Assembly: GCA_009927165.1 (NCBI GenBank)
Contig: RFNO01000053.1
Span: forward strand, 16,143 to 80,142
DNA: 64,000 nt
Reading direction: 5' to 3'
From: Pseudomonadota bacterium
GTDB lineage: Bacteria; Bdellovibrionota; FAC87; UBA2466
Shown: positions 1-64,000 of the stretch, piece by piece
How positions within the stretch are numbered: the first letter of the stretch is position 1
Layout: the number at the start of each line of letters is the position of its first letter
The notes under the pieces: model-generated
Database searches by the model: none
What the model was told of the DNA's origin: nothing
Seen by the model: the letters and a program-made list of their open reading frames with translations, nothing else
Position numbers and translations under genes: made by a program

Positions 1-1613
1 AAGTACCGCAACCCCTCAACGAGCCTGTTCTTTCTTATCGACCTGGCTCTGCTGAATCACTGGCTATCAAAAAAGAACTCGATCGCCAATTGGGTGAAAA
101 AGTTGATATTCCGGCCATCATCAATGGTAAAGAAATTCGAACGGGGAAGACTGAGAAATGTATTGTTCCCCATCAGCATAAACATAGTCTGGGACAATAC
201 CATCAAGTGGGTCCTGAGGAAGTAAGAGCTGCTATTAATGGTGCGCTCGCAGCTTGGAAAGACTGGTCGCAGATGTCTGCTCCTTCTCGCCAGGCCATTT
301 TTTTGAAAGCAGCTGAGCTTCTCACGCACAAATATCGATATGTTTTAAATGCTGCCACCATGTTGGGCCAGAGCAAAACTTGCTATCAAGCAGAAATCGA
401 CTCTGCTTGTGAATTTATTGATTTCTTAAGGTTCAATTCGTATTTTCAGGAACAGATTTATGGTATCCAGCCTCTATCTAGCGCTTCTGTTTGGAATCGC
501 ATGGAATATCGCCCGTTAGAGGGATTTGTTTTTTCGGTAACACCATTTAACTTTACTTCTATCGCTGGAAATTTACCTAGTTCTGCTGCTTTGATGGGCA
601 ATGTCTCTCTCTGGAAACCTGCTTCGACAGCAGTTTATTCTGGTTATTTCATCATGAAACTTCTTGAGGAGGCTGGCCTTCCTCCGGGCGTCATTCAATT
701 TATTCCGGGCAGTGGTTCTCTTGTGGGGGATCTTGTTCTGAAGGATAAAAATTTGGGCGGTATTCATTTCACTGGAAGTACGGGCGTCTTTCAAAATATG
801 TGGAAGCTAGTGGGTGAAAATATTCATCACTATCGAAGTTATCCCAGAATAGTAGGTGAAACTGGGGGAAAAGACTTCGTTTTTGCTCATGTGTCTTGTG
901 ATCGAAAAGCGCTTGTAACCGCTTTAGTAAGAGGAGCATTTGAGTATCAAGGTCAGAAATGTTCAGCAGCTTCTAGAGCATACATTCCTAAAAGTATCTG
1001 GCCACAAGTGCGGGAAGAACTAATCGCAGAACTGAAAACGGTGAAAATGGGGGACGTTTTAGATTTCAGAAATTTCATGTCTGCAGTCATCGATAAAAAG
1101 TCCTTTGATAATATCAGTCGGTACGTAGAGGGGGCTAAAAATAGTTCAGATTGCAAGATTGTCTCTGGGGGTAAAGGCAACGCTGAAGTTGGCTACTTTT
1201 ACGAGCCCACAGTCGTGGAAACAACTAATCCGCGTTATCAGACTCTTTGTGAGGAAATTTTTGGGCCCGTACTGACTGTCTATCCTTATGAGGATGACCA
1301 GTTTGAAGAAACCCTCAAGCTCTGTGATGAAACTTCTCCTTATGCATTAACGGGAGCTTTGTTTGCTCAAGACAGAGCCGTTATTGAAAGAGCGTCTCAA
1401 GTGCTTACTCATAGTGCCGGTAATTACTACATCAATAACAAACCTACGGGGGCAGTGGTTGGGCAGCAGCCCTTTGGGGGAGGCCGTGGTTCTGGGACAA
1501 ATGACAAAGCCGGAAGCATTTACAATCTTCTCAGGTGGGCATCTGTCAGAACCGTTTCGGAGACATTTAATCCACCAAGCGGTTATGGTTATCCGTTTAT
1601 GGAGGGAAAATAA
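1..1613 (+). CDS. 1-pyrroline-5-carboxylate dehydrogenase (aldehyde dehydrogenase family), 5'-partial; the reading frame is open to the window start (in-frame translation from nt 3 gives VPQPLNEPVLSYRPGSAESLAIKKELDRQLGEK...)
   Basis: N-terminal NEP...L.Y.PGS motif typical of RocA/PruA-type P5CDH. ALDH-family body with NPxxxxGxxxGGKD-like segment (VGETGGKDF) and catalytic-Cys region. Stop at 1611-1613. Confidence 0.75.
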   Translation, partial: VPQPLNEPVLSYRPGSAESLAIKKELDRQLGEKVDIPAIINGKEIRTGKTEKCIVPHQHKHSLGQYHQVGPEEVRAAINGALAAWKDWSQMSAPSRQAIFLKAAELLTHKYRYVLNAATMLGQSKTCYQAEIDSACEFIDFLRFNSYFQEQIYGIQPLSSASVWNRMEYRPLEGFVFSVTPFNFTSIAGNLPSSAALMGNVSLWKPASTAVYSGYFIMKLLEEAGLPPGVIQFIPGSGSLVGDLVLKDKNLGGIHFTGSTGVFQNMWKLVGENIHHYRSYPRIVGETGGKDFVFAHVSCDRKALVTALVRGAFEYQGQKCSAASRAYIPKSIWPQVREELIAELKTVKMGDVLDFRNFMSAVIDKKSFDNISRYVEGAKNSSDCKIVSGGKGNAEVGYFYEPTVVETTNPRYQTLCEEIFGPVLTVYPYEDDQFEETLKLCDETSPYALTGALFAQDRAVIERASQVLTHSAGNYYINNKPTGAVVGQQPFGGGRGSGTNDKAGSIYNLLRWASVRTVSETFNPPSGYGYPFMEGK

Positions 1614-1614
1614 A

Positions 1615-3372
1615 ATGAAGCGACTCGCCACTTTATCACTTATAATTTTGCTAGCAGGATGTTCCTCTGTGAATCGGCGGAATCTCGATAATGAGATTGC
1701 AGAGAAATCAATGGCTCCTTCTTGTCTGGCCATTAAAAATTTTTTTAAAACTGAGTTAAATGAATTTCAGGAGAGGATCGACAAAGCATCTGCCGATTAC
1801 CAAGAAGAGCAATGGAAAGTGGAGGCAAATGAAGGGGGGGCCTCACCAGAGAAAATGGGAACTCTCTTTGGTGTTTATCAGTCGGTCGCCTATGATAAGA
1901 CCGTCCTTCAAAAAACAATCGATCATTGGAAACAAGCAGAACAAATTGATGGGGCCGATTGTGTTTGGAAGAAGAAATTGGGCCGAGCTAAGCAGGTCCT
2001 TGAAACTAGTATTCTCACTCAGGAATCAGTCATAAAAAAAGAGAAAGAGAATCAGGAGAAACAAGATGCTCTTTCCAATCAGAGTAACGGATTTAGAATT
2101 CAAGTCCCTGGGGAAGCAGAGCCCATTTCAAAGGCGCTTCTTTCAAAAAGAATCGGGAGTACTCCCGACCGAACTGTCCGCGAAGCTCTCTTTAAACAAT
2201 TCAACTCAAGTCGAGCTAATGCTTGGTTAAAGTGGGGCTTTAAAGGACTTGTAAAGTCACGTAACGACGAAGCTAGACTGGCAGGTTTTAAAAATTATTA
2301 TGATTATAGATTTTTCAGAAATCAGCTCGACCTGAAAAATTACTTAGATAACGTTAAAGAAATTAAAACTAAGCTGGCACCCAAAGTACGAACGCTAATC
2401 AAAAGTATGGGTAGGCAATTTGGGATTTCCAAAGTGGAAGCTTGGGATCTTAGATATTTAAGAGAAAAGTCGGCCTCTGGAGAAGTGAACGATCTTCTCA
2501 AAGACTTCCCAGAAACCGAAGTTATGAAAATAGCAAAAGACTTCTACGCTAGCCTCGGAATTGATGTTGATTCCTATGGGTTTAAAATGGATTTATTTCC
2601 CCGTCCCGGAAAAAATACTCACGCATTCGCCATGGGCGTAGTGGCTCCCCATGCGAATGAGAAGGGAGAGGTGTTAGCTTCCCCTAGACCTGATATTCGG
2701 TTTTTAGCCAACTTAAAAAAGCCAGTTCAATGGGACGATATCAGCACCATTATTCATGAATTGGGACATGCTATTCACTTTGGGGAAATTCGCCAACCAG
2801 TAGCTATTTTCCGAGGATTCGGATCTGTAGAAACCGAAGCTATTGCAATGACGTTGGAACGAATGGCTGATTCTGCTGAGTTTTTAGAAGATATTTTGCC
2901 CAAATATACTTCAGTCCCGACGGATACCCTAAAGCCCATTCTAAATAAACAGGATCGTGCTACGCGCATTGAACAAGCGTTTGTGCTCTTGAGACAAGTG
3001 ATGTTTAGTGAGTTTGAAAGAGCGGTCTATTTGAATCCAGATCAGGATTTCTATCGTCTTTGGGCAAAGATATTCAAAGAGTACTGGGGCATCTCGATAC
3101 CGCCCCAACATTCTGATTGGGATGTTGATCACTTTGTGATGGCCCCTGTTTATGTTCAAAACTATGCGATTGGAATTCTTATGGTTCAGCAGTTTTATGA
3201 ATCAATCATTAAGGAATTCAATACTGCGTACCGCTCAAAAGCTATCGGAGATAAACTGAAATTGAAGTATTTTGGTCCGGGCATGGAGTTTGATTATTTA
3301 GACTTAACTTTGCATTTTACTGGGAAAGCGCTATCGGCTCAATCTGCGCTCAAACTGTTGGAGGGCTTGTGA
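1615..3372 (+). CDS. Putative zinc metallopeptidase lipoprotein (HEXXH...E gluzincin, M3-like)
   Basis: ATG at 1615 preceded by GGAGGGAAAA. Lipoprotein signal MKRLATLSLIILLAGCSS. HELGHAIHF zinc-binding motif with a downstream Glu (VETEAIA). Confidence 0.55.
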   Translation: MKRLATLSLIILLAGCSSVNRRNLDNEIAEKSMAPSCLAIKNFFKTELNEFQERIDKASADYQEEQWKVEANEGGASPEKMGTLFGVYQSVAYDKTVLQKTIDHWKQAEQIDGADCVWKKKLGRAKQVLETSILTQESVIKKEKENQEKQDALSNQSNGFRIQVPGEAEPISKALLSKRIGSTPDRTVREALFKQFNSSRANAWLKWGFKGLVKSRNDEARLAGFKNYYDYRFFRNQLDLKNYLDNVKEIKTKLAPKVRTLIKSMGRQFGISKVEAWDLRYLREKSASGEVNDLLKDFPETEVMKIAKDFYASLGIDVDSYGFKMDLFPRPGKNTHAFAMGVVAPHANEKGEVLASPRPDIRFLANLKKPVQWDDISTIIHELGHAIHFGEIRQPVAIFRGFGSVETEAIAMTLERMADSAEFLEDILPKYTSVPTDTLKPILNKQDRATRIEQAFVLLRQVMFSEFERAVYLNPDQDFYRLWAKIFKEYWGISIPPQHSDWDVDHFVMAPVYVQNYAIGILMVQQFYESIIKEFNTAYRSKAIGDKLKLKYFGPGMEFDYLDLTLHFTGKALSAQSALKLLEGL

Positions 3373-3953
3373 GCGAGGGGTACGTTAAGCAATCATTATT
3401 AGAAGCTCAGAGTCTTCTTTCCGCTTTTTTGGAAAGTAACGAACTCCTTAAAAAGGCCGATCAATTGGTTCTGGAATTAGTGGAGCTCTATCGTAGGGGA
3501 GGGAACTTATTTATTTGTGGAAATGGAGGTTCTCATTGCGATGCTATGCATTTTGCCGAAGAGTTCACTGGTCGATTCCGAAAAGATCGCCGACCCCTGG
3601 GAGCATTAGCCTTAGGTGATCCGTCTCATGTTACTTGTGTATCAAATGACATGGGTTTTGATCAGGTGTTTTCAAGGCAGCTTGAAGGGTTGGGCAGAAA
3701 AGGAGACCTGCTTGTCGCTTTAACCACGAGTGGAAATTCTCGTAATATCGCTTTGGCGATTGAAAAGGCAAAACAGAAAGAAATCCGCACTGTAGTTCTT
3801 TCTGGCAAGGACGGAGGGAAAATGAAGGGTTTGGCCAATTTGGAGTTGATTATTCCTGGAAAAACCTCTGACCGAATTCAAGAAATGCACATCAAGCTGA
3901 TTCATTCCGCCATTGAGGCCGTTGAAAGACAGTTGTTTCCGGAGAATTACTAA
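3369..3953 (+). CDS. gmhA: SIS-domain phosphoheptose isomerase (GmhA/DiaA family)
   Basis: GNGGSHCDAMHFAEEFTGRF and TTSGNSRNI motifs. About 194 aa. GTG start overlapping the upstream stop. Confidence 0.7.
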   Translation: MSEGYVKQSLLEAQSLLSAFLESNELLKKADQLVLELVELYRRGGNLFICGNGGSHCDAMHFAEEFTGRFRKDRRPLGALALGDPSHVTCVSNDMGFDQVFSRQLEGLGRKGDLLVALTTSGNSRNIALAIEKAKQKEIRTVVLSGKDGGKMKGLANLELIIPGKTSDRIQEMHIKLIHSAIEAVERQLFPENY

Positions 3954-3957
3954 GAGC

Positions 3958-4962
3958 TTATTCTGTTAATAAATTAAAGTCAGGGTAGTGCTGAGCCACA
4001 TATTTTTTGAGTTTTTCTTTAACTTGTTCTTCAAGTTGTCGTGCCCGTTCTTTAGATACTTTGTATTTATTTCCGATTTCTTGAAGTGTGAGTGGATTTT
4101 CTGAAATAAGTCGATTTTGAAAAATAATTTTTTCTCGTCCTTCGAGTGTTTGCCCAAATTGGTTCAGGATAGTTTTGAAAAGCTCAGCCTGCTCTTCGTC
4201 ACCCAACCGTTGGTCTACTGGGGCTCCAGGATCTGCAATGTTTTGGATGTGTTCCTTCCTCTCATCATCCCCAACTTGCGCGTTCAAGGAAATATCCGGT
4301 CCCGATAATCGTTGTGACATTTCCTCCACTTCTTTTTCTTTTACGTCTAATTTGCTTGCCAGTAGTTTTACGTTTTGGCCTGGTGCCATCCCCATGTCCT
4401 CTAGTTTTTTCTGTTCTTTTTTCAGTTGATAAAACAGCTTTTTTTGGGCTTGAGTAGTCCCCATTTTTACCAGAGAAAAATTTTTGAGAATTGCTTCTTG
4501 AATGTAGCTTCTAATCCACCAAACTGCATAAGTGGTAAGACGCACTTCTTTAAAGGGATTGAAATCTTGAACTGCCCTGATGAGACCAGTGTTTCCTTCT
4601 TGAATCAAGTCCATTAAGCGAATGCGATAATGGTGGTATTCATAAGCAATTTTCACGACAAATCTCAGGTTGGAAGTAACCAACTTTTGTAACGTTTCTC
4701 GATCTCGAGTTTGATAGTATTTCATGGCCAATTCGTGCTCTTCCTCTTTAGTAAGGAGGGGATACCTGGAAATCTCTCTGAAATAAGTGGCTAGGAGTGG
4801 GTCAGAGGGAGCAATGGAAGTGGACCCTTTAGGTTTTTTAACGGCAAGAGCTCCCGTACTTTTCTTGCTTTTTGGAACAAGCGTCTTGTTCCCACTATTT
4901 TTGGGTGGTTTTCCCGATTCCATTTGTCTGATACTGATATCAAAGGTGTCACAGGGTGGCAA
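3958..4962 (-). CDS. rpoH: RNA polymerase sigma-32 (RpoH-like sigma-70 family factor) with a basic N-terminal extension; alternative start at Met14 (~4923)
   Basis: Regions 2-4 of the sigma-70 family. RpoH-box-like QAQKKLFYQLKK. LLTKEEEHELA region 2. Confidence 0.7.
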   Translation of the reverse strand: MPPCDTFDISIRQMESGKPPKNSGNKTLVPKSKKSTGALAVKKPKGSTSIAPSDPLLATYFREISRYPLLTKEEEHELAMKYYQTRDRETLQKLVTSNLRFVVKIAYEYHHYRIRLMDLIQEGNTGLIRAVQDFNPFKEVRLTTYAVWWIRSYIQEAILKNFSLVKMGTTQAQKKLFYQLKKEQKKLEDMGMAPGQNVKLLASKLDVKEKEVEEMSQRLSGPDISLNAQVGDDERKEHIQNIADPGAPVDQRLGDEEQAELFKTILNQFGQTLEGREKIIFQNRLISENPLTLQEIGNKYKVSKERARQLEEQVKEKLKKYVAQHYPDFNLLTE

Positions 4963-5018
4963 AAGTTTAACCGAATTTTAATGGCGGATTGGGTTGTCTA
5001 GTCTAAAATGGGGCATCC

Positions 5019-5663
5019 ATGGAACGGCTTTTTGAGTTTTTAACCGATTTGTCTGGCGGCGTTGCCTACCTATTAATTTTTGGAATTCTCGTGGCTTGTG
5101 GTCTGGGTTTTCCATTGCCCGAAGATATTCCCTTGATTGCAACGGGTTATCTGATTTGGGATAAAACGTTGACCTGGTTCGGTGGACTCTCAGTGACGCT
5201 GTTGGGGGTACTGATTGGGGATTCTATTTTGTTTTTTATTGGTCAAAGCCTGGGTCTCAAGATTCTGAATAAAAAAACGAGTACTATTTTCTCCCCGAAA
5301 AGGGTTAAAAGGGCTCGAGCTTACTTCAGAAAATACGGCTCTAAAGTAGTCTTTTTTGCTCGTTTTGTAGCGGGGTTGCGAGCTGTCGTGTTTTTTATGG
5401 CGGGTGCCATGCACATGAAGTATCGAAGTTTTGTTTTATTGGATTTTTTAGCTGCGCTTCTGAGTGTTCCGCTCTGGATCGCCGGTGGGTTCTATTTGGG
5501 GAGATTCTTTGGAGATGAGATTTCCGACCTTCTTTTAAAGTTGAAGGAGATTAAGCTAGTTGTGACTTCAGTAATTTTTGTTTTGGTAGTGGTGGTTATC
5601 GTGAGAAGTCTTCTTCAATATCGAAATACCAAGCGCAAAGCGAGCCGAAAGCTTTCAACATAA
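5019..5663 (+). CDS. DedA/SNARE-associated family membrane protein
   Basis: Multiple TM helices and the DedA signature around GYLIW...KYGSKVVFFARFVAGLRA. Confidence 0.6.
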   Translation: MERLFEFLTDLSGGVAYLLIFGILVACGLGFPLPEDIPLIATGYLIWDKTLTWFGGLSVTLLGVLIGDSILFFIGQSLGLKILNKKTSTIFSPKRVKRARAYFRKYGSKVVFFARFVAGLRAVVFFMAGAMHMKYRSFVLLDFLAALLSVPLWIAGGFYLGRFFGDEISDLLLKLKEIKLVVTSVIFVLVVVVIVRSLLQYRNTKRKASRKLST

Positions 5664-5685
5664 ATCTGCTTTTCCCAAAAGCAGA

Positions 5686-6372
5686 TTAGCGCCACATGTC
5701 TTTATCAAAATTTTTTCTATTTTTAGCAATTTTGATTTTTGTTCTCAGTTCTCCAAAAAGAAAGGGGCCGAAAAATAGCAAATAAGGGAATAGAGCAAAT
5801 AATAAAAACAGCTTGTACTGATTTCCACCTTTTAGAAATTCAAAGATTAAAACTGCTCCTGATAGAAGGGTAAGCCATTTTGCTTTGACCGGAAGAATGA
5901 AAAAAAGGAGCAACTCAAAATTGGGGAAAAGAGTTCCAAAAACTAAGCTCACATTGAGCAAAACATAATGCCAAAGATTAGTCTGATAGCCTAAAACCAA
6001 AGCTCCGATCATGACACTTAAATAGCTGAGTCCGACAAATAAGGTCAGCGGCGCAGAACCCCATTGCGCTTCAATCGACTGAAAAACAAAGTATGTATAG
6101 AGAACGAAAAAGAAGAAAAATAGAGGATTTGATGGAGTAGATGAGGGATCTGACATTGGAAAAGCAAATAATCGCCACCATTCGCCCTGCTCTCGAATAG
6201 CAACCGGGTCAAACGAAAAACTTTCTACTGCGCTAAAACCACTCGCTTGCGCGAAATATGCCATGATGCCCAGACCACAAACTACCATTCCTAAGTTGGG
6301 CAAATCCACGAAACTCAGTTTGCGCACGCAAGTTCGCAACCATTGGGGAAAACGATGATCCATAAGTAACAC
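5686..6372 (-). CDS. Polytopic membrane protein, rhomboid-like (WWRLF and GLSY motifs; catalytic His not evident)
   Basis: At least 5 hydrophobic helices. EWWRLFAFPM resembles the rhomboid TM2 motif and GLSYLS resembles GxSG. No clear His partner. Confidence 0.3.
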   Translation of the reverse strand: MLLMDHRFPQWLRTCVRKLSFVDLPNLGMVVCGLGIMAYFAQASGFSAVESFSFDPVAIREQGEWWRLFAFPMSDPSSTPSNPLFFFFFVLYTYFVFQSIEAQWGSAPLTLFVGLSYLSVMIGALVLGYQTNLWHYVLLNVSLVFGTLFPNFELLLFFILPVKAKWLTLLSGAVLIFEFLKGGNQYKLFLLFALFPYLLFFGPFLFGELRTKIKIAKNRKNFDKDMWR

Positions 6373-6381
6373 TATAACTGT

Positions 6382-6960
6382 TTAACGTGATTCTTGACAG
6401 AGGCTTAAAAAATACTGGTGCAGTTTGTTGCTTTCACTTAATTCTGGATGAAAAGTGGAGGCCAAAGTGATGCCTTCTCTCACCATGACCGAATCGCCGT
6501 GATGGGTAAAAAGAGTTTTTACTGAAGGGCCCAATCGAGAAATTTTAGGGGCACGAATAAAGATGCCTTCGAGACTTTCTTGATCCACCCAATTAGGAGA
6601 GGGATTTAAATTCGAGATAAAACTCTCAGTTTGACGACCATAGGCATTTCTTACCACTGTGATATCAATAACCCCCAAAGACTCTTGAGCCGGGGAAATA
6701 ACCTCTTTAGCAAGTAAAATGGTTCCAGCACATAAACCCCAAGAGGGTTTTTGGTGGACGAATTCCGACACAGATTCCCAGAGTCCATTCAGCTTCAACA
6801 GGTGGATCATGCTAGAGCTTTCGCCGCCTGGAAGAACTAGCCCGGCAAGATTCACTAAGTCTTTAGGTGTTTTTACTTGAACAGATTCAACTCCCAAGTT
6901 CTCAAACTTAACTCGGTGGGGTTCTACAGCGCCTTGAACCGCTAAAATGCCAATTCGCAC
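6382..6960 (-). CDS. pdxT: Pyridoxal 5'-phosphate synthase glutaminase subunit PdxT; start taken at GTG 6960 (the longest ORF extends to 7014 and would overlap pdxS by 53 nt)
   Basis: Class I GATase; VRIGILAVQGAV matches the PdxT N-terminus. Directly downstream of pdxS. Confidence 0.8.
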   Translation of the reverse strand: MRIGILAVQGAVEPHRVKFENLGVESVQVKTPKDLVNLAGLVLPGGESSSMIHLLKLNGLWESVSEFVHQKPSWGLCAGTILLAKEVISPAQESLGVIDITVVRNAYGRQTESFISNLNPSPNWVDQESLEGIFIRAPKISRLGPSVKTLFTHHGDSVMVREGITLASTFHPELSESNKLHQYFLSLCQESR

Positions 6961-6961
6961 G

Positions 6962-7840
6962 CTACCAACCTCGTTCGGATAAACGTTCTTCCTCTTTGAG
7001 AGTATGGATATCAAGGCCCTTCATTGCTGTTCCAAGACCCTGTGAACATTTGGCTAAAATTTTTGCGTCCTGGTAGTGAGTAGTGGCTTCTACAATAGAA
7101 TGAGCGAGTCTTTCCGGATCTTCTGACTTAAAAATTCCCGAGCCTACAAAAACAGATTCAGCTCCCAGCCACATGCACAGGGCAGCATCCGCTGGAGTGG
7201 CAACACCCCCTGCTGCAAAATTGGGAACAGGAAGTTTTCCGTTTTTGGAAACCCAATCCACTAAGGGAAGGGGGGCTCCTAGTTCTTTAGCCTCATTGAC
7301 TAATTCTTCGCGTCCGAGAGTGGTGAGTCGTCGAATTTGGGTTCTTAAGGTCCGCAAATGTCTAACAGCCTCTACGATGTTGCCAGATCCTGCTTCTCCT
7401 TTAGTACGAATCATGGCAGCCCCTTCTCCAATTCTACGGAGTGCTTCGCCAAGATTTCTTGCTCCGCAGACAAAGGGCACTTTGAATTGAAATTTGTCGA
7501 TATGGTACTGTTCGTCGGCAGGTGTTAGGACTTCGCTTTCGTCAACGTAATCTACTCTGAGTGACTCTAAAATCATTGCTTCCACAAAGTGTCCGATTCT
7601 GGCTTTTGCCATGACGGGGATGGAAACAACCCCCATAATTTCCTGAACCTTATCTACGGGGGACATTCGGGCTACTCCGCCTTCCTTTCGAATGTCTGCT
7701 GGAATTCTCTCAAGAGCCATTACGGCAACGGCACCCGCTTTTTCGGCAATTTTAGCTTGTTCGGCGTTCACCACGTCCATGATGACCCCACCTTTAAGCA
7801 TTTCTGCTAACCCGGTCTTGAGTTTCATTTCAGGTAACAT
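6962..7840 (-). CDS. pdxS: Pyridoxal 5'-phosphate synthase lyase subunit PdxS
   Basis: [18 protein letters not shown]..., conserved PdxS/SNZ TIM-barrel sequence. Confidence 0.9.
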
Positions 7841-7965
7841 AGGAAGTACTCCTTAAGACTTGTATCTGAAGAATAACGCACTTGGACTAATAGTGCAATA
7901 ACCCGTATTTAACTCTATTTCTATCTTTCCATTCCGATGAAATTCGCCTAAATTCAGTTACTCAA

Positions 7966-8940
7966 ATGGCTAACCCAATTGCCCCACGGGCAAATGCTCT
8001 TGAACTTAAATCGCTTCTCGGGACTGAACTTTTAAAAATTCAACAAATTCAAATGCTTATATCGACTGCCTTTTCTTTTCGGCAGCGAGCTGACGGAGGG
8101 AAACCCATTCCGCCCACTCTGTCAGGAAAGTCGGCGATTCTGCTGTTTTTTGAGGCCAGTACCCGAACCCGAAGTTCCTTTGAGATGGCAGTTCAACGAT
8201 TAGGGGGAAATGCGATTGTTCTGACCCAACAAGGCAGTTCGGCTGAGAAAGGAGAAACCTTGTTGGATACAGCTCGGACCATCCAAGCAATGAATCCAGA
8301 TATTCTGGTGCTCCGACATCCTTCCGCAGGGTCACCCTATCTTCTTGATCGGGAGTTGAAGTTGCCCATTATTAACGCGGGTGATGGTTTTCATGAACAT
8401 CCTACTCAAGCGCTTTTAGATCTCATGACTATTTTTGAAATGAGAAAGAAAATTGAAGGAACTCGAGTTCTCATCGTTGGGGACATTGCTCACAGTCGAG
8501 TAGCGCGTTCAAATATTTATGCTTTAAAAACGATGGGGGCCGAAGTTTCTGTTTGTGGTCCTCCCACTTTGCTTCCTCCCAAAATTGAAAAAATGGGAGT
8601 TCAGGTTTTTCAGGATCTGGAGAAAGCCGTTCTGAATCAGGATGTCATCATGATGCTGCGAATTCAGTTCGAACGATTGAACTCGGGACAAAGTCCTTCG
8701 CGGGGGGAGTACGCTCGTTTTTATGGGATGAATCGAAAGCTTCTAAAACTTTGCAAACCCAACGTTTTGATCATGCATCCGGGACCTATTAATCGGGGAG
8801 TAGAACTTGCCACTGAAGTGGCGGACGGAGCTCAGTCAGTGATTTTGAATCAAGTTTCCAATGGGGTATTGCTCCGAATGGCGGCTCTGCATTTGCTTCT
8901 TGGGGGAGAACCTTTTTCTTGGAGCGAAGAAATTAAATGA
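7966..8940 (+). CDS. pyrB: Aspartate carbamoyltransferase catalytic subunit
   Basis: STRTR carbamoyl-phosphate-binding motif, HPTQAL, HPGP. Confidence 0.9.
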   Translation: MANPIAPRANALELKSLLGTELLKIQQIQMLISTAFSFRQRADGGKPIPPTLSGKSAILLFFEASTRTRSSFEMAVQRLGGNAIVLTQQGSSAEKGETLLDTARTIQAMNPDILVLRHPSAGSPYLLDRELKLPIINAGDGFHEHPTQALLDLMTIFEMRKKIEGTRVLIVGDIAHSRVARSNIYALKTMGAEVSVCGPPTLLPPKIEKMGVQVFQDLEKAVLNQDVIMMLRIQFERLNSGQSPSRGEYARFYGMNRKLLKLCKPNVLIMHPGPINRGVELATEVADGAQSVILNQVSNGVLLRMAALHLLLGGEPFSWSEEIK

Positions 8941-10250
8941 GTATTTCTCAATGCCTGCTTATTAAAAATGGACGAGTTATTGATCCCAGTCAGAATTTGG
9001 ACGCGATCACCGATATTTTAGTCCGTGATGGGAAAATTGTAGCTATCGGAAAAGCTATCCCTGTACGTCCGGATGAGCCATTGGAATCTCTGGATGTTTC
9101 TGGATTAGTAGTGACCCCAGGTTGGATTGATATTCATACGCATCTTCGAGAGCCTGGCGGAACTCATAAAGAAACTATCGAAACAGGAACTCGTTCCGCT
9201 GCTGCTGGAGGGTTCACGAGTATTGCTTGCATGGCCAACACTCAACCCGTTAATGACAGCTCCTATATTACAACCTACATCCGTCAAAAAGTGTCATCCG
9301 ATTCCCCAGTAAACGTTTTTCCTATTGGCGCAGTCACTAAAGGTCTGAAGGGTGAGGAACTTGCTGAAATCGGTTCTATGCGCGAAGCAGGAATCGTAGC
9401 CATCTCCGACGATGGCAAAACCGTCATGAATGCTTATTTGTTCCGAAAGGCTCTCGATTATTCCCGGCGATTTGATTTGGTAGTCATTAGCCATGCTGAA
9501 GACCTCAATTTAAAAGGAAGAGGAGTCATGAATGAGGGCTTCAATTCTGCTCGATTTGGTTTGAGAGGAATTCCGAAAGCCGCTGAGGAAGTGATTGTCG
9601 CCCGAGATATCTACTTAGCCGAATTGACTGGGGCTCGTCTTCACATTGCTCATGCTAGTACGGCAGGAAGCGTAGCGTTGATTCGTGAAGCCAAGCGCCG
9701 TGGAATTCAAGTTACGGCGGAAGTCACCCCGCACCACCTGACTTTGACGGACGAGGCAGTGGGCCCCTATGATACCAATACGAAAGTCGCACCTCCGTTG
9801 AGAGAAAAAGAGGATATTGAAGCATTACAAGAGGCAGTGGCGGATGGAACAATCGATGCTTTGGCGTCTGACCATGCTCCCCACGCTCGGGAAGAGAAAG
9901 AAGTGGAATACGATCACGCAGAATTTGGTATGGTGGGATTAGAGACAGCTTTTCCTCTCTATTACTCCAAGGTTCTTAAAAACCATTGGGATTTGTCTCA
10001 GTTGGTTTCTGCTATGACTTGGAAGCCAGCACAGATTATCGGTGTGAAAAAAGGAACACTCCAAGTAGGAGCTGATGCTGATATTTCAATTTTTGATCCC
10101 AAGCATGAATGGACTATTGATCGCCAAGCATTTTTGTCAAAGAGCCAGAACTCACCTTTTCATGGCTGGAGTATGACGGGGAAACCCGCTTTTACAATTG
10201 TAGCTGGAAAAGTGATCTATCGTTCGGCCCATTTGAAAGGGAAGAGCTGA
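8937..10250 (+). CDS. pyrC: Dihydroorotase
   Basis: DIHTHLREPG metal-binding motif, DHAPH. 4-nt overlap with pyrB. Confidence 0.85.
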   Translation: MSISQCLLIKNGRVIDPSQNLDAITDILVRDGKIVAIGKAIPVRPDEPLESLDVSGLVVTPGWIDIHTHLREPGGTHKETIETGTRSAAAGGFTSIACMANTQPVNDSSYITTYIRQKVSSDSPVNVFPIGAVTKGLKGEELAEIGSMREAGIVAISDDGKTVMNAYLFRKALDYSRRFDLVVISHAEDLNLKGRGVMNEGFNSARFGLRGIPKAAEEVIVARDIYLAELTGARLHIAHASTAGSVALIREAKRRGIQVTAEVTPHHLTLTDEAVGPYDTNTKVAPPLREKEDIEALQEAVADGTIDALASDHAPHAREEKEVEYDHAEFGMVGLETAFPLYYSKVLKNHWDLSQLVSAMTWKPAQIIGVKKGTLQVGADADISIFDPKHEWTIDRQAFLSKSQNSPFHGWSMTGKPAFTIVAGKVIYRSAHLKGKS

Positions 10251-11371
10251 TGCCTAGTCATGGTTGGAATGCAGCCCTCTACTTAGAAAATGGTCATCTT
10301 TTTCTTGGAAAGGGTTTTGGCGCCAGACAAGCTCGAGGGGGCGAAGCCGTATTTAATACTGGAATGACGGGCTACCAAGAAATATTTTCGGATCCTTCTT
10401 ATTCGCATCAAGTCGTTGTTTTGACGAGCACCCAAGTTGGAAATTACGGGATCAATCCTGAGGATACTGAATCTGAAACTTTGTTATTAAAAGGAGTCGT
10501 TGCCCGGGAATACTTTTCGGAACCCTCCAATTGGAGAGCTCAACAAAACCTGGGAGATTATTTAGAAAAATCTGGAGTTCCCGGTATTTCCGAAGTCGAT
10601 ACTCGGCGAATTACTCAAATTTTGAGGGATGAGGGCGCACAAAGAAGTATTATTTTCCCAATCGAAAAAGAAACACGCACAGAGATCCAAGCGAAAGCCC
10701 AAACCCTCCTGGGCAAGATTCCTGCAATGGAAGGTTTGGAGTTGGTTAGCCAAGTGAGCTGCAAAGTGCCTTGGGAGTTTGATGAGAAAAAAAACAAGTC
10801 TCGTAATACCCTTGGAACCATGGTTGTTTATGATTATGGGGTCAAATGGAATATTCTGAGGAGTTTGTCTGAAAGAGGATTTAAAGTCAGAGTGGTTCCC
10901 TACCAAATGCCCCATCAAGAAGTTTTGAAAGAGAAGCCAGCCGCTGTTTGCTTGTCTAATGGTCCGGGAGATCCCGCTCGTGTACCTTCCGCCATTCACG
11001 AGATTCAAGGGATTTTAGGCAAACTTCCTGTATTAGCCATCTGCATGGGACATCAACTCTTGGCAAGGGCCCTCGGCGGAGAAACTTATAAGCTAAAATT
11101 CGGCCATCATGGAGTAAATCATCCCGTGCAAGAATTAGAGACCGGACGGATTATGATCACTTCTCAAAATCATGGATTTGCAGTAAACGCAGATTCTCTT
11201 CCCCAAAAAGATGTAAAAATCAGTCTAATAAATCTTAATGACCGAACCGTTGAGGGATTTGTATCGACCACATTGCGGTTTTCTAGCATTCAATTCCATC
11301 CCGAAGCCAAACCGGGACCTAGCGATGCTAATTTTCTTTTTGATAATTTTCTTAAGGGGTTCGTAAAATGA
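10250..11371 (+). CDS. carA: Carbamoyl-phosphate synthase small (glutaminase) subunit
   Basis: CPSase small-subunit N-domain plus GATase CMGHQLL catalytic Cys region. Confidence 0.9.
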   Translation: MPSHGWNAALYLENGHLFLGKGFGARQARGGEAVFNTGMTGYQEIFSDPSYSHQVVVLTSTQVGNYGINPEDTESETLLLKGVVAREYFSEPSNWRAQQNLGDYLEKSGVPGISEVDTRRITQILRDEGAQRSIIFPIEKETRTEIQAKAQTLLGKIPAMEGLELVSQVSCKVPWEFDEKKNKSRNTLGTMVVYDYGVKWNILRSLSERGFKVRVVPYQMPHQEVLKEKPAAVCLSNGPGDPARVPSAIHEIQGILGKLPVLAICMGHQLLARALGGETYKLKFGHHGVNHPVQELETGRIMITSQNHGFAVNADSLPQKDVKISLINLNDRTVEGFVSTTLRFSSIQFHPEAKPGPSDANFLFDNFLKGFVK

Positions 11372-12042
11372 ATACAGAAACAACGACAAGCAAAAGAAAT
11401 CTACCAGGTACTCTTTATCCGGACTTTGTTGCCATTGTTGATCAGCTCATTGAGACGGTGGATAAAAAAGATCTGGAATTGATGAGAAAGGATTTTCACA
11501 CACGTCTTCGAATGACTCTCTCTCAGCCAGAGCGTGCTGAACTTGTTGAGGACCTTTGGGATTTTTTCTACGATTGGTGTCTTTTCGAACAAAAACTTCC
11601 AGAGAACATGACCTCCTGGCCCATGCATATCCAGGGAATTTGGAAGCAACTGAAACAAGAGAATTTGCGGGGTTTGTACTCTATCCAAAAAATTAATGAC
11701 GAAGGCTTAAAGTTAAAAGAACTTTTCACGGGAAAGACTCATTTTATTCCAAGAAAGTATGATTCTGATTTTTTGGGTTTCCAAAAAGGGGACCTGATTG
11801 AGGGACGATTGATTGGTGATGGCTCTGGAAAAAGAGATTCCAGTGCTTTTGTAAGACGACCGTCTTATCACCCTCTGGAAGTTCATGATTACATCAAAGG
11901 GAAAGTTAAAAAGTTTAAGAAAGATAAAGATTACGATACTTATCAGAGTTGGTTGTGGCTCTTAGTAGGGATGTACTTAAAATATCGAATCTATGAGCAC
12001 ATGCCGATTCAAAAAATTTACGACGATAACAGCAGGATTTGA
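11368..12042 (+). CDS. Hypothetical protein inserted between carA and carB (no recognisable domain)
   Basis: 224-aa ORF. ATGA overlap with the carA stop, and its stop lies 2 nt before the carB ATG. Trp-rich, soluble. Confidence 0.5.
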
Positions 12043-12044
12043 AG

Positions 12045-15000
12045 ATGCCCAAGCGAACGGACATCAAAAAAATATTGGTGATTGGTTCAGGACCCATTGT
12101 AATTGGTCAGGCGTGTGAATTTGATTACTCAGGTACACAGGCCTGCAAAGCTTTAAAAGAAGAGGGATACGAAGTTGTTTTGGTGAATAGCAATCCTGCT
12201 ACGATCATGACTGATCCAATTTTTTCTGACAGAACTTATATAGAACCCCTAACAGTTCCTTACCTAGAAGACCTAATTCAGAGAGAGAGGCCCCAGGCTT
12301 TATTACCGACGGTAGGGGGACAAACGGCGCTCAATCTGGCTATGGCTCTTCATAAAAAAGGCATATTAGCCAAATATGGAGTGGTGCTTATTGGGGCCGA
12401 TGAAGTGGCAATTGAAAAAGCCGAGAGTCGAGAGCTATTTAAGAAGGTTCTTACTAAGGTGGGGGTAGATTTTCCTAAAAGTGGTGAAGCAAAAACGCTA
12501 GAACAAGCGCTAGAAATCGTCTCTCAAATTGGGTTCCCCTGTGTCATTCGTCCTTCTTTTACACTGGGGGGAACCGGAGCGAGTATTGCGTTCAATATTG
12601 AAGAATTTCAAGTGGAGTGCAATCGCGGAATTGAAGCGAGTCCGGTGGGTGAAGTTCTCATCGAAGAATCGGTACTGGGATGGAAAGAATTTGAGCTCGA
12701 ACTCATTCGAGACCGAAAAGACAATGTTATTGTGGTGTGTTCCATTGAAAATATTGACCCTATGGGAGTTCACACGGGCGACAGTATAACGGTAGCTCCT
12801 GCTCAGACCTTATCTGATGTTGAATACCAACGAATGCGTGACCAAGCTTTGGCGATTATTCGTGAGGTGGGAGTTGATACTGGAGGTTCAAACATTCAGT
12901 TCGCTATCCATCCAAAGACCGGACGAATGGTTGCCATTGAAATGAACCCGCGTGTCTCCAGAAGTTCTGCTCTTGCTTCAAAAGCAACCGGATTTCCCAT
13001 AGCAAAGATCGCTACGAAGCTAGCAGTAGGCTATTCACTCGATGAAATACCTAACGATATCACCCAAAAGACTCCCTCGTGTTTTGAGCCATCGATTGAT
13101 TACGTCGTGACCAAAATTCCCCGGTTTGCTTTTGAGAAATTTCCCCGCTCGGATGCTCGGCTTTCGCCTTCGATGAAGTCGGTGGGTGAAGCTATGGCTA
13201 TCGGAAGAACTTTTAAGGAATCGCTTCAAAAAGCACTCCGATCTTTAGAAGTAACATGGTCGGGACTAAACGTATTGCAGGAGCGTCGCCAGATTAAGAC
13301 CGAAGAGGGGTGGGTCGAAGGTATCAAGAACTACATCCAGACCCCCAAGCCTGATCGAATTTTATGGGTCGCCCAAGCGTTTAGAGAGGGAATTTCTGTC
13401 GAGGAAGTTTACTCCTTAACTGCTATTGACCCCTGGTTTTTAAGACAGATCCAAGAAATTACAATTGAAGAGAAAGAAATTCGAAATTGGTCAGGAAAAC
13501 TTCCTGAAGTTTCGGAAATGATGATGAGGTCGTGGAAACGGATTGGCTTTTCGGATAAAACTCTTTCAGAAATTCTGAACACTACCGAAGAATCGGTTAG
13601 AGCTCATCGATATGCTCTGAGAGTGTTGCCCGTGTTTAAATGTATTGACACTTGTGCAGCTGAATTTGAATCATCAACTCCTTATTTTTATTCAACTTAC
13701 GAAGAAGTGGGTGACAAAGTTAATCATTCTGGAAAAAAGAAAATCATGATTCTGGGTGGGGGTCCGAATCGAATCGGACAAGGAATTGAGTTTGATTATT
13801 GTTGCGTGCAAGCCTTATTTGCTTTGGAAGATGAAGGCTTTGAAAGCATTATGGTTAATTGCAATCCAGAAACGGTCAGTACGGATTATGACATGAGCGA
13901 TAAGCTCTACTTTGAGCCTTTAACGCTCGAAGATATCCTTCATGTTATCGAATCAGAAAAGCCAGCTGGAGTGGTTGTGCATTTTGGTGGTCAGACACCA
14001 CTCAATTTAAGTAGAAAATTAGCCAAACTAAATATTCCGATTTTGGGAACTTCTGCTCAAGCTATTGAAGTTGCCGAAGATCGAGACAAGTTTAGAGCTT
14101 TGTGCTCTTGTTTAGGATTGCGCCAACCGGAAAGCGTTGTGGTAAGTGATCCAGACAGAGTCATCGAGGCTGCAGATCAGTTGGGTTATCCCCTCCTAGT
14201 TCGTCCCTCCTATGTTCTCGGGGGCAGAGGAATGGAGATCATATACAATAGTCGGGAACTCCAAAAATGGCTTAGAAAAAAACATGAAATTACCGAGGAT
14301 AGCCCTCTGTTGATGGATCGTTTCTTGAGCAATGCCATCGAAGTCGATGTCGACGCCATTTGTGACGGGGAGCAAGTTCTCATTGTGGGCATGATGGAGC
14401 AAATACATGAGGCAGGAGTTCACTCCGGAGATTCTGCCTGCAGTCTTCCACCAATCACTTTAAAGAAATCAATACAAGAGGAGTTGGAAAGACAAACCAG
14501 ATTAATTGCCCTAGATCTTAAAGTGAAAGGGTTAATCAATATCCAGTTTGCTATTGAGTCAGATACTATTTTTATTATTGAAGTGAATCCCCGTGCATCG
14601 CGAACAGTCCCTTTTGCTAGCAAAGCTAGAGGAGTGCCCTATGCCAAAATAGCGATGAAAGTCATGCTAGGAAAAAAACTCCACGAAGTAGAGATTCCCG
14701 CTGTTTCCATGGATTTGGTTTATGTGAAGGAGTCGGTTTTCCCATTTAAACGATTCCCCGAGACGGACATTATCCTGGGACCTGAGATGCGATCTACAGG
14801 GGAGGTTATGGGAGTAGGCAAGACCTTTGGAGAAGCCTTTGGAAAAGCTACTTTAGCATCAGGCTATCCGTTACCTCTCACAGGAACCGCTTTTCTCAGT
14901 GTGAAAGATGCCGACAAAGGGGCTTGTTTACAAATTGCTAAAGAACTCGTGAATCTAGGGTTTGATTTGGTTGCTACCAAAGGGACAGCAGATTTTTTGA

Positions 15001-15278
15001 GTCGCCGAGGGGTAAGCGTACGGCCAGTAAACAAAGTGAATGAAGGCCGTCCTCATATTGTTGATCATATTAAAAATGGTGAAATTAGTTTGGTGGTAAA
15101 CACTTCTGCTTTAGGGGTACACGAAGTGGGTGCTGCTTATGAATTAAGAAGAAATACCCTCATGCGAAATTTATGCTACTTTACGACCGTTGCAGCTGCG
15201 AGGGCAGGTGTCCAAGCGATAGCTGAACACAAGCGGGTGCCACTCAGCACCCATTGTTTGCAGGAGCGGAGCTTATGA
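12045..15278 (+). CDS. carB: Carbamoyl-phosphate synthase large subunit
   Basis: [31 protein letters not shown]-terminus. Duplicated ATP-grasp halves and a C-terminal MGS-like domain. 1077 aa. Confidence 0.95.
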
Positions 15279-15748
15279 ATTCTGTGCCAATGACCCTCAA
15301 TGGGAAAAAGAAGCTTGAAGAGGAACTAAAACAACTCAAATTCCACGAGAGACCAAAAGTTATTCAGGAAATTGCTGTTGCTCGTGCTCACGGCGATCTA
15401 TCAGAAAATGCCGAATACGATGCTGCCAGGGAAAAACAGGGCTTTATTGAGGGACGTATTCAAGAAATTGAAGATAAGATAGCACGCGCTCAAGTAGTAG
15501 ATACGAGTCAGATTAAGACTGATCGTATTGTGTTTGGTGCTAACGTGGAAATTAAAGATTTAGATTCGGGTGACTCAAAAAAGTATCACATTGTGGGAGT
15601 AGATGAAGCAGATGTAAAAGAGGGAAAACTCTCTATTGAATCGCCCATAGCAAGGCAGCTTTTAAATAAAAAAGAAGGCGACGTTGTGACTATCCGAGTG
15701 CCCAAGGGAGAGTTGGAATACGAGGTGATTAGCATTCGGTATGAGTGA
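15275..15748 (+). CDS. greA: Transcription elongation factor GreA
   Basis: [16 protein letters not shown]... coiled-coil N-domain with acidic tip (DLSENAEYD), FKBP-like C-domain. ATGA overlap with the carB stop. Confidence 0.85.
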
Positions 15749-17825
15749 TGTTCTCAATTGCCCCATCCAATTTGTGAAAGGGGTGGGGCCTAAACTTGCT
15801 AAAATTCTTTCCAAAAAAGGGATTTCAACAGTCGAAGATGCCCTTTATTTTTTGCCGAGGGATTACGAGGATCGGCGAAAGTTAACCCCATTAGCCGAAT
15901 TAAAAGCAGGAAAGTTCTCTGTTGTATTTGGTAAAGTTTCTTCAGTAAAACCTCAGCGCATAGGAAGAAAACATCGACTTGAAGTAACTCTCAGTGACCT
16001 CTCCGGTAGTCTAAACTTATTTTGGTTTCATGCTTATCCTGCCCTCATCGAAGAGTTTGCCATTGGGAGTCTTTTTGTGGCTGCAGGCGAAGTTCGTGTT
16101 TCTGCTCGTGGGCTTCAAATGGCTCACCCTGAATTTGAGAAAGTATCGGAAACCAAAAACGGGAAGCCCGTTATCAGCATTAATTTTGGGCGAGTCGTTC
16201 CTGTTTATAGTGAGACTGAAGGACTCCACCAAAAAACATTGAGACGAGTGATGAAAGAAGCTCTACAAACTTCGCTTCCTCACCTTAAAGAGAGTCTTCC
16301 TGAACAGCTGCTGACTGATCTTGCTTTACCCAGCTTACGCCAAAGTTTTACCAAAATTCATTTCCCCGATGAGCTCCCTAAATCGGATATTCTAAGCGAG
16401 TCGGTCAAGCGGATCATTTTTGAAGAGTTTTTTATCCTTGAATTAGGATTGGCTTTGCGGAAGCAAAGGCACCAAAAAGAAAAAGCACCTCCTTTGGTCG
16501 ATGGTCAAGGGAAGCTGGCAGCTTTGTTGAAAGCCTTGCCGTTTGAACTCACTAACGATCAAAAAGAGGCTCTTGAAGTTACCCGACAAGATTTGGGTAG
16601 AGCGTTTGCTATGAGTCGATTAATTCAAGGAGACGTGGGCTCTGGCAAAACAGTCGTAACACTAGGGGCTGCTGCCGTGGCAAGCGGTAGCGGCTTTCAA
16701 ACTGCTTTTATGGCCCCAACTGAAGTGTTGGCGCAACAGCATTATCGAACTGCAAAAGCGCTGCTCGGTAACATTGGGGTACCGGTGTATTTGCTCACGC
16801 AGTCAAATACCGATAAAAAAGAGACTGAGCTTTTACTGCAAAAGGACGAAACTTGTTTAGTCATTGGCACCCATGCGCTCTTTCAGGAGTCGATTAAATT
16901 TAAAAAATTAGGTCTAGTTATTGTGGATGAGCAGCATCGTTTTGGAGTGGAGCAACGAGGGTTGCTGCTCAAGAAAGTCGACAAGGGAAGTCCTCATTTA
17001 TTAATGACTACTGCTACTCCTATTCCTAGAACTCTTGCTCTTACTTTGTATGGCGATTTGGATTTGAGTGTGATTCGGCAGAAGCCCCAAGGAAGAAAGC
17101 CGATTAAAACAAGAATTTTGAAAGATAAAGATCGCCCAAAATTGTATCAACAGATTACAGAAGTAGTAACAAGAGGTAACCAGGCTTATATCATTTACCC
17201 GTTAGTTGACGAATCGGAGAAGCTTGAACTGAGGTCCGCTACTGAAATGCATCGCCGTTTAAGCAAAGAAGTATTTTCCGAATTTCGGGTTGGATTAGTT
17301 CATGGCCGAATGAAAAGTGATGAAAAGGAAAAGGTTCTCTCCGAATTCAAAGAGAAAAAGTTTGATATTCTCATTTCAACGACGGTCATTGAAGTCGGCA
17401 TTGATGTTCCTAATGCTACGCTTATGGTGATTGAGCATCCCGAGCGTTTGGGATTGTCGCAACTACATCAGCTTCGGGGGCGAGTTGGGAGAGGTAGCAC
17501 GGCGAGCGAATGTGTCTTATTAGCTGATGCCTTTGTGACAGAACGCCTAAGAATTATGACTAAGACGGAAGACGGATTCGTCATTGCAGAAGAAGACTTA
17601 AGAATTAGAGGGCCGGGAGAATTTTTAGGAACTCGACAAAGTGGCTTGCCAGGTTTTAGAGTCGGGAATATTTTACGGGATGCTGATTTGCTTCAGCGAG
17701 CTAAAGAAGAAGCTGAAAAACTGCTCAGTCAAGATCCAGAACTGATTCAAACATCGAATGCGACCATACGTAATCTGGTTGAGAATCGGTGGAAACAAAA
17801 AATTGAGAGATTAAGAGGGGGATAA
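15741..17825 (+). CDS. recG: ATP-dependent DNA helicase RecG
   Basis: Wedge domain; SF2 helicase motifs [33 protein letters not shown]. Confidence 0.9.
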
Positions 17826-17826
17826 G

Positions 17827-18657
17827 TTGAAAAAATGGTTCATAATCTTGGTCGGTTTGGCTGTTTCGTGTGGTTGGGGTGCCTTGCCCGAAAGTCTTCC
17901 TATTCACCATCAGCCTTTTTGGGGACCTAAACTACCCAATGAATTTCGGGGAACCCGCCATGCAGATTGGATTTTTCTTTACGACGGGCCAGGGAGCTGG
18001 GAAGTCGGAACAGAAAACCTCAAAGCATTTTTGCGTGAAAATAATTACTCTTATCAAACTAAGGGGCCCCATGACTTATTAAATGGAGATTTGCAGATGG
18101 AAAAACCAGGGCTCCTCATTATGCCCGGGGGAGAATCCTGGGTATATTTAGAATATCTCGGAGATAGGGGAGCTCAGGAAATTATTAGATTTGTTAAAAA
18201 TGGTGGTAGTTATTTGGGCGTTTGCGCAGGTGCTTTTTATGCTACTTCTCATCGGGAAGGCGGGGCTGCAACTGGACCCTACGGAATCGGCCTTCTTGAG
18301 GGGGTTGCTCACGATGGAACTTACTTAAAAGAGCCAGGTTACAGTGAGGGCGTGGTGAACTTTAGTTGGGAATTAGGGAATCCTTTAGTAGAAGGGCTGG
18401 GAAATTTTGTAAATATGCTGCTCTATGGAGGGCCGGCTTTTCGTTTTTCCATTGAAGAGGCTCAGAAGAAAAATATTCAAACAGTTTTAAGATTTTCTCA
18501 CTCTCTTGAGCCCGCTATGATTCAACTTGAGTATGGAAAGGGAAAGGTTTTCTTGTCTGCTCCTCACGTTGAAATAAAAGAAGAGAAGGGAGAAAAGCCA
18601 CTTCATGATTTCTCATGGCCCTTTCTTGAGCGGGTAGTGAACTCCTTAATGAATTGA
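17827..18657 (+). CDS. Secreted protein with a class-I glutamine-amidotransferase-like (BPL_N-type) domain
   Basis: Signal peptide MKKWFIILVGLAVSCGWG. LLIMPGGESW...GGSYLGVCAGAFYA motif typical of the BPL_N/GATase1-like fold. Confidence 0.45.
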   Translation: MKKWFIILVGLAVSCGWGALPESLPIHHQPFWGPKLPNEFRGTRHADWIFLYDGPGSWEVGTENLKAFLRENNYSYQTKGPHDLLNGDLQMEKPGLLIMPGGESWVYLEYLGDRGAQEIIRFVKNGGSYLGVCAGAFYATSHREGGAATGPYGIGLLEGVAHDGTYLKEPGYSEGVVNFSWELGNPLVEGLGNFVNMLLYGGPAFRFSIEEAQKKNIQTVLRFSHSLEPAMIQLEYGKGKVFLSAPHVEIKEEKGEKPLHDFSWPFLERVVNSLMN

Positions 18658-18785
18658 GATGGAGCGGCCAGGGAATACGCTGGTAACGCAAAGCGATAGA
18701 TTTGAGCTGAAAGTGTGAAGAAATTTTCAAAATAATCCGATAGGGAGTATGGCCCACAAGTGCACTGGGCCAGGACACCTTATCA

Positions 18786-20693
18786 ATGGAAAATACTCTT
18801 TTTGTTTTTTACGATTGCCCTGATATTAAGGCGATTTCGTCCAAGTTTGTTGCTCACTCTGTGCTTGCCCACAGTCCTGACCAGCTTTTAGGAGCGATAC
18901 AGAAAGCCCATCAAGAACGCCTTCGCATTGCGTTCTTTGTAACAGAACAAGACTGCCACCGAATTAGTCAGCTCATCGACGCTAGAGCTGCCAAAGAGGA
19001 TTGCCCCAGTTTTGGTTATATCGTCCTCAGTGATAATCCGAAAAATTTCTTTCAAAATCCTCGAGTGCTCTCCCGGTTAATAGACATCATCGAGCCAAAA
19101 AAGATAAAAAAAGAGGCAGAAACCTTTTTCATGAAAATTTGTAAGTTGATTGCTCATCTTTCTGAGATTAATACCACTCGGATCAATTCAACGATGCTTC
19201 AAAAACTCAACGAAATTTTTATTGAATTATCAGCTGAAAGAAATCCCGAAAAATTATTGGTCACGATTCTTTCCAAAGGAATTGAACTTTCAGGCGCTCA
19301 GGGGGGAACGCTTTTTGTGTTGAATGAGGTTGATGGAGATTTGGAATTTCGCTTTAGGATCACTGATTCCGGAGGAAAAGAAATCAACTTTGAGGAAGTA
19401 AATTCCCGAGTTCAGGAAAATAGTGTTTGTGGCTATGTCGCTCTTACTGGAAAAAGTACCAATGTAACTTCTACTCAAGAGACAAAGTTATCTCAAGGGT
19501 TTCCCATGTTTTCGTCGCTTGACCATGTGCAACCCCAAGGAAATCAATCGTTGTTGACAGTTCCTCTACGAGACAGTCGTGGCGATTGTCGAGGAGTCTT
19601 GCAACTGGCCAACAAAGTAAAGTCTAATGGGGAATACGCACCTTTTGATTTAGAAGATGAAAGTTTAGTGAAGTCGTTTAGCACCCAAGCAGCAATTTGT
19701 CTCGAGACGAGTGATGTCTATCGAGATGTTCAAAAGCTTTTCGAAGGTTTTGTTAAAGCTTCTATTACTGCAATCGAGTCCAGAGATCCTAGTACGGGTG
19801 GACATTCGGAACGAGTGGCATCGATGTGTGTAGCTCTCGCTCGAGCTACCACGGAAGTTAGCACAGGAATTTATCGTTCAGTAAAATTCAAAGAGGACGA
19901 AATAAAGGAGTTGGAATACGCTGCTCTTCTCCATGATTTCGGAAAAATTGGTGTCAAAGAACAAGTGTTAGTCAAAGCAAAGAAGCTATATACCCATCAA
20001 TTAGAATCGATAAAAGAACGAATAAATACTTGTAAAGCTGCCGCAAAGATTTGTTTTCTTGAACAGCGTATTCATTTGGGAGAATCCCATCGTCAACAAC
20101 TGGAGCACCAGTACCACGAGAGAGTTCGTCAAGTGGATAACTACTGGAATCTTATTATTGCCGCCAATGAGCCTAATATTTTAAAGAAAGAAAACGAGCA
20201 AATACTGGACCAGATACGCCATGAGCAGCTCTTGCTTCCGGATGGTACACAAGTATCTTTACTCACAGAAGAAGAGTATCTTGCGTTGTCGGTTCAACAG
20301 GGTTCACTCACTGATAGTGAAAGAGAAGAAATTGAGTCACATGTTCGCCATACGTACCAATTTTTAAAAAATATTCCTTGGACTCGCGACTTTAAAAACC
20401 TCACCGAAATCGCTTACTGCCATCACGAAAAACTTGATGGTACTGGATATCCTCGAGGTTTGACGAGCCATGAAATACCCCTGCAATCCAAAATCATGAC
20501 CATCGCAGATATTTTTGACGCACTCACTGCAGCTGACCGTTGGTATAAAGAGGCAGTACCCATCGAACGCGCACTAGAGATATTGGGACAGGAAGTTAAA
20601 GAAGGTAAGCTTGATCCGGTACTATCCGAAATCTTTATCGAAAAAAAGATTTACTCAACTGCCGTACTGCAGAAACTAGGCAAAGTTGCATAG
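18786..20693 (+). CDS. GAF domain / HD-GYP domain protein (probable c-di-GMP phosphodiesterase)
   Basis: HDFGKIGV (HD) and HHEKLDGTGYPRGL (GYP) motifs. Central GAF-like region. N-terminal ~120 aa of unknown fold. Confidence 0.75.
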   Translation: MENTLFVFYDCPDIKAISSKFVAHSVLAHSPDQLLGAIQKAHQERLRIAFFVTEQDCHRISQLIDARAAKEDCPSFGYIVLSDNPKNFFQNPRVLSRLIDIIEPKKIKKEAETFFMKICKLIAHLSEINTTRINSTMLQKLNEIFIELSAERNPEKLLVTILSKGIELSGAQGGTLFVLNEVDGDLEFRFRITDSGGKEINFEEVNSRVQENSVCGYVALTGKSTNVTSTQETKLSQGFPMFSSLDHVQPQGNQSLLTVPLRDSRGDCRGVLQLANKVKSNGEYAPFDLEDESLVKSFSTQAAICLETSDVYRDVQKLFEGFVKASITAIESRDPSTGGHSERVASMCVALARATTEVSTGIYRSVKFKEDEIKELEYAALLHDFGKIGVKEQVLVKAKKLYTHQLESIKERINTCKAAAKICFLEQRIHLGESHRQQLEHQYHERVRQVDNYWNLIIAANEPNILKKENEQILDQIRHEQLLLPDGTQVSLLTEEEYLALSVQQGSLTDSEREEIESHVRHTYQFLKNIPWTRDFKNLTEIAYCHHEKLDGTGYPRGLTSHEIPLQSKIMTIADIFDALTAADRWYKEAVPIERALEILGQEVKEGKLDPVLSEIFIEKKIYSTAVLQKLGKVA

Positions 20694-20755
20694 AGTTATA
20701 GGTTTGGTAAGTGGAAAAATTTTCCTACCTGCGGACAAAAGTTCCCGTCAATCCA

Positions 20756-20783
20756 TTGACAAAAAAATCAGTTGTCGTAATAT
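20756..20783 (+). promoter_or_regulatory. Sigma-70-type promoter candidate (TTGACA-N16-TAATAT) upstream of the FleQ-like EBP gene
   Basis: Near-consensus -35/-10 hexamers with 16-17 nt spacing, about 65 nt upstream of the ATG at 20849. Confidence 0.4.
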
Positions 20784-20848
20784 TAAAGGGTTCAGACCTC
20801 TTTTTCTAACGTTTCCAAAATAAATTTGCATCTTCGAAGAAAACAGAA

Positions 20849-22267
20849 TTGTTTCTGAACAATTTTTCTAACAATTTCAAGAAAAAGTCGGAGCAATCTG
20901 TGTCTATTCGTCGAATCTTGATTTGCGAAGGTGACTCTCAAATATCCAAAAGATATCGAGAGGTTTTAGAGGGTAATGGGTACTGGGTTCAAGAGAGTCC
21001 AGATATTGCTGAGGCAATCAGGTTGGCTACCAAGCAGACATTTCACCTCTGTCTCTGGGGATATCAGGATAGCGAGGGGTTAAACAAACTCCAAAGTTTT
21101 CGCGCTGAGCGTCCAGGTTGTGCCGTCGTTGTTCTAGGATCGGAAAACAGTCCTTCCTCTATTGTGAACTTGATGAGGGCGGGGGCTTCTGATTTTTGGG
21201 ATTCGAACCAAGAAATAGCCGGATTACTGACCGTTATTGAAGAGAATTTAGGGAGAATTATTTCCACTCCCCCTGATTTGAGCCAAAACGAGTTTTCCAT
21301 TCCCCAATTCGTGGGAAGACATCCTAAGATTCTTGAGATTTTCCAGCTCATTATGAGCATTAAAGATACGGACTCAAATGTACTCATTACCGGAGAGAGC
21401 GGAACTGGAAAAGAAGTCGTGGCCAGAGCTATTCACGATTTGAGCCCGAGAAAAAAACTACCCCTAATTGCCGTTAATTGTGGAGCGATACCGGCAACAC
21501 TTCTGGAAAGTGAGCTCTTCGGCCATATGAAGGGAGCCTTTACTGGGGCAACTCAAAACCGTATTGGGCGTTTTCAATTGGCTGGGCAGGGAACTTTATT
21601 TTTGGACGAAATCAGTGATCTGTCTTTGGATTTACAATCCAAAATTCTAAGAGCTATTCAGCAAAAAGTTTATGAACCTGTGGGAAGTGCTCACAGCCTG
21701 TATCTAAACGCCAGAATCATTGCAGCTTCCAATCAAAATCTTGAGACTGCAGTGGGTGAAAAGAGATTCAGAGAGGATCTTTATTATCGACTAAACGTGA
21801 TTCCTATTAATATCCCACCGCTTCGTGATAGGAAGTCAGATATTCCCCTTCTTGTTAAAGCCTTTACCGACAAATTTGCTAGTCAGTATGCGAGAGAAGT
21901 CACAGGGGTATCTGAAGACTCATTGAGAATTCTGATGCAGTACCATTGGCCAGGAAATATTCGTGAGCTAGAGAACTTAATCGAGCGAGTAGTAATCCTT
22001 AAAAGAGATAAGGGAATCATCGACGTTAAAGACTTGCCTATCGAGCATTTTAAACGGGTTACTTTGGATAGGTATATCAGTAGCGTGTCCCTTCCAGATA
22101 ATGGTTTGGACCTAAATGATGCTATCAACGATTTCGAAAATGAATTAATCATACAGGCACTTCAAAAGACACAGGGCAATAAAAACAAAGCTGCTTATCT
22201 TTTGAACTTGAATAGAACTACTTTAGTAGAGAAGTTAAAGAGAAAAGGTCTCAAACTCGCTTGTTAG
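20849..22267 (+). CDS. Sigma-54-dependent transcriptional activator with a degenerate (non-phosphorylatable) receiver-like N-domain, FleQ/FlrA-like
   Basis: AAA+ sigma-54 interaction motifs [29 protein letters not shown]. Fis-type HTH at the C-terminus. N-domain aligns to REC, but the phospho-acceptor Asp and conserved Lys positions are replaced. Confidence 0.7.
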
Positions 22268-22280
22268 TTTGCGGTCTTCT

Positions 22281-23087
22281 TTAATTCCTTTTTTCTTCTT
22301 TTTCTTTTTCTGATGATTCAATGAATTGGCGCATGAAATATTTTAAGATGCTGCTACGTTTGGCGCCTCCTAAAAGTGACTTCACATCCTCGTATACGGT
22401 GGGATCGTTTACTATTGAGCCCAGAGTTCCATCACCCGAATCGATCTTACTCAAAATTGAATCGAGGTGGGATAAAGCCTTATTCAAATTTTGGCCGCTT
22501 GTTCCATAAAATAGCTCATTGAGAAGGCTCTTTTCTTTTCTTATTTGACCGGACAATTGAACTAAGTTGTCTGATAATCTTGCCAGATTTTTAATGGTCG
22601 AATCAACATCTCCCCCTTCTCTCAAATAGCGCGCAATACCTTCCATCAGATTACCGCTTTTTGAAAATAGGTCAGGAGTGTCTTGGGTACGTATCGTATC
22701 GCCATTTTTTAGTTCCGCTTGTCCATTTGTTCCAATAGCAAGCTCAATATAGCGATCCCCCAGAACCCCTTGAGTCTTTAAAGTGGCAGTTGAATCTTCT
22801 CTGAGGCGACCACGCGCTACCGATGAAATCTGTAGCTCGGCGATCATATCCTTTGAATCGTCCTTGGAAACCGAAATTTCCTTTACTATTCCCACCCTCA
22901 GCCCCGAAAGTGAAACTTCAGAACCTGGATGTAAACCCTTTACATCTTTGAAACGAGCATAAAGTGTGAAAGTGGAGTGTAAAAAACCAGTCCCGCTCCC
23001 CATCACAAAAATGAGATAAGTGGCGATAAGAAGTCCCAGCACAACGAAAGTACCAACGAAAACCTGATTAATCTTTCTACGTTCCAT
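22281..23087 (-). CDS. mlaD: MCE-domain protein MlaD (phospholipid ABC transport substrate-binding component)
   Basis: N-terminal TM anchor plus MCE domain. Downstream of mlaE-mlaF. Confidence 0.7.
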   Translation of the reverse strand: MERRKINQVFVGTFVVLGLLIATYLIFVMGSGTGFLHSTFTLYARFKDVKGLHPGSEVSLSGLRVGIVKEISVSKDDSKDMIAELQISSVARGRLREDSTATLKTQGVLGDRYIELAIGTNGQAELKNGDTIRTQDTPDLFSKSGNLMEGIARYLREGGDVDSTIKNLARLSDNLVQLSGQIRKEKSLLNELFYGTSGQNLNKALSHLDSILSKIDSGDGTLGSIVNDPTVYEDVKSLLGGAKRSSILKYFMRQFIESSEKEKEEKRN

Positions 23088-23851
23088 TACCAGCTCTCCC
23101 CAGAAATGAAGCCTTGAAGAACCGGATCCTTCATGTGTTCAATTTCCTTTGCGGTACCTAGTGCCCTGATTTTCCCATCCTTTAAAAAAGCAACACGGTC
23201 TGTGACTGAAAAAATAGCATGCATATCATGTGTCACCAGCACAGATGTTACGCCGTGATCTTTAAGCTGCAAAATAATGTTGAGTATTTGTCTTGTGTTA
23301 TAGGGATCTAATCCCGTTGTTGGTTCATCATAAAGAATAACCTCTGGCTCAAGAATAATACTGCGAGCTACTCCGACCCGTCTTTGCATCCCGCCACTTA
23401 AGTCTGATGGAAGAAGATCGATGCTTTTTTCAAGGCCCACTTTTGAAAGAGTGGAAACTACCCTGTGGTGAATTTCTTCCTCACTTAATTGGGTGTGGGC
23501 ACGCAGAGGATACGCCAAATTTTCTTTGACGGTTAAGCTATCAAAGAGAGCCCCATACTGAAAGACATAAGCTATTCTCTTTCGTACATCGATAAGTTGT
23601 TGCTCCGACAGAACGCAAATATCTTTATTTCCAAAGAAAATGCTGCCTTGGTCTGGATGCTCAAGGCCAATCAAAGAACGGAGTAGAACGCTTTTTCCTG
23701 TGCCACTTCCTCCCATTAAAGTGAGAACTTCCCCGCGGTAAATATCCAAATCGATCCCATCATGAACCGCTTTATCTCCAAAAAATTTTTTTATGCCTCT
23801 TATTTTTATGAGAAGCTCAAGCTCGGTAGGTTGTTCGTGTCGTTGTACCAT
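23087..23851 (-). CDS. mlaF: ABC transporter ATP-binding protein MlaF
   Basis: Walker A GGSGTGKS, signature LSGGMQRRV, Walker B. Confidence 0.8.
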   Translation of the reverse strand: MVQRHEQPTELELLIKIRGIKKFFGDKAVHDGIDLDIYRGEVLTLMGGSGTGKSVLLRSLIGLEHPDQGSIFFGNKDICVLSEQQLIDVRKRIAYVFQYGALFDSLTVKENLAYPLRAHTQLSEEEIHHRVVSTLSKVGLEKSIDLLPSDLSGGMQRRVGVARSIILEPEVILYDEPTTGLDPYNTRQILNIILQLKDHGVTSVLVTHDMHAIFSVTDRVAFLKDGKIRALGTAKEIEHMKDPVLQGFISGESW

Positions 23852-24658
23852 TTATATTTTTTCCAGAATCCAAAATAGTTTAGTGAGAATAAAATCGAAA
23901 ATCACAATAAGAATTGAGGATGTGACGACCGCATAATTGGTTGCTTGTCCTACTCCCTGGGTTCCCCCTGTGGTCCTGAGTCCATAGTAACAGCCTGTTA
24001 CACTAATTAAGAGACCGAACAAAAATGTTTTTGTGACTCCAAATGTAAAATCTGTCACTTTTAGTGAAGTGATTCCTTCGTAAATATAGAAGTCAGGATT
24101 GATATTGAGCTCAGACATGGAGATGATCATTCCTCCTCCAATTCCCACCAAATCTGCAAAGACAGTCAGCAGGGGGGCCATAAGCAGCATGGCCAGAACC
24201 CTTGGAACCACAATTCTTTTGATGGGGTCTGTTCCTAAAGCGCGAATGGCGTCGATTTGTTGCGTAACATTCATTGAGCCGATTTCAGCCGCGATACCAG
24301 ATCCCACCCGGCCCGCCAACATGAGACAAGTAAGAACGGGTCCCAACTCACGCATGATGGACATGCCAACCACTTTTGGGACATAAAGTTTCCCACCGAA
24401 TCTTTCCAAACCGTATCCAAATTGGAGCGACATAACAAAACCAGTAGATAATGCTGTGATAAAAACCAGAGAACAGGAGCGCAACCCCAATTTATAGCAT
24501 TGCTCAACAAACAATCCAAAATAGAACGGGGGAGTGAATATGGCACGAACTGAGTTTAGAAGAAGTGCAACGCTGCCACCTGCAAAATTCAGGAGATGCC
24601 AGAGCGTTTTAAAAAGCCGCTCAAAAAAATAAAAAATAAAATATTTAGTCTGTTGCAT
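23852..24658 (-). CDS. mlaE: ABC transporter permease MlaE
   Basis: MlaE/Ttg2B family polytopic permease, ~268 aa. Adjacent to mlaF and mlaD. Confidence 0.75.
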   Translation of the reverse strand: MQQTKYFIFYFFERLFKTLWHLLNFAGGSVALLLNSVRAIFTPPFYFGLFVEQCYKLGLRSCSLVFITALSTGFVMSLQFGYGLERFGGKLYVPKVVGMSIMRELGPVLTCLMLAGRVGSGIAAEIGSMNVTQQIDAIRALGTDPIKRIVVPRVLAMLLMAPLLTVFADLVGIGGGMIISMSELNINPDFYIYEGITSLKVTDFTFGVTKTFLFGLLISVTGCYYGLRTTGGTQGVGQATNYAVVTSSILIVIFDFILTKLFWILEKI

Positions 24659-25184
24659 ATTTAAGGGATTTTACAAAAGTTAAAAAATCTTTGGTCTCCT
24701 GAGCTGATATTGCTTTTGGACTCATCAGCGAGAAATCAAAAACACAGCCCCGTTTTTTTACAACAACAATATCAAGCAAAAAGGGTACTCCCTCCGAACT
24801 GGCTCTCACACGACTGTAAAGAGCTTCACTGCCTGAAACAACAAGTTCTTCCTCTCTTTCGATTTTTATGTTTCTCGACCCAATCAAAAGCTCTTTTGTC
24901 AAAACTCGTAAACTCGCCTCTTTGTGTTTGTTACACGAGCTTGTCACTGTGACGGTATTTCCCGATGGGAGCTGGTAAGCCTCATCGCTTTCACCATCAC
25001 TCCCTCTTCTTTGCCACTGACGAGGAGCTGAAAGCTGATAATCGTTTGCTCTTCGAATTTCGCTGCCACCCCCACCCAAAACGGCACATCCTGTAGTGAA
25101 ACTGATGAAGCTCAGTAGCAATAATATCAGAGGATTTAACAAGGTTGATTTCATGAGCAAATTCCTTAAACGGATTCCTCCCAC
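24645..25184 (-). CDS. Hypothetical lipoprotein (probable start at Met11, ~25154)
   Basis: Signal peptide with lipobox FTTGC. First gene of the mla-like cluster on the minus strand. Confidence 0.4.
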   Translation of the reverse strand: MGGIRLRNLLMKSTLLNPLILLLLSFISFTTGCAVLGGGGSEIRRANDYQLSAPRQWQRRGSDGESDEAYQLPSGNTVTVTSSCNKHKEASLRVLTKELLIGSRNIKIEREEELVVSGSEALYSRVRASSEGVPFLLDIVVVKKRGCVFDFSLMSPKAISAQETKDFLTFVKSLKYATD

Positions 25185-25323
25185 TTATCGGAATGTTTTG
25201 ATGAGATTTACAGCATTGAAAAATGCTCAGATCGGAGCTTTGCGGCGAAGCCAAATAGTTGACGGTCTGACAAAATACTTGCTCATCCTGGGCAGGTAAC
25301 AGCAAAAAACAGAGCTGAAACTT

Positions 25324-25339
25324 CGGCACGTACTTTGCT
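25324..25339 (+). promoter_or_regulatory. Sigma-54 (-24/-12) promoter candidate cGGCAC-gtact-TTGCt
   Basis: 9/10 match to TGGCAC-N5-TTGC with correct GG-N10-GC spacing. Intergenic, oriented toward the TPR/EBP operon. Confidence 0.4.
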
Positions 25340-27713
25340 CTTTACTTTAAACGTGCACATTAAACTTCGCGTTAATTATTCAGTTCTTTACGTGTTGAGC
25401 TTCGTGTTTGCCCTGTCTGGACGCCCCGCAACAAATTTCTGGGAATTGAAAGATCTGGATCTCCCCATGCCATTTTGTGAAGGGGTGACCAATCTAGAGG
25501 TGGCCCCTACTTATTTCACAGAAATTGAAAATCAATTAGGCGGAACGCCAGAGTACAATGGCTTGATTCAAAGCTATCATCGCAAAGATTGGGAAAAGTT
25601 AGGCAATGAAATTGCAACTTTTCGCAGGGTATTTGAAACTTCACGACTTCAAGAAGCTGTTGATTTTCTGGAACTCCAGGCCCAATTAGACCAAATTCCA
25701 AATTCAGAGCCGAGTCAGATCAAAAAGTTCGAATCAAAGTTTAGAGAGATTTTACTCCTCTATCCCCATTCAACATTGGCACCTGTCCTATCAGCCTCTT
25801 TGGCGAGTTTCTATCTGAAAAATGGATCTTATGCGAAAGCCCTAGGGCTGTATCAAACAGGAAAGCAGGAGTATCCCTTTCACCCCAGCGCCTGTGTTTT
25901 TCTCCTCGGTAGTGCCGAGTCGCAGTATCTTCTTCACAACTACGAAGATGCCAAAAAAGGATTCAGCCAAGTTCTTCAAAAGTGCGATGCGGCTAGATTG
26001 CAAATGGGCTCTCGAATCAGACTCATCGATATCGACAGAGAATCGGGACAAGACCTCAAAAAAATAGAAAAAGCTTACGAGAAGATCCAAGTGAAAAATG
26101 GCCACTTAATTTCCCGATTCCACCCCGAGCTCCTATTCAATTTAGGAGAACTTAAATACCGTCAAGGAAATTATCCAAGCGCCTCCTTCTATTTCAACGA
26201 GTTTACAAAAGTAGAGGAGCATTTTTCCGAATGCCAAGCTCCCCTTCGGAAGCGACTAGCAGACTTGTCGGTAAAACGAAAAGATAAGCTTCCCGCAGTG
26301 ATTGGTAATTATTTAACCGTAAAAGAAAAATTCCCAAAAAGTGATTGGGGACACTTTTCGAAAGCCCACGCCTTGTTGATGGAATTTAAAGATCTGGACT
26401 CAGCTGAAATTGAGAGGCGTTTAACGGTAGTCGATGAAGAGCTGTTAGCAATTAAGGACGAAAAACTTCGTACGGTTGGTAACATAGAAAAGGGGTTATC
26501 CCTTCTTGAAGCAAGCAATGAAGAAGCTCTTGGTTACCTATCTAAATTGAATGAGCAGAATGGCTTTGATTTGAAGCAAGGAGAAGTGGGATCTTTCATT
26601 CGAGTGAACACGTTACAGGTCCTGGAAAAATTAGCTCGAACCCCGTCAACAGTTTCCCAAGCTGAACGAGATGAGAAGTTACTAGCCCCACTTGAGCATT
26701 CCTACAAAGAATGGTTTGAGGGCACACCCATGGCCAAAAAGGCGCAAAACCTTTACCGAGATCTCATCGTGCAGAGCGCTTTGGAAAATCTTGAGCAAAA
26801 AGGGTTGAAAAAGTCATTGGAGAAGTTAGAGCGCTGGCAGACTTCTTCATTATTTAATCAGCAAAAAGTAGAGTTAAGTACTAAAATGAAACTGGGCGAC
26901 TCTCTTGTCCGTTGGTGGTTTAGCGAAACCAATCGAGATGAGAAAAAATCAGCCGAACGTCTGCTCGATAAAAAAGAAGTCATATCTGCTTTGATTAGTC
27001 CGGAGTATGACCCACTCTGGTTACAGACCTACTTAACAGTAGAAAAACCGCTCGAATTAGAAGTGGCTCTTAAGGCCATGGAAAAACAGAGAAGTATTGC
27101 TTCTGCTTTTAAGCCTAAAGATGGCCTAATTTCCTCCTATCTGGCATTGATGATGGGTAGGGCTTTTCGCGAAGCAAAACAATACCAAAAAAGCGAAGAA
27201 TCGCTTTCAAAAATCACTCACCCCAAACTCAGTGCCCTAAAAAGGCTTGAACAAGTAAAAACTTTTTCGAGTGCGGGTCAGTTTGAAAAAGCCCTCAAAA
27301 TTGGTTTGAGAGGATTAGAAAAAGCAGACCTGGCCTCTTCTGGTGCCTATCTGGACTTAATGAAGCGATCCGTACTTGCCGGGAAAAAATGGGGTCTCTC
27401 GGAAGAAGTTTTAAAATCAGCTCAAAAAAAGGGATTAAAGGAAAAAGATTTAGCTCCTTTCTTAGCAATGTCGGCAAGAGCGGAGCTTGAAAAGTCGAAT
27501 TGTTCGCTATCTATTAAGCGTTATGAAGAGGCTATTAAGATTGCCCCTGATTCCCCTGAGAAATTAGAAAACCGTTTCTATCTGGGTAAGTGTCGGAGCA
27601 AAATGAAAGATACCAAAGGGGCCATCAAGGAGTGGAGAGAAATTGCTTCTCAAAAGGACGAGTTTTGGAGTCCGCTTGCTGAAAATGAAATCAAACTATT
27701 GGAGTCGCCATGA
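25335..27713 (+). CDS. Large TPR-repeat protein with N-terminal hydrophobic segment; the true start is probably downstream of the annotated 25335
   Basis: Multiple TPR-like helical repeats ([18 protein letters not shown]...). Stop overlaps the start of the downstream sigma-54 EBP (ATGA). Confidence 0.55.
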
Positions 27714-28660
27714 CAACGCTGAATTTTCATCACCGAAAGATGCTGATTGCTGATGAGTTGATGGAAAAGCTTTTGAAAACGTCTCGGAGAGCAGCAATGG
27801 CCGACTCTTCAGTCCTTCTCTGCGGAGAAAGTGGGACTGGCAAAGAATTAATTGCTCGTTATATCCACGAGATCAGCAACCGAAGGGAAATGCCATTTAT
27901 CAGTGTGAACTGTGCAGCTATTCCGGAGGGACTTATGGAAGCTGAGCTCTTTGGATATGAAAAGGGAGCTTTCACGGGTGCACTAGTACAAAGAATCGGA
28001 AAATTCGAACGGGCCCAAGGTGGAACACTTTTGTTAGATGAAGTCAGTGAAATGTCATTGCCCTTACAGGCCAAGTTGCTTCGGGTTTTGCAGGAATCGG
28101 AAATAGACCGATTAGGTGGTAAGGGGCCTATCCGAATTAACACAAGAATTATCGCAACCACGAACAAAGATCCTTTTGAATTGATCAGTAAAGGGTTGTT
28201 CCGGGAAGATTTATACTATCGCCTAAATGTATTTAGAATTGAATGCCATCCTCTGCGCGAAAGACGGGAAGCCATTAGAAAACTGTCTCAATTTTTTCTG
28301 GAGAATCTGAGGGAGCGATATGAGCTTCTCAATCAGACTTTCAGTGCCGAAGCCTTGGAAAAGTTAGACAAACATTCATGGCCTGGAAATATAAGAGAGT
28401 TGGCAAATGCCATTGAACGGACCGCCTTAATGACAGAAGAGGCACTCATCGGTCCTGAGCATATCAGTTTCTTACGGTCACACCCGCGCCCAGTTGAAAT
28501 GGAAACAGTGAGTGAAGAATCACTAGCTGCGTTGGAGAAAAGGCACATTGAAAAGATGCTGGAGAAGGTCGATGGAAATCGTACGGAAGCAGCCAGGAAA
28601 CTGGGGATAAGTGTAAGGACTCTGAGAAATAAGCTTAAGGAATATCAAGCTCCATCCTGA
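27710..28660 (+). CDS. Sigma-54-dependent transcriptional activator, activator-only (AAA+ plus Fis HTH, no receiver or sensor domain), PspF-like architecture
   Basis: [25 protein letters not shown]. 316 aa, starting directly in the AAA+ domain. C-terminal HTH. Confidence 0.8.
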
Positions 28661-28734
28661 AAAAAAGTCCACTTAGTATGGAAGGATTTTCCTAACTCAG
28701 GCCGGCAAGGAGCAAATTTTGTGCGAGATTGACC

Positions 28735-28750
28735 TGGCCTTAAGTTTGCA
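28735..28750 (+). promoter_or_regulatory. Sigma-54 promoter TGGCCT-TAAGT-TTGCA upstream of flgB
   Basis: GG-N10-GC spacing and 8/10 core match plus A. 45 nt upstream of the flgB ATG, immediately downstream of the EBP gene. Confidence 0.55.
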
Positions 28751-28794
28751 GCTTTACCTTATCGGCATTTCTCCAAAAAACTTAAGAGATTTCT

Positions 28795-29172
28795 ATGACA
28801 CTGTTCGATAAAACCATTGATACTTTATCAAAGTCTCTAGACCTGCATCTGCTTCGCCAATCAGTAATCAGTGACAATATTGCGAATGCGGAAACACCCG
28901 GGTTTAAAGCCAGAAAAGTCGAATTTGAAAGTGAACTTCAACGAGCTGTTGAAGCTAATGAGACTGGAGTTAGCGAACCGGCCGTATTGTCAGTTGAGGC
29001 AAATATTACTCAAGATCCCCACTCTGAATTGGGTCAGGATCTCAATACAGTAGATATGGATCGCGAGATGGCCGCAATGACGAAAAACGACATTCAGTAT
29101 TCCGCTAATACTCAAATGATTAACAAAAAGTTTACTTTTCTTAAGTATGCCATCGGGGAAGGACGTAACTAA
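28795..29172 (+). CDS. flgB: Flagellar basal-body rod protein FlgB
   Basis: ISDNIANAETPGFKARKVEFE rod-protein N-terminal motif. Confidence 0.85.
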   Translation: MTLFDKTIDTLSKSLDLHLLRQSVISDNIANAETPGFKARKVEFESELQRAVEANETGVSEPAVLSVEANITQDPHSELGQDLNTVDMDREMAAMTKNDIQYSANTQMINKKFTFLKYAIGEGRN

Positions 29173-29615
29173 TGGGTGATTTCTTTCAGTCTATTGATGT
29201 AAGCGCATCAGCTTTAAGTGCAGAACGAATGCGCATGAACACTACCTCAAGTAATTTAGCAAATGCCCAAACTACACGAACACCTGAAGGCGGACCTTAT
29301 CGCCGGAAAGATGTTGTTTTTGAAGCTGAAACGACCCGAAGTTTTGCTTCGGAATTAGCAGGGCAAATGAAAGAAGTTCCTCTACATCGAGTAAAAGTGA
29401 CAGATGTCGTTTCTGATCCGAATCCTCCCAAGTTAGTTTATCAACCCGGACATCCCGATGCCAATCCGGAAGGATTCGTTGCTTATCCTAATATAAATAC
29501 AATGGAAGAAATGGTGAATTTGATCACTGCGAGTCGAACTTATGAAGCCAACGTCACATCGATTAATGTGACCAAAGGCATGATGAATAAGGCCCTTGAA
29601 ATAGGGAGAAAATAA
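29172..29615 (+). CDS. flgC: Flagellar basal-body rod protein FlgC
   Basis: SASALSAERMRMNTTSSNLANAQTT motif. ~147 aa. Confidence 0.85.
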   Translation: MGDFFQSIDVSASALSAERMRMNTTSSNLANAQTTRTPEGGPYRRKDVVFEAETTRSFASELAGQMKEVPLHRVKVTDVVSDPNPPKLVYQPGHPDANPEGFVAYPNINTMEEMVNLITASRTYEANVTSINVTKGMMNKALEIGRK

Positions 29616-29618
29616 TAA

Positions 29619-29921
29619 ATGAATATCTCAAGTATTAGTCCCAATTTAATTCCTAATGAAGCTCCCCTTTCCTCAAGCCCCCCCACGCAAGAGGCAAAAG
29701 GAGAAACATTTACTGAGTTTTTAAGCCGTTCGATTGATCAAGTGAACGACCTTCTGGCAAATGCTGATAAAAGTGCCACTGATCTAGCAACTGGAAAATC
29801 TGAGAATCTACACGATGCCATGATCACTATGGAAAAAGCTGAAACAGCATTCAAGCTTTTGATGCAAGTTAGAAACAAAGTGATTGATGCTTATCAAGAA
29901 GTCATGCGGATGCAGGTTTGA
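29619..29921 (+). CDS. fliE: Flagellar hook-basal body complex protein FliE
   Basis: ~100 aa. FliE-like C-terminus and operon position. Confidence 0.75.
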   Translation: MNISSISPNLIPNEAPLSSSPPTQEAKGETFTEFLSRSIDQVNDLLANADKSATDLATGKSENLHDAMITMEKAETAFKLLMQVRNKVIDAYQEVMRMQV

Positions 29922-29943
29922 TTTTTAGCTATTTAGGAGCGAC

Positions 29944-31731
29944 ATGAACGAGACACTTCAAAGATGGCTTGAGACAGCTCAGTCGTATTTCGAGACTTTC
30001 TCAAGACAGAAGAAAATTCTGGTGGGCGTTACTGCTGCCCTAGTTGTGACTGGCTTGGTCGCACTTACCGTAATGCTTCGACGTGATCCCATGCAGGTTC
30101 TTTACTCGGAACTTCGACCTGAAGAAACTAAAAGTGTTTCTAAAAAGCTCAGCGAACAAAACGTTCCTTACCAAGTCAGTGAAGATGGGGCTACTATTTC
30201 AGTGCCCTCCAGCCAAGTGTATCGAGCTCGAATGGAGTTGGCTAAAGAGGGATTGCCTGGCCAGGATCTCGTGGGATTTGAAAAATTTGATGCTTCAACA
30301 ATTGGGATGTCAAGTTACGTGCAGCGGATTCAGTATGTACGGGCTGTTCAGGGTGAATTGACTCGCTCTATCCAGAGATTGGCTTCCGTTAAGACCGCTA
30401 GAGTTCACATTAGTGTTCCGCCTAAAAAAACTTTTCTTGAAGAAGAAGATCCTCCAAAAGCATCCGTGGTCTTAGAGTTGCGAGCGGGAATGACTCCCTC
30501 AAAGCAAGAAACGGCTGGGATCGCTCATTTAGTGGCCAGTGCCGTTGAAGGTCTAAAAGTTAATCAAATCACAATTGTAGATACTAAAGGAAATTTCCTG
30601 CATCGCCCAGAAGACAGTCTAACTCCAGCTATTCCTTCAGCACTGTTAGAGATGCAGCGCGCCATTGAAGTGGAGTACGAGAGACGTATTGAAGAAATGC
30701 TCACGCCAGTGGTTGGTTTTGGTAAAGTACGTGCCAAAGTAACTGCAGAAATTGATCCGTCGAGAGTAAATACAACCGAAGAGACATTTGACTCCGAAAA
30801 AGCAGTCCCCCGGAGTGTGACAAAAATGGATGAAAGCAATTCCGGTTCCCGCCCTAACCCCATGGGAATTCCTGGCAGTCGATCAAACTTGCCCGGTACT
30901 GAAGTCAACAATCCCCCGTCACCCGTTGCAACCAGTTCAAATGAAAAAAATTCCAGCAACACTACCTATGCCATTCCGAGAAAAGTTCAAGTCGTCGATA
31001 AGCCCAGTGGGTCTATCAAGAGGTTAACGATAGCGGTGGTGGTTGACGGTTATTACAATAAAGCTCCTAACGCTACAACTGAGACCTTTGCTCCCCGAAA
31101 TGAGGAAGAGCTCCGTCGAATTCAGGATCTGGTTGCAAATTCGGTTGGTTTTGATTCCGAGCGGAGAGACAGCATCACAGTAAGCTCCATGCCGTTTAAC
31201 ACTAATGAAATCAAGGACACCGATGAAAAGCAGACTCCGGCTGTCACATGGCAAAACTTAGCCCCGCAAATGCTTAGAAATGGTCTTGTAGCCCTTGTTT
31301 TCCTAGCATTCTTCTTCTTAGTGATGCGGCCTTTCTTAAAATGGATGAGCAGTTCCGAATCAGCAAACAATAGGAACAAAGACGGAACTCTGGTTCCTCG
31401 AACAGTGGGTGAGATAGAAGCAGCGGTAAAGGCTGCCAGCGAATCGGGAGTTCAAGCCGATCAGGTTGCCGAAGCTTTGATGGCACAGGCCAATGATGCC
31501 TCAGGCAGCGCAGGAACCAACCCAGAAATTGCCGCACAAATGGCAGCCAACGATGAAGATGATAACGTGATTCGGGGAGTCTTTGGTGATACTGCTGAGA
31601 AAAAAGAGGAGCGTCAGCTGAAAAAGCTGATCGTCGAGCAGATAGAAAAATCACCCAAGAAGAGCTTCAGAATTTTACAGGATTGGATCGAAGAAGATGA
31701 TGAAATGAAGGCCTCTGAGGTAAGTGCATGA
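29944..31731 (+). CDS. fliF: Flagellar M-ring protein FliF
   Basis: N-terminal TM, conserved FliF/YscJ region (GQDLVGFEKF...RIQYVRAVQGELTRSI), second TM near the C-terminus. Confidence 0.85.
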   Translation: MNETLQRWLETAQSYFETFSRQKKILVGVTAALVVTGLVALTVMLRRDPMQVLYSELRPEETKSVSKKLSEQNVPYQVSEDGATISVPSSQVYRARMELAKEGLPGQDLVGFEKFDASTIGMSSYVQRIQYVRAVQGELTRSIQRLASVKTARVHISVPPKKTFLEEEDPPKASVVLELRAGMTPSKQETAGIAHLVASAVEGLKVNQITIVDTKGNFLHRPEDSLTPAIPSALLEMQRAIEVEYERRIEEMLTPVVGFGKVRAKVTAEIDPSRVNTTEETFDSEKAVPRSVTKMDESNSGSRPNPMGIPGSRSNLPGTEVNNPPSPVATSSNEKNSSNTTYAIPRKVQVVDKPSGSIKRLTIAVVVDGYYNKAPNATTETFAPRNEEELRRIQDLVANSVGFDSERRDSITVSSMPFNTNEIKDTDEKQTPAVTWQNLAPQMLRNGLVALVFLAFFFLVMRPFLKWMSSSESANNRNKDGTLVPRTVGEIEAAVKAASESGVQADQVAEALMAQANDASGSAGTNPEIAAQMAANDEDDNVIRGVFGDTAEKKEERQLKKLIVEQIEKSPKKSFRILQDWIEEDDEMKASEVSA

Positions 31732-32750
31732 AGGAAATGAGAAACGGTCAATTAACTGGGATTGAGAAAATCGCAGTGCTAATGAATGTCATTGGCAAAG
31801 AAAAGTCTGGTGAGCTGTTGAAGCAAATGAAAGACTCAGATGTTCGCCGACTGCTGAAAGTGATGAGCAGCATGAAGAAGGCACCCGTGCAGCTTATCAA
31901 TGATGTACTTAAAGAGTACCTTTATAAATTAAGTGAAAAAGATGAAATTATTTTCGAAGAAAACCTTTCTGAACCAGAATTGATAAGTCAGGTTCTTGGC
32001 TCAGAACGCGCAAAGCAAATTTTCGGAGGCAACAGAGCGGTCAATCTGGTTGAGCGAAAGAGTCTGACCGTTTTGGAAACGGTAGATCCAAAGACTCTTG
32101 CAGAGTTTCTTGTGGATGAGCATCCTCAAACAATTGCATTAATTATCGCCCACATGGATGTGGAACAACAAATCACCATGATTAAAGCTCTTCCCGATAA
32201 TCTCAGGCCAGAAATTGTCACTCGAATGGCTACCCTTGAATATGTATCTCCTGAGAAAATTGACGAATTAGACGAAGTTCTTAAAAGAGATCTCATTGGC
32301 AAGGCAGTAGGAAACAAGAATCAATTTGGCGGAGTGCCAGCTATTGCGGATCTCATTAATAATCTCGATAAAAGAACAATGACTTCTTTAATGACTCGCC
32401 TTGAAGATAAAGATCCAATACTGGCTGTAGAGATAAAGCAACATATCTTTAGTTTTACGGATGTTATTAAGATCGATAATCGAGGCCTCCAATTGGTCCT
32501 TAGGGACGTTCCAAATCAAACTCTGCTTTTGGCCCTGAAAAATGCGCCTGAAGAACTAAGAGAAAAGCTTTATGAAGCAATGTCTGAGCGGGCAGCAGCC
32601 ATGTTGAAAGATGACTTAGCAGCGTTAGGTCCACAGCGAGTATCAGACGTTGAAAAGGCTCAGAAAGAAATTGTGACTGTAGTCAAACGACTAGAAAAAG
32701 AAGGGAAAATTATCATTGGCGTGGGTGAAGAGTCAGATATGGTCCCCTGA
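31728..32750 (+). CDS. fliG: Flagellar motor switch protein FliG
   Basis: LTGIEKIAVLMNVIGKEKSGELLKQM start and conserved FliG middle and C domains. Confidence 0.85.
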   Translation: MKEMRNGQLTGIEKIAVLMNVIGKEKSGELLKQMKDSDVRRLLKVMSSMKKAPVQLINDVLKEYLYKLSEKDEIIFEENLSEPELISQVLGSERAKQIFGGNRAVNLVERKSLTVLETVDPKTLAEFLVDEHPQTIALIIAHMDVEQQITMIKALPDNLRPEIVTRMATLEYVSPEKIDELDEVLKRDLIGKAVGNKNQFGGVPAIADLINNLDKRTMTSLMTRLEDKDPILAVEIKQHIFSFTDVIKIDNRGLQLVLRDVPNQTLLLALKNAPEELREKLYEAMSERAAAMLKDDLAALGPQRVSDVEKAQKEIVTVVKRLEKEGKIIIGVGEESDMVP

Positions 32751-33573
32751 CCAAATAAGGGAACAAGGGGAGTTTGTTCGTTTTCGGGCAGCCGATGTGC
32801 GCACTTTGCCTCAGTTTTCGGAGGCTGTAGCTCAGAAGGCTTCTGCTTGGAGCGGTGAAGTGTCCCAATCAACTGGCGAACATTTTCGTATGGCTGGCGA
32901 GTATTGGGATGGCCTCATGAATGATCCCATGTTCCGAGAGCGTTTTGATGCTTTGGTCGAGAAAGAAGTAAGGTCTCGCCTGTTGAAACGTTTGGAACAT
33001 CATGAAACTGAAGTTTTACCTGAAATTTCAAAAGAAGCCATGAAGCAAGGATATCAAGAGGGAAAAAATTTAGCCCATGAGCAGCTCGAGGAAGAAATCA
33101 ATAAGATCGAACAAAATCTGACTTATACTTGGCAGGAAAAAGTTGGCGAACTAGAGAAAAGCAAAACTGAAGCCTCCGCGCTATTAGATTCTCTTGTTGC
33201 TGAATGGAAAAATCAGCGTGAATCCCTTTTGCACAGCCATGAGCGCGAATGGTGCCAAGCTATGTTGCATCTCATGAAAAGATTCCAGATGGAAAAGAGT
33301 GAGAGTTATGGAAAAGCTCTTGAAATTTGGATGGCTGAAGCGATACCGGAATTTGTAACCAAGAGCCCTGTCACTGTTTGTGTGCCGGACTATGAATGGG
33401 AAAAATACGCCGATTGTCTTGGAAAAAAAGAAAGTGAAGGAAAATGGCATCTGGTGCGAGACTCAAAATTAATGCCTGGACAAATTCGATTTGAAGCTGG
33501 GGCCGGCGGGGCGATTTTCGATTCCGGAAATAATTACCAAAAATTAGTGGATTGGTTGGAAACAATCAGATGA
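32716..33573 (+). CDS. fliH: Flagellar assembly/export protein FliH (start uncertain)
   Basis: Position between fliG and fliI. Coiled-coil. C-terminal ...GGAIFDSGNNYQKLVDWLE resembles the FliH/ATP-synthase-b-like C-domain. Confidence 0.55.
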   Translation: MAWVKSQIWSPDQIREQGEFVRFRAADVRTLPQFSEAVAQKASAWSGEVSQSTGEHFRMAGEYWDGLMNDPMFRERFDALVEKEVRSRLLKRLEHHETEVLPEISKEAMKQGYQEGKNLAHEQLEEEINKIEQNLTYTWQEKVGELEKSKTEASALLDSLVAEWKNQRESLLHSHEREWCQAMLHLMKRFQMEKSESYGKALEIWMAEAIPEFVTKSPVTVCVPDYEWEKYADCLGKKESEGKWHLVRDSKLMPGQIRFEAGAGGAIFDSGNNYQKLVDWLETIR

Positions 33574-34870
33574 ATCTAGAACAATTCTGCAAACAAATCC
33601 GAGATGAGTCGTTTGTAACATTTTGTGGACGTGTGACGAAAGTTAGAAGAGATTCGGTTCGGGTCTTCGTACCTAACGCAAAAGTGGGCTCGGTGGTTAT
33701 GGTTCAGGGGAGACAGAAAGAAATTCCGTTAGAAATCGTTAGTTTAGATCCAGAAGGTCATGTCGCAATGCCTTTGGATGAATTAAACAGTGTTCAGTTA
33801 GGTGACCTCGTTACACTTCGCGAAGAACAAGCAGTTATCCCCGTTGGAAAGGAACTGCTTGGCCAAGTCGTTGATTCACTCTGTAGGCCACTTGAGACAA
33901 ATAGGAAGCTCAATTTACCAGATTCCATTTCGCTTTATGGTGAATACTTAAACCCAATGGATCGAACGATTATTCGGGAACCTATCGACTTGGGCGTGAG
34001 GACAATAAACGCCCTTCTTACTTGTGGTCTTGGCCAAAGAGCAGGAATTTTCGCTGGTTCAGGAGTGGGTAAAAGTGTTCTGTTAGGGATGATGGCTAGA
34101 TTTACTTCTGCAGATGTTGTGGTTGTGGGACTTATCGGAGAACGAGGCAAAGAGGTACGAGAGTTTATAGAGCACGAGTTGGGAGAAGAAGGCAGAAAAA
34201 AAAGTGTGACTGTCGTCGAAACAGCTGAGAAATCTCCCGTCAGGCGTGTCCGTGGAGCATATGTTAGTACTGCTATAGCGGAATATTTTCGAAAACAAGG
34301 TCTACAAGTGTTGCTCTTAATGGATTCTCTTACTCGCTTTGCGATGGCACAGCGAGAAATCGGTATGGCGGCGGGCGAGCCACCCACCAGTAAAGGTTAT
34401 ACGCCTAGTGTATTTTCGGGAATTTCCCGACTGGTTGAGCGTGCGGGAAATTTCGGGGCCGAAGGCAGCATCACTGGTCTTTATACAGTTTTGGTTGAGG
34501 GAGATGACTTAGAGGATCCGGTTGCAGACAGTGCCGGTCAATCTTGGACGGCCACTTGGTATTATCCCGAAAAATAGCAAACAAAGGACAATATCCAGCA
34601 ATCGATATCTTGCAGAGTGTGAGCCGAGTAATGGATCAAGTTACCGAAAAGACTCACTCCACATCGGCACGAAGGGTAAAGCAAATCTTAGCTCGCTTTC
34701 AGGATAACGAAGATGCAATTAACTTAGGTCTCTATAATAGAGGGAGTGACCAGACAATTGACGAAGCGATTGAGAAAGAACCTATTATCCTCGATTTCCT
34801 CAAACAAGGAAGAGACGAGCACTCATCATTTTTTGATTCGAAAAGTAAACTCTTGGAAATTGCTAGATGA
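33552..34870 (+). CDS. fliI: Flagellum-specific ATPase FliI, interrupted by a -1 frameshift near 34533-34537 (reading frame continues in ORF 34544..34870); possible pseudogene or sequencing error
   Basis: Walker A GSGVGKS and Walker B LLLMDSLTRFA in the first ORF. The FliI C-terminus DGHLVLSRKIANKGQYPAIDILQSVSR is in the next frame. A single missing C in gcc(c)gg would restore ...VADSARSILDGH... Confidence 0.8.
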
Positions 34871-35301
34871 GATTTAAATTCCGGCTCGAAAAAATTGCGA
34901 ATTATTTTACGCAGAAGGAATTTGCAAAAAAAATTGAGTTAGCAAAAGTGTTGAGAGATTTGGCTCAGAGCAAAAGCCTAAAAGAATCAATTGAAAGAGA
35001 AAACCTAGGGTTGTTAAAAAACCAAAGCCAAAAATCACAAGTAGGAGTCGAGTGGTTAAAGCTCTTCATGGATCGTATCGACCACAACATCATTTCACTT
35101 GAGAAATTAAAAGTTGTGATTGGAGAACAGCAAACAGTGGTTGATCTAAAAAGAAAAGAGCTCAACATTCTGAGCGCTAAAAAGAAAGCTCTCGAAACCA
35201 TGCGCGATAAAAAGATGGCGGAATTCAAAGTGATTGCAAATCGAAACGCACAGAAGAAGTTGGACGAAAGCTTTGAGCTATTAAAGACAGAAAAAAAATG
35301 A
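34867..35301 (+). CDS. fliJ: Flagellar export protein FliJ
   Basis: MRFKFRLEKI... N-terminus typical of FliJ. All-coiled-coil, ~144 aa, directly after fliI. Confidence 0.6.
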   Translation: MRFKFRLEKIANYFTQKEFAKKIELAKVLRDLAQSKSLKESIERENLGLLKNQSQKSQVGVEWLKLFMDRIDHNIISLEKLKVVIGEQQTVVDLKRKELNILSAKKKALETMRDKKMAEFKVIANRNAQKKLDESFELLKTEKK

Positions 35302-35915
35302 ACAGACTTTTTACATTTATCCTATTATGTTTCGCTGGATTACTTCCCGCTCATCTCAGTGCAGATGTATCAAAAGTGGAAGAAATCGGGAATCAGAAAA
35401 AACTTCTCGAACAGAGAGAGCAGGAACTCAATGCTCGGGAGGCGACACTAAAGGAGCAGATTGCAAGCCATGTTCGCGTCATACAGGACCTTCAGGAAAG
35501 ATTTAGCAAGGACAAGCGCGCCATGGAGGAGAAGCTGAATCAGCGAGAAGTTGAGTTGAATAAAAAGCTGATCGAAAAAGAGCAGGAGCTCAAAAAAAAG
35601 ACGATTGAACTTGAGAGTGTACGAGACCATCGCGCCAAAAGTTATCGACTGATCTACGAAAAAATGGAGCCAAAAAATGCGGCAAAGATTCTGGAGGATA
35701 TCGATGCTTCACTTGCATTGCAGATTTTAGCCGACATGAGGGAACAAAAGGCCGCTGAAATTTTATCTAAAATGAACCCAGAGAAGGCGAGAAGTATTAC
35801 TGAGTACGGGTTTGGAAAAAGACAGTTGGCCTCGCCAGCTGGAGGCAACCAAAAGATTTCTCAAAAGGTCAATGAAGTAAACGAGAAGAGTCCGATAGCT
35901 CCCATCGGAGAGTAG
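35298..35915 (+). CDS. Flagellar protein with MgtE_N-like domain (FlbB/MotE/YlxF-like)
   Basis: Signal peptide, coiled coil, then PKNAAKILEDIDASLALQILADMREQKAAEILSKMNPEKARSI (MgtE N-terminal-like). Same position as ylxF/flbB in Firmicute and spirochaete fla operons. Confidence 0.55.
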   Translation: MNRLFTFILLCFAGLLPAHLSADVSKVEEIGNQKKLLEQREQELNAREATLKEQIASHVRVIQDLQERFSKDKRAMEEKLNQREVELNKKLIEKEQELKKKTIELESVRDHRAKSYRLIYEKMEPKNAAKILEDIDASLALQILADMREQKAAEILSKMNPEKARSITEYGFGKRQLASPAGGNQKISQKVNEVNEKSPIAPIGE

Positions 35916-35945
35916 TCCAAAAATCAAAGAAAGGAGGTAAAAACA

Positions 35946-37244
35946 ATGCTACATAATATTTATTCAAGCAGTCTTAATCTGTCTGCTTTGTCCGTTATGG
36001 GTGGTGAAAGTCTGGGCTTGCCTGAGACAGGAGAATTCGATTTTTTGAATTATCTTTTGGGCCTTCAGGTAACGAGTTCGGAAAGCTCAACTGAATTAGA
36101 TGGATTGATGTCTGGATTGAACGCTAAGAATGGTCAGGAGTCTAAGCTTGATTCTAATGAAGCCCTTTTGGAACTTTTTGATCGAAAGGCTTCAAGAGAT
36201 TCGTCGGTGCTTATTGGGCAACCGATGATGGGACCGGTTCAGCCTCAAGTTGCTCCCTTAACTGTTCAAACAGTTCAAAAAATGGAATCTGCTGAAAGCA
36301 CAATGGGCCGTCTTGATGACAAGATTCCCGTTATTAAATCTTATAAAGAAGATAAACAGCAGGTTTTGGGTCAAAATGTACTTGAAGATCCTATCGGTCA
36401 GCTTGCCTTCAACAAGGCGATGTATGATCAGAACCGGAGCTCAGTAAATAGCGGTCCAAGATCCAAGGACGCCGATCCACAGGTTGTGTTCGACCAAAAG
36501 GAAAGAATGATTCAATCCTATATGGGCTCGAAAAAACAACCAGAGGCTAATGCCGATAGTCCAGAGTTAGCCATGGGAAAAGTGACGATTAACGAGACTC
36601 GGTTCGACAATGAAGAAGCAGACACCATCGACGGCCCTAAGCGACAAACTCATCGATCAGAAGAGTTTGATGTCGTTTCTGATACATCGGCACCTATGCT
36701 ACAAAATAACGTAGTTACGGTGAACTCGAAGGTCACAGGGCTGGAGAAAGTGAGCCATCATACGGTTCCTGAGCTCTTCCAAAAAGTCGAATCAATGGTC
36801 CATCACGGCGGAGGAAAACTGACGGTTACTTTGACACCACCCGATTTGGGACAGGTCGAGATACACGTCAGTACCAAAGGCAAGAATGTTGAGGTTTCTG
36901 TGAAATCAGATAACGATTTTGCAAAAGCCGCCATTGAAAGCCAAGTCGCTGATCTCCAGCAGTCTTTGCAGAATCAGGATCTTAATTTGAGTAAAATTGA
37001 GGTCCACGTCAGCAGAGAAATGGAGCCATCATTTTTAGAAAATCAATATGCTCAGTTTTCTGGAAATGGAAGTCTGTACCAGCAGTCACAAAGCTCGCGT
37101 CAGGATTCAGCAAAGAATCCCTGGCAAGTGAATCACCTGGATAGTTCTCATCCACGGAATCGGATGACTACCACATCAGCTGTTTCGACAGCTGCTTTGC
37201 ATGGGGTTAACCAAGGAACTGGACGAGTTGATATCCGCATCTAG
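35946..37244 (+). CDS. fliK: Flagellar hook-length control protein FliK
   Basis: Low-complexity N-terminal region and conserved C-terminal Flg_hook domain (GGGKLTVTLTPPDLGQVEIHVS...). Confidence 0.7.
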   Translation: MLHNIYSSSLNLSALSVMGGESLGLPETGEFDFLNYLLGLQVTSSESSTELDGLMSGLNAKNGQESKLDSNEALLELFDRKASRDSSVLIGQPMMGPVQPQVAPLTVQTVQKMESAESTMGRLDDKIPVIKSYKEDKQQVLGQNVLEDPIGQLAFNKAMYDQNRSSVNSGPRSKDADPQVVFDQKERMIQSYMGSKKQPEANADSPELAMGKVTINETRFDNEEADTIDGPKRQTHRSEEFDVVSDTSAPMLQNNVVTVNSKVTGLEKVSHHTVPELFQKVESMVHHGGGKLTVTLTPPDLGQVEIHVSTKGKNVEVSVKSDNDFAKAAIESQVADLQQSLQNQDLNLSKIEVHVSREMEPSFLENQYAQFSGNGSLYQQSQSSRQDSAKNPWQVNHLDSSHPRNRMTTTSAVSTAALHGVNQGTGRVDIRI

Positions 37245-37253
37245 AGAGAAACC

Positions 37254-38213
37254 ATGAACGAATTATCTGCTGCTTTGCCAAGTAAGCTCACCGAGATGCC
37301 TGCGGAAAGATCTAAACCCAAGAACACTTTGGGTAAGGATGATTTTCTCAAGCTTCTCATGGCGCAGCTGAATAATCAGGATCCCCTTAAGCCAATGGAA
37401 CACCAGGAGTTCTCAGCTCAATTGGCACAATTCGGATCCTTGGAGCAGTTACAAAATATCCACAAGGGGATTGAGAATCTTCAAGGGGGTATGGGTAACG
37501 AGTCCAAGCTTTCGGCAATTGGCATGATTGGAAAGCAAGTTCATGCCAATGGTAACGAGGTGAATCTGGTTGAAGGTCAGGCCATTAATCTTACTTTTTC
37601 AAAAAAGGAGGGGATTAATCCTGTGCAAGCACAGATCTATTCGGAATCTGGAAAAGTGGTACGTGAACTGGATATCGATCCAAGAACTAAAAATGGTGAA
37701 ATTAGCTGGGATGGAAAAGATCAAGAAGGAAAAGCACTCCCGTCAGGAAAATACACGTTTAGAGTGCAAGGAGTTGGCTCATCGGGCCAAGCCGAAGAGC
37801 TGGGAGCAGAGCTCTCTGGACGTGTGACGGCAGTTGAAATGAACGGGAATAATCCCGTGCTTGTAGTTCAAACTGCCTCGGGAACTTCCAAACTTGAACT
37901 TAATAAAGTTAATACAGTTACTCAGGATTCAGGTTCGAACTCCAAAGAAAGTTTGAGCCCGAAGCTTGATAAAAGTAAAGCAAGTGAAGCTAAAACCATT
38001 GCTAACAATCTGAAGGGGCTTTCTTCAGCGGAAAACACAAATGAATCGGAAGGAACCACCGCAGTGAAATCGGCAAGTAACAGCATACCTGTTGATATTT
38101 CTGAGGTGGTTAATGTCGATTCGAGTGAAAATGAAAGTGAAGAAGGAATTCCTTGGGAAGACCAGTGGCGAGGCTTTCCTGCTTTTGCTTCTCCAAAGGA
38201 TCTCAGACCATGA
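37254..38213 (+). CDS. flgD: Flagellar hook capping/assembly protein FlgD, with a long Ser/Glu-rich C-terminal extension
   Basis: KDDFLKLLMAQLNNQDPLKPMEHQEF FlgD N-motif and the hook-cap domain. 319 aa versus the typical 140-230. Confidence 0.8.
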   Translation: MNELSAALPSKLTEMPAERSKPKNTLGKDDFLKLLMAQLNNQDPLKPMEHQEFSAQLAQFGSLEQLQNIHKGIENLQGGMGNESKLSAIGMIGKQVHANGNEVNLVEGQAINLTFSKKEGINPVQAQIYSESGKVVRELDIDPRTKNGEISWDGKDQEGKALPSGKYTFRVQGVGSSGQAEELGAELSGRVTAVEMNGNNPVLVVQTASGTSKLELNKVNTVTQDSGSNSKESLSPKLDKSKASEAKTIANNLKGLSSAENTNESEGTTAVKSASNSIPVDISEVVNVDSSENESEEGIPWEDQWRGFPAFASPKDLRP

Positions 38214-38608
38214 GCATTCAAGATCTCTATAGAGCTGGGAATTTTTCGATAAATCCTTCTGGAGTAGGTTCGATTGGTGATCGACCGTCAATCGGTAGCA
38301 CCAAAGCTCCTACCAATCCGGATGAGTTTCAAAAGGTTCTTCGACAAGAAGAAGGAAAAATCAGCATGTCGCAACATGCGGAAACACGCATTCGTTCTCG
38401 TGAAATTCCGTGGAGTGCGGCAATGGAAAAACGGGTAATGGGTGGCATCGAAGCTCTTGAAGCCAAGGGCAGCCGAGAAGCGCTGATTCTCGCTGATGAT
38501 GTCGCTTTTATTGCCAATATCCGGTCGAAAACCATTGTAACGGCGATGGATCGAACGCAACTAAAAGAACGAGTTTTCACAAATATTGATAGCGCCGTTC
38601 TAGTCTAG
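38210..38608 (+). CDS. Small conserved-position flagellar operon protein of unknown function (between flgD and flgE)
   Basis: ATG overlapping the flgD stop (ATGA). 132 aa, no TM. Possibly related to the 'flagellar operon protein' family found between flgD and flgE in Firmicutes; not verifiable here. Confidence 0.4.
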   Translation: MSIQDLYRAGNFSINPSGVGSIGDRPSIGSTKAPTNPDEFQKVLRQEEGKISMSQHAETRIRSREIPWSAAMEKRVMGGIEALEAKGSREALILADDVAFIANIRSKTIVTAMDRTQLKERVFTNIDSAVLV

Positions 38609-38637
38609 CTGAGGCTGCCACCTCAGTTTTAACAAAA
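38609..38637 (+). terminator. Weak hairpin plus T-tract (ctgagg-ctgcca-cctcag-tttt) between the small ORF and flgE; possible attenuator or processing site
   Basis: 6-bp stem followed by TTTT. Low stability. Confidence 0.25.
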
Positions 38638-38710
38638 ACTCCCAAAGCTGGCCCGTGTTTTCGGTGCTTCCACACCTAAAACGGAAGCTTTGGATTATCT
38701 AGGAGGAAAC

Positions 38711-39988
38711 ATGGGTGTTGTATCTTCAATGAGTACTGCTATTTCAGGGCTTGAGGCCAATGGACAAGCCTTGGGCGTAATTACCGATAACATCGTAAAT
38801 GCCAATACAACCGGGTTCAAAGCATCTCGCTCTGAGTTCCAGAATATCCTGGCTGAAACAGGAGCCGGCGGAATTCAAGTTGGTCGTGGTGCTGGTCTGG
38901 CCGGTGTAACCAATATCTTAAATCAGGGGTCCATTACGCATACGGATCGTCCCACTGATCTTGCGATCAGCGGTAACGGTTTCTTCGTGCTAAAAGGGGA
39001 TGCCCTAGGCCAAACTTACACAAGAGACGGAAGTTTTCGTTTCGATAAAGATGGCTTCTTAGTCAATCTCAATGGTTATCGTGTTCAAGCATATGAAGCG
39101 ACTCCTGGTGGGCAGATTACTGGAAAAATGACAGATATTCGTATTCCCTATAATACGATCGCAGCTAAAGCGAGTGAGCGAGTGCAAGTCCACTTGAATC
39201 TGGATGCTCGAACAGCAGTCGGAGCTCCCCTTGATTTAGTCAAACCGGAAGAGTCAGCCCAGTTCAATACTGGAATCCAGGTATTTGACTCAGTCGGAAA
39301 TGCTCGACCGTTGACGATGTATTACAACAAAACCTCTGAAAACGTTTGGGAATTCCATGCGATGACTGACGGGGCAAATCTTATGGATGGAGTGCCTGGC
39401 GAACAAAGTGTTGTTATTCAGGGAACTCTTTCATTTGATCCCAATGGTCGACTCGAAAGCGTTCAACAAAATATCGTGAACAGCAACTTCGTGGGAGCCA
39501 TTCCGGACCAGAATCTCTATCTCGATTTTGGTGATCCGACTGATCAGTTGGGTACAGGAGAAAAGGGTACCACCCAATATGGTTCGAAAAGTGCTATGTT
39601 CCGAAATGTTCAGGATGGATGGGCAGCGGGTGTGTTAACGGATACATCTATCGATGCCGACGGGATGGTAAGTGGAATCTACACTAACGGTCAGAATCGT
39701 ACCTTGGGTCAACTGGGTGTTGCTCGTTTTGAATCGACGGAACGTCTTTCTAAAATGGGTGACAACCAATTCCGTGAAAGCGTCCTTTCGGGTCAACCCC
39801 TTATTGGAAAACCCAACACAAACGGAAGAGGCATTGTCATGACCAAGAGTCTTGAGCAATCAAACGTAGATTTAGCTCATGAATTCGTGCAGATGATTAA
39901 GGCACAACGAGGCTTCCAAGCATCTGCAAAAGGAGTCACAACAGCTAATGAAATGCTAGATGAAGTAGTGAACATTAAGAGTCGCTAA
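38711..39988 (+). CDS. flgE: Flagellar hook protein FlgE
   Basis: ATG at 38711 with an AGGAGG RBS. MGVVSSMSTAISGLEANGQA...NIVNANTTGFK N-motif and the conserved C-terminal motif. Confidence 0.85.
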   Translation: MGVVSSMSTAISGLEANGQALGVITDNIVNANTTGFKASRSEFQNILAETGAGGIQVGRGAGLAGVTNILNQGSITHTDRPTDLAISGNGFFVLKGDALGQTYTRDGSFRFDKDGFLVNLNGYRVQAYEATPGGQITGKMTDIRIPYNTIAAKASERVQVHLNLDARTAVGAPLDLVKPEESAQFNTGIQVFDSVGNARPLTMYYNKTSENVWEFHAMTDGANLMDGVPGEQSVVIQGTLSFDPNGRLESVQQNIVNSNFVGAIPDQNLYLDFGDPTDQLGTGEKGTTQYGSKSAMFRNVQDGWAAGVLTDTSIDADGMVSGIYTNGQNRTLGQLGVARFESTERLSKMGDNQFRESVLSGQPLIGKPNTNGRGIVMTKSLEQSNVDLAHEFVQMIKAQRGFQASAKGVTTANEMLDEVVNIKSR

Positions 39989-40010
39989 TAATCTAGGATT
40001 CTAAACCTGA

Positions 40011-40055
40011 CTTGGGCACTTTATCTTTGGGGATAAAGTGCCCAAGCTTTTCTTC
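40011..40055 (+). terminator. Rho-independent terminator after flgE (15-bp perfect stem cttgggcactttatc / gataaagtgcccaag followed by cttttcttc)
   Basis: Perfect inverted repeat with a short loop and a downstream U-rich tract, 22 nt after the flgE stop. Confidence 0.75.
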
Positions 40056-40096
40056 GGGCTACTAGCATGTTAAAAATGACATCAGAAAGGAGACAA

Positions 40097-40468
40097 ATGA
40101 TGAAATATTATTTGTTAGTTTTAGGATTAGTTCTGAATAGTGCGGTTTTTGCTGCCACCCGAGAAATCGTGATGGAAACTCAGAAAGTAGATGATGCTGT
40201 CCACTGGAGGCCAGAGAAAGTAGAAGTAACACCTGGAGAGACGGTTAAATTTGTCGTGAAGCATGATCTTGAAGGTGGTTTTGACTTCCATGGGTTTTTT
40301 GTCCCTCAATTGAAAATCCAGAAGCAAGTAAACCGCCATAAAGCTGAGGAAGTAACGGTCAAGATTCCCAAACACATGAAAGAAGGGGAGTATCCCATGG
40401 GTTGTCACTTCCATCCAAAACATGTGGCAGCAACGTTGATCGTTAAGAGTAAAACTACTAAAAATTAA
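40097..40468 (+). CDS. Small secreted cupredoxin-like protein (putative copper-binding)
   Basis: RBS AGGAGA, then ATG. Signal peptide MMKYYLLVLGLVLNSAVFAAT. Beta-rich, with candidate ligands His (FDFHGF), Cys and His (MGCHFHPKH). Confidence 0.35.
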   Translation: MMKYYLLVLGLVLNSAVFAATREIVMETQKVDDAVHWRPEKVEVTPGETVKFVVKHDLEGGFDFHGFFVPQLKIQKQVNRHKAEEVTVKIPKHMKEGEYPMGCHFHPKHVAATLIVKSKTTKN

Positions 40469-41001
40469 GATAGAATACAGATGTCGGGGAGATTTCGGTA
40501 TTTCTCCCCGAAATCTAAACCGTAGCCCACCACAAACTTATCCTCAATTTCAGTGCCTAAATAGTCCAGTTTTACTTCAACTTCGCGACGGCTCGGCTTA
40601 GATAGGAGCGAACAGAGTTTCACTGACTTTGGGCTAAAAGCTTTCAAATGTTCGGTAAGAAATGCCAAGGTTCTTCCAGAATCTACAATTTCATCAATGA
40701 CCAAAATGTGGCGTCCCTCGGGAGAAGACTCCATATCTTTCAGAAATCTGACGGCACCGCTACTTCTGGTTCCTGAACCATAACTGGCTAACCGAACGAA
40801 ATCCAACTCCATGGGTACTTTTAATTCGCGAATCAAATCAGAACCAAAAATCATGGCACCTTTCAATGTAACTACTACCAAGAGACTTTCGTCCTGAGAC
40901 AGCAGTTTTTGATAGTCTTGGGATATTTGGTTACCCAATTTTTTTGTCATTTCAGAGATTTGAGCTTGGTTAATAAATGGAGCCAATTTCATAATAATCA
41001 T
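40465..41001 (-). CDS. hpt: Hypoxanthine-guanine phosphoribosyltransferase
   Basis: PRPP-binding motif ILVIDEIVDSGRTL; ~175 aa PRTase type I. Confidence 0.85.
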   Translation of the reverse strand: MIIMKLAPFINQAQISEMTKKLGNQISQDYQKLLSQDESLLVVVTLKGAMIFGSDLIRELKVPMELDFVRLASYGSGTRSSGAVRFLKDMESSPEGRHILVIDEIVDSGRTLAFLTEHLKAFSPKSVKLCSLLSKPSRREVEVKLDYLGTEIEDKFVVGYGLDFGEKYRNLPDICILS

Positions 41002-41462
41002 TCCTTTAGTTTCAAAAAAGCTGCTTTGATTGAGGATAAGTTTCCTATTCCTTTTTTGGCCAAAAAACTGAGCACGGGACTGCCGCCCAACGCCAAAACC
41101 CCCATATATCCTTTTCTAAAAAGAGTAATGGGGTGAGTGTGAATTTTTGCTGAAATACGATAATCCTTCGCTTGTTCAAGCATCAAGCCCAATACGGTCA
41201 CACCAATTTCTCCAATATCATCGGACTCAATGTCACTTAAAGCTTCGGTGGACTTGCTACCCAGAAAAAAAGTTAAATCCGGGGCCGAGGGAGAATTGCG
41301 GAGCAGAGATAATTTTCCCTGGTTTTTAATTAAAGAGAAAGTGTGATTGGTATCTGTTTGAATCCCAATTTCTATGTCTTCTCGAAGAGGGGCACCTGCT
41401 TTTTGACAAACAGACCTCTGAAAAAAAGAATCTAATTGAGTAAAAGCGCTTTGGTCATCCAT
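40998..41462 (-). CDS. Hypothetical protein (154 aa), upstream of and overlapping hpt
   Basis: ORF with a 4-nt overlap with hpt. No recognisable motif. Confidence 0.35.
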   Translation of the reverse strand: MDDQSAFTQLDSFFQRSVCQKAGAPLREDIEIGIQTDTNHTFSLIKNQGKLSLLRNSPSAPDLTFFLGSKSTEALSDIESDDIGEIGVTVLGLMLEQAKDYRISAKIHTHPITLFRKGYMGVLALGGSPVLSFLAKKGIGNLSSIKAAFLKLKE

Positions 41463-41516
41463 GGAACAGACTTATACCCGAAATTATTTAGTTCTGTCAC
41501 GAGAAGAGGCGTTTCT

Positions 41517-43169
41517 TTAATTTGGGTTCTGTTGTTGTATTAATTCTTGGTAGGTCTGGGCTGCTGGGGCTGCATTGCCAGCCTTTGTCCCAAATTCTTC
41601 CATGAGATGTTCAGGAACTTTATTGATTTCTAGAATGCTGGTCTCTCCAATAGCAATCTTCTTCTTTTGAATAGCTGCTTCATCAAATTTATAATTGGGA
41701 ACCGATTTTTGTACTTCCTTCATTTTTTCAATGGCCCGGTCAAGAGCTTGATTGTAAGCATTTAATTGTTCAGCATTGGTCATTTCTGTCAAAACATCAT
41801 TCCCTTCTTCATCTCCAACTGTTATTTGATTTTTAAATTCGGCATCATCATACTTCCAATTAGTTTGAAGATTGTTAAGGTCAACTCCTGTTTTATCCAT
41901 TACTTGAAGCTGGTTTCGCATATCCCGCGTCTTATCATCTTCTCGGTCGGGCCCATTTTCTTTGATGGTTTTTGCTTGTTGTGCATTGCCGTTTGATAAA
42001 TTGGAATTCTGCTCCTGAAATCGTGGATCAACAGCACTCCATTTTACCTGACTCATTTTTTGGCAGTCTTGAACCTGTTGTTGAAGCTGATTTTGATAAT
42101 CTTGTTTTTTGTTGGCATCGGACACTTTTGCAATTTCCGCGCTGACCGATTGTCCCCAGGCCTCACAAGTCGGTGTTTCTTCTGATAAGCTCGGAGCGAT
42201 AAACTCAATTTCACCATTTATTTCATAAGGTTTCTTTTCAACGGTTCTATTTATGCGACGTTGAGATAAATTTGCAAGAGTCGAGTCCCACAAGGCTCTG
42301 GTCGCTCGAGCGGCTGCTTCATAGTAGAATGTTAGGTTGCCCATTGCTTGAGGATCATCTTCAGAGCCTGGGCTTTTAGCAGCTTTGATAATAGTTTTAG
42401 AAGAAATATCTCCTACTTCCTCAATCGCTTGTTCTACATCGGGTCTGAGACTCGTGCGTTCTACTTTATCGGGTTCCTTTTGATTATTAGATGAATTGGA
42501 GGGATTCGAGTTCGCCGAATCCTTTTTTTCCGATGCTGTTGGGTTTTTAAAGACTTCTCTTGTTTCTACTTTAAAAACAGAGCGGTACTTTATTCCTTTT
42601 TCCTGGTCGGTTTTTTGTTGTTGTTTGGGATCCTCATCTTGTTTGGAATATTGCGTATGTTTCTCATAGGTAACTCTTTCTAGAAGAGAAGAACCCCCGC
42701 CTTCAGAAATGCCACCGTGAGCTGATATAAATCCATAAAGAGTTCGTGTCTGGGCCTTAGGATCCTTAGGATTATTTTTTTTAGCTTGTCCATCTGCCGT
42801 ATTATAAGAAAAATCGTGGAAAGTGAGGTCGCTCTCATAGGAAAGTCCATCGTCCAAGTTAAATCGTCGTTTAGAACCCTGAATTACTTTTCCTGAAGGA
42901 TCTTTGGCTTTTCCCATTACGTTTTTATCTTGGGTAAATTTAATAAAGCGGTCGATGTAAGCTTTTCGAGCTTTTTCAGCTAAGGCATCCACATCTTGAA
43001 TCTCGGAAGAGTCTTCGGCCAATACTAAAACAGGCAGTAAGGAGAGCCATAAGAGCCCTTTAAGCCATTGCTTACCTGGTGGTTGAAACCGTTTCACGAT
43101 AGACCCCTCTACGAAATAAAGTAGCAATTGAGATGCCGAAAAAAAGAGCGAAAAACTCAATGATTTCAT
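41517..43169 (-). CDS. Large secreted low-complexity (Gln/Asn/Lys/Asp-rich) hypothetical protein
   Basis: N-terminal hydrophobic signal-like segment(s). 550 aa with polar low-complexity stretches. No catalytic motif recognised. Confidence 0.4.
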   Translation of the reverse strand: MKSLSFSLFFSASQLLLYFVEGSIVKRFQPPGKQWLKGLLWLSLLPVLVLAEDSSEIQDVDALAEKARKAYIDRFIKFTQDKNVMGKAKDPSGKVIQGSKRRFNLDDGLSYESDLTFHDFSYNTADGQAKKNNPKDPKAQTRTLYGFISAHGGISEGGGSSLLERVTYEKHTQYSKQDEDPKQQQKTDQEKGIKYRSVFKVETREVFKNPTASEKKDSANSNPSNSSNNQKEPDKVERTSLRPDVEQAIEEVGDISSKTIIKAAKSPGSEDDPQAMGNLTFYYEAAARATRALWDSTLANLSQRRINRTVEKKPYEINGEIEFIAPSLSEETPTCEAWGQSVSAEIAKVSDANKKQDYQNQLQQQVQDCQKMSQVKWSAVDPRFQEQNSNLSNGNAQQAKTIKENGPDREDDKTRDMRNQLQVMDKTGVDLNNLQTNWKYDDAEFKNQITVGDEEGNDVLTEMTNAEQLNAYNQALDRAIEKMKEVQKSVPNYKFDEAAIQKKKIAIGETSILEINKVPEHLMEEFGTKAGNAAPAAQTYQELIQQQNPN

Positions 43170-43241
43170 CAGACAAGAAGTGTCACTGTGTGGATGAATT
43201 GGTGTCTACTGGATGTCTACGGTCAAGTGTCTAAAAGTCAG

Positions 43242-44477
43242 TCACTTTTGCTCTTCAAGTTGCACGATCCGGCCCAGACTTTCAAAATCAAGCGGGACAG
43301 TAATCAAACGACCGTTAATGTAAATAGCAGGGGTGCCCTTTAAATCGAGGGTAAGCCCAAGATCAATGTCCTTTTTAATTTTTTCTAGAGATGTGGGGTT
43401 ATTTAAGCACTGGTCGATATCGGATTCGCTGAAAATGGGGGCCAATTTCTTCTTAAGATTGTCAAAACCACCGGAAAAATCATTTTCCTCAAAATCAGAG
43501 AAAACTGTGTCGTGATACTTGGCGAACTTGCCTTTCTGTTGGGCACAATTTCCCAAGCGAGCCAAAGTGCAAGCATGGGCATGCAAACTATGAGGGACTG
43601 CAGGGTTGCAAGCCGAGTCTAAAGGGAAGTTTTTAAAAACTAAAAGAACTTTATTATTAAAAGAAGGAAGAAGTGTATGAAAAGTAAAAGCAGCAGTTCT
43701 ACAAAAAGGGCATTGAAAATCACTGAAGACAACAATTTTTACTTGAGCATTTGGGTTCCCGAAAACACCATCCTCTTTCTCAATAGGAATGTCGTATTGG
43801 GGAAGGGTTTTCCAATTAGATAAAAATTCCGAGACCGACGCATCTTTTTGTTTTTGTTGATCCGACTCTGGAGTAGTCCAATGCGGAATAAGAGTAAGAC
43901 AACCTGCAAAAACGACCACGCTTGTCAAAAATACCGTCAAACGTATAGCGGATAGGCCCTTGATTGACCACGGCTGATTCCCCCAAAAAAGATTTTGGAT
44001 TGAATTAGTTTTAAACTCTAATTGATTCCGTTTGTAATTTAACCAAAGGTGGCCCAGGTTAGCCACATACGTCAAACAACACAGCAAGCACAAGCTTCTC
44101 AAGGAAATAAGCTGTATCCCTACCAGTAAAACCAAATCTATTCCCAAAGCAACTGTAGTGAACCAAGCCATTAGGCGGTTACTAAGATAAAAATGATTAC
44201 TTTTTGGGGGACTCAAAAGCCCCCCAATAAACAGTGTGAAGAAATACATCGCTCCAATCGATGCTAAAGGAACCCCGGCAACTTCCGAGAAACGAGAAAC
44301 GTTTACGATGTCGCAATCAGCAAGGCGTCCAAAAGAACAAAAGGAAGAGGTGTCTTGGATTCCATTTTTTACTCGGGTATGATGCACAAGTAAGTAAATA
44401 CTCAAAAGCATGCCAATAAAGGCAGAACCGAGTTGAAAAAAATAAAGCTTACGAATCTGAGCATCTAGCTGTTTCAC
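43242..44477 (-). CDS. Vitamin K epoxide reductase (VKOR) domain fused to a thioredoxin/DsbA-like domain (disulfide-bond formation)
   Basis: VKOR loop Cys pair (CSFGRLADC) and TM CLLC active site. C-terminal thioredoxin-like domain with CPFC. Confidence 0.7.
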   Translation of the reverse strand: MKQLDAQIRKLYFFQLGSAFIGMLLSIYLLVHHTRVKNGIQDTSSFCSFGRLADCDIVNVSRFSEVAGVPLASIGAMYFFTLFIGGLLSPPKSNHFYLSNRLMAWFTTVALGIDLVLLVGIQLISLRSLCLLCCLTYVANLGHLWLNYKRNQLEFKTNSIQNLFWGNQPWSIKGLSAIRLTVFLTSVVVFAGCLTLIPHWTTPESDQQKQKDASVSEFLSNWKTLPQYDIPIEKEDGVFGNPNAQVKIVVFSDFQCPFCRTAAFTFHTLLPSFNNKVLLVFKNFPLDSACNPAVPHSLHAHACTLARLGNCAQQKGKFAKYHDTVFSDFEENDFSGGFDNLKKKLAPIFSESDIDQCLNNPTSLEKIKKDIDLGLTLDLKGTPAIYINGRLITVPLDFESLGRIVQLEEQK

Positions 44478-44519
44478 GGCTCAAATTATCCTTGAAACGG
44501 GGAAAGCAGGCAAACTGAA

Positions 44520-45566
44520 TTGAGTAATCATAAAAAAACTAACGAACCCACAAATCGCGAGTGGCAAGACTTAGAAAAGCAAATTCACGCTCTTTCTTCA
44601 GACCATAGTCCAGCTCGAAGGAAAATAATTGCCGATATTTTTCGTTCAGCCGTAAAATTAACGCAAAGTAGTCCAGGGACCTTAAATTTAAAAATATCAT
44701 CTTCAGTTCTTAAAGAACTCAGGCATTCTTTTGATAAGTTTGCTCCCTATAAGCATATTCCAAAAATCACTATTTTTGGCTCGGCACGTGTTCCTTCAGA
44801 TAAACCTCTTTATCGACTGGCCAAAGACTTTGCATCGGAAGCGGTGAAAAGAAATTACATGATCATCACTGGGGGCGGTCCCGGTATCATGGCAGCTGGG
44901 AACGAAGGTGCTGAAAAATATGGTTTCGGGCTTAACATTAGACTTCCCGTGGAGCAGTCCGCTAATCAGTTTATCGACGCAGAGAAGTTGCTGATTAACT
45001 ATAAGTACTTTTTCACTCGGAAGCTTTTCCTAGTAAAAGAAGCTGCTGCTTTTGCATTTTTTCCAGGTGGATTTGGAACCTTCGATGAGGCTTTTGAAGT
45101 GCTCACTCTGTTGCAAACTGGAAAAACCAATATGATCCCCGTGGTATTTATTGAACCCAAAGGGTTCGGTTTTTGGGGACCCTTAGTAAAGTTTATGGAA
45201 GGGGTTATGTTGAAAAAGGGGTTCATTTCAAAAAGTGACAAGGCGTTATACCAAGTCTTCAATAATGTGGAAGATGCATTAGACTACGTCGCTCATTTTT
45301 ATCGCAATTATCATTCGATGAGATTTGTAGGGGATCACTTATCAATTCGTATAAAGAAAGAGTTAACTGTTAAGCATTTGAAAGAAGCCAATCGTCTTTT
45401 CCCGACTCTGACGCACCTCGGTAAGATTCAGGCCGGTACAGCTTTACCTGAGGAAGAGAATGAACCCGAGCTAAAAGACCTTCCTCGGTTATTAGTTCCT
45501 TTTGATCGAAAAGATTTTGGCAGTCTTCGTTCTTTGATCGATTTTATTAACGACTGCAAGGTATGA
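44520..45566 (+). CDS. LOG-family protein (TIGR00730-type; putative nucleotide 5'-monophosphate nucleosidase) with C-terminal extension
   Basis: ITIFGSARV...IITGGGPGIMAAGNEGA and PGGFGTFDE motifs. Confidence 0.7.
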   Translation: MSNHKKTNEPTNREWQDLEKQIHALSSDHSPARRKIIADIFRSAVKLTQSSPGTLNLKISSSVLKELRHSFDKFAPYKHIPKITIFGSARVPSDKPLYRLAKDFASEAVKRNYMIITGGGPGIMAAGNEGAEKYGFGLNIRLPVEQSANQFIDAEKLLINYKYFFTRKLFLVKEAAAFAFFPGGFGTFDEAFEVLTLLQTGKTNMIPVVFIEPKGFGFWGPLVKFMEGVMLKKGFISKSDKALYQVFNNVEDALDYVAHFYRNYHSMRFVGDHLSIRIKKELTVKHLKEANRLFPTLTHLGKIQAGTALPEEENEPELKDLPRLLVPFDRKDFGSLRSLIDFINDCKV

Positions 45567-45571
45567 ACTGA

Positions 45572-46579
45572 ATGAACAAGCTTCGTTGTTTTTTCTTTTC
45601 TGATTTGCTTCCAGAGGAACGAGCCTGTGTGGAATCATGCCTGGATGAGTTGAGTAAAACGGTTTCTATTGAGCGCATTCGGGTCACAAATTACCATCGC
45701 TGGTTTTTTCAGTCCCAATCAAATTCGGGTCCCAGTTGGATTGTGTCTCATGATTGGCAAAGTGCGCTTGATTTTCTCCAAATTAAAAAGGCAAAGAGCC
45801 CGATCTTTGTATCTGTTTTTTCTTCGGCAACAAAAAAAAGCACCCCATTAGAAACGTGGCTAAAGTCTTTCCAAAGTCCGCTATCATCCGGAGTAAAATT
45901 ACTTTCCCATAGTCCCTTGAGTTATAAGTTTTTTCGCGAATTGGCAGGAATCCCAGAAGTCCAAATGAAGCAGATTCCGCTGCCATTTCCCCCATTGGTG
46001 CGACGAAAAGACAGTAAGCACTTTACTGTGGGAACTTATGGAGCTTTTCGCTCAGAAAACAACCTACATTTTATTGCGACATTAGCTCATTATTTGGCGA
46101 AAAAAGATCCCCAATGTTTCTTTCGAGTTTTGGGTTCTGGGCCTCTCTATTCGCATTTGAATCAGTTAGTCAGCTCCTTGGGGATTTCCCAACAGTTTAT
46201 CGTGTCAGAAACAACGGATATTGAAGATGTCTGTGAGCTTGACGTGTTTTTGTATGTCCCTCATCGAAACGATCATTTTGCTCCCCTTCTTTTGGCGGGG
46301 GCAACGGGAGCAGTGCCGGTCTGTTTAGAGACCCCTGGCATTCAAGATTATGTGAAAGACAGTTACAGTGGTTTTATTGTCGCAGAAGATGATACAAAAA
46401 CGATGTCTGAACTCATTTTGACTCTCAAGCAAAATCCCCTGCTTCGAAATGAAATGGTCCGGCGTTTTTCGGACCATATTCAAAGTCGGTTTTGTAGTGA
46501 AAAACTCGCTCCTGACTATGCAAAAATTTTTGGAGTAGCATCTCATCAAACCAAAAACTACGTGCGGCGGGAACTATGA
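45572..46579 (+). CDS. Glycosyltransferase family 4-like protein (conserved C-terminal GT-B domain; degenerate N-domain)
   Basis: C-terminal pattern APLLLAGATGAVPVCLETPGIQDYV...GFIV typical of GT4. Not MurG-like at the N-terminus. Confidence 0.4.
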   Translation: MNKLRCFFFSDLLPEERACVESCLDELSKTVSIERIRVTNYHRWFFQSQSNSGPSWIVSHDWQSALDFLQIKKAKSPIFVSVFSSATKKSTPLETWLKSFQSPLSSGVKLLSHSPLSYKFFRELAGIPEVQMKQIPLPFPPLVRRKDSKHFTVGTYGAFRSENNLHFIATLAHYLAKKDPQCFFRVLGSGPLYSHLNQLVSSLGISQQFIVSETTDIEDVCELDVFLYVPHRNDHFAPLLLAGATGAVPVCLETPGIQDYVKDSYSGFIVAEDDTKTMSELILTLKQNPLLRNEMVRRFSDHIQSRFCSEKLAPDYAKIFGVASHQTKNYVRREL

Positions 46580-47355
46580 ATCAATCAAAAGCGGAAACAA
46601 TACAAGTTAGTGCAGGACTTCGTGGAATTCATCTCATTTCCTTTGTGTTGGGGCTGCTGATAGTGGGAATTTCACTTTACTGGGCAAGCGACCGAGAACG
46701 AGTAAAAAATCTCATAACCAGTCTCCAGTTTTTTAAAATAGAAACGATTGATATTAAGACGGAGTGGCCTTTAGAGAGCTCTAAAGTTGAGTCATGGGTG
46801 GGCTCACTGAAAGGAGAAAACATTCTTCTTTTAGATGCTAACCAACTCATTCAAACTATCAAAACCCATTCCTGGGTTGAGACTGTAGCAATCAACAAAG
46901 GTTATCCCAATCGAATCCAAATTGTTTTAACCACGAAAAAACCCCAAGCGATCATTTTAAATAAGGGGCAATCATGGTTTGTTGATCCCAATGGAGTTTT
47001 AATTGAAAAAGTATCAGGGCCTTTAATGAAGGGTCTTGAGTTGCCCTTTTTATCTTTCGATAACACTTCTCAAAATTGGAATGTGTCAGAGTTTTTAAAA
47101 GAATTTGAAAAAGTAAAAAATCAGGCAGGAGATAAATTCACTGTTGCCCAGATTGTCCTTGGAAAATTCCCTTATTTCAAAACATACTTGTCCCAACCCA
47201 AAATTGAAGTACTGTGGAGTTTTGAAAATTGGCAATCTCAAGTCGAACATCTCATTCAACTCATTCTTAACCCGCCGAGTCAAATTGGCCAACTTCGGAG
47301 AATCAATTTAGTTTTTCCCAAAAAAGCTGTTGTCAGTTCAATGATTTCCCACTAA
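46576..47355 (+). CDS. ftsQ: Cell division protein FtsQ (TM plus POTRA)
   Basis: N-terminal TM helix, POTRA-like region, and position immediately upstream of ftsA-ftsZ. Confidence 0.6.
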   Translation: MNQSKAETIQVSAGLRGIHLISFVLGLLIVGISLYWASDRERVKNLITSLQFFKIETIDIKTEWPLESSKVESWVGSLKGENILLLDANQLIQTIKTHSWVETVAINKGYPNRIQIVLTTKKPQAIILNKGQSWFVDPNGVLIEKVSGPLMKGLELPFLSFDNTSQNWNVSEFLKEFEKVKNQAGDKFTVAQIVLGKFPYFKTYLSQPKIEVLWSFENWQSQVEHLIQLILNPPSQIGQLRRINLVFPKKAVVSSMISH

Positions 47356-47511
47356 AGTTGGGGTTAGAACTCTAGTAACTTAATCTCCTTTCTTACGGGT
47401 TACTTGCGGCAGCGCACTGCACTCTAGTTACCAGAGACCTCTCAATACTGAAGTACGATTTTAAACCGCTGTAGTTTTCCTTGAGACTTTTCCCGAAGGG
47501 AAAAATCAAGG

Positions 47512-48771
47512 GTGGAGAAGTCAACCATGTCGGGCTTCATGAAGGCTCCAAAGCAAGCGGAACCTATTGTTGGAATTGATTTTGGAACAACCAAAATCTG
47601 TGTCGTTATTGCTAAACCAACTCCCGAAGGATTAGAAATCATCGGAGTGGGTAAGCAGCCCTCTCACGGAATTCGTAAAGGCGTGGTTGTGAATATCCCT
47701 GCCACTGTTGAAGCACTCAAAAAGGCAGTTGAGATTGCAGAGTTGATGGCTGGTTGCAGCTTCCGTTCGGCCGTTTGTGGAATCGCGGGAACCCATATTA
47801 AAGGTTTTAATAGCAGTGGAGTCGTGGCAATTCGTAACAAAGAAGTCACTGTTACTGATGTTGAGCGGGCTGTGGATGCTGCCCGTGCAGTGGCGATTCC
47901 TTTGGACCGCGAAGTCATCCATGTTATTCCACAAGAGTTTACTGTAGATGACCAAGAGGGAGTTCATGATCCCATTGGCATGAACGGCGTGCGTCTCGAA
48001 TCCAAAGTTCATATCGTTACTGGAGCTGTTTCTTCCGCACAAAATATTATCAAGTGTGCCAATCTTGCAGGAATTCAAGTATCTGACATCGTTTTGGAAC
48101 CTTTAGCTTCTGCCGAAGCTTGCTTAACTCTCGATGAAAAAGAATTGGGCGTTGTTTTGGTTGATATTGGAGGCGGAACAACGGACGTGGCTCTCTTTTC
48201 CAAGGGCGCTGTAGTGCATTCTGGGGTTGTTTCCATGGGGGGAAGTCACATCACCAATGACGTTGCCGTGGGACTCCGGTGCTCGATTCAGGATGCTGAA
48301 AACATAAAAATTCACTCGGGCTGCGCCATGAGCTCCCTCTTACCTTCTGACGAGGTTATCGAAGTTCCTTTGTTGGGCGGGAGAAAATCCAGAGAAGTTT
48401 CTCGTTCTGTTTTAACTAAAATTATTGAGCCTAGAGTAGAGGAGATTCTTACGCTCGTTGGGCAAGAAATTGCGAATAGCGGATATAAACACCTCATGTC
48501 TGCGGGGGTAGTGCTAACTGGCGGACCGTCCCTAATGGAGGGAATGCCGGAACTTGCGGAATTTACTTTTGAGTTGCCTGTCCGACGTGGATCCCCTCAA
48601 GGGATTGGGGGATTGGTGGATGTCGTCAGCTCACCTATGTATTCAACTGCAGTAGGATTGTTGACCTACGGCATGAAAAATCAAAGTGGAATTCAGTTTC
48701 GCCAAACCGAAAGCACCGTTTACGACAAAGTCGTGAATCGTATGAAATCTTGGTTAGGGGAAGTTTTTTAA
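47512..48771 (+). CDS. ftsA: Cell division protein FtsA (likely true start at ATG ~47527)
   Basis: Actin-fold motifs IVGIDFGTTKICVVIA, DIGGGTTDVALF. Confidence 0.9.
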   Translation: MEKSTMSGFMKAPKQAEPIVGIDFGTTKICVVIAKPTPEGLEIIGVGKQPSHGIRKGVVVNIPATVEALKKAVEIAELMAGCSFRSAVCGIAGTHIKGFNSSGVVAIRNKEVTVTDVERAVDAARAVAIPLDREVIHVIPQEFTVDDQEGVHDPIGMNGVRLESKVHIVTGAVSSAQNIIKCANLAGIQVSDIVLEPLASAEACLTLDEKELGVVLVDIGGGTTDVALFSKGAVVHSGVVSMGGSHITNDVAVGLRCSIQDAENIKIHSGCAMSSLLPSDEVIEVPLLGGRKSREVSRSVLTKIIEPRVEEILTLVGQEIANSGYKHLMSAGVVLTGGPSLMEGMPELAEFTFELPVRRGSPQGIGGLVDVVSSPMYSTAVGLLTYGMKNQSGIQFRQTESTVYDKVVNRMKSWLGEVF

Positions 48772-48803
48772 TTTATTGATCACAGAAACCCAGGGGAGGG
48801 CTT

Positions 48804-50000
48804 ATGTTCGAAATCGTAGAAAAACAATCACCGCTCGGCGCAAAAATTAAAGTTGTAGGGGTCGGGGGTGGTGGAACCAATGCTATCGCTACGATGATCA
48901 ACTTGGGGCTTAATGGCGTCGATTTCATGGCAGCCAATACCGATAATCAGGCTCTCGCTCATAACCCAGCACCAGTGCATATTCAGTTGGGAAATGAACT
49001 CACCAAAGGACTTGGTGCAGGAGCGAACCCAGAAGTCGGAAAAAAAGCAGCTATGGAAGACTGTTCCAAAATTGCTGAAATGCTCTATGGAGCCGACATG
49101 GTTTTTATTGCTGCTGGAATGGGAGGCGGCACGGGAACCGGAGCCGCACCTGTGATTGCAAACATTGCAAAAGAAGCCGGAGCTCTCACTGTCGGTGTTG
49201 TCACCAAGCCTTTTAATTTCGAAGGTAAAAAGCGCAAAAAGAATGCTGAATTAGGCATTGAGGAACTGAAGAACTCAGTGGACACCCTGATTTGCATTCC
49301 TAATCAACGGTTACTGTATATTGCCAATGAGACAACAACGATGCTGGACTGCTTTAAAAAAGCAGATGAAGTGTTGTATCAAGCAGTAAAAGGTATTTCA
49401 GATCTCATCAACATTCGTGGTTTAGTTAACCTGGACTTTGCGGACGTACGAACTGTGATGTCCAATAAAGGCTTGGCCCTCATGGGAACTGGACATGCAT
49501 CTGGGGAAAATCGAGCCATCGAAGCTGCTAGAAAGGCAATTTCTTCACCCCTCCTGGAAGATGTAGCGATTAACGGAGCAACAGGAATCATTATTAATAT
49601 CACGGGTGGCCCCGATCTGACTCTCTTTGAAGTAAACGAAGCTTCCTCTCTGATCACAGAAGAAGCCCATGAAGATGCCGAAATCATCTTCGGGTCAGTG
49701 ATAGATGAATCGTTAAAAGATGAAGTTCGAGTGACTGTGATTGCAACAGGTTTTAATCCACCAGCAAAACAAGAAGTTCATATTCCGGAAAAAATAAGCC
49801 AAGAAGTAACACAGCCTGCAACTGTTCAAGTAAGTGCAGGACCTACTTCTAACAATATCGTTCCTCCTCCGGTGCAAAAGCAGGAAACGACAACGCCTTC
49901 CTTGAGCTCAGCTCAGCAACTAGCTCGTGAAATTGGAAAGCGTTATTTTCAAGCAGAGGAATACGACATTCCTACTTTTCTAAGACGGCAGCACGATTAA
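48804..50000 (+). CDS. ftsZ: Cell division GTPase FtsZ
   Basis: [10 protein letters not shown] and tubulin signature [14 protein letters not shown]-terminal conserved peptide DIPTFLRRQ. Confidence 0.95.
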
Positions 50001-50021
50001 ACGTTGTCGTTGAGTGATAGT

Positions 50022-50273
50022 ATGAACCGTTGGCTATTGAGCTTACTTCTTTTCTCTGGACTTGTATGGGGGGAACACGCGGATCGCGTTCATTCCCCTC
50101 ACCAGGATCTTCCCCTCTGGCAAGAAGCTATTCATAACCGACAAGAGAATAACGAGTATCTTTTTCCCGTAGATGTGAAAGAAGCTAATGAGTTTCAGGA
50201 GGCACTTTATCGCTTTTTGGGAACTCTAGCAGAGATCAATTTTGGTCCGGTAAAATCAGAACCTACCAACTAA
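50022..50273 (+). CDS. Small secreted hypothetical protein
   Basis: ATG at 50022 and signal peptide MNRWLLSLLLFSGLVWG. 3' end overlaps the convergent motB. Confidence 0.35.
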   Translation: MNRWLLSLLLFSGLVWGEHADRVHSPHQDLPLWQEAIHNRQENNEYLFPVDVKEANEFQEALYRFLGTLAEINFGPVKSEPTN

Positions 50274-51054
50274 GGAAGGGAATTTCTCGATCAGGCGTAG
50301 CAACACTGATCTCAACTCTTCTGTTTTTGGCTCTTCCTTCTGGGCTGTCTTCTTCAGCAATGGGTTGTGTATTCCCAAATACCCCCATAGACACTTTGGA
50401 TTTTGGAAAACTTGTGCCTTCGATGAGGAAACGAACGATATTATAAGAGCGCTGAGAAGAGAGATCCCAAGCTTCTTTTTCGCTGGCCGTTCCCCGATCT
50501 AGAAATTCCCCATTGTCTGAGTGCCCTTCAATTTGAACTGGAAGATCAAGAGCAGCTAGTCTTTTCCCTAATTCAAATAGAAAAGGAACCTGATTTCTCT
50601 TTAACTTGGCACTTCTGGGTGCAAACAGCATTGCTTCGCCGAGTCTGATTTTAAAACCGATGGCAGTTTTTAGAATTTCGACGTCATCTTGACCTGATTG
50701 GACTCCAGTTGCTCTCTCGAAAATACCCCGAACTTGTTCCGCAATCCGTTGCATCATGGCTTCTTCGTCTTTGGAAAACTTTCCATTTTCTTTTGCTGAA
50801 GGAGGAACTTTGGACCCTGTATCAGCAGGCTTATCAAAGGGGGTAAAGGGATTACCTTTCAGAGGAAAAATTCCGCCAGACGTGGTGAATGACTTTTGAA
50901 TGCTTTCTACTGCTTGTTTGTATTTACTCTTATCGGTCTGTCCCAAAGCGTAGAGAATCGTAAAAAATGCAAAGAGCAGGGTGATAAAGTCAGCGTAAGA
51001 AACAAGCCACCGTTCAAGATTCTCGTGTTCCTCGTGATGTTTTTTCTTACCCAT
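50263..51054 (-). CDS. motB: Flagellar motor stator protein MotB (OmpA-like peptidoglycan-binding C-domain)
   Basis: LVSYADFITLLFAFF plug/TM region with the conserved Asp. OmpA-like C-terminus (NRRVEI). Confidence 0.8.
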   Translation of the reverse strand: MGKKKHHEEHENLERWLVSYADFITLLFAFFTILYALGQTDKSKYKQAVESIQKSFTTSGGIFPLKGNPFTPFDKPADTGSKVPPSAKENGKFSKDEEAMMQRIAEQVRGIFERATGVQSGQDDVEILKTAIGFKIRLGEAMLFAPRSAKLKRNQVPFLFELGKRLAALDLPVQIEGHSDNGEFLDRGTASEKEAWDLSSQRSYNIVRFLIEGTSFPKSKVSMGVFGNTQPIAEEDSPEGRAKNRRVEISVATPDREIPFLSW

Positions 51055-51065
51055 CGCTCTTTCCT

Positions 51066-51890
51066 TTAAGCTGCTTTCTTCTCCGCGCCACCTTCGCCAC
51101 TTTCAGCTCCGGCTTTATGTCCTTTGCCGTGTTCCATTTCCATATTATTGAGTCGGTCCTCAATAATACGAGGGTTAAGTCCCGCTTGAATGGCTAAGAG
51201 TCCCGTGCAAATGATTTCCATTTCTTCCGCTTCGTGTTTCCCCAGCTTTTTTGCTTTGTTCCCCATGGGAATGAGGATTAAGTTTGCTAGGCCGACACCA
51301 TAAACTGTTGCAACGAAAGCAACGGCGATTCCGGAACCCAATTTGCTGGAATCGGATAAATTACCCATCACATGAATGAGTCCTAAAACAGCTCCGATGA
51401 TTCCAATGGTAGGAGAAAAACCACCTCCAGTTTCAAAAACTTTTCCCACGGCATTCGCATGCTCTTCGGTTTTGAAGATTTTTTCTTCCATCATTTCTCG
51501 CAGAATGGCAGGATCGTAACCATCCACAATTTTTCTCAAGTTTTGTGCGAAAAATGGGTTTTTGATATTGGCGACTGATTTTTCAAGCGCCAGAAGACCA
51601 TCTTTTCTAGCCAAGTTTGCCAAATCTACTATTTCTTTGATGAGGCCACTGAAATCTGGTGATTTCCCAAAGAATATTTTGGGAATCATTTTAATTGCGC
51701 TGCTGAATTCCTCTCCGGTACAAGCGAGCATAGTAGCTCCTAAAGTGCCACCGAAAACAATTATTGCAGCTGTCGGTTGAGTGAGCGCACTAAGGTGCAA
51801 GCCCTCAAGAACGGCACCGCCTATCACTGCAAACATCCCTAGAAAAATACCAATACATGAAACGATCATGATTGTTTCCGAGCCTCCCAA
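51066..51890 (-). CDS. motA: Flagellar motor stator protein MotA
   Basis: Four TM helices. MotA/TolQ/ExbB family conserved C-terminal TM3-TM4 region. Confidence 0.8.
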   Translation of the reverse strand: MGGSETIMIVSCIGIFLGMFAVIGGAVLEGLHLSALTQPTAAIIVFGGTLGATMLACTGEEFSSAIKMIPKIFFGKSPDFSGLIKEIVDLANLARKDGLLALEKSVANIKNPFFAQNLRKIVDGYDPAILREMMEEKIFKTEEHANAVGKVFETGGGFSPTIGIIGAVLGLIHVMGNLSDSSKLGSGIAVAFVATVYGVGLANLILIPMGNKAKKLGKHEAEEMEIICTGLLAIQAGLNPRIIEDRLNNMEMEHGKGHKAGAESGEGGAEKKAA

Positions 51891-52075
51891 GAAGTGTGAA
51901 AAATACTTTTTTTATAGTCCTTAAAAGCAGCTACTAACTCATCCACTCTCTCTCGAACAATAAGTTGGAGACCAGTAGTCAGAGTGATGACGGTATCGGG
52001 AGTTGCTTCGATCGTTTGTATCTGTTCAGGGTTGAGCATGACTGAAGACCCATCGAATTTAGTAATACGGATCAC
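51866..52075 (-). CDS. flbD: Flagellar protein FlbD
   Basis: MIRITKFDGSSVMLNPEQIQTIEATPDTVITLTTG... matches the FlbD family pattern. Directly upstream of motA-motB, as in spirochaetes and Firmicutes. Confidence 0.7.
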   Translation of the reverse strand: MIRITKFDGSSVMLNPEQIQTIEATPDTVITLTTGLQLIVRERVDELVAAFKDYKKSIFHTSWEARKQS

Positions 52076-52178
52076 CGTTTACCTCCCGTTTACTTATCGG
52101 AAAAAGAAGCGGGGTCCTTGACCCTTTTAGGCCTGGACCAGCTATGACTTCCACATCTCTTATCGGAATTCCCTTGCT

Positions 52179-52763
52179 TTGGTTGAGGCCTTACATTTGA
52201 ATAAGGGCATGAAAATTTACACAAAATCCGGTGACGAAGGCATGACGGGACTCATCGGTGGTGTTCGAATTTCAAAGGGAGCTCCCCGAATCATTGCTTA
52301 TGGAGAAATTGACGAGTTGAATGCTTGCTTGGGGGTCATTCGCGCAGAAACTCCCCATATTCTTCTTAAAAACGCTATTGGGGAAATCCAACACCAGCTC
52401 TTTACCATTGGAGCCCAATTAGCCGCCCCGCATACCGATCCAAAAATTGAGCGGATTACGGCAGCCCATGTCGAGAGCCTCGAGCGTCAGATTGACGCTA
52501 TGCAACAAACCTTGTTGCCTTTAAAGCATTTTATTCTGCCTGGCGGCTCAAAAACCGCTGCCTTTCTTCACTTAGCTCGAACAGTTTGCAGAAGAGCGGA
52601 AAGAAGCATGGTTGCTCTGTCTCAGAGTCCACAAGAGCCAGTAGATGTCTGGTGCCTTACTTATATCAATCGTTTATCCGATTACCTTTTTGTGATGTCT
52701 CGTTTGGCTAACCAATTAGAAAAAATTGAGGATATCCCTTGGATTCCTCAAAAGACCCTGTAA
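52179..52763 (+). CDS. ATP:cob(I)alamin adenosyltransferase, PduO-type (likely start at Met11, ~52209)
   Basis: MKIYTKSGDEGMTGL...GEIDELNACLG motif of PduO/MMAB-type ATR. Confidence 0.8.
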   Translation: MVEALHLNKGMKIYTKSGDEGMTGLIGGVRISKGAPRIIAYGEIDELNACLGVIRAETPHILLKNAIGEIQHQLFTIGAQLAAPHTDPKIERITAAHVESLERQIDAMQQTLLPLKHFILPGGSKTAAFLHLARTVCRRAERSMVALSQSPQEPVDVWCLTYINRLSDYLFVMSRLANQLEKIEDIPWIPQKTL

Positions 52764-52840
52764 CCCCCCTAAAAATCGAAGGATCGAGTGAATTGACTGA
52801 GGCCTAGTTCTCATTTAAATACTTACTCAAGTGAGAAAAC

Positions 52841-53185
52841 ATGCAGCCATCGGAAATTTATACAAAAGTTGCTCATCAATTAACAAGACGAGATCACTCA
52901 CCGGAAGTTTTCAATTTATTGGCGGATACTTTCAAAGCTTTAGGGGATCCGACACGCGTTCAAATTGTTTGGTCGTTAACTCATGGTGAATTGTGCGTCA
53001 CCGACATTGCAAATCTACTCGATTTAACTGCTTCCGCAGTCAGTCATCATCTTCGAACTTTAAGAAATTTGAGATTGGTTAAAGTTCGCCGAAATCACCG
53101 AAGTCTTTTTTATTCTCTGGATGATGACCACATCGAAAATCTTCTAGAAGAAGGTATGGAACATGTGGAGGATCTCATTTCATGA
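52841..53185 (+). CDS. ArsR/SmtB family metalloregulatory transcriptional repressor
   Basis: LADTFKALGDPTRVQIVWSL...CVTDIA...VSHHLRTL winged-HTH. Candidate metal-sensing Cys and His residues. Confidence 0.8.
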   Translation: MQPSEIYTKVAHQLTRRDHSPEVFNLLADTFKALGDPTRVQIVWSLTHGELCVTDIANLLDLTASAVSHHLRTLRNLRLVKVRRNHRSLFYSLDDDHIENLLEEGMEHVEDLIS

Positions 53186-54939
53186 AAAAGGCCTTCCTCC
53201 TGTTATTCAGTTCAACCTTAATCTGGGCCAGTGATTCAGCTCCTAGAATGGTTGTACATATGTTGAATTACATCGCAAAAGATTACTCCGGGGCGGTAGG
53301 TCCTGATGGAAAAGTTCTCAGTGAATTTGAATATCAAGAACAAAAAGAATTTGTTCAGAGGATTGTTGATTCTAGTTTGACAGTTTCTAATCTTAAGGAA
53401 CCCCAGATTCAAATCAAGTTACATCAACTCCAAAAACTTATTGATAAGAAAGCGCCACCCCATTTAGTAAAGCAGCTGTCAGAATCCATATCGGAAAATA
53501 TCATTCAAAAAACCGCTCTTCTCGTAGCCCCAGTTCATCAAGTGAATTTAACTAATGGAAAAACTCAATACGATCGCAACTGTGCTCAATGTCACGGCGT
53601 CGACGGAGCCGGGGATGGTCCCGCAAGTGGAAATTTCAATCCTCCTCCCACTAATCTCAAAGGTTCTAAACTCAGTGGCACTTCTCCTTTTCAGTTGTTT
53701 AATACCATCAAGTTGGGCGTTCCCGGGACAGCGATGGCATCCTTTGATTATTTAACAGATGCTGAGGTTTGGGACATTGCTCATTACGTAAATAGCTTGA
53801 TCCCAAAAAATGAAGAAGCTTCTACTGTAGGGTCTGTTTCTGCAGCCCTGAGATATTTGGACGGAGCTTATTGGTCCTATTCTCAATCAGATTTTCAGAG
53901 TGCCAAAACTCAAGCGATTGAGGCCTATTTAGAGGGAGTGGAACCCCTGGAACCCAGACTTCGCGCCATTGATTTAGCGTTTACTAATGAATTAGAACAG
54001 TCGCTCATGCTTTTTCGGCAAGCAATCGATAAAAGATTGCCCAGTCCCGCAGTCAAAGAGCGCTTAGAACATTGCAACATTTTACTCAATCGAGTTGAAA
54101 AAGTTCTCGCCAAAAAACCGTCATCCGCAGCTTTTACATTCTCAGTAGCATTTGGAATTTTCTTACGGGAAGCTTTTGAATCGGCTTTGTTGCTCATCAC
54201 ACTTTTGGGAGTTATTCGGTCTATTGGCACATCCTCTGCCAATATTTTTGTTCATGCCGGTTGGATTTTGGCGGTGATTGTTGGAATTGGCAGTTGGTTT
54301 TTTTCTGGATGGCTTTTAGCTATTTCTGGAGCGCAAAGAGAGTTGCTCGAGGGTGTAGTAGCCCTATTAGCTGTTGGGATGTTGCTCTTTTTCGGTTTTT
54401 GGATGCATCGAAAAACCGAAATCGGACGTTGGAGAGACTTTATAAAAGAAATGGTTTCCCTGGCAGTTCAGAAAAAGAATTTGCTTGGCTTAGGGATCGT
54501 TTCTTTTATGGGAGTTTTCAGGGAGGTTTTTGAGACGGTAATTTTTCTCAGAGCTCTTTTGTTAGAGGCTGGCCCTCAGCATGAGGCCGTGTTAGGGGCA
54601 GGGGTTTTGGTTGCATTCGTGTTAGTTATTGGACTGAGCTGGTGGAGTATTCGGATGAGTGCTCGACTACCGGTTCGACAGTTATTTCTCATCTCCTCAT
54701 GGGTCATGTTTTCATTGAGTTTTGTCCTTCTGGGAAAAGGAATCCATGCTCTTCAAGAAGCGGGTCTTCTTTCTGCTGCTTCAACGGGTTGGAACTTTCA
54801 GTTTGAATTATTGGGAATTTATCCCAGTTACCAAACGCTCATTCCTCAAATGGTGTTATGTTTATCTTTGCTCGTGTTTTTCTGGTTGGGCAAACAATCA
54901 ATGGCAATCAATATCACTAAACGAGCTGATTCAGTTTGA
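53182..54939 (+). CDS. Cytochrome c domain fused to an FTR1/EfeU-family high-affinity iron permease
   Basis: Signal peptide, CAQCHG heme-binding motif, then 7-TM FTR1 region with two REXXE motifs (REAFES, REVFET). ATGA overlap with the arsR stop. Confidence 0.75.
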   Translation: MKKAFLLLFSSTLIWASDSAPRMVVHMLNYIAKDYSGAVGPDGKVLSEFEYQEQKEFVQRIVDSSLTVSNLKEPQIQIKLHQLQKLIDKKAPPHLVKQLSESISENIIQKTALLVAPVHQVNLTNGKTQYDRNCAQCHGVDGAGDGPASGNFNPPPTNLKGSKLSGTSPFQLFNTIKLGVPGTAMASFDYLTDAEVWDIAHYVNSLIPKNEEASTVGSVSAALRYLDGAYWSYSQSDFQSAKTQAIEAYLEGVEPLEPRLRAIDLAFTNELEQSLMLFRQAIDKRLPSPAVKERLEHCNILLNRVEKVLAKKPSSAAFTFSVAFGIFLREAFESALLLITLLGVIRSIGTSSANIFVHAGWILAVIVGIGSWFFSGWLLAISGAQRELLEGVVALLAVGMLLFFGFWMHRKTEIGRWRDFIKEMVSLAVQKKNLLGLGIVSFMGVFREVFETVIFLRALLLEAGPQHEAVLGAGVLVAFVLVIGLSWWSIRMSARLPVRQLFLISSWVMFSLSFVLLGKGIHALQEAGLLSAASTGWNFQFELLGIYPSYQTLIPQMVLCLSLLVFFWLGKQSMAINITKRADSV

Positions 54940-54940
54940 G

Positions 54941-55762
54941 TTAACTGGTTAAGTGTTTATTCAACCATTGAGTCAGCTGGACGAAGTAGTCGTTTTTATC
55001 AAGGTCGTTGTGCGGCTCATGATACCCACCTGGCATAATGTAGAGATTCTTATCACGACTACGGATCTGATTGAGTAATTCAAAACTTCCTTCAAGTTTG
55101 ACTATTTTATCCAAAGATCCATGTGCAAACAAAACAGGTAAAGTAAGTGTAGATGCTATTTCTTTTAGTTTGGGCAGTTGATCCAGAACTTCTCGTCCTT
55201 GATTGAGAGTATTAGTATGGCAACAAAGAGGATCGGATAAAAACTGTTTCACTACTTCAGGATCGCGTGAGATAGCCGACTTATCACTGTTGCCAGAAAC
55301 ACGAAACGTTGGAATGACTTTTACGAGCTGTTTTCCAAGAGCAATCACATAGGGATTGATTGCGTCCCCAGTAAGATAAGCTGGAGCACTTAAAATTAAC
55401 CCCCTGAATGCTTTTTGATAATATTGCATGAAAGTCATGGCAATAGCCCCGCCGAGGCTATGTCCGAGGAGAAAAAGGGGGAGAGGTTCTTGCTCTCTAC
55501 ATATCCATCGATATACTGAAGCAACATCGTCAACGTAATCGGTAAACTTCTCAATCCATTGACGTCTTCCACCACTTTGGCCAGAGCCCCTCAAATCAAA
55601 GCGAACGACGCTATAACCGTCTTTTAGGAGAGCCTGTTCCGTATTGAGATGTCTTCCCGAGTGCTCACTCATTCCGTGAACCAAAATAACTCGTCCTTTG
55701 GAGGGTACTTGGCTGGGCTCTGTAGACCACACCGCCAACTTCTCAACGAAAAAAGCCGACAT
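54941..55762 (-). CDS. Alpha/beta hydrolase (lysophospholipase/monoacylglycerol-lipase-like)
   Basis: HGMSEHSGR, nucleophile elbow GHSLGG, catalytic Asp/His downstream. Confidence 0.7.
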   Translation of the reverse strand: MSAFFVEKLAVWSTEPSQVPSKGRVILVHGMSEHSGRHLNTEQALLKDGYSVVRFDLRGSGQSGGRRQWIEKFTDYVDDVASVYRWICREQEPLPLFLLGHSLGGAIAMTFMQYYQKAFRGLILSAPAYLTGDAINPYVIALGKQLVKVIPTFRVSGNSDKSAISRDPEVVKQFLSDPLCCHTNTLNQGREVLDQLPKLKEIASTLTLPVLFAHGSLDKIVKLEGSFELLNQIRSRDKNLYIMPGGYHEPHNDLDKNDYFVQLTQWLNKHLTS

Positions 55763-55766
55763 GTTT

Positions 55767-56699
55767 TTATTCTACAATGGATTCTACCGTCGGATCGGAT
55801 TTATCAAGTGAGTCTGGATCAGAGGACAGACGACGGTTTGCCTTGTCCTGAGGAAATTTAGCGTTTAGCGGAAAAATATAAGACCTAATGGTGCCCAGAA
55901 ATTTGGTCCCTTCGACTTTTTGCCCGTTATAAACTACGTCGCTTCCAACCGAATTCCCTAAAACCACTTTAATTTTTTGGTTTGCGCTAAAAGTAGCTTT
56001 TTCCGAGGGAGCCAGGAAATATTCGATAGGAGGAGCTTCATCAATTACTACTTTAATCCAACTCCTATCCCCAGACGTTACTTCTAGCTTATGGGGTCCA
56101 TTCGATGTTTCAACCGGAGATGTTGGGGGTAACTTCTCTTGGGTAGTTTGCGTAGGTTCTGCGGGTTTTGAATCGGGAACGCTCGCTACTTCACGAATTT
56201 GGTTTGCGTTGTCGGTCGTCTCAGAATTAGTGGTGGGAGTTGCTGTAGCCACTGCTGGAGGTACTGATATCGATTCTTTGCCCACGTTGATGAGCCAAAC
56301 GGAAATTCCCAAAACGACTAATCCGACCAATGAAAAAACAATGGGTTTAAAGTTCAGGGTTCGTGAATTTTGGATGAGTTCTGAGGCGGAGGCCACTGGA
56401 GCTTTAGTCGTCTCAGGTTGAGCCGAGGGAGAGGGTGTTTGGGCAGTTGAAATTACTTGAGGCGTTTGGTCTGTTTCTTTTAAGTATTGTTGATAGGCTT
56501 GTTCAGGATTGATTCCGACGTAGCGAGAATAAGAGACAATAAAGCCTTTAATAAAGGGTTTAGCTGGTAAAGCTTTCCAGTTTCCCTCTTCCATCAATTT
56601 TAAAATAGGGAGCTGAATTTTGGTTATGGCTGCTACTTCTTCCAAACGGATATTCTTCTTTTCTCGCTCGGACTTTAAAAAGTAACCCAAAGTTTGCAT
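55767..56699 (-). CDS. rodZ: Cytoskeleton protein RodZ-like (XRE HTH, TM, Pro/Thr-rich linker, DUF4115-like C-terminus)
   Basis: N-terminal HTH IRLEEVAAITKIQLPILKLMEEGNW, a single TM, and a PT-rich periplasmic linker. Confidence 0.65.
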   Translation of the reverse strand: MQTLGYFLKSEREKKNIRLEEVAAITKIQLPILKLMEEGNWKALPAKPFIKGFIVSYSRYVGINPEQAYQQYLKETDQTPQVISTAQTPSPSAQPETTKAPVASASELIQNSRTLNFKPIVFSLVGLVVLGISVWLINVGKESISVPPAVATATPTTNSETTDNANQIREVASVPDSKPAEPTQTTQEKLPPTSPVETSNGPHKLEVTSGDRSWIKVVIDEAPPIEYFLAPSEKATFSANQKIKVVLGNSVGSDVVYNGQKVEGTKFLGTIRSYIFPLNAKFPQDKANRRLSSDPDSLDKSDPTVESIVE

Positions 56700-56739
56700 G
56701 TTTCTCTTTTATCAGGGGTATTGCCAAAAATGCTAGGTT

Positions 56740-57498
56740 TTACTGGAGGAATTTAAGAACTTCTTGAGAACGGTCCACATAAGGGCCTGTTTTGTGCCTA
56801 GAAACCAGCTTTTCAAATTGATTTTTAGCCATATTCTTCTGACCTGATTTCATCAAAGCCAGTCCCAGTTTATAGTGGCTTTCATCATAAAGCGGGCAGG
56901 TGGCCAAAGCCTTTGAATAGGAGTCTATTGCCTTAGAGAATTTTTTTTCCTTGGCATAAACATCCCCTAAGTTCTTGTTAGCAAGACAGAAGTTAGGAAG
57001 CACATCTAGCGCCCTTTGGTGAAACATTTTCGCTTTGGTTAGGTTACCCAGACGAAAATAAGAGTACCCCAGATTAGTCATGGCATTTTCGGGAGTGCCA
57101 TACTTTTCTGATTTCAGGGCCTTATCAAAATAGGCAATAGCATCAGCAAATCGGTCTTGCCGATTCATCAATACTCCTAGGTTGTTATAAACTTCAGGAT
57201 AAAAAGGAGTAATTTTTAACGCATTTTTAAAAGCTTCCTCTGACTTGGAAAAGCGTTTTGTTTCCATGTAGATAATGCCCAAGTGATTGTAAGCTGCAGC
57301 TAAATTGGGATCAATTTCGATGCTCTGATAACAATACTCGAGAGCTTTGGAAAAATTTCTTTGGGCAAACATATCCGAAGATAACTGCAAGAAGAGTTTA
57401 GCCTTGTCTTTTTCTTTTGTGTTTTCACTCAGATGGCTACAAGCGTTTAAGAGGCCCAGAAGACAAAGGATTAGAGAAACAAATCGGAGTGTTCGCAT
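56740..57498 (-). CDS. TPR-repeat lipoprotein, PilF/PilW-like (type IV pilus assembly) by position upstream of rodZ
   Basis: Lipobox LLNAC; ~6 TPR repeats; ~250 aa; conserved pilF-rodZ synteny known from Proteobacteria. Confidence 0.5.
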   Translation of the reverse strand: MRTLRFVSLILCLLGLLNACSHLSENTKEKDKAKLFLQLSSDMFAQRNFSKALEYCYQSIEIDPNLAAAYNHLGIIYMETKRFSKSEEAFKNALKITPFYPEVYNNLGVLMNRQDRFADAIAYFDKALKSEKYGTPENAMTNLGYSYFRLGNLTKAKMFHQRALDVLPNFCLANKNLGDVYAKEKKFSKAIDSYSKALATCPLYDESHYKLGLALMKSGQKNMAKNQFEKLVSRHKTGPYVDRSQEVLKFLQ

Positions 57499-57623
57499 GT
57501 TCTGAGTATAGCGGACACCTTAGGGGTATTCCACGGGCTTTTGGCAGCCGTGAGGAGCGTTAATGCAACGAGTTAAGTATTTGGCTTGTTTACATTTATG
57601 GTTTTTAAGAAAGGGCAAGCAAG

Positions 57624-59033
57624 CTAACACGCATCTTTAATCGTAAATTTCAAAGATAAGCCGGGCAATTCAATGGTGTCCCCATCAACCAGTTCTACTG
57701 GTCCTAAAATTTTTCGCCTATTCAGAAGAGTAGTTTCAGAGTCTTTTGATACGGCTTCTAACCAAAGCGATGTTTTTCTCCGAAAAATTCTTACGTGTTG
57801 TCCCAGTATTTGATCTTTATCTCCTAAAGAAAAATGGCTCTGAGTGGAACTGCCGATGAGAGTTTCATCCGAATAAAGAAAAAACTCTTTGGGACTTTTT
57901 TCATCAACCAGTTGAAGTCGACCAACTCGGAGAGGGACGCGACATTTTTTGCAATAACCTAACTGGGATTGTGGGTCAGCAAGACCACAGTAATCGCAGA
58001 ATGTACAAGCAGGAGGAAACAGTGTCTTGGGAAGTACCGAAAGTTCTACGGGTGCAATCGCTTTTGAATTACTGAAAGGCCAAAATCCTTTTCTGGTTAA
58101 TTTATTCAGCTCATCTCTAACTGTTTTTGCCCTCTGGTAACGATCCTTAGGGTCTGTTGCTAAACATTTTTTTATAATAGCAGTTAATCTAGGATCTAGG
58201 CTCGTCTTATCGATTTGATTTGCTTCTCCTAACTTTGGAGTTTCTCCCATAGCAATTTCATAAAGAAGTGCCCCGAGGCTATAAATATCTCCTGCCGCAG
58301 TAAATTTAGTTCCTTTCTGAAGAAAGTCCGGAGGAGTGTAACCTTCGGATTCGAAAAGAAGAGGTTCAGTGTCTGAGAGGTGATAGAGAGTTCCGAAGTC
58401 GATGAGCTTAACTCGCGAGCTGATCCCATCAAGCATAACGTTTTGAGGTTTTAGGTCTCGGTAAATGTAACCTTGTTGATGAATTACTTCGAGCGCATCA
58501 GCAATCTCTCTTCCCAAATAAATCAGTAGTCCATCCTCAACAGTGCCTTTGTTTTGCTTTTTGTAATCTTCTACGGCTTTGGTGAGTTCTTTGCCGTTAA
58601 TAAACTCCATAACTAAGTAGAACGACTTATTTCTCTCAAAATATTCGAAGCCTCTTGGGAAAGCAGGGTGTTTTATTTTTCTGAGAAATTTCGCTTCTCT
58701 TTTGAATGCTTTGAGGAGTTGGCTCTTGAACTGATCATAAGAGGCTTGATCAAGCATTTGCTTTATTAATACTGGTTTCTCATTGTCTTTTCTTTGGGCT
58801 CTGAAAGTAGCACCAAATCCGCTCCTAGCAACAGCTTCTTCGATCAAGTACGAAAATTTTGATTTGATTCTTTCGCCTGGAGAGAGCAGTCCTTGTCCTG
58901 CATCTTTTACTGAGTCGAATGAGGTTTGACGAAGCTTTCTGGCAACTTGAACTTGAGATAAGCTTTCACCACAGGACTCGCAAAAGAGGGAGCCCGCCAC
59001 ATTGGTTGTCTGACATGACGGACACTTTTGCAC
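57624..59033 (-). CDS. Hanks-type Ser/Thr protein kinase with N-terminal zinc ribbon, second Cys cluster and C-terminal FHA domain
   Basis: CPSCQ...CESCG zinc ribbon. Kinase motifs YRDLKPQN, DFG, APE-like. C-terminal FHA-like segment (LIGSS...HVRIF...). Confidence 0.75.
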   Translation of the reverse strand: MQKCPSCQTTNVAGSLFCESCGESLSQVQVARKLRQTSFDSVKDAGQGLLSPGERIKSKFSYLIEEAVARSGFGATFRAQRKDNEKPVLIKQMLDQASYDQFKSQLLKAFKREAKFLRKIKHPAFPRGFEYFERNKSFYLVMEFINGKELTKAVEDYKKQNKGTVEDGLLIYLGREIADALEVIHQQGYIYRDLKPQNVMLDGISSRVKLIDFGTLYHLSDTEPLLFESEGYTPPDFLQKGTKFTAAGDIYSLGALLYEIAMGETPKLGEANQIDKTSLDPRLTAIIKKCLATDPKDRYQRAKTVRDELNKLTRKGFWPFSNSKAIAPVELSVLPKTLFPPACTFCDYCGLADPQSQLGYCKKCRVPLRVGRLQLVDEKSPKEFFLYSDETLIGSSTQSHFSLGDKDQILGQHVRIFRRKTSLWLEAVSKDSETTLLNRRKILGPVELVDGDTIELPGLSLKFTIKDAC

Positions 59034-59068
59034 TTCGCAAACCCCTCTTCATTGCCCCGTCACTAAAC

Positions 59069-60307
59069 TTAAATTAGGAGGCGCGTTTTCTTGGCTTCAT
59101 CCTTGATGGTAGCCAAATTATCCGACACCGATTTTCCTTGTTGTAAGTCTTGGGATAATTGCCCAAGAGCTTTAGTTACTTTGGCTTGACCCAGATTTGC
59201 TGCAATCTTAGTTGTGTTTTCAATCAGTCGGGTCGCTTTAGCTTTATCCCCGCTGTCGATACTTGCTTGAATTTGTTCTCCGTTAATGTGAACTTGCAGC
59301 ATTTGTATTGCTCTGAAAACATCCGGATCAATTTGTCCTAAATCTGTCTCGCGATCGGTAGTTTTTACTTTGATAATGGTTTCATCTGATGATTTACCGT
59401 CGTAAACCGCTTTGAGGTTGAATAGGGCTAGTTCACTTCCAACTTGACCGTTTCCTTGATGGCTAGTTTGAACTATAAAAGTGGTCATATCCTTGGTCAT
59501 GGAACCGGTTGAAAGTTCCAAAGATTTTTTATTTCCTGAAATATCATAAATCACAATCTCAGGTGCGACTTTAGCAATTCTCATCACTTTGCAATCGATG
59601 TTGCTAAAGTTGAGGATCAGATTGCCAACCACTGAGGATTGTAGTTTTTGGACTTCTTCTTGCAGTCCTTGTTTGAACTTAGAAAGGTCATTGGCGTGGT
59701 AGTAAGAACCTCTTCCTAGCTCCGATAATTTACTGATAAAGCTAGAATCATAGTCGTCGGCTGATCCGATACCTACTCCAGTTAGAGTAATGTGTTCATG
59801 TTTTCGGACAATTTCTTCAAATCGTTGAGATTCCTCGATACGATATCCCTGATTATCTGTTGGAAAACCATCTGTGAGAAGAATGATATGATTGACTCGT
59901 TTTACTTTGTCGGCGCTGGAGCGGGCATCGAAAGAACCATAAGCTTGTTTTAGTCCAGCCTCTAAATTTGTGACTCCTGAAGGAGAAGCTAAATTAAGTA
60001 TTGCATCTCGCATGACTTGTCGGTTCTGCGAAAGAGACGCTAACGGAAACAATTCCTTGGAACCTGAATCAAAGAGAACAACGCCTACACGATCATCATC
60101 TTTAAGCGAATCGATAATTTCTGCTACAGCTTGTTTTACAGTCGACCATTTGTCGCCCCCCATGGAGCTAGAACCATCTATTAAAAAAACGACATTGGAA
60201 GGTATTCGACCGAGCCCAGAGTCTGGAGTAAGTTCGATTAGAGTAGTTGTACTGTAATCTCCGCTGATAGGTCTTAGATCCGAACCATTCTTAACTGTAA
60301 TTTTCAC
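59069..60307 (-). CDS. Cytoplasmic von Willebrand factor A (VWA) domain protein
   Basis: MIDAS motif VVFLIDGSSSMGG...T...D. No signal peptide. Immediately upstream of the kinase gene on the same strand. Confidence 0.7.
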   Translation of the reverse strand: MKITVKNGSDLRPISGDYSTTTLIELTPDSGLGRIPSNVVFLIDGSSSMGGDKWSTVKQAVAEIIDSLKDDDRVGVVLFDSGSKELFPLASLSQNRQVMRDAILNLASPSGVTNLEAGLKQAYGSFDARSSADKVKRVNHIILLTDGFPTDNQGYRIEESQRFEEIVRKHEHITLTGVGIGSADDYDSSFISKLSELGRGSYYHANDLSKFKQGLQEEVQKLQSSVVGNLILNFSNIDCKVMRIAKVAPEIVIYDISGNKKSLELSTGSMTKDMTTFIVQTSHQGNGQVGSELALFNLKAVYDGKSSDETIIKVKTTDRETDLGQIDPDVFRAIQMLQVHINGEQIQASIDSGDKAKATRLIENTTKIAANLGQAKVTKALGQLSQDLQQGKSVSDNLATIKDEAKKTRLLI

Positions 60308-60496
60308 GCGTCTCTCCTTGTACCACTCGTTGCTGAGCCCGCCGGGAACTCAGCTCCACCCAAGTTGAGATTGCAAAGCGTATGCCCCAAGTCTACCGGA
60401 ATTATCAGTGCGTAATGATTGTAAGATGGCCCGACTTAGTGAAGCAGGAGTGACGTTTTAGGGCGCCATCGGGGCCGAAGCGGTCACTGATTAAGG

Positions 60497-62167
60497 TTAA
60501 GGAGTGGTCTTTATCAATTGCTCGACTGAGCTTGGGCTTCTATCCGTATGAAGTCGACGGTACCAATAGTAGTTTCGTAAAACAGAAGCAACATACTCTC
60601 TGGTCTCCCGGTAGGGAATAAGATCCATGAAAAGAATGGGATCAGACATGGGATAACGTGAGGACCATATTTCTACTCGATTAGGGCCCGCATTATAAGA
60701 AGCTAGTGCCAAGTGAATCTGACCATTCGTGCGTTGGATAAGTTCAGAAAAGTATCTAGAACCCAGTGAGATATTATCTTCCGGATTAAAGATATTTTTC
60801 AAACTGGTCAGTTTGCGTTGAGTGTGAGGAGCAATTTGCATCAGACCTTTTGCTTTTGCTCTCGAAACTGCCTTCGGATTAAAAGCACTCTCTCGTCTGG
60901 CTAGAGCCATAAGTAGGTAGGGATCCAGTCCTTGAGAATATTTTTCAAAAATCGGGAAATAAATTTTGGGGAAATATCGCTCCATGACAGATTTACTTGT
61001 GAAAGCCGGATTCGCATAAAGCATGTTTGAGAGAATGGTGAGTCTTCCTAGTTGATTACCGTGAGACTCTCTCAAATCGGACAAGTAAAGCATAAATTCC
61101 GGTTCCGCATTCTGAGAATCACTTATAATCCATGTCAAAACTTTATCGGCAGCTTGTAGTAAACCAAACTGAGTTAGAAGTTCGACTTGCTCGGTTAAAT
61201 TATTAAGTTGGGGAGCTTGTTGGGACCGAGTGAGTAGCGATGGTTCATTTCGTTCAAGAACCTCTCCCGGGTCCTCATCACGGGAAGTGAGGGCCATCAA
61301 AGTGTGAAAAGCAAAAGGATAAGAATGTTTTAGTTCTTGAATATCTTTTTTTGCAGCTGAACGATTTCCCTTTTCTTCATGAACTCTACTTAGCCAATAA
61401 AGTGCTCTTGAGCGAAATGCTTTTTTGAGTTGATTTGAATTTTGAAAACAGACTTCTGCTTTGTCCCACTGTTTTGCTGCAAAAAACATGAGGCCTGCTC
61501 GAGTGGAAAGAGTTTCGGCATCGTTCGGGTCTTCTGTTGGACAAGTTCCCCCTTTTTGATAAAGCTCGGCAAGCTTCTCCAGAGAAATGTTATTGGGAAG
61601 TTCGTCTTCTAAAAAAGCAGCTAGGGCAGTTGCGATATTATTGGGACAATGATCCTCTTGAAGCGCTTTCATTCTCAAAAGTTCTATTTCACTGGGTTTT
61701 ACTCGAGTGAGGCCCCTGAGAGACGCCATAACTGGCGAGAATCTTAAGTCGAGCCAATTGGAGACTTTTCCATTTTTGAATTTGGCTACTAAGGTTCTTT
61801 TTGAGGTTTTCTTCTGAGGAACAATCGCCTTTTTGGCTCGGCTTTCAAGTTCCTCTCGATTCAAAACGGAAAAACAAAATGGGGAAGAGGTGGGGTGAGA
61901 GCGACATTTAGAGTTCAGTACTGAGGAGCTTTGTGGGGAGAGCCGGCCCTGAAGCCATTGATCAAATTCTTGGGCTGCCAAGTATTGAGGATCCGATAAG
62001 ACTTCAGCTGGAAGTGAGTTGGTTGGGGCTTTTACAGTAGACGCCGGATTACGAAGCCTTGAGCGGTTTCCAACGCACGAAAGAAGGGTAAAGCAGGCAC
62101 TTATTAGTCCAATGGTTAACAAGCCATATTTTATGAAGCCCGCCCCGCGCATTAATTTTTCCCCCAA
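60497..62167 (-). CDS. Lytic murein transglycosylase (SLT domain) lipoprotein with superhelical N-domain
   Basis: Lipobox LLSCVG. C-terminal SLT motifs ESAFNPKAVSRAKAKGLMQI and SYNAGP. Confidence 0.8.
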   Translation of the reverse strand: MGEKLMRGAGFIKYGLLTIGLISACFTLLSCVGNRSRLRNPASTVKAPTNSLPAEVLSDPQYLAAQEFDQWLQGRLSPQSSSVLNSKCRSHPTSSPFCFSVLNREELESRAKKAIVPQKKTSKRTLVAKFKNGKVSNWLDLRFSPVMASLRGLTRVKPSEIELLRMKALQEDHCPNNIATALAAFLEDELPNNISLEKLAELYQKGGTCPTEDPNDAETLSTRAGLMFFAAKQWDKAEVCFQNSNQLKKAFRSRALYWLSRVHEEKGNRSAAKKDIQELKHSYPFAFHTLMALTSRDEDPGEVLERNEPSLLTRSQQAPQLNNLTEQVELLTQFGLLQAADKVLTWIISDSQNAEPEFMLYLSDLRESHGNQLGRLTILSNMLYANPAFTSKSVMERYFPKIYFPIFEKYSQGLDPYLLMALARRESAFNPKAVSRAKAKGLMQIAPHTQRKLTSLKNIFNPEDNISLGSRYFSELIQRTNGQIHLALASYNAGPNRVEIWSSRYPMSDPILFMDLIPYRETREYVASVLRNYYWYRRLHTDRSPSSVEQLIKTTP

Positions 62168-62281
62168 ACGAGTCTCATTATATCGGTATTTTAATGAAAA
62201 AAGGGACGGAAAAGGGCACTAGAAAGGCCCTAATTGGGCTGAAAAGGCCAAGAACGTTTTGAACTCAAGGCTGGCACAGGG

Positions 62282-62297
62282 TGGCCCTTTTCTTGCT
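62282..62297 (+). promoter_or_regulatory. Sigma-54 promoter candidate TGGCCC-TTTTC-TTGCT (preceded by an extra TGGCAC) about 100 nt upstream of the repeat lipoprotein gene
   Basis: 9/10 core match with correct GG-N10-GC spacing in an intergenic region. Confidence 0.35.
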
Positions 62298-62383
62298 GTA
62301 TACTCCCGATGCTGACCCAAAAGGGTTGGCCGGTAGAGCAACTAACCATCATCCCCTAGGGGGAAGATGATAAAGAGGGGATT

Positions 62384-62725
62384 ATGAAAAAGTTTTCAAT
62401 TTATTTGGCCGGATTGTTACTGATAGCGGCTTGTGGCAGTGATAACAATTCGCAGCCTAACCAGAATCAGCCTTATCAAAACCAGCCGTACCAGAACCAG
62501 CCTTATGGGCAAAATCCCTACGGTGGCAACGGGCAAAACCCGTATGGTGGTTATGGACAAAACCCGTATGGTGGTTATGGACAGAATCCTTATGGTGGTT
62601 ATGGACAGAATCCTTATGGTGGTTATGGACAGAATCCTTATGGTGGTTATGGTTACAATCGCCCGGGTTACGGACAGAATCCTTACGGTGGTTATGGTGG
62701 ATATAACCGACCTTACGGTTATTAA
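62384..62725 (+). CDS. Tyr/Gly/Pro/Gln-rich tandem-repeat lipoprotein ((G)QNPYGGY x ~8)
   Basis: Lipobox LIAACGS, then QNQPY x3 and GQNPYGGY repeats encoded by near-perfect 24-nt tandem DNA repeats. Confidence 0.6.
   Translation: MKKFSIYLAGLLLIAACGSDNNSQPNQNQPYQNQPYQNQPYGQNPYGGNGQNPYGGYGQNPYGGYGQNPYGGYGQNPYGGYGQNPYGGYGYNRPGYGQNPYGGYGGYNRPYGY
62507..62700 (+). repeat. Tandem 24-nt coding repeat array (ggacagaatccttatggtggttat and variants, about 7 copies), preceded by 15-nt QNQPY repeats
   Basis: Directly visible near-identical tandem units within the lipoprotein CDS. Confidence 0.8.
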
Positions 62726-62762
62726 GAGCAGTGAGTTCGCAGTTTATAGGGGGCGGTGGGGA

Positions 62763-63374
62763 TCACCCACCGTCCCTTAGCATTTTTTCAGTTTGTACTT
62801 TCTTAGCGTTCAATTCTTCCAAGGTTTTTTTGTGCACTTTTTGTTTCTCCACCCACTGAATCTTTTGGGTGCTTAGAGATTCTTTTCGAGATTTCAGTTG
62901 CTCAAAATTTTTATTGAGCCCCTGCAGTAGACCTTTCACTTTGGCAACTTTTGCTTGTGTTTCTTGAGACCACTTTTGTCGGTCTTGTTGTTCAGTCTGT
63001 GCTCTTTCTTTTTCTGCAGAGGAAACTTCTTTTTTATTTAAATACGACGCCAATGTCTGAAGCGCCTTATTGTTTTTTTCAATTTCCTCGCCTGCTTTTT
63101 TGATGAAGTCATCATACTGGGTTTTTAATTTCAAGTGCTCCTGTTCTAGGGACTCTACCTGTTTGAATTCGTCATCAAGTGTGGCTGCATTTTTTGAAGA
63201 ATTTTCAATATTGGTTTGTGTGTCTTCGATATTTTTCGAAAGAATTTGCAGGTTGTCCTGCAATCTCCTTTTTCCTGCTGCACCTAATTTGGAATCAGTC
63301 GATTCCTCGGCGAGTAGCAAAGTTTGGAAAATTAAATTCAATACCAAAGCAAATAGTATGGGCGTCTTGTTCAT
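62763..63374 (-). CDS. Secreted coiled-coil protein (Skp/OmpH-like periplasmic protein?)
   Basis: Signal peptide MNKTPILFALVLNLIFQTLLLA followed by an all-helical K/E/Q-rich coiled coil. Confidence 0.4.
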   Translation of the reverse strand: MNKTPILFALVLNLIFQTLLLAEESTDSKLGAAGKRRLQDNLQILSKNIEDTQTNIENSSKNAATLDDEFKQVESLEQEHLKLKTQYDDFIKKAGEEIEKNNKALQTLASYLNKKEVSSAEKERAQTEQQDRQKWSQETQAKVAKVKGLLQGLNKNFEQLKSRKESLSTQKIQWVEKQKVHKKTLEELNAKKVQTEKMLRDGG

Positions 63375-63434
63375 TCTTAAATTATAGCTCAGAAAAGAAC
63401 AAAAACGATGGCCAACCGCATGAAATCACGAGAT

Positions 63435-63995
63435 TTATTGAGTTATGCCTAGAAGAATCTCTCCAGAAAGCCAATCTTGAGGGCCAATCCACTTGCGAAT
63501 CAGGGCCCCCTTTGAGGAAATCAAAAAGGTTTCTGGCAGCTTACGGGTTCCCAGCTTTTTGCTGAGTACCCCATTTGAATCGTGGAGCACCATCAGTTGA
63601 ACAGCGGGTTTAAAAGTCTTTAATGTTTTCAAAATGGCTTCGGGCCTATCGTCTACTGAGACCGTTACTAGACGAGGAAATTCGGCTGATTTATTGGCCT
63701 TAAGTTGTTTACCCAGGCCATTCAAAGTGGGAAGTTCCTCGATACAGGGATCGCACCAAGTAGCCCATAAATTAATTAATAGAGTTTCTGGTGAGTTAGC
63801 ATCCAATCCCAACAATTCTTGAAAGGTAATGTTTTGACCCTCTTTCATTTTGAGTGATTTATCTGGAACGATGACTTTTAGCGGAATATCTAGAGGGATT
63901 GAAGAGATGGAGCTACGATCTGCCTCAAAATTAAACGAAACATTTCTTTGTTGGGTAAGAGGCTCTAGAAAGTAAAGCAAAGCCAACCCAATCAA
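63435..63995 (-). CDS. TlpA/ResA-like thiol:disulfide oxidoreductase (thioredoxin fold, membrane-anchored)
   Basis: N-terminal TM and WCDPC active site (ATWCDPCIEELP). Confidence 0.7.
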   Translation of the reverse strand: MIGLALLYFLEPLTQQRNVSFNFEADRSSISSIPLDIPLKVIVPDKSLKMKEGQNITFQELLGLDANSPETLLINLWATWCDPCIEELPTLNGLGKQLKANKSAEFPRLVTVSVDDRPEAILKTLKTFKPAVQLMVLHDSNGVLSKKLGTRKLPETFLISSKGALIRKWIGPQDWLSGEILLGITQ

Positions 63996-64000
63996 AACCA

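Follow-up and report, generated by a model that had tools for sequence, protein, structure and literature searches.

A putative phosphorylation-independent flagellar sigma-54 activator beside an HD-GYP phosphodiesterase gene in Bdellovibrionota

Motility matters for prey finding, and to our knowledge the control of flagellar genes in Bdellovibrio-like predators has been little studied. A full-text search treating Bdellovibrio, sigma-54, c-di-GMP and flagellar genes jointly gave nothing beyond a comparative-genomics study of Peredibacter. In the window analysed here, the whole 64-kb stretch of Bdellovibrionota DNA, a gene for a GAF and HD-GYP protein is followed by a gene for a sigma-54 enhancer-binding protein with a degenerate receiver (EBP1), and an early flagellar cluster lies downstream (Table 1). 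The preliminary description read this arrangement as the top tier of a flagellar cascade with c-di-GMP as its input. Does EBP1 sense c-di-GMP, and does it stand at the top of the cascade? What was observed directly, and is described below, is how the genes are built, which domains and residues their products carry, and how far the boxes and promoters are conserved.

Table 1. Features of the locus (positions are those of the 64-kb window)
Feature	Positions	Strand	Remarks
GAF and HD-GYP phosphodiesterase gene	18786-20693	+	product 635 aa
Perfect 14-bp palindrome GTCAATCCATTGAC, FleQ-box-type operator	20747-20760	.	overlaps the -35 of the EBP1 promoter
Sigma-70-type promoter of EBP1, TTGACA-N16-TAATAT	20756-20783	+	best match in the region
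EBP1, sigma-54 activator gene	20900-22267	+	455 aa from GTG 20900
Degenerate box GCCAAATAGTTGAC, candidate EBP1 upstream activating site	25250-25263	.	1 mismatch from GTCAA-N4-TTGAC
Sigma-54 (-24/-12) promoter CGGCACGTACTTTGCT of the TPR-EBP2 operon	25324-25339	+	
TPR-repeat protein gene	25335-27713	+	start codon uncertain; co-oriented with EBP2, 4-base overlap
EBP2, receiver-less sigma-54 activator	27710-28660	+	316 aa, AAA+ plus HTH
Sigma-54 promoter TGGCCTTAAGTTTGCA	28735-28750	+	ends 45 bp upstream of flgB
Early flagellar cluster: flgB, flgC, fliE, fliF, fliG, fliH candidate, fliI (frameshifted), fliK, flgD, flgE	28795-39988	+	

The HD-GYP protein and its predicted activity

The product of the HD-GYP gene matched the Pfam families GAF (8e-12), HD (3e-11), and HD_5 (2e-33). 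Its residues 1-108 (18786-19109) form a cryptic receiver-like (beta-alpha)5 fold, which is restricted to Bdellovibrionota; the GAF domain occupies approximately residues 135-330 (19188-19775), and the HD-GYP domain, residues 331-635, carries an insert of approximately 100 residues forming a helical hairpin (403-505; 19992-20300). RpfG-type response regulators (REC ... HD-GYP) are defined by an N-terminal receiver that is recognizable by sequence and bears an acceptor Asp. The preliminary description had reported an intact catalytic signature and a c-di-GMP hydrolase, and all catalytic motifs are intact in the protein. In a comparison of 40 orthologs, H383 D384 and HHEKLDGTGYP (546-556) were invariant or nearly so, and the metal ligands (H340, H383, D384, H519, H546, H547, E548, and D575), the GYP residues (G554-Y555-P556), and the RxxK motif (R585-W-Y-K588) were invariant. 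RxxK is the guanine-recognition motif of the c-di-GMP type, and RxxQ/N that of cGAMP-specific enzymes (10.1101/600031; 10.1101/2021.11.05.467447). Judged by these residues, the protein looks like an active, c-di-GMP-specific phosphodiesterase. It has the HD-GYP fold in common with the cGAMP-specific phosphodiesterases Bd2325 of Bdellovibrio and PmxA, and V-cGAP3 was its second-best PDB match. The cGAMP specificity considered on the basis of the V-cGAP3 match and Bd2325 was ruled out, since the specificity motif is the invariant RxxK (R585...K588) and not the RxxN or RxxQ of Bd2325 and PmxA.

The best sequence and fold match of the HD-GYP protein was PmGH, a GAF-HD-GYP c-di-GMP phosphodiesterase of Persephonella marina (PDB 4mcw), with which it shares the domain order and the HD, HHE, GYP, and RxxK motifs. 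Unlike PmGH, it has the extra N-terminal receiver-fold domain, the helical insert stands at the KPG substrate loop, and DPSTGGH aligns to DPETQNH of PmGH, the invariant Ser336 replacing Glu185. Since the equivalent of Glu185, a feature of the trinuclear HD-GYP subclass that hydrolyzes through to GMP, is absent from the HD-GYP protein, the enzyme is predicted to belong to the binuclear class, with pGpG as the expected product.

The GAF domain has N276, K277, F287, D291, and E292 invariant or nearly so among the orthologs, an NKFDE-type pattern (NK-Xn-F-X3-DE) that we take to be the motif of cyclic-nucleotide-binding GAF domains (PDE2/5/6, CyaB). In sequence and fold it matched the cyclic-nucleotide-binding GAF domains of PDE5, PDE2, PDE6, CyaB2, and Lcd1. 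A cyclic nucleotide on this GAF domain and the protein's cryptic receiver-fold domain probably both gate the enzyme. Precedents for such control of c-di-GMP hydrolysis by cyclic nucleotides are Tlr0485, a cAMP-activated GAF-HD-GYP protein of Thermosynechococcus, and Bd1971, a cAMP-sensing EAL phosphodiesterase of Bdellovibrio (10.1101/2021.11.05.467447; PMC6717892). Compared with both, the protein described here differs in domain architecture, and its GAF domain is of the NKFDE type that resembles cyclic-nucleotide-binding GAFs.

EBP1 and the c-di-GMP site of FleQ

The TTG at 20849, which the ORF finder chose and the preliminary description gave as the gene start, is very probably not the start of EBP1, because the orthologs are 452-455 aa long and a GGAG (20890-20893) precedes the GTG at 20900. 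The protein consists of a pseudo-receiver (residues ~1-120), an AAA+ domain (~136-385), and a Fis-type HTH (~410-450). The 20849-22267 product matched Sigma54_activat (PF00158; 4e-67), AAA_lid_14, and HTH_8 (5e-13), and its match to Response_reg was weak (35.6 bits; cut-off, 30.2). With the HTH and with Walker A/B and GAFTGA motifs that are intact and invariant in the family, EBP1 is a sigma-54 enhancer-binding protein.

The receiver, as described earlier, lacks the phospho-acceptor Asp and the conserved Lys. In the alignment to NtrC1 (PDB 1ny5), the acceptor Asp was replaced by G (HLCLWG), the Thr/Ser also by G, and the Lys by S (DFWDS); these positions, G54, G80, and S102, leave no Asp/Thr(Ser)/Lys triad of the NtrC-type response regulators, and the acidic pair EDD reads EGD. 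The acceptor column held Asp in only 1 of the 40 orthologs (lost in 39/40), and the family consensus at the other triad positions was Ser (28/40) and Arg/Lys (26/40). EBP1 aligned full-length, receiver included, with NtrC1 and NtrC4 of Aquifex aeolicus, NtrC-type response regulators from which it differs in the replaced Asp, Thr, and Lys. Together with the intact Walker A/B and GAFTGA motifs, these residue states support a working activator that would be independent of phosphorylation.

A degenerate receiver had been called the hallmark of FleQ/FlrA-type regulators, and this generalization failed. EBP1 had no match at E <= 1 to PF06490, the FleQ domain; for the 40 family members, the 25 families that most members matched did not include PF06490, and PF00072 was matched by 37. 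A profile of the N-domain found NtrC1/CheY-type receivers in the PDB, the NtrC1 receiver at 1e-10, and the FleQ receiver was outside the best 60 matches. Since PF06490 gave no match and the profile found canonical receivers, membership of the EBP1 N-domain in the FleQ N-domain family was ruled out. Moreover, flagellar activators of other lineages that are related to EBP1 and carry the same NRTTLVEK recognition helix retain the Asp/Thr/Lys triad.

Nevertheless, EBP1 resembles FleQ of Pseudomonas aeruginosa and FlrA of Vibrio cholerae in combining a nonphosphorylatable receiver-like N-domain with an AAA+ domain bearing GAFTGA and a Fis-type HTH. FleQ was the best PDB match of the AAA+ domain (272 bits) and of the C-terminal 70 residues with the HTH, and the recognition helix NRTTLVEK is nearly identical to RRTTLVEK of FleQ, with RTTLVEK common to both. 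A protein search with the 70-residue HTH returned 10 fragments only.

The c-di-GMP-binding residues of FleQ are R144, R185, N186, E330, and R334 (PMC8335546; PMC10723142). They align to P135, R176, A177, A321, and K325 of EBP1, and only R185 is kept. Across the EBP1 family, the R144 position was P in 31 of 40 members, the N186 position was A or S in all 40, the E330 position was variable, the R334 position was K or R, and the R185 position was sometimes Q, K, C, or S. The earlier claim that EBP1 senses c-di-GMP is not supported, since the site of FleQ is not conserved in the family; nothing in the EBP1 sequence appears to indicate such sensing. EBP1 of the Bdellovibrionota lost the phospho-acceptor independently of FleQ and without gaining the c-di-GMP pocket. 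Because this pocket is missing, an effect of the HD-GYP enzyme on EBP1 must be indirect or proceed via an undescribed binding mode, and c-di-GMP as the input of the cascade is a guess.

FleQ-type boxes and the downstream flagellar genes

The sigma-70-like promoter noted before the EBP1 gene was recovered and is conserved in orthologs, whose upstream regions have TTGACA and, 16-17 bp further on, TAnAnT. Around it, promoter-like sites taken together were not enriched (9 found, 8.0 expected), and the promoter is taken as real because of the conserved -35/-10 pair and not because of scan statistics. A conserved sigma-54 promoter was not found upstream of the HD-GYP gene or EBP1.

The palindrome over the -35 matched the published FleQ consensus box GTCaNTAAAtTGAC (PMC6120874) at 11 of the 13 specified positions. 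Of 32 orthologous EBP1 genes, 30 had GTCAA-N4-TTGAC with at most one mismatch in their upstream region, about 28 of them at the promoter position, and the box moves with EBP1, being found also at loci with genes inserted between HD-GYP and EBP1. At a sigma-70 promoter, FleQ can act either as a repressor or as an activator (PMC3424551). We propose the palindrome as a candidate autoregulatory site of EBP1. Furthermore, in 76 non-orthologous metagenomic loci with an NRTTLVEK-helix activator, the stretches up to 350 bp from the gene ends contained 19 occurrences of GTCA-N6-TGAC, the geometry of the FleQ consensus, compared with 1.27 predicted from the rest of the same loci (Poisson, ~2e-16). Behind these boxes stand flgB or genes for a fliA-like sigma factor, an FlhG/FleN-like ATPase, a TPR protein, or a further activator that also has a receiver. 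This association, together with the analogy with FleQ, supports the assignment of FleQ-type DNA as the site that EBP1 would read. Two further box matches were put down to chance: one at 55550 within an alpha/beta-hydrolase gene, and one at 51978 that codes for PDTVITLT of a small flbD/swrD-like gene.

The mla operon (minus strand) and the TPR gene (plus strand) diverge from an intergenic region that holds the degenerate box GCCAAATAGTTGAC. Since one-mismatch boxes over the whole 64-kb window were no commoner than chance (4 found, 2.9 expected), only the conserved position of this box argues that it functions: in 5 of 5 loci examined, the distance from the start of a one-mismatch box (in L001, one with two mismatches) to the start of the sigma-54 promoter match downstream is 74-84 bp, which is usual for an activator site. 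Because the region is divergent, the box could equally serve the mla operon. The sigma-54 promoter CGGCACGTACTTTGCT overlaps the TTG chosen by the ORF finder, and the true TPR start codon should therefore be further downstream. Its CGGCAYG-N4-TTGCT is kept in L001, L077, L078, and L079, as are the flgB promoter TGGCCTTAAGTTTGCA and the order TPR-EBP2-flgB, so that all five loci share both sigma-54 promoters. In other lineages, too, NRTTLVEK-type activators are followed by a TPR gene. EBP2 has a recognition helix unlike that of EBP1, and its best NCBIfam match was FlbD, below the cut-off; unlike the second-tier activators FleR and FlrC, which have phosphorylated receivers, it has no receiver. 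No FleQ-type box was found near the flgB sigma-54 promoter. The 64-kb window contains no fleN (MinD/FleN-like), flhF, rpoN, or fliA, and no partner corresponding to FleN (FlhG), the anti-activator of FleQ, is seen in it; in one related locus (L117), a MinD/FleN-like gene is directly downstream of the activator.

We favor, with a probability of roughly 0.55, the reading that EBP1 is the phosphorylation-independent class-I (top-tier) flagellar sigma-54 activator of this Bdellovibrionota lineage, at the head of a predicted two-activator cascade as in FleQ/FlrA systems. Its own sigma-70 promoter would drive transcription of EBP1, and EBP1 bound to GTCAATCCATTGAC over the -35 would limit its own synthesis. 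From the box at 25250-25263, EBP1 would activate the sigma-54 promoter at 25324-25339 and switch on the TPR gene and EBP2. The receiver-less, FlbD-like EBP2 would then fire the sigma-54 promoter before flgB and the early flagellar genes. The neighboring gene is a transcription unit of its own and encodes an HD-GYP phosphodiesterase with the c-di-GMP-type RxxK, predicted to be catalytically competent and of the binuclear class.

Alternative readings and implications

The reading of the preliminary description, in which EBP1 is a c-di-GMP receptor like FleQ/FlrA and the neighboring HD-GYP protein, by setting local c-di-GMP, gates its first tier, agrees with an enzyme that looks active and c-di-GMP specific, with the FleQ-like DNA-binding domain of EBP1, and with the gene order. 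Of 31 informative Bdellovibrionota loci, 16 had the two genes side by side and another 10 had them no more than ~6.4 kb apart, and they stayed together in L078 despite a changed upstream context. However, they are separate transcription units and form no operon, the gap often holds 2-6.4 kb of other genes, and the orthologous activator was next to 0 of the 31 GAF-HD-GYP homologs from other phyla than Bdellovibrionota. The link between the two genes is weak, the pairing being a gene order common to one lineage and easily broken. With the FleQ pocket residues also substituted, we regard this reading as unlikely. The part that is supported is the top-tier flagellar regulator, by its helix, the boxes, and the sigma-54 promoters; the c-di-GMP input is not supported, the FleQ pocket and an operon being absent.

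A non-canonical receiver fold begins both neighbors, and the N-domain of the HD-GYP protein has the same range as the gene pairing, Bdellovibrionota. The two proteins might then interact via these domains, as a partner switch or anti-activator, the HD-GYP protein controlling EBP1 oligomerization independently of bulk c-di-GMP or delivering local signaling; receiver dimerization is common, and FleQ needs dimerization of its receiver domain (PMC10723142). Nevertheless, the resemblance between these N-domains is distant (hhalign probability, 43%; identity, 12%), and the adjacency is often interrupted, so we consider such an interaction very unlikely. At this hhalign probability, the idea that the N-domains diverged recently from one ancestor was rejected. 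The broader proposal, that the two degenerate receiver folds physically couple the enzyme to EBP1 or that EBP1 binds c-di-GMP at a non-FleQ site, is unlikely.

It is also rather improbable that EBP1 is not flagellar and has other targets, be they distant ones or, for instance, the mla lipid-transport operon with its divergent promoter, the proximity of EBP1 to flagellar genes being inherited gene order. The most constant feature of the neighborhood was EBP1 with a convergent mlaD gene, and the 25250 box lies in the promoter region common to mla and the TPR gene. Moreover, L080 keeps the HD-GYP-EBP1-mla block with no flagellar cluster within ~10 kb downstream, so that EBP1 does not lie near flagellar genes everywhere. 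On the other hand, flagellar genes follow activators with the same helix in many unrelated loci, and the box keeps its offset of 74-84 bp from the match to the sigma-54 promoter, as expected of an activator site.

The favored reading, EBP1 as top-tier flagellar activator, offers a testable wiring, from a sigma-70 promoter with an auto-operator through EBP1 to the sigma-54 TPR-EBP2 operon and the sigma-54 flgB operon. For annotation, it is a caution that a degenerate receiver and a neighboring phosphodiesterase are no proof of c-di-GMP sensing. If physical coupling or binding at a non-FleQ site were true, the master flagellar activator of Bdellovibrio-like predators would be under the direct control of a phosphodiesterase gated by a cyclic nucleotide, a new wiring of second messengers to sigma-54 transcription. 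The FleQ-type helix and the GTCA-N6-TGAC box co-occur in many flagellar activators, ordinary phosphorylatable ones included, and this helix-box rule could help to predict the flagellar regulons of uncultured bacteria.

EBP1 and its relation to FleQ

Both open reading frames of the preliminary description are present as listed in the window, whose G+C content is approximately 43%. The first encodes the HD-GYP protein (635 residues; Pfam GAF 8e-12, HD 3e-11 and HD_5 2e-33). The second, EBP1, is a predicted sigma-54 activator of 472 aa when read from TTG 20849, with matches to Sigma54_activat (4e-67), AAA_lid_14 and HTH_8 and a weak match to Response_reg (35.6 bits; cut-off 30.2). The EBP1 gene was kept as observed, but its start codon was moved from 20849 to GTG 20900, since more than 100 close relatives are 452-455 aa long and GGAG lies six bases before this GTG; EBP1 residues are numbered from GTG 20900. 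The HD-GYP protein is 100% identical to a protein from a metagenome-assembled genome labelled 'Proteobacteria bacterium', and EBP1 to a 364-aa fragment labelled likewise. Relatives of both proteins are labelled Bdellovibrionaceae, Bdellovibrionales, Pseudobdellovibrionaceae or Bdellovibrionota. In comparison locus L001 (12113-13473; the same contig region as L038, on a 2.98-Mb contig), the EBP1 ortholog was called as two genes of 149 aa and 304 aa, which points to a frameshift, most likely an assembly artefact.

The degenerate receiver reported for EBP1 was borne out. In the alignment with NtrC1 (1ny5) and NtrC4, which covers EBP1 from residue 4-6 onward, the acceptor Asp, Thr/Ser and Lys positions are occupied by G54 (context HLCLWG), G80 and S102 (context DFWDS), and the acidic pair EDD reads EGD. 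Across 40 EBP1 orthologs (51-78% identity), the acceptor column holds P, S, A, G and others, with Asp in 1, indicating that the acceptor loss is ancestral to the EBP1 family. The Thr/Ser column is Ser in 28/40 and the Lys column Arg or Lys in 26/40; the receiver of the window EBP1 is thus more degenerate than its family consensus.

Membership of the FleQ family was contradicted by two defining features, the N-domain and the c-di-GMP pocket residues. The Pfam FleQ domain PF06490 had no match in EBP1 at E <= 1 and was absent from the 25 families matched by most of the 40 EBP1 family members, of which 37 matched PF00072 and 12 the pseudo-receiver TadZ_N. The N-domain profile of EBP1 matched a Thermotoga receiver (5e-13), the NtrC1 receiver (1e-10), CheY and the FleR receiver, and the FleQ receiver was not among its best 60 matches. 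Matsuyama et al. (2016; cited in PMC8335546) describe R144, R185, N186, E330 and R334 as the critical residues of FleQ, to which a cryo-EM study adds R138 and R151 (PMC10723142). When EBP1 was aligned to 8p53 with HMMER (chain numbering offset by two, checked on K180, T149, R260 and R300), the first five corresponded to P135, R176, A177, A321 and K325, and R151 to P142. In the 40 orthologs, the R144 column is P in 31, the N186 column A in 35 and S in 5, and the E330 column A, S, T, N and others. The R185 column is R in only 31, and the R334 column K in 22 and R in 18. The arginines still present in EBP1 are general ATP-site residues in such ATPases (PMC10723142). The c-di-GMP input that had been proposed for EBP1 is without sequence support.

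The DNA-binding end gave a different result. The C-terminal 56 residues of EBP1 align with FleQ (LPxxGLDL...RTTLVEK), and FleQ is the best PDB match for this segment, with Fis near (31 versus 29 bits). The recognition helix of FleQ is RRTTLVEKMRKYG, and EBP1 carries an NRTTLVEK-type helix. The earlier interpretation is upheld in part: a role of EBP1 as a FleQ-class top-tier flagellar activator is supported, membership of the FleQ family and a c-di-GMP input are not.

The HD-GYP protein and its possible link to EBP1

Among solved structures, the best relatives of the HD-GYP protein are PmGH (1e-27) and V-cGAP3 (2e-25). The metal ligands H340, H383/D384, H519, H546/H547/E548 and D575 and the GYP are invariant in 40 orthologs, as is the guanine-reading RxxK (R585-W-Y-K588). 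Since the cGAMP-specific PmxA and Bd2325 carry RxxQ or RxxN at this motif (10.1101/600031; 10.1101/2021.11.05.467447), c-di-GMP is the expected substrate. The third-metal ligand Glu185 of PmGH, which correlates with hydrolysis to GMP, is Ser336 here, so that pGpG is the expected product. An AlphaFold model of the full-length protein (mean pLDDT 79.6) and one of residues 1-112 alone (pLDDT 84.6, pTM 0.78) both predict a beta1-alpha1...beta5-alpha5 fold at the N-terminus. Residues 403-505 make up a helical hairpin of approximately 100 residues with a small sheet, inserted at the position of the KPG substrate loop of PmGH, to which both flanks align. GAF-HD-GYP homologs with this insert occur in Riflebacteria, Acidobacteria, Nannocystis, Spirochaetota and others; those of the first three and of others are 36-43% identical and lack the N-domain. 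The insert appears to mark a GAF-HD-GYP subfamily, which was not found described in the HD-GYP survey consulted. The GAF domain resembles those of PDE5, PDE2, PDE6, CyaB2 and Lcd1, and its motif N276-K277...F287-x3-D291-E292 corresponds to the NKFDE signature, which marks GAF domains that bind cyclic nucleotides. Gating of c-di-GMP hydrolysis by a cyclic nucleotide is known from Tlr0485 (10.1101/2021.11.05.467447) and Bd1971 (PMC6717892).

The position of EBP1 was classified at 36 Bdellovibrionota loci retrieved by means of the HD-GYP protein, 31 of which were informative. EBP1 lies directly downstream with a gap under 0.9 kb in 16 of the 31, downstream with 2-6.4 kb of unrelated genes in between in nine, downstream but inverted in one, and not within approximately 6 kb downstream in five. 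The order carAB-greA-recG...HD-GYP-EBP1, convergent mlaDFE and TPR-EBP2-flgB (EBP2 being the second activator, before flgB) is lineage-wide; since the order of the whole region is kept, the adjacency of HD-GYP and EBP1 alone says little. The pair survives an altered upstream context in L078, and L080 has HD-GYP-EBP1-mla without a flagellar cluster within approximately 10 kb downstream. Outside Bdellovibrionota, an orthologous activator stood beside 0/31 HD-GYP homologs. The N-domains of the two proteins are only remotely alike. A functional link between the two genes is possible. Each of three acidobacterial loci (L045, L047, L048) carries, 4-5 kb from its GAF-HD-GYP gene, a sigma-54 activator that is unrelated, with 26-37% identity to EBP1; this may be a coincidence or a lineage-specific arrangement.

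The FleQ-type box

The intergenic region upstream of EBP1 contains a perfect palindrome, GTCAAT-CC-ATTGAC, the right arm of which is the -35 hexamer of a TTGACA-N16-TAATAT promoter. When the upstream regions of 32 orthologous EBP1 genes were scanned for GTCAA-N4-TTGAC with at most one mismatch, the box was found in 30. In approximately 28 of these, an A completes TTGACA and TAnAnT follows 16-17 bp on. Such promoter-linked boxes nearly always begin 110-200 bp before the start codon (387 bp in L079); the remaining two, at 343 and 401 bp, are possibly chance matches. The box stays with EBP1 at loci where EBP1 and the HD-GYP gene have 2-6 kb of other genes between them (L003, L008, L009, L011, L016, L032). 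Its geometry is that of the consensus proposed for FleQ of P. aeruginosa, GTCaNTAAAtTGAC (quoted in PMC6120874 and PMC8125075), and it agrees at 11 of the 13 specified positions.

Two other elements were noted in these regions. A 13-bp palindrome straight after the HD-GYP stop codon is kept in the closest loci (L005, L006, L037, L077) and might form a weak hairpin or be bound by a protein. In one subgroup of orthologous loci (L024, L030, L034 and L078), a further conserved element, TTTTGACTGTCA (TGAC-T-GTCA, with inside-out half-sites), lies approximately 40-50 bp before the EBP1 start; it does not occur in the window.

When metagenomes were scanned with the HTH alignment, four orthologous loci came up, together with 76 from other activator families with NRTTLVEK. 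The looser box GTCA-N6-TGAC occurred 33 times in the 76 non-orthologous loci (593 kb), and 19 of the 33 lay no more than 350 bp from either end of the activator gene (49 kb), where the density of the remainder predicts 1.27 (Poisson probability approximately 2e-16). Behind boxes were genes for a FliA-like sigma factor (L111), a MinD/FlhG/FleN-like ATPase (L117), a second receiver-bearing activator (L114, L121, L128, L153), a large TPR protein (L127, L132) and FlgB (L149). This clustering, together with the genes behind the boxes, ties the NRTTLVEK helix, across many lineages, both to the box and to flagellar genes. A single further exact GTCA-N6-TGAC exists in the window, probably by chance, inside a small flbD/swrD-like ORF (approximately 68 aa, VIRITKFDG...PDTVITLT...) just upstream of motA and motB.

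Downstream tiers and the proposed cascade

Scanning the window for -24/-12 elements gave 16 sites versus 7.1 in shuffles, two of them well placed, in front of the TPR gene and of flgB, and both kept in L001, L077, L078 and L079. As the first covers the start codon chosen by the ORF finder, the TPR gene must start further downstream. Neither EBP1 nor the HD-GYP gene has a conserved sigma-54 site upstream. In 5/5 loci, a box with a single mismatch (two in L001) begins 74-84 bp before the start of the first sigma-54 site, a spacing normal for an activator site, and none was found before flgB. The divergent mla operon lies on the other side of this box, so EBP1 may target it as well as, or instead of, TPR-EBP2. 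The TPR gene overlaps EBP2 by four bases. EBP2 lacks a receiver and differs from EBP1 in its recognition helix; FlbD is the best NCBIfam match to EBP2, at a score under the cut-off. Next come flgB, flgC, fliE, fliF, fliG, fliI, fliK, flgD and flgE. A frameshift breaks fliI into two ORFs, so that fliI is either a pseudogene or misassembled in the metagenome-assembled genome. Elsewhere, a sigma-54-like site lies 65 bp before a VWA-domain gene, which is followed by a Ser/Thr kinase gene with an FHA domain.

Coordinates of features in the window
Feature	Position	Strand	Remark
HD-GYP gene	18786-20693	+
Insert of HD-GYP protein	19992-20300
Palindrome	20713-20725		GGAAAAATTTTCC
FleQ-type box of EBP1	20747-20760
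EBP1 promoter	20756-20783
Degenerate box	25250-25263		GCCAAATAGTTGAC; upstream of TPR sigma-54 site
Sigma-54 site, TPR gene	25324-25339		CGGCACGTACTTTGCT; across ORF-finder start codon
EBP2	27710-28660
Sigma-54 site, flgB	28735-28750		TGGCCTTAAGTTTGCA; ends 45 bp before flgB
fliI	33552-34870		ORFs 33552-34577 and 34544-34870; frameshift near 34520-34545
motB	50263-51054
motA	51066-51890
flbD/swrD-like ORF	51868-52074	-
GTCA-N6-TGAC	51978-51991
Ser/Thr kinase gene	57624-59033
VWA-domain gene	59069-60307
Sigma-54-like site	60372-60387	-	GGGCATACGCTTTGCA

In the simplest reading, EBP1 would activate TPR-EBP2, which would in turn lead to the flgB operon. Among approximately 40 other NRTTLVEK proteins with a receiver, Asp is present in 38, Thr in 34 and Lys in 40; this intact triad suggests that the EBP1 family of Bdellovibrionota lost phosphorylation secondarily, in parallel to FleQ. 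EBP1 is probably a FleQ-class top-tier flagellar activator, probably with negative autoregulation.

Follow-up and report, generated by a model that had tools for sequence, protein, structure and literature searches.

The locus described here lies within a stretch of 64,000 nucleotides (hereafter, the window) and comprises a pair of plus-strand genes followed by a large flagellar operon. The first gene of the pair encodes a predicted exported, all-helical TPR solenoid, and the second (27710–28660, +) encodes a 316-aa sigma-54 enhancer-binding protein (EBP) of the activator-only type, which combines an AAA+ domain with a Fis-type HTH. The operon (28795–39988, +) carries flgB, flgC, fliE, fliF, fliG, fliH, fliI (split), fliJ, a flgY-like gene, fliK, flgD (Flagellar_put) and flgE, an order that is kept in related loci; the identities of flgB (ATG 28795) and flgC are confirmed. 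The flgY-like gene (35298–35915, +), placed between fliJ and fliK, encodes an E-ring protein of the FlgY/FlbB/MotE-like family (described in PMC13023049) with a signal peptide, a long coiled coil and a C-terminal MgtE_N domain assigned by Pfam. No terminator-like hairpin was found on the plus strand between the EBP stop codon and flgB.

As predicted, the TPR ORF occupies positions 25335–27713 (+; 792 aa). The first-pass annotation had pointed out that this start falls inside a promoter motif and that the real one must be downstream, and our analysis agrees. Because the alignment of homologues and the conserved placement of an in-frame GTG, 2–6 nt past the predicted transcription start in most loci, both point to GTG 25353, the gene probably spans 25353–27713 (+) and encodes 786 aa. 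A GTG that follows the transcription start by only 2–6 nt would be an unusual place for translation to begin, which counts against the explanation favored below.

The TPR stop (TGA) and the EBP start (ATG) do overlap in the ATGA at 27710–27713, and GGAG is located 5 nt 5′ of the EBP ATG. The overlap is not a constant feature: it is seen in the window and in loci L001–L003, L014 and L016, while elsewhere the two genes are separated by gaps of ~5 to 107 nt, so that the overlap exists here and is not kept across relatives. The pairing of the genes is kept throughout. A comparison of 18 related Bdellovibrionota loci, three of which were obtained via the EBP, found the TPR and EBP genes adjacent in 18/18, with flgB next in all 17 loci in which this could be checked. 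The divergent neighbor of the pair is the Mla envelope-lipid operon, headed by a lipoprotein gene that is the sole unannotated neighbor of the conserved module. In L018 the Mla neighborhood is replaced, and the order of the pair and flgB is kept despite this different upstream neighborhood.

An EBP with no sensory domain

Pfam places Sigma54_activat (PF00158) at residues 14–178 of the EBP (E = 7e-67) and HTH_8 (PF02954) at residues 272–312 (E = 8e-15), with AAA_lid_14 also present. Walker A, GAFTGA, Walker B and the HTH are all intact, and the catalytic motifs, including LLLDE, are invariant in 14 aligned members (54–70% identity). Both hallmarks of bacterial enhancer-binding proteins, the AAA+ sigma-54 domain (with Walker A, GAFTGA loop, Walker B and arginine fingers) and the C-terminal Fis-type HTH, are accordingly present. 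The first-pass annotation's reading of the protein as AAA+ and HTH only is borne out, in that Pfam detects nothing before residue 14. Only 13 residues precede the AAA+ domain, a feature kept across the family; the relatives listed, at least 120 in number (54–70% identity), are nearly all ~300–325 aa long. The sequences thus indicate that the short EBP is devoid of a sensor domain across its whole family. The other half of the claim, that no sensor kinase is at hand, is upheld as well: neither HisKA nor HATPase_c was detected in any ORF of at least 120 aa in the 64-kb window. The receiver domain and cognate histidine kinase that define the two-component activators FlrC, FleR and FlgR are both missing from the short EBP and the window, respectively.

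The top NCBIfam match of the short EBP is FlbD (NF050807), with 363.4 bits against a cutoff of 750 and over model positions 116–440 only; the protein has neither the score nor the full-length, receiver-containing architecture of FlbD members. The PspF models also score below cutoff (TIGR02974, 259.7 vs 443.55; NF008622, 215.2 vs 529), and one of the best relatives with a solved structure is V. cholerae FlrC (E = 1.6e-73). The short EBP is most likely a receiver-less relative of the FlrC/FlbD-type activators and probably switches on the main flagellar operon. Because it has no sensor domain and no kinase, it would be gated by the amount made, i.e., it is probably controlled via its own synthesis.

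Gating might instead be post-translational, exerted by an unlinked FliX-like or FleN/FlhG-like protein that signals how far assembly has progressed, or by a small ligand such as c-di-GMP that binds the AAA+ domain, as it does in FleQ, with control of synthesis being secondary. FlbD-FliX and FleQ-FleN/c-di-GMP are precedents, FlbD is the top NCBIfam match, and most loci have a syntenic gene for a GAF-HD-GYP phosphodiesterase ~5 kb upstream; on the other side, the conserved module holds no candidate partner gene, and no ligand site was identified in the sequence. We consider this unlikely as the main control, while noting that such gating can coexist with the sigma-54 cascade proposed below.

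The TPR protein and its predicted compartment

All Pfam matches of the 792-aa protein are of the TPR type. A signal peptide occupies approximately residues 7–29, and a Sec-type signal peptide is found in every full-length homologue aligned and in 43 further family representatives, with a charged n-region, a 12-residue hydrophobic core (Kyte-Doolittle mean >2.2) and a small-residue cleavage motif. The homologues have no second hydrophobic segment, and four cysteines (C48, C187, C217 and C300) are invariant in the family. Since the Sec-type signal peptide and the four cysteines are common to all full-length homologues, the protein should be periplasmic.

This bears directly on the mechanism put forward by the first-pass annotation, that of an anti-activator or scaffold comparable to PspA. 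In such a model, a cytoplasmic TPR protein binds the EBP, and translational coupling sets the stoichiometry and gates the flagellar genes. The overlap of the two genes is real, the pair is present in 18/18 loci, the EBP is without a sensor domain, and TPR domains often mediate protein-protein contacts. Against these points stand the signal peptide of all full-length homologues, with no other membrane segment, and the invariant cysteines; in addition, the overlap is lost in most distant relatives, the protein has no similarity to PspA, and the EBP falls below the PspF cutoffs. Because the TPR protein is predicted to be periplasmic and the EBP cytoplasmic, the former cannot hold the latter as PspA holds PspF. 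A periplasmic brake or scaffold for a cytoplasmic DNA-binding ATPase is very unlikely, and in our opinion this mechanism has hardly any chance of being correct.

The AF2 model of the TPR protein (pLDDT 87.6) is an all-alpha solenoid of ~40 helices, in which only residues 1–29, the loop at 586–591 and the last residues are of low confidence. The family is narrow, with ~55 representatives (50%-identity clusters) matching over the whole length; the family search returned 74 proteins at E < 1e-30, weaker matches being generic multi-stretch TPR proteins. The named members all belong to Bdellovibrionota or to unclassified MAGs. One could regard the protein as a general envelope factor of the BamD/CpoB/LapB/PorW kind whose position is historical, leaving only the EBP flagellar. 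Weak, sub-threshold NCBIfam matches to YbgF/CpoB, PorW, BamD and LapB would fit this, as would structure searches that give generic TPR matches only and the divergent Mla operon; those matches, however, are far below the cutoffs and cover only 2–4 repeats. Moreover, one conserved sigma-54 promoter serves both the TPR gene and the flagellar EBP gene, the TPR gene remains beside EBP-flgB in L018, from which the Mla neighborhood is gone, and the family does not extend beyond a single flagellated phylum. An envelope role of this kind is, in our estimate, improbable.

The neighborhood points instead to a flagellar-motor part, which the TPR protein probably is, and it is a candidate PflA-like periplasmic scaffold of the motor. 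Proteins with many TPRs encoded beside flagellar clusters in FlgY-bearing genomes have been classed as potential PflA homologues, which occur in ~52% of flagellated species (PMC11870540; PMC13023049). The definition of Feng et al. (PMC11870540) requires many TPRs, a flagellar cluster and a FlgY homologue in the genome, together with the lack of PflB's mid-protein TM and beta pair; the TPR protein falls within this class. Of the features of PflA itself, which consists of a TPR superhelix and a beta-sandwich with residues 16–788 modelled (PMC12222027), the signal peptide and periplasmic location are predicted from sequence, and a long superhelix (~16 repeats, ~790 aa) is predicted by the AF2 model. 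The N-terminal beta-sandwich plus linker, the PflB-binding part of PflA, is absent: the AF2 model contains no strands, and only ~40 non-helical residues separate the signal peptide from the first repeat. No PflB-like gene was seen in the window. Ranked by full-length TM-score, the best PDB match is 9hmf_K, a 773-residue C. jejuni motor scaffold chain, with a TM-score of only 0.38/0.38; its length equals that of PflA residues 16–788 as modelled in PMC12222027. Sequence similarity of the TPR protein to PflA is not detectable.

Promoters, conserved sites and a candidate cascade

The sigma-54-type promoters that the first-pass annotation placed before the pair and before flgB are both present and conserved in relatives. 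The first, CGGCACGTACTTTGCT (25324–25339, +; predicted start ~25350), matches 11/12 consensus positions, and the second, TGGCCTTAAGTTTGCA (28735–28750, +; predicted start ~28761), lies 45 nt before the flgB ATG. Each has the characteristics of a sigma-54 promoter by sequence (TGGCAC-N5-TTGC, with GG and GC 10 nt apart, upstream of the gene and conserved). Of the related loci that include the respective region, 17/17 have CGGCA(C/T)-N5-TTGCT before the TPR gene and 17/17 have TGG(C/T)NN-N5-TTGC(A/T) before flgB, with AGG in L004; in both promoters the –24 GG and –12 TTGC are kept while the spacer varies. The pattern is not enriched in the window (49 matches at ≤2 mismatches vs 45 expected), and the two sites are credible because of their conserved position across loci rather than their frequency.

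The conserved elements upstream of the two promoters are unrelated, TTGACGGNCTGACA in one case and GGAA-N5-TTCC in the other. The block TTGACGGTCTGACA (25259–25272), which precedes the –24 GG of the TPR promoter by ~65 nt, is kept as TTGACG(G/C)N(C/G)(T/C)GACA in related loci while its flanks diverge, has no other exact copy in the window, and is a candidate enhancer through which a different EBP, and not the short one, would act. The inverted repeat GGAAGGATTTTCC (28680–28692; consensus GG(A/C)A-N5-T(T/G)CC) precedes the –24 GG of the flgB promoter by 43 nt and is a candidate enhancer for the short EBP. It recurs at the equivalent place in nearly all related loci, in two tandem copies in L004, L006, L007, L010, L011 and L016–L018; a related 15-nt pattern is not enriched in the window.

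A second activator gene lies farther upstream. It encodes a REC-AAA+-HTH sigma-54 activator (REC-EBP; 20849–22267, +; probable start GTG 20900) with Pfam matches to Response_reg (weak, 35.6 bits), Sigma54_activat and HTH_8, and its synteny is kept among related loci. Aligned with CheY and NtrC, its degenerate receiver lacks the D57 position and has another residue in place of K109, both in the window and in four orthologues. The best sigma-70 match of the region (10/12), TTGACA-N16-TAATAT at 20756–20783, precedes the gene; together with the palindrome GTCAATCCATTGAC (20747–20760), which contains its –35 box, this sigma-70-like promoter spans 20747–20783 (+). The palindrome is found as (G/C)(T/C)CAAT-NN-ATTGAC in each of the 10 loci that include the sequence upstream of REC-EBP. 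Just upstream of the promoter, at 20713–20745, are the tandem inverted repeats GGAAAAATTTTCC (20713–20725) and GGACAAAAGTTCC (20733–20745), of the same type as the site before the flgB promoter. Similar tandem repeats precede REC-EBP in L001, L002 and L013, and a single one in L003; they are absent from more distant loci. These GGAA-N5-TTCC sites of close relatives fit either assignment of EBPs to sites.

Synteny and the logic of the sites make REC-EBP a candidate for the upper tier of a sigma-54 cascade. The explanation that we favor takes the locus to be a Bdellovibrionota module with both regulatory and structural flagellar functions, in which the paired genes have different jobs in different compartments. 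Its observed components are the domain content, the export signal, the synteny and the conservation of all four promoter and site motifs. As a second EBP is needed because the TPR-EBP promoter carries a different conserved upstream block, that EBP, for which REC-EBP is the best candidate, would drive this promoter in a sigma-54 to sigma-54 cascade. The short EBP, active once made, would bind the GG(A/C)A-N5-T(T/G)CC repeat or repeats just downstream of its own gene and open the sigma-54 promoter at the head of the 11-kb flgB-flgE operon, such that its amount gates the operon. The TPR protein would be exported and would work with the operon's FlgY-type E-ring as an accessory, spoke or scaffold of the PflA/MotK/FlcB kind. 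The assignment of EBPs to sites could be reversed or involve an EBP encoded elsewhere. Taken as a whole, i.e., periplasmic motor part, synthesis-gated EBP, cascade and possible off-switch, we hold this explanation to be somewhat better than an even bet.

In a simpler scheme, the short EBP would activate both its own promoter and that of flgB by positive autoregulation, with no second EBP. The two promoters are both of sigma-54 type and less than 3.5 kb apart, and, in the absence of a terminator, the pair and flgB could form one long transcript. The unrelated upstream elements argue against this scheme, as does the lack of a way to start a purely positive loop, and we regard it as quite improbable.

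The possible off-switch concerns a FliA (sigma-28)-type promoter, TTAAGTTT-N11-GCCGATAA (28759–28785, –), situated in the flgB leader. Its predicted start (~28752) falls within the –12 element of the flgB sigma-54 promoter, and its predicted transcript is antisense to the EBP gene. The site has the sequence attributes of a sigma-28 promoter: it matches TAAAGTTT-N11-GCCGATAA at 15/16 positions, and shuffles give 0.005 such matches expected per window. In the window and 8 loci, the site scores at least 14/16 and is the only such match in ~22 kb (0.085 expected per window). It reaches 15/16 in L016, 13/16 in L017 and only 12–13/16 in L004 and L015; L003, L007 and L018 have GCCGACA or CCGAAA variants, and L008 and L013 gave no match. 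The antisense strand carries no conserved ORF. Some of the conservation could be due to the flgB ribosome-binding region, with which part of the –35 box overlaps. This promoter may be an off-switch, in that late or attack-phase FliA activity would yield antisense RNA to the EBP gene and shut down the early tier. The fullest form of the idea joins a mutually exclusive sigma-54/sigma-28 toggle and gating of the EBP entirely at the nucleic-acid level to a co-transcribed, near-leaderless TPR gene supplying a PflA-like ring, and this combination is, in our view, speculative and rather unlikely. If the toggle were true, it would commit the cell from basal-body building to the attack-phase program.

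Comparison with known systems

Very little has been described of flagellar regulation in Bdellovibrionota: the literature searched identifies FliA as the attack-phase sigma factor and contains nothing on a sigma-54 tier. The module provides concrete, testable promoters and sites for the early tier, and a flagellar EBP without any sensory input bears on how assembly checkpoints work without a two-component system.

The short EBP shares the GAFTGA AAA+ core and Fis-type HTH of FlrC, FleR and FlgR (Vibrio, Pseudomonas and Campylobacter) and probably their type of target, a flgB-type rod/hook operon with a sigma-54 promoter; unlike them, it has neither receiver nor cognate kinase. Unlike FlrC-type targets, the operon here also carries fliF, fliG and fliHIJ, genes assigned in Vibrio to the tier above that of FlrC. 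The class III analogy drawn in the first-pass annotation therefore fails: because the operon includes the earliest structural genes, the EBP corresponds to more than the FlrC tier. FlbD of Caulobacter crescentus, a flagellar EBP that likewise has no kinase, uses inverted-repeat ftr sites both to activate sigma-54 promoters and to repress an early promoter. The inverted repeats of one type upstream of flgB and of the REC-EBP promoter resemble this arrangement, except that FlbD retains an N-terminal receiver and no FliX-like gene was seen here. With PspF-PspA and HrpR/S-HrpV, the short EBP has in common an AAA+ and HTH architecture with no cis-acting sensory domain. The cytoplasmic or peripheral-membrane partner that binds AAA+ in PspF-PspA has no equivalent among the predicted products of the pair; the neighbor is an exported TPR solenoid, whereas PspA is a cytoplasmic coiled coil, and negative control of the short EBP in trans is not indicated.

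REC-EBP resembles FleQ/FlrA in having a receiver-like N-terminal domain without the phospho-acceptor Asp, followed by AAA+ and HTH, and a sigma-70-type promoter; unlike FleQ, it is assigned Response_reg by Pfam and not the FleQ domain. The antisense site, read as TTAAG-N15-CCGATAA, fits the consensus TTAAG-N16-CCGATA mapped for attack-phase FliA promoters of B. bacteriovorus (PMC3627812). Unlike those promoters, it is directed toward the EBP gene rather than flgB, and its position overlaps with that of a sigma-54 promoter; a comparable FliA/sigma-54 overlap was not found in the literature searched, and a sigma-54/sigma-28 promoter toggle is possible.

The TPR protein shares its length (~790 aa), signal peptide and long TPR superhelix with the class of PflA (Campylobacter/Helicobacter), MotK/MotC, FlcB and CC_2058, as well as the position of its gene at a flagellar cluster and a FlgY-type E-ring protein in the same genome, and differs from PflA in the N-terminal beta-sandwich and linker that it lacks. 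As a candidate it differs from the B. bacteriovorus protein WP_011165745.1, described as ~1000 aa, that was proposed to be PflA-like in 2018. A PflA-like ring has been seen by cryo-ET in Bdellovibrio motors, and the TPR protein is a candidate for the 12-fold, inner-membrane-proximal ring of this motor. The module builds on established themes, namely sigma-54 cascades, PflA-like spokes and feedback by FliA, and overturns no current concept.

A conserved gene pair upstream of the flgB operon

The 792-aa ORF (25335-27713, +), for which a domain search returned TPR matches only, overlaps by ATGA the 316-aa ORF of the sigma-54 activator here termed the short EBP (27710-28660, +), and GGAG lies 5 nt upstream of the start of the latter. 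The short EBP comprises Sigma54_activat (residues 14-178), AAA_lid_14 and HTH_8 (272-312), with nothing N-terminal. The first-pass annotation had described this overlapping pair, an EBP with AAA+ and HTH only, and the absence of a sensor kinase. These observations hold: no histidine-kinase domain is found in any ORF of at least 120 aa in the 64-kb window.

The flagellar operon 3' of the short EBP consists of flgB, flgC, fliE, fliF, fliG, fliH, fliI, fliJ, the gene of an MgtE_N protein, fliK, flgD, a small 'Flagellar_put' ORF and flgE, and ends at 39988. Upstream of the TPR gene, on the opposite strand, lies a lipoprotein-MlaE-MlaF-MlaD operon, beyond which are encoded a REC-AAA+-HTH EBP (20849-22267; REC-EBP), which is FleQ-like, and a GAF-HD-GYP protein (18786-20693, +). 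The latter, a putative c-di-GMP phosphodiesterase, keeps its synteny with REC-EBP in the majority of related loci, and through it c-di-GMP may act on the flagellar circuit.

A TPR profile built from 12 homologues led to 15 genome loci, each carrying the label Bdellovibrionota or Pseudobdellovibrionaceae or being a MAG with no classification or a broad one; distant EBP homologues gave 3 more. The TPR gene adjoins the short EBP in 18/18 loci, and flgB comes next in all 17 that extend that far, so that the pairing upstream of flgB for which a synteny check had been proposed is borne out. Most loci also keep the surrounding order (GAF-HD-GYP, REC-EBP, Mla operon on the opposite strand, TPR, short EBP, flgB); in one (L018), glycosyltransferases replace the Mla context and TPR-EBP-flgB is still intact. 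Conservation of the module extends over a phylum-level group; no description of it was found in the literature searched.

Some other features of the window should be noted. Its fliI is split (34525-34580) into overlapping ORFs (33552-34577 and 34544-34870) by an apparent 1-nt deletion in the ..DSVRSILDGH.. region, and is unbroken (429-438 aa) in L016-L018, the loci fetched through the EBP; the split stems either from an error in sequencing or assembly or from a true frameshift in the flagellar export ATPase. The motA-motB stator pair (50263-51890, -; motB at 50263-51054) follows ftsQ-like, ftsA and ftsZ genes at a distance of ~10 kb from the flagellar operon; the scans made showed neither a sigma-54 motif nor a strong sigma-28 motif upstream of it. 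An FHA-domain Ser/Thr kinase (57624-59033, -) adjoins a von Willebrand A protein (59069-60307, -) and a small TPR protein (56740-57498, -), and a sigma-54-like motif, GGGCATACGCTTTGCA (60372-60387, -), stands upstream of the von Willebrand A gene.

Predicted promoters and probable control of the short EBP

The sequence TGGCAC-N5-TTGC occurs 49 times in the window at up to 2 mismatches, vs 45 expected, and none of the sigma-54, GGAAA-N5-TTTCC and TTGACG-type motif counts in the window is above chance. For this reason, conservation across loci was the sole evidence used. CGGCA(C/T)-N5-TTGCT is present upstream of the TPR gene (25324-25339) in 17/17 loci holding the region, and TGG(C/T)NN-N5-TTGC(A/T) upstream of flgB (28735-28750) likewise in 17/17, with AGG in L004; spacers and flanks of both differ between loci. 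Both predicted promoters are therefore backed by phylogenetic footprinting. The sigma-54 cascade with an activator-only EBP that had been proposed is supported.

Each promoter is accompanied by a conserved upstream element, and the two elements differ: TTGACGGNCTGACA (25259-25272) lies ~65 nt before the TPR promoter, and the inverted repeat GG(A/C)A-N5-T(T/G)CC (28680-28692), present in two copies in eight loci, ~45 nt before that of flgB. A terminator scan gave no + strand terminator between the short EBP and flgB, making read-through possible, and minus-strand hairpins within the TPR gene were not above chance; an Rfam scan of the window returned nothing.

Both in the window and in four orthologues, the receiver of REC-EBP has neither the phospho-acceptor Asp nor the conserved Lys, so that this EBP, too, should need no kinase. 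A sigma-54 promoter was searched for before its gene and not found; the best match of the region is sigma-70-type (TTGACA-N16-TAATAT). Its -35 box lies inside a 14-bp palindrome, GTCAAT-NN-ATTGAC (20747-20760), conserved in all loci holding the gene. The palindrome resembles the FleQ box, GTCaNTAAAtTGAC, a likeness that suggests autoregulation of REC-EBP. Close relatives carry a pair of GGAA-N5-TTCC sites immediately before this promoter.

In the simplest reading of these sites, REC-EBP would activate the TPR-EBP promoter, and the short EBP would activate the flgB-flgE promoter and also act in feedback at the promoter of REC-EBP, rather like FlbD, which both activates and represses from ftr sites. 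Which EBP uses which upstream element is inferred, and the assignment could be reversed. Since the short EBP family is uniformly ~300-325 aa long and its catalytic motifs are all invariant, the protein should be active once made. The differing promoter sites, the kinase-independent REC-EBP and the lack of a terminator before flgB together suggest control at the level of short EBP synthesis.

The stretch separating the flgB start codon from its sigma-54 promoter holds, on the opposite strand, a predicted sigma-28-type promoter that the first-pass annotation had not noted, TTAAGTTT-N11-GCCGATAA (28759-28785, -). Of its positions, 15/16 agree with the sigma-28 consensus, and it conforms to TTAAG-N16-CCGATA, the attack-phase consensus mapped in B. 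bacteriovorus. From shuffling, 0.085 matches of at least 14/16 are expected per window; the window and 8 of the first 15 loci each have a single such match in their whole sequence, and it stands at this place. The site recurs in the same position in L001, L002, L005, L006, L010-L012, L014, L016 (15/16) and L017 (13/16), and in each of these loci except L017 it is the one match that reaches 14/16. The promoter points away from flgB, and transcription from it would run antisense to the EBP gene; neither a conserved ORF nor an Rfam match is present on that strand. The predicted start (~28752) falls within the -12 element of the flgB sigma-54 promoter, so the two promoters should be mutually exclusive. 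An attractive, putative reading is that FliA may thereby shut off the early tier. The antisense -35 box partly overlaps the ribosome-binding region of flgB, which may explain part of the conservation.

Separately, a sigma-28-like TAAA-N15-CCGATAA (12/16; 25185-25210, -) stands upstream of the lipoprotein-MlaE-MlaF-MlaD operon, with CTTATCGG conserved in many loci; if real, it would bring an envelope-lipid transporter under control of the attack-phase sigma factor. The 179-aa lipoprotein ORF (24645-25184, -) has a probable start at ATG 25154 and an MKSTLL...FTTGC lipobox.

The TPR protein and its start

The -12 C at 25338 predicts a transcription start at ~25350. An in-frame GTG at 25353 lines up with annotated homologue starts, in agreement with the earlier view that the real start lies downstream of 25335. 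Such a GTG, 2-6 nt past the predicted transcription start (window equivalent 25350-25355), is found in the window, in 10/14 of the first loci holding the region (L001, L002, L004, L006-L012), and in L016 and L017, with no Shine-Dalgarno sequence; the remaining loci begin with an ATG near +9 or +10, or much further downstream (L005, L015). From this spacing, the TPR mRNA is probably leaderless or nearly so, and GUG-initiated from the sigma-54 promoter.

In the alignment, every full-length homologue begins with a positively charged stretch, followed by a hydrophobic core (12-residue Kyte-Doolittle mean 1.9-2.6) and a cleavage-type motif of small residues, without a second hydrophobic segment, and the family has four invariant cysteines. 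The same N-termini occur in 43 further representatives. The first-pass annotation had cast the protein as a candidate PspA-like anti-activator of the short EBP. This role is rejected with good confidence on the predicted signal peptide, the invariant cysteines and an overlap that is not conserved; an exported protein could not sequester a cytoplasmic EBP.

The family is narrow and well defined: HMMER, run in full over 1.8 billion representatives, gave ~55 full-length members and 74 proteins at E<1e-30, weaker matches being generic multi-stretch TPR proteins, and a second, word-indexed homologue search with alignment added 0 members. Ten representatives looked up were all metagenomic. The AF2 model (pLDDT 87.6) is a single all-helical solenoid of ~40 helices, in which low confidence is confined to the signal peptide (residues 1-29), a short loop (586-591) and the extreme C-terminus; it has no PflA-type N-terminal beta-sandwich.

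Comparison with known systems

E-ring proteins FlgY/FlbB/MotE carry an MgtE_N domain, are encoded between fliJ and fliK, and have periplasmic TPR partners (PflA, MotC/MotK, FlcB, CC_2058); potential PflA homologues, defined as many-TPR proteins in or adjoining flagellar clusters, occur in ~52% of flagellated species (PMC13023049; PMC11870540). The window holds a FlgY-like gene (35298-35915) encoding a signal peptide, a coiled coil and an MgtE_N domain. B. bacteriovorus motors have an E-ring and a 12-fold inner-membrane-proximal ring, for which the 'PflA-like' TPR protein WP_011165745.1 was proposed (Chaban 2018); at ~1000 aa, it is by description a different TPR protein. By the operational definition, the TPR protein of the window counts as a potential PflA homologue; lacking the beta-sandwich and any specific similarity, it is a candidate functional analogue of PflA.

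The closest solved relatives of the short EBP are FlrC, FleQ, ZraR and NtrC1, and its best NCBIfam matches (FlbD, NifA, AtoC, others) are all far under cutoffs. It is not FlrC/FleR, having no receiver and no kinase; nor FlbD, given the sub-threshold score and missing receiver; nor PspF, whose model scores 259.7 vs a cutoff of 443.55, there also being no PspA-type partner. FleT of Rhodobacter sphaeroides, encoded just upstream of fliE-fliJ, is likewise a sensor-less flagellar EBP; unlike the short EBP, it has no DNA-binding domain. In its workings, the predicted circuit would resemble Caulobacter FlbD and the sigma-54 cascades known from Vibrio and Pseudomonas while being a member of none of these families, and the TPR-EBP-flgB module is assembled from known parts.

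Follow-up and report, generated by a model that had tools for sequence, protein, structure and literature searches.

In Vibrio, Pseudomonas, Campylobacter, and Caulobacter, it is well established that sigma-54 controls the flagellar rod and hook genes. Vibrio cholerae and Pseudomonas aeruginosa have two-tier sigma-54 hierarchies, which pass from FlrA to FlrBC to the flgB operon in the former and from FleQ to FleSR to flgBCDE in the latter. In Caulobacter crescentus, FlbD occupies paired sites at sigma-54 and at non-sigma-54 flagellar promoters, which it activates or represses according to their type; its own activity is set by a partner protein (FliX) and not by phosphorylation. Other enhancer-binding proteins (EBPs) lack a receiver and are controlled in trans (PspF with PspA, HrpR/S with HrpV); FleQ and FleT of Rhodobacter sphaeroides are flagellar examples of receiver-less EBPs. 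In Campylobacter jejuni and Helicobacter pylori, RpoN and FlgSR govern the middle-class flagellar genes, and FliA- and RpoN-linked small RNAs occur in C. jejuni (PMC11187230, PMC4626219, PMC3372290). Bdellovibrio bacteriovorus, of the same phylum as the organism studied here, has rpoN (bd0843) and fliA (bd3318) (PMC3464611), and its mapped attack-phase promoters have the consensus TTAAG-N16-CCGATA (Karunker et al. 2013, PMC3627812). The same article mentions a long antisense "excludon" at the flagellar locus of Listeria and cites Prouty et al. 2001 for the two-tier hierarchy. In the Bdellovibrionota literature searched, FliA is the only flagellar or attack-phase regulator that we found described.

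The DNA analyzed here, called the window, is a stretch of 64,000 nt from a freshwater, uncultured, Bdellovibrio-like bacterium. As in Vibrio and Pseudomonas, a putative -24/-12 promoter stands directly before flgB, and there appear to be a two-EBP cascade and a late sigma-28 tier; the AAA+ cores are homologous, with the structures of FlrC and FleQ matching at 1e-70 to 1e-74. Unlike in those bacteria, the activator adjacent to flgB has no receiver (with no histidine-kinase gene seen among its annotated neighbors), it shares its own predicted sigma-54 promoter with a TPR protein, the gene order is Bacillus-like (flgB-fliE-fliF...fliK-flgD-flgE), and a convergent FliA promoter is predicted to overlap the sigma-54 promoter.

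The flgB-flgE operon

The genes, identified by Pfam/NCBIfam matches, and the signals around them are as follows:

28795-39988, plus strand, 13-gene flagellar operon (11.2 kb)
28795-29172, plus strand, flgB
29172-29615, plus strand, flgC
29619-29921, plus strand, fliE
29944-31731, plus strand, fliF
31728-32750, plus strand, fliG
~32716-33573, plus strand, fliH
~33570-34870, plus strand, fliI (frameshifted)
34867-35301, plus strand, fliJ
35298-35915, plus strand, MgtE_N-like gene
35946-37244, plus strand, fliK
37254-38213, plus strand, flgD
~38210-38608, plus strand, TIGR02530 gene
~38712-39988, plus strand, flgE
40011-40055, plus strand, intrinsic terminator closing the operon (hairpin 40011-40046, 16-bp stem, T-rich tail)
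34533-34537, plus strand, 1-nt deletion in fliI (GTGCCGG in the window, GTGCGCGG in conspecific contigs)

A first-pass annotation, made from the letters alone, had described thirteen flagellar genes joined by overlaps or short gaps and ending at a strong terminator at 40011-40055. The number of genes is borne out by the profile matches, and the terminator by its folding (-30 kcal/mol, z = -7.06). The junctions are indeed overlaps or gaps of at most 30 nt, save the one before flgE, which measures ~100 nt. An internal sigma-54 promoter was looked for in that gap and not found, the gap holding only a weak 6-bp hairpin followed by TTTT (~38612-38633). The scan for plus-strand hairpins inside the operon gave two, both weak (6-7 bp, at 37843 and 39725), and neither rivals the 16-bp terminal hairpin. 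The gene order is the same in relatives. With contiguous genes on one strand, a terminator at the end, and no comparable one within, flgB-flgE is predicted to be a single transcription unit.

In the window's assembly, fliI is broken by the deletion into two reading frames. The deletion is missing from conspecific contigs and is, for that reason, probably an assembly error; FliI is whole (433 aa) in two loci (L088, L089), both 99.88% identical to the window. A further possible frameshift, at 22289, may likewise be real or an assembly error. This frameshift was left unmentioned by the first-pass annotation, as were the second sigma-54 promoter, the tandem palindromes, and the minus-strand sigma-28 promoter described below.

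The sigma-54 element upstream of flgB

One element between the EBP gene and flgB was delimited from its sequence and conservation:

28735-28750, plus strand, sigma-54 -24/-12 element TGGCCTTAAGTTTGCA (TGGCCT-TAAGT-TTGCA), called PflgB here

The GG (28736-7) and the GC (28748-9) are separated by exactly 10 nt, which is the sigma-54 geometry, and the predicted +1 is at ~28761. Sequence and spacing agree with the first-pass annotation, which had placed a near-consensus motif 45 nt before flgB. The position upstream of the gene stands, with a counted length of 44 nt between the motif and the start codon (ATG at 28795); "near-consensus" fits the spacing but is generous for the core, which matches TGGCAC-N5-TTGCW at 9/11 positions (TGGCCT against TGGCAC).

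Taken alone, the motif is without significance: the window has four occurrences of the pattern TGGY-N7-TTGCW where 2.3 are expected, and a count this high is also reached in 18 of 100 shuffles. The off-register control with an N8 spacing gives three occurrences against 2.6 expected. With a weighted sigma-54 score, 19 matches are obtained in the window against 10.7 expected, and 4 of the 19 are intergenic, though intergenic DNA makes up only a few percent of the window. From base frequencies, we calculate an expected frequency of the core pattern of ~0.002 per 150-nt spacer.

The call of a promoter is made on conservation among relatives and not on the quality of the motif. In the alignment of the window with 13 family-level relatives (A1), TGG and TTGC are invariant, with the 7-nt spacer free to vary, in an EBP-flgB spacer that is otherwise diverged (41% mean column identity). 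The same nucleotides are kept in four further loci (L081, L082, L084, and L087), and the element is identical across conspecific contigs. A sigma-54 motif before flgB is present also in the outgroups L014, L016, and L019. In Bacteriovoracaceae loci, the EBP-like gene upstream is devoid of GAFTGA and there is also no -24/-12 motif before flgB. Bacteriovorax was considered as a control lacking rpoN and rejected, since Bacteriovorax marinus has rpoN; the loss of the motif thus tracks the loss of GAFTGA in the neighboring gene and not the loss of sigma-54. Neither rpoN nor fliA lies in the 64-kb window, where sigma-54 is implied by the two GAFTGA-bearing EBPs. In B. bacteriovorus HD100, which belongs to a different lineage, the only mapped start near the 8-gene operon Bd3405-3398 is a non-FliA start upstream of it (Table S2); it is neither clearly of the sigma-54 type nor of the FliA type, and its GG-N10-GC, at 21 nt from the mapped end, makes for an ambiguous comparison.

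The 134-nt EBP-flgB spacer was scanned for sigma-70-like sites, and none was detected. Together with the conserved TGG and TTGC and the adjacent GAFTGA activator, this supports the earlier proposal of a sigma-54 promoter for the rod and hook operon: 28735-28750 is very probably a real promoter of flgB-flgE, and this is the best-supported reading of the element. As a predicted sigma-54 flagellar promoter, PflgB is of an ordinary, known kind and by itself adds little, since sigma-54 control of these genes is well known; the unusual part is its putative convergent sigma-28 partner.

Two activators and a second putative sigma-54 promoter

Upstream of PflgB, the following features were identified:

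27710-28660, plus strand, receiver-less sigma-54 activator (EBP), 316 aa (PF00158 7e-67, HTH_8 8e-15)
25404-27713, plus strand, TPR-repeat protein, ~769 aa (TPR Pfam matches)
25324-25339, plus strand, second putative sigma-54 promoter CGGCACGTACTTTGCT, ~65 nt upstream of the TPR-EBP operon
20900-22267, plus strand, second EBP (REC-EBP; REC-like, AAA+, and HTH), ~455 aa (Pfam matches)

The 316-aa protein is made up of an AAA+ domain and a Fis-type HTH alone, with Walker A (GESGTGKE) and GAFTGA intact; the AAA+ domain with Walker motifs, the GAFTGA, and the HTH are those of an enhancer-binding protein. The best 120 homologues are all of 278-338 aa. The adjacency of this EBP gene with flgB is kept across the family and also in several other phyla. 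The EBP gene begins before the TPR gene has ended, and TPR-EBP-flgB synteny is seen in L001-L009, L011-L013, and L081-L090 (L010 is too short to reveal it). The second EBP, also of 455 aa in relatives, has GAFTGA and a receiver that looks degenerate; its gene adjoins a GAF/HD-GYP-type (PF13487) gene.

The resemblance to PspF is close in architecture (AAA+ and HTH only, ~320 aa), and PspF structures match at 1e-56. As for PspF and HrpRS, a non-enzymatic partner gene is predicted to be co-transcribed; unlike in those systems, the regulon is different and there is no PspA-like or HrpV-like gene here. The TPR protein is predicted to be co-transcribed with the 316-aa EBP and is, by pure inference, a candidate for the partner that controls this EBP in trans.

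Of all sigma-54 sites in the window, the second promoter scores highest, and it is nearer to the consensus than PflgB. The sequence CGGCAYR-N4-TTGCT precedes the TPR-EBP operon in all 22 related loci (CGGCAYG in 21 of them), at a distance of 56-82 nt in all but one of these loci and of 56-153 nt overall; in the alignment of 14 sequences (A4), TCGGCA and TTGCT are invariant. Given the strength and invariance of this site, the -24/-12 match before flgB might be only weakly active, with flgB-flgE transcribed mainly by read-through from 25324-25339, as a unit of ~14.7 kb. No plus-strand terminator-like hairpin was found between 28660 and 28795, so that read-through from upstream could contribute to flgB expression and even dominate it. 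The EBP-flgB gap of the Oligoflexales is only ~45 nt and free of the motif, which points to EBP-flgB co-transcription in some lineages. But an invariant TGG/TTGC at fixed spacing in a diverged spacer would hardly be expected unless sigma-54 binding were under selection, and the spacer has its own conserved palindromes upstream; we consider it improbable that read-through is the main source of flgB-flgE transcripts, and retain PflgB as the promoter of the operon.

Sites upstream of the promoters

Several conserved sites accompany these promoters:

28658-28692, candidate upstream activator site, tandem GGAAA-N3-4-TTTCC palindromes (consensus of alignment A1)
28680-28692, proximal palindrome of flgB, GGAAGGATTTTCC
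28658-28670, distal palindrome of flgB, TGAAAAAAAGTCC, degenerate and overlapping the EBP stop codon
28716-28725, conserved block TTTTGTGC(C)T, with an invariant GC at 28723-4 (~-38/-37)
20713-20745, tandem palindromes upstream of the REC-EBP gene, GGAAAAATTTTCC-N7-GGACAAAAGTTCC
20756-61 and 20778-83, plus strand, sigma-70-like promoter before REC-EBP (TTGACA, 16-nt spacer, TAATAT)
25250-25272, conserved site GCCAAA-N3-TTGACGGnCTGACA, ~60 nt upstream of the second sigma-54 promoter

The flgB palindromes are centered at ~-75 and ~-97 from the predicted +1. In ~0.4 Mb (the family-level loci and the window), tandem pairs occur only before flgB and before the REC-EBP gene, and shuffles contain 0.12 per 64 kb; the window's own flgB pair falls under the threshold of the palindrome scan because its distal copy is degenerate. 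The REC-EBP palindromes and the TTGACA are kept in L085, L086, and L087 (alignment A2). PflgB would thus have, besides a cognate GAFTGA activator, a conserved upstream site, the palindromes being the candidate. The HTH regions of the two EBPs differ, and either EBP may bind the palindromes. The tie drawn by the first-pass annotation between the promoter and both EBP genes is plausible through these shared palindromes, as a connection that we infer.

Among the NCBIfam models, FlbD matches the 316-aa EBP best, and, as for FlbD, the same palindromes stand at a putative sigma-54 promoter and at a sigma-70-like one. Unlike FlbD, the protein lacks the N-terminal receiver completely, with only profile positions 116-440 of the equivalog NF050807 covered and 363 bits against a cut-off of 750; the site sequence is another one, and the candidate partner is the TPR protein and not FliX.

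In the TTTTGTGC block, columns G93 and C94 of alignment A1 are invariant, and the block is kept in the minus-strand alignment too; by eye, neither an IHF-like nor a sigma-70 reading gave a convincing match. Alignment A4 has invariant columns at GCCAAA-N3-TTGACGGnCTGACA too, which makes this a candidate site for an activator, of another type than the palindromes.

A putative sigma-28-type promoter on the minus strand

On the opposite strand, a putative FliA-type promoter was recognized by consensus match and conservation:

28759-28787, minus strand, sigma-28 (FliA)-type promoter, inside the flgB leader
28781-28785, minus strand, sigma-28 -35 element TTAAG
28759-28766, minus strand, sigma-28 -10 element GCCGATAA

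Its predicted +1 is at ~28751, and a leftward transcript would cross the sigma-54 element and the palindromes and run antisense into the EBP gene. The exact sequence TTAAG-N15-CCGATA occurs once in the window against 0.02 expected, and the site is also one mismatch away from TAAAG-N14-GCCGATAA. With a matrix built from 36 mapped Bdellovibrio promoters, it scores 18.9 bits (the median of true sites is 16.2), a score attained once in 20 one-strand shuffles, and the matrix puts the start 9 nt past CCGATA. The site thus resembles the FliA attack-phase promoters of B. bacteriovorus (Karunker et al. 2013, PMC3627812) in its consensus (TTAAG-N15/16-CCGATA) and in the distance from box to start. The four best matrix matches of the window are all intergenic; three of them are placed properly upstream of genes, as in B. 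bacteriovorus, whereas that at 28759-28787 overlaps the sigma-54 promoter, has no gene downstream, and is directed at the activator gene in antisense.

Among the relatives, 12 of 13 have at least 10/13 matching positions and nine have at least 11/13, against 8-10 for the plus-strand control; the outgroups lack the motif. The box is 18-51 nt away from the sigma-54 element in 4 of 14 sequences, where it stays beside the flgB ribosome-binding site, so a strict overlap of the sigma-54 and sigma-28 sites is not universal. Part of the block could be conserved as the Shine-Dalgarno sequence.

The 3.4 kb downstream from the site contain no minus-strand gene. The only small minus-strand protein considered, from a 49-aa GTG open reading frame antisense to the HTH region of the EBP, was judged spurious. 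A structured small RNA was likewise rejected, with 0 conserved pairs from RNAalifold (13 sequences) and z = -1.0 for the single-sequence fold. The whole window has no Rfam match at the gathering threshold. Thus, neither a downstream gene nor a defined RNA was found for the sigma-28 site.

The spacer could, on the other hand, be above all a platform for this minus-strand promoter, making an antisense or small RNA, with TGG and TTGC kept for their place in that transcript or in a protein-binding site and without a role as a sigma-54 promoter. Of the two matches in the window, that to sigma-28 has the greater statistical weight (0.02 against 2.3 expected), and TGG and TTGC would fall at ~+2 to +17 of the antisense RNA. 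Such a reading is very unlikely, with no conserved structure in the antisense RNA and no Rfam match, a TGG-N8-TTGC geometry that is exactly that of sigma-54, and a sigma-54 motif that the outgroups L014, L016, and L019 keep without the sigma-28 motif.

The sigma-28 match may itself be an accident, a mimic composed of the leader start TATCGGCA and of the ribosome-binding region CTTNAGG. In most relatives, the -35-like block is 6-9 nt ahead of the ATG and contains AGG or GAGG, no minus-strand gene follows, and elsewhere non-canonical FliA sites are usually non-functional (bioRxiv 10.1101/188474). The same study finds that the FliA promoters conserved in sequence are the functional ones, and here both boxes occur at the correct spacing of 14-15 nt in 12 of 13 relatives, a level of at least 11/13 being reached by ~2.5% of random 240-nt windows. 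The boxes of the window match exactly, with N15, those of the mapped Bdellovibrio consensus, and TATCGG is missing from the start site in those outgroups that have a sigma-54 PflgB. We hold mimicry to be a serious possibility, though not the favored one.

An antisense transcript from ~28751 would recall, as in Campylobacter and Helicobacter, sigma-54-dependent rod and hook genes with a sigma-28-driven, non-coding feedback on the hierarchy. In C. jejuni, this feedback passes through trans-acting small RNAs on mRNAs, whereas an overlapping cis antisense promoter is proposed here, and, unlike for those small RNAs, no conserved RNA structure was found. As in the Listeria excludon, an antisense transcript from an alternative sigma factor is predicted to oppose a flagellar operon; unlike there, the promoters would stand face to face, with predicted starts only ~10 nt apart.

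A proposed regulatory circuit

We propose that PflgB starts transcription at ~28761 and that the rod, MS-ring and switch, export-ATPase, and hook genes are transcribed as one unit down to the hairpin at 40011-40046. The sigma-54 holoenzyme would wait at PflgB as a closed complex until it is opened by an AAA+ activator bound at the tandem palindromes, which precede the -24 GG by ~50-70 nt. The likeliest activator is the receiver-less EBP encoded directly upstream, which would be made from the second sigma-54 promoter together with the TPR protein, a possible gate in trans. The REC-EBP gene has the same palindromes beside its sigma-70-like promoter; through the shared palindromes and the second sigma-54 promoter, the three units would form one regulatory cascade.

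The FliA-type -10 box sits directly on the predicted sigma-54 start site, on the opposite strand. Were the sigma-28 promoter active, a polymerase engaged at it, whether bound or already transcribing, should keep the sigma-54 holoenzyme away, and the antisense transcript would extend over the activator sites and into the 3' end of the EBP gene; the early flagellar genes would be shut off as a result. Such a switch would act in cis, by promoter occlusion, transcriptional interference, or both, and not by an anti-sigma factor or a small RNA acting in trans. The explanation as a whole, in which PflgB drives flgB-flgE, is activated by an EBP within a sigma-54 cascade, and is opposed by a FliA promoter, appears to us likely. 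The narrower proposal, that in this family FliA directly silences the early sigma-54 rod and hook operon and its activator through a dedicated face-to-face promoter, is put forward more tentatively, with rather less than even chances in our judgment.

For the early flagellar tier of the Bdellovibrionota, the locus supplies a concrete and conserved wiring diagram, with two putative sigma-54 promoters, two GAFTGA activators (one of them without a receiver and accompanied by a TPR protein), two kinds of upstream sites, and predicted FliA promoters on neighboring units, among them that of the GAF/HD-GYP-type (PF13487) gene. Should the convergent FliA promoter prove active, the arrangement would be a compact case of one alternative sigma factor silencing the promoter of another in cis.

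Probable sigma-54 promoter element upstream of flgB

28735-28750, plus strand: sigma-54 -24/-12 element TGGCCTTAAGTTTGCA (GG at 28736-7, GC at 28748-9)

The 16-mer TGGCCTTAAGTTTGCA precedes flgB (ATG at 28795) and displays an exact GG-N10-GC spacing; 9 of its 11 core positions agree with the consensus. In the window, the core pattern TGGY-N7-TTGCW is seen four times (vs. 2.3 expected), and a match by itself is no better than chance. Relatives were obtained by a FlgC scan of species-representative genomes, and the matches are uncultured Bdellovibrionota, with FlgC identities of 95-96% in Lake Lanier metagenome-assembled genomes (MAGs) and of 70-81% in MAGs of Bdellovibrionaceae and 'Pseudobdellovibrionaceae'. 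In the spacer between flgB and the adjoining gene for a short sigma-54 activator (EBP), 13/13 family-level relatives have TGG(C/T)-N7-TTGC(A/T) as their best -24/-12 match, and the flgB start follows 42-95 nt later. Mean column identity in the spacer alignment is 41%; TGG and TTGC are among the invariant columns, with free variation at the seven positions in between, and the pattern is kept in four further loci. With a chance frequency of ~0.002 per 150-nt spacer (our own arithmetic), its presence in all relatives amounts to a phylogenetic footprint. As judged by these comparisons, that footprint, and not motif quality, is the true evidence for the promoter. A sigma-70 scan of the same spacer found none. 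In Bacteriovoracaceae loci, the upstream gene lacks GAFTGA and flgB is not preceded by a -24/-12 motif. B. bacteriovorus encodes both rpoN (bd0843) and fliA (bd3318). The sigma-54 promoter proposed for flgB in the first-pass annotation is supported by the TGG/TTGC conserved in all 13 relatives, and 28735-28750 is very probably a real sigma-54 promoter.

The flgB-flgE operon

Pfam and NCBIfam scans give, in order after the motif, flgB, flgC, fliE, fliF, fliG, fliH (weak), fliI, fliJ, an MgtE_N-like gene, fliK, flgD, a TIGR02530 'flg_new' gene and flgE.

40011-40046: operon-end terminator, 16-bp hairpin and T-rich tail (-30 kcal/mol, z = -7.1)

The junctions between genes are overlapping or short. 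The earlier description, with exact spacing at 28735-28750, 13 flagellar genes (11.2 kb) and a strong closing terminator, is accurate, and the element is likely to drive the entire unit. A small hairpin, CTGAGG-ctgcca-CCTCAG followed by TTTT (38612-38633), lies directly 3' of the TIGR02530 gene, with ~80 nt left to flgE. It may act within the operon as a weak attenuator, or else in RNA processing or stability. Compared with 99.88%-identical conspecific metagenome contigs, the window carries two single-base deletions, at 34533-34537 (fliI) and 22289 (3' end of mlaD), both probably assembly errors and not pseudogenes. The former divides fliI into ORFs of 341 and 108 aa; FliI is whole (433 aa) in two related loci, L088 and L089.

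The short EBP and its predicted promoter

25250-25272: conserved site GCCAAA-N3-TTGACGGnCTGACA (14-sequence alignment A4), ~60 nt upstream of the second sigma-54 promoter
25324-25339, plus strand: predicted second sigma-54 promoter CGGCACGTACTTTGCT, ~65 nt upstream of the TPR gene

The 316-aa activator encoded directly upstream of flgB carries both Walker motifs (A and B) and a Fis-type HTH, and its GAFTGA is intact. Its top NCBIfam match is FlbD, with a score far under the equivalog cut-off, and a receiver is absent. Among structures, ZraR, NifA, FlrC and FleQ are about equally good matches to the AAA+ core; in architecture, PspF or HrpR/S are nearest. The best 120 homologues all measure 278-338 aa and bear only generic or automatic names, which places the protein in a populous, unstudied receiver-less clade. 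The order TPR protein-short EBP-flgB is kept in L001-L009 and L011-L013 (L010 is too short for the TPR gene to show) and also in contigs retrieved via the EBP itself, including conspecific ones, 99.88% identical to the window. That the adjoining EBP activates the flgB promoter is, by a small margin, the favored assignment, and the TPR protein, co-transcribed with that EBP, may regulate it in trans.

In the weighted sigma-54 scan, CGGCACGTACTTTGCT has the highest score in the window and is nearer consensus than the flgB element. CGGCAYR-N4-TTGCT is found in 22/22 related loci (CGGCAYG in 21/22) at 56-153 nt, and at 56-82 nt in 21/22. The GCCAAA-N3-TTGACGGnCTGACA site differs from the tandem palindromes of the flgB spacer. 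Since a sigma-54 promoter precedes the TPR-EBP operon, the activator next to flgB is itself predicted to be sigma-54-dependent, which would imply a cascade or an auto-activation loop.

The Bacteriovoracaceae set without GAFTGA comprises L025, L034-L037, L046, L051, L054, L056, L058, L059 and L073. The gene upstream of flgB there is EBP-like, with ~30% identity to the window's EBP, and may encode a repurposed or decayed activator.

Two further sigma-54-like sites are intergenic, both facing a gene:

60372-60387, minus strand: GGGCATACGCTTTGCA, before the operon 59069-60307 and downstream, which encodes a VWA protein and a Ser/Thr kinase with an FHA domain
62282-62297, plus strand: TGGCCCTTTTCTTGCT, 88 nt before an unannotated 113-aa ORF (62384-62725)

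Tandem palindromes shared with a second EBP gene

20713-20745: tandem GGAAA-N3-TTTCC palindromes before the REC-EBP gene (20900-22267)
28680-28692: proximal palindrome GGAAGGATTTTCC (the distal copy is degenerate in the window)
28716-28725: conserved block TTTTGTGC(C)T, ~12 nt upstream of the -24 element (invariant GC at 28723-4)

Immediately 3' of the EBP stop codon are two GGAAA-N3-4-TTTCC palindromes, 6-10 nt apart. Across the family-level loci and the window (~0.4 Mb), tandem pairs occur at two kinds of place only, the EBP-flgB spacer and the stretch preceding the REC-EBP gene (the flgB pair in the window itself scores under the scan threshold); shuffles give 0.12 per 64 kb. The REC-EBP pair, conserved in three relatives, is followed by invariant TTGACA and, 16 nt on, TAATAT, a sigma-70-like promoter (region 20713-20783). 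Palindromes at both units point to a common DNA-binding regulator, which would most simply be one of the two EBPs. No nameable element matched the TTTTGTGC(C)T block.

REC-EBP has a weak receiver domain and is encoded next to, and after, a GAF/HD-GYP-type (PF13487) gene. By eye, the receiver seems to have neither the acidic pocket nor the phospho-acceptor aspartate that are usual in such domains. With that neighbor, the apparently degenerate receiver recalls FleQ-type master regulators and would fit a FleQ-like, phosphorylation-independent regulator.

A putative convergent FliA (sigma-28) site

Downstream of the -12 element, TCGG and CTT columns are invariant in the spacer alignment. On the minus strand, the window reads TTAAG-N15-CCGATA, alternatively TTAAGTTT-N11-GCCGATAA, with one mismatch to the classical sigma-28 consensus. 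Both boxes are identical to those of the mapped attack-phase consensus of B. bacteriovorus, TTAAG-N16-CCGATA (PMC3627812), with a spacing of 15 vs. 16; the exact TTAAG-N15-CCGATA is expected 0.02 times per window. With a matrix from 36 mapped promoters (Table S2 of PMC3627812), the site scores 18.9 bits (median of true sites, 16.2), a value attained once in 20 one-strand shuffles. The window's four best matches are all intergenic, and the three besides the flgB-leader site are normally placed upstream of genes. These three further strong FliA-type promoters are predicted at:

18711-18745, plus strand: upstream of the GAF/HD-GYP-type (PF13487) gene
25183-25217, minus strand: upstream of a 169-aa gene and the mlaEFD operon, conserved in most relatives (TTATCGG in A4)
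52092-52126, minus strand: upstream of the minus-strand gene 51066-51890

The flgB-leader motif matches at least 10/13 positions in 12/13 relatives and is absent in three outgroups that retain the sigma-54 promoter. In four relatives, the box lies 18-51 nt from the sigma-54 element, still beside the flgB ribosome-binding site. A study of E. coli concludes that non-canonical FliA sites are usually unconserved and the conserved ones functional (bioRxiv 10.1101/188474). We lean toward an active convergent promoter.

The predicted sigma-54 start (~28761, plus strand) falls within the sigma-28 -10 box (28759-28766), and the matrix-predicted sigma-28 start, 9 nt after CCGATA (~28751, minus strand), adjoins the -12 element. 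With such geometry, the two holoenzymes should exclude each other. Transcription leftward from the sigma-28 start would pass first over the -12/-24 element, then over the palindromes and into the EBP gene at its 3' end. For the predicted antisense transcript, we found no conserved RNA structure, Rfam family or credible minus-strand gene, so that cis-acting interference or an antisense role would be the most economical reading. A regulatory role for the convergent promoter is possible, if on balance doubtful.

Comparison with known systems

In function, the flgB arrangement would correspond to the middle, sigma-54-dependent tier of flagellar control in Vibrio, Pseudomonas, Campylobacter and Caulobacter, and the promoter itself, as predicted, is of a well-known kind. 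In C. jejuni, sigma-28-driven feedback on flagellar expression occurs via trans-acting small RNAs (PMC11187230). In the literature searched, we found no FliA promoter face-to-face over a sigma-54 flagellar promoter. What is new, as read from sequence, is the composite: a receiver-less, TPR-linked and predicted sigma-54-driven activator, shared palindromes and a putative convergent FliA promoter.

What the first reader, a model, noticed from the sequence alone, without database searches (positions are those of the whole stretch)
33552..34870. fliI (flagellar export ATPase) split by a single-nucleotide frameshift
The Walker A/B half (33552-34577) and the conserved C-terminal half (34544-34870, ...DGHLVLSRKIANKGQYPAIDILQSVSR) are in different frames. 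The junction is at a gcc-gg run (about 34533-34537). Inserting one C gives the expected VADSARSILDGH. FliI is normally essential for flagellar export, so this is either a sequencing or assembly indel in a short homopolymer, a genuine inactivating mutation in a non-motile lineage, or (less likely) a programmed frameshift.
Basis: seen in the sequence. Interest (0 to 1): 0.6.

Follow-up and report, generated by a model that had tools for sequence, protein, structure and literature searches.

The report
Likely assembly-made frameshift in fliI
The flagellar export ATPase gene fliI really is split by one missing base in this sequence, but twelve near-identical assemblies of the same freshwater Bdellovibrio-like bacterium have the gene intact, and the missing base sits exactly on a strain-variable position, so it is most likely an assembly error and not biology.

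Summary
fliI runs in one frame from 33570 to 34534 and continues in the -1 frame from 34535 to 34870. Adding one base between 34534 and 34535 gives a 433-aa FliI that is 100% identical to an intact protein from an NCBI MAG.

Comparison with 40 contig pieces from independent metagenome assemblies of the same population (99.8-100% nt identity, 63,751 of 64,000 nt covered) shows:
- All 12 contigs that span the junction carry six bases (GCNCGG) where the window has five (GCCGG).
- The missing base is the synonymous third position of Ala322. This is the only site found with three alleles among the other assemblies in non-repetitive sequence (C, G and A).
- The window has only one other private indel, a 1-nt deletion at 22288-22293 at the 3' end of an mlaD-like gene. 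It also falls on a synonymous SNP.
- There is no slippery heptamer, no stable downstream structure, and no relative with the same frameshift.

Best explanation: a consensus or assembly artefact at strain-variable sites (about 0.7). The rival is a genuine, very recent fliI-null variant (about 0.25). Programmed recoding is effectively excluded. Only raw reads can settle it. Interest is low.

The parts
33570..34534 (+). fliI, 5' part (codons 1-322 minus the last base of Ala322), frame A. It holds the N-terminal beta-barrel region and the Walker A and Walker B motifs of the ATPase domain.
   Evidence: ORF list. TIGR01026 profile positions 5-329. Relatives call the gene from this ATG as 433 aa. Collinear with Salmonella FliI 2DPY/5B0O.
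34533..34537 (+). Frameshift junction GC^CGG. One base is missing between 34534 and 34535. All other assemblies read GCC/GCG/GCA CGG (Ala322 Arg323).
   Evidence: blastn and regex comparison with 12 independent contigs. The site has three alleles in the population.
34535..34870 (+). fliI, 3' part (codons 323-433 plus the TGA stop), frame B (-1). It holds RSILDGH, the SVSR motif (Arg finger by homology with F1 alpha and EscN; my knowledge) and the C-terminal helical domain. Its stop overlaps the fliJ start (ATGA).
   Evidence: Translation. TIGR01026 profile positions 328-439. Identical to P0001. The ATGA overlap is read directly.
34575..34577 (+). Premature TAG reached in frame A, 13 aberrant codons after the shift (...ADSAGQSWTATWYYPEK*).
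32716..33573 (+). fliH-position gene upstream of fliI (282-285 aa in relatives, no Pfam hit). Its stop overlaps the fliI start region. It is intact and has no indels against relatives.
34867..35301 (+). fliJ (PF02050), intact. Exactly the same protein is found on 8 other contigs.
22288..22293 (-). The window's second private 1-nt deletion (T6, against T7 or TTTTTCT in 5 of 5 other assemblies), at the 3' end of the mlaD-like gene 22281..23087. It changes the C-terminus from ...[11 protein letters not shown] to ...EEKRN*. The missing base coincides with a synonymous GAA/GAG SNP.

Best explanation
The split is a one-base deletion that exists only in this assembly. It is most likely a consensus or assembly artefact made where co-existing strains of one population differ. 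The organism is an uncultured freshwater member of the Bdellovibrio group and carries an ordinary, intact, selectively maintained fliI within a normal fliE-fliF-fliG-fliH-fliI-fliJ-fliK-flgD-flgE cluster. At Ala322 the population carries three synonymous alleles (GCC, GCG, GCA). In the window that variable base was dropped, giving GC-CGG and throwing the last 111 codons into the -1 frame. The same thing happened once more in the window, at a synonymous GAA/GAG SNP inside a T-run at the end of mlaD.

Shown: the deletion, its absence from all other assemblies, its position on a variable site, the second case, and the lack of any recoding signal.

Inferred: that the assembler or polisher caused it. 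Its identity and the read data are unknown to me.
For: (1) An intact FliI 100% identical to the repaired protein exists (P0001, NCBI MAG GCA_010028985.1).
(2) 12 of 12 contigs that span the junction carry six bases, GCNCGG. They come from NCBI MAGs, ENA assemblies, Logan per-run assemblies and a JGI metagenome, and are 99.8-100% identical to the window. None has the deletion.
(3) The missing base is the variable base: C in 6 contigs, G in 4, A in 2. No other site outside the 24-nt tandem repeat near 62.6 kb shows more than one non-window allele among 87 SNP sites in 63,751 compared bases.
(4) Across the whole window there are only two indels where the window stands alone. The second (22288-22293) also falls on a SNP, T7 against TTTTTCT. 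With a SNP density of about 0.14%, and allowing for placement ambiguity in runs of 3 and 7 bases, the chance that both hit SNP sites by accident is about 4e-5 to 1e-4 (my arithmetic).
(5) The errors do not track homopolymer length. Of the window's 47 runs of 7 nt or more, only the T7 at 22288 differs from the other assemblies.
(6) The window's four private substitutions are synonymous or conservative (V=V, A=A, S/T, A/S), as expected under purifying selection. Both private indels are frameshifts in coding sequence, an unnatural ratio for real mutations.
(7) fliI is under purifying selection in the population: 6 synonymous sites (including the junction site) and 2 conservative replacements (T396A, I406V), both downstream of the shift. 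The window's 3' part is base-for-base identical to the intact genes of its closest haplotype.
(8) Neither frameshifted product (FliI 335 aa, MlaD 268 aa) is on record in a collection of 153 billion gene positions, whereas neighbouring window proteins are found on 8 to 23 contigs.
(9) Background: many frameshift pseudogenes in public genomes are assembly artefacts (PMC11017572). Current long-read metagenome assemblers leave about 4 indels per 100 kb on a mock community (PMC13087279). This compares with 2 per 64 kb here.
Against: No reads are available, so the deletion allele cannot be shown to be unsupported. The window is a distinct haplotype with four private substitutions, so private real mutations are possible in principle. 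I could not identify the window's source, sequencing platform or assembler. Standard de Bruijn short-read assemblers do not obviously delete a base at a SNP bubble, so the exact artefact mechanism is unproven. A site with three substitution alleles could be a true mutational hot spot at which a real deletion is also more likely.
Confidence: 0.7

Rival explanations
1. A genuine, very recent 1-nt deletion (CCC to CC) inactivated fliI in one strain of the population, giving a non-flagellated variant. The truncated product (322 native residues plus 13 aberrant ones) keeps Walker A and B but lacks the SVSR arginine-finger motif and the C-terminal domain. The early stop also uncouples fliJ, whose ATG overlaps the normal fliI stop.
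For: The window is a distinct haplotype with private substitutions that look real. Real fliI frameshifts that give non-motile lineages are documented, for example Yersinia ruckeri biotype 2 in Tasmania (PMC5320707). The junction site shows repeated change in the population (three alleles), which is compatible with a mutational hot spot.
Against: 0 of 12 other assemblies carry the deletion. There is no secondary decay: the 3' part is identical to intact genes, and no other window-private indel falls in any flagellar gene (fliE/F/G/H/J/K, flgD/E, motA/B, flbD). The coincidence with SNP sites for both private indels is unexplained by this model. A swimming predator in lake water should be strongly selected to keep its flagellum (inference). 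The product is not on record anywhere.
Confidence: 0.25
2. Programmed -1 ribosomal frameshifting, or transcriptional slippage, restores full-length FliI from the split gene.
For: Only that the two halves are intact and the required shift (-1) is the commonest programmed direction.
Against: There is no X_XXY_YYZ heptamer anywhere in the 34500-34577 overlap. At the homology-defined shift point the sequence is AGT GCC GGT, where a -1 slip of the alanine tRNA would re-pair with UGC (direct reading). The downstream 116 nt fold no better than shuffles (z = +0.38, 133 of 200 shuffles fold as well). A CC run is far too short for transcriptional slippage (established knowledge). All 12 near-identical relatives, and all more distant relatives found, encode FliI in one frame.
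Confidence: 0.02
3. The two pieces work as a split ATPase made of two separately translated polypeptides.
For: None beyond the intactness of both reading frames.
Against: The candidate starts in frame B (TTG 34544, TTG 34556, TTG 34610, GTG 34619, ATG 34631) have no Shine-Dalgarno-like sequence in the 20 nt upstream. The break lies inside the conserved ATPase core (DPVADSA|RSILDGH), not at a domain boundary. No relative is split.
Confidence: 0.01

Closest known systems
Spurious frameshift 'pseudogenes' created by assembly or consensus errors in public genomes and MAGs (Cooley & Wright 2024, PMC11017572; frameshift and IDEEL-type error checks in long-read metagenome assembly, PMC13087279)
   Same: A single-base indel splits an otherwise perfectly conserved gene. 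It is absent from near-identical independent assemblies. The indel rate (2 per 64 kb) is in the range reported for metagenome assemblies.
   Different: Both indels here sit on strain-variable SNP positions and not in the longest homopolymers. The platform and assembler of this window are unknown, so the fit is by pattern and not by demonstration.
Genuine fliI frameshift in non-motile Yersinia ruckeri biotype 2 (PMC5320707)
   Same: A one-base deletion in fliI gives two ORFs. The other flagellar genes are intact.
   Different: There the deletion was confirmed by read mapping, shared by four isolates, and linked to loss of flagella by electron microscopy. Here the deletion is seen in one assembly only, with no reads or phenotype, and 12 of 12 sister assemblies are intact.
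Salmonella FliI (PDB 2DPY, 5B0O), the flagellar type III export ATPase
   Same: The repaired protein aligns collinearly (E = 4e-111) across the junction: DPVADSARSILDGHLVLSR against DPIADSARAILDGHIVLSR. Walker A, Walker B and the SVSR/SISR motif are conserved.
   Different: Nothing notable. The repaired protein is an ordinary FliI orthologue.

Membership tests
FliI/YscN flagellar and type III secretion export ATPase (NCBIfam TIGR01026) | Full-length match above the curated cut-off | tested here: met
   The repaired 433-aa protein scores 548.5 bits against a cut-off of 379.5. The two window pieces cover profile positions 5-329 and 328-439. The clade-specific equivalog models (FliI_clade1-3) fall below their cut-offs, so it is assigned at subfamily level only.
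FliI/YscN flagellar and type III secretion export ATPase (NCBIfam TIGR01026) | Walker A (GxxGxGKS/T), Walker B and the SVSR arginine-finger motif | tested here: met
   GSGVGKS, LLLMDS and QSVSR are read directly in the translation and align to the same motifs of Salmonella FliI. The Arg-finger assignment rests on my knowledge of F1 alpha Arg373 and EscN Arg366.
FliI/YscN flagellar and type III secretion export ATPase (NCBIfam TIGR01026) | Flagellar gene context (fliH upstream, fliJ downstream) | tested here: met
   The order is FliE, FliF, FliG, an unannotated fliH-position gene, FliI, FliJ, an MgtE_N-like gene, FliK (Flg_hook), FlgD and FlgE, from Pfam hits on identical proteins in sister contigs.
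Programmed -1 ribosomal frameshift site | Slippery heptamer X_XXY_YYZ at the shift point | tested here: not met
   There is none in 34500-34577.
Programmed -1 ribosomal frameshift site | Stable stimulatory structure 5-9 nt downstream | tested here: not met
   Minimum free energy is -21 kcal/mol against a shuffle mean of -22.2, z = +0.38. Pseudoknots were not searched explicitly.
Programmed -1 ribosomal frameshift site | Frameshift conserved in relatives | tested here: not met
   12 of 12 near-identical contigs, and the 80 loci of more distant genomes, encode FliI in one frame.
Genuine pseudogene in a non-motile lineage | The same lesion is seen in independent samples or assemblies of the lineage | tested here: not met
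   0 of 12 contigs carry it. The exact truncated product is not on record.
Genuine pseudogene in a non-motile lineage | Further decay of the gene or of other flagellar genes | tested here: not met
   The 3' part is identical to the intact alleles. No other window-private indel falls in any flagellar gene.
Genuine pseudogene in a non-motile lineage | Read support for the deletion and a non-motile phenotype | not testable with these tools
   No reads are available and the organism is uncultured.
Assembly or consensus artefact | The lesion is private to one assembly while independent assemblies of the same population are intact | tested here: met
Assembly or consensus artefact | The lesion is tied to a technical risk factor (a strain-variable site), and other such lesions occur in the same contig | tested here: met
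   Both private indels (34534/34535 and 22288-22293) fall on SNP sites.
Assembly or consensus artefact | Reads contradict the consensus | not testable with these tools
   The source sample and reads of the window are not identified.

The most novel reading that the evidence does not exclude
The deletion is real. A sub-lineage of a free-living freshwater Bdellovibrio-like predator has just lost its flagellar export ATPase, at a nucleotide that shows four states (C, G, A, deleted) within a population only about 0.1% divergent. That would make it a local mutational hot spot producing non-flagellated variants.
Probability: 0.2. Interest if true: 0.35.

Novelty: not a real feature. Interest (0 to 1): 0.1.

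Why it matters
As biology it matters little. The organism almost certainly has a normal fliI, and nothing suggests recoding. It matters as quality control: anyone annotating this contig would call fliI (and would mis-size mlaD) as a pseudogene and might infer a non-motile lifestyle for an uncultured predator. The case also shows a usable diagnostic. When a private indel in a metagenome contig coincides with a population SNP, suspect the consensus step first, before biology or homopolymer read error. If the deletion were real, it would be a snapshot of flagellar loss arising in a wild predatory population, which is of modest interest.

Tried and rejected
(1) Programmed frameshifting. I scanned the overlap for slippery heptamers and found none. 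I folded 34525-34640 and it was no more stable than shuffles. I looked for the interruption in relatives and found none. Rejected.

(2) Split-gene expression. No ribosome-binding sequence lies before any frame-B start. Rejected.

(3) General low-quality or homopolymer-error assembly. I compared 63,751 nt with independent assemblies and found only two private indels. Of the 47 runs of 7 nt or more, only the T7 at 22288 differs in length from the other assemblies, so the assembly is otherwise clean. Rejected as the sole cause.

(4) Other apparent frame overlaps in the ORF list (90..1613 with 1363..3372; 37254..38213 with 38153..38608; 41517..43169). These are upstream ORF extensions, not frameshifts. 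Sister contigs call the same genes with later starts and show no indels there.

(5) Finding the window's own contig. I looked up the exact frameshifted products (FliI 335 aa, MlaD 268 aa) and neither is on record. A scan of JGI metagenome contigs with a pattern that accepts both alleles returned one contig, which is intact. The GTDB representative set holds nothing closer than 80-84% amino-acid identity. The source therefore remains unidentified.

(6) The apparently hypervariable patch at about 62.6 kb turned out to be copy-number variation of a 24-nt tandem repeat. It is unrelated to the finding.

Full report
**1. What is in the sequence**

On the + strand an ORF runs from 33552 (TTG; the likely true start is the ATG at 33570) to a TAG at 34575-34577. 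A second ORF, in the -1 frame, is open from 34508 and ends at 34870.

The first ORF carries Walker A (GSGVGKS) and Walker B (LLLMDS). The second carries RSILDGHLVLSR...PAIDILQSVSR and the C-terminal domain. The NCBIfam FliI/YscN model (TIGR01026) matches the first over profile positions 5-329 and the second over 328-439, so they are two abutting halves of one gene.

Inserting one base between 34534 and 34535 gives a 433-aa protein with these properties:
- It scores 548.5 bits against a cut-off of 379.5.
- It aligns collinearly with Salmonella FliI (2DPY/5B0O, E = 4e-111) straight through the junction: DPVADSARSILDGH against DPIADSARAILDGH.
- It is 100% identical to an intact database protein, P0001.

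**2. Whose genome it is**

The nearest species-level genomes are uncultured freshwater Bdellovibrio-group MAGs (Bdellovibrio sp. ZAP7, Pseudobdellovibrionaceae, Lake Lanier and Baikal MAGs), at 66-84% FliI identity. All of them encode FliI in a single frame.

The window is 43% G+C. Around fliI lies a standard flagellar cluster: FliE, FliF, FliG, a fliH-position gene, FliI, FliJ, an MgtE_N-like gene, FliK, FlgD, FlgE, and further on FlbD, MotA and MotB.

**3. Comparison with the same population elsewhere**

Exact-protein look-ups of window genes returned 8 to 23 contigs per gene. They come from NCBI MAGs (GCA_010028985.1, GCA_010031065.1, GCA_010027645.1), ENA assemblies, Logan per-run assemblies and a JGI metagenome. 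I compared 40 such pieces with the window. They cover 63,751 of 64,000 nt at a mean depth of 4.7, with 99.8-100% identity outside one tandem-repeat gene near 62.6 kb, and 87 SNP sites.

Twelve contigs span the fliI junction, and all twelve have six bases, GCNCGG, where the window has GCCGG. A scan of JGI metagenome contigs with a pattern that accepts either allele found one contig, which is intact. The truncated product is not on record in a collection of 153 billion gene positions.

**4. The telling detail**

The missing base is the third position of the Ala322 codon. In the other assemblies that position is C (6 contigs), G (4) or A (2). No other site in non-repetitive sequence shows more than one non-window allele. 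The only others, 62575 and 62614, lie in the misaligned tandem repeat.

Across the whole window there are only two indels where the window stands alone against every other assembly. The second is at 22288-22293, at the 3' end of an mlaD-like gene on the minus strand. There the window has T6, four assemblies have T7, and the closest haplotype (ERZ28577356 scaffold_30) has TTTTTCT. This is again a synonymous third-position SNP (GAA/GAG). Losing it shortens the protein from 274 to 268 aa. That 268-aa product is also not on record.

With about 0.14% of sites polymorphic, and allowing for placement ambiguity within runs of 3 and 7 bases, two random deletions would both land on SNPs with a probability of about 4e-5 to 1e-4 (my arithmetic). 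The deletions are therefore causally tied to strain variation.

They are not tied to homopolymer length. The window has 47 runs of 7 nt or more, including eight of 8 nt. Only the T7 at the SNP differs from the other assemblies.

**5. Real mutation or artefact?**

Points in favour of a real mutation:
- The window is a distinct haplotype.
- It has four private substitutions (2272, 19400, 29549, 52227). All are synonymous or conservative, so they look genuine.

Points against a real mutation:
- Two coding frameshifts against four neutral substitutions is not what purifying selection leaves behind.
- fliI is clearly under selection in this population: 6 synonymous sites and 2 conservative replacements, both downstream of the shift.
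- The window's 3' part is base-identical to the intact genes of its nearest haplotype.
- No flagellar gene shows any other lesion.
- A real-mutation model does not explain why both indels sit on SNPs.

As written, the gene would be a null. The N-terminal product lacks the SVSR motif (the arginine finger, by homology with F1 alpha and EscN; my knowledge) and the C-terminal domain. No frame-B start has a ribosome-binding sequence. The early stop would also uncouple fliJ, whose ATG overlaps the normal fliI stop (ATGA; inference).

Published background fits an artefact. Many frameshift pseudogenes in public genomes are assembly errors (PMC11017572). Current long-read metagenome assemblers leave about 4 indels per 100 kb (PMC13087279), close to the 2 per 64 kb here. 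A documented genuine fliI frameshift (Yersinia ruckeri biotype 2, PMC5320707) shows what real evidence looks like: read support, several isolates, and loss of flagella. None of that is available here.

**6. Recoding**

- There is no X_XXY_YYZ heptamer in 34500-34577.
- The shift point AGT GCC GGT would need the alanine tRNA to re-pair on UGC (direct reading).
- The downstream RNA folds no better than shuffles (z = +0.38).
- CC is too short for transcriptional slippage (established knowledge).
- No relative shares the shift.

Programmed frameshifting is effectively excluded.

**7. Verdict**

The feature is real in the file but most probably not real in the organism.

| Explanation | Probability |
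|---|---|
| Consensus or assembly artefact at strain-variable positions | about 0.7 |
| Genuine, very recent fliI-null variant | about 0.25 |
| Recoding or split-gene expression | 0.03 or less |

The exact technical mechanism is inferred, because I could not identify the window's source, platform or assembler. Read mapping at 34500-34570 and 22270-22310 would decide. Interest is low. The practical lesson is to treat private indels that coincide with population SNPs in metagenome contigs as consensus errors until reads say otherwise.

Noticed in passing
window 22288-22293 (mlaD-like gene, minus strand ORF 22281..23087): A second 1-nt deletion private to the window: T6, against T7 or TTTTTCT in 5 of 5 other assemblies. 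It falls on a synonymous GAA/GAG SNP and shortens the protein from 274 to 268 aa (...[11 protein letters not shown] becomes ...EEKRN*).
   Followed up: yes
window 62384-62725 (+): A 113-aa Q/N/P/Y/G-rich small protein with a lipoprotein-like N-terminus (MKKFSIYLAGLLLIAACG). It contains a 24-nt tandem repeat encoding GQNPYGGY. Copy number differs between assemblies (L118 is two units shorter; L120 aligns poorly), which produced apparent multi-allelic SNPs and indels there.
   Followed up: partly
L081 (NCBI RGZT01000079.1) against window 33544-38561: This MAG contig is an inverted chimera relative to the window and to other assemblies. Positions 1-4171 match window 33544-37713 forward, and 4171-4800 match window 38561-37932 in reverse, truncating flgD to 170 aa. 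It is probably a misassembly in that MAG.
   Followed up: no
L083 (NCBI RHBJ01000092.1) against window 35863-36121: This MAG contig lacks 259 nt that span the end of the 205-aa MgtE_N-like gene and the start of fliK. Its gene calls there are 189 and 390 aa, against 205 and 432 aa elsewhere. It could be a misassembly or a real deletion.
   Followed up: no
window 33494-33575: Three NCBI MAG contigs of this population begin within about 50 nt of each other just upstream of fliI (at window 33494, 33501 and 33544), next to a common SNP at 33575. This suggests that strain variation fragments short-read assemblies at this point.
   Followed up: no
window 2272, 19400, 29549, 52227: At these sites the window differs from every other assembly. 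All four changes are synonymous or conservative (A/S, V=V, A=A, S/T). The window is therefore a distinct haplotype, closest to ERZ28577356 scaffold_30.
   Followed up: partly
window 34487-34934: Population SNPs cluster in the 3' third of fliI and the start of fliJ: 7 sites in about 450 nt, against about 1.4 per kb overall. This is partly because sampling depth is highest here (11-13 contigs).
   Followed up: no
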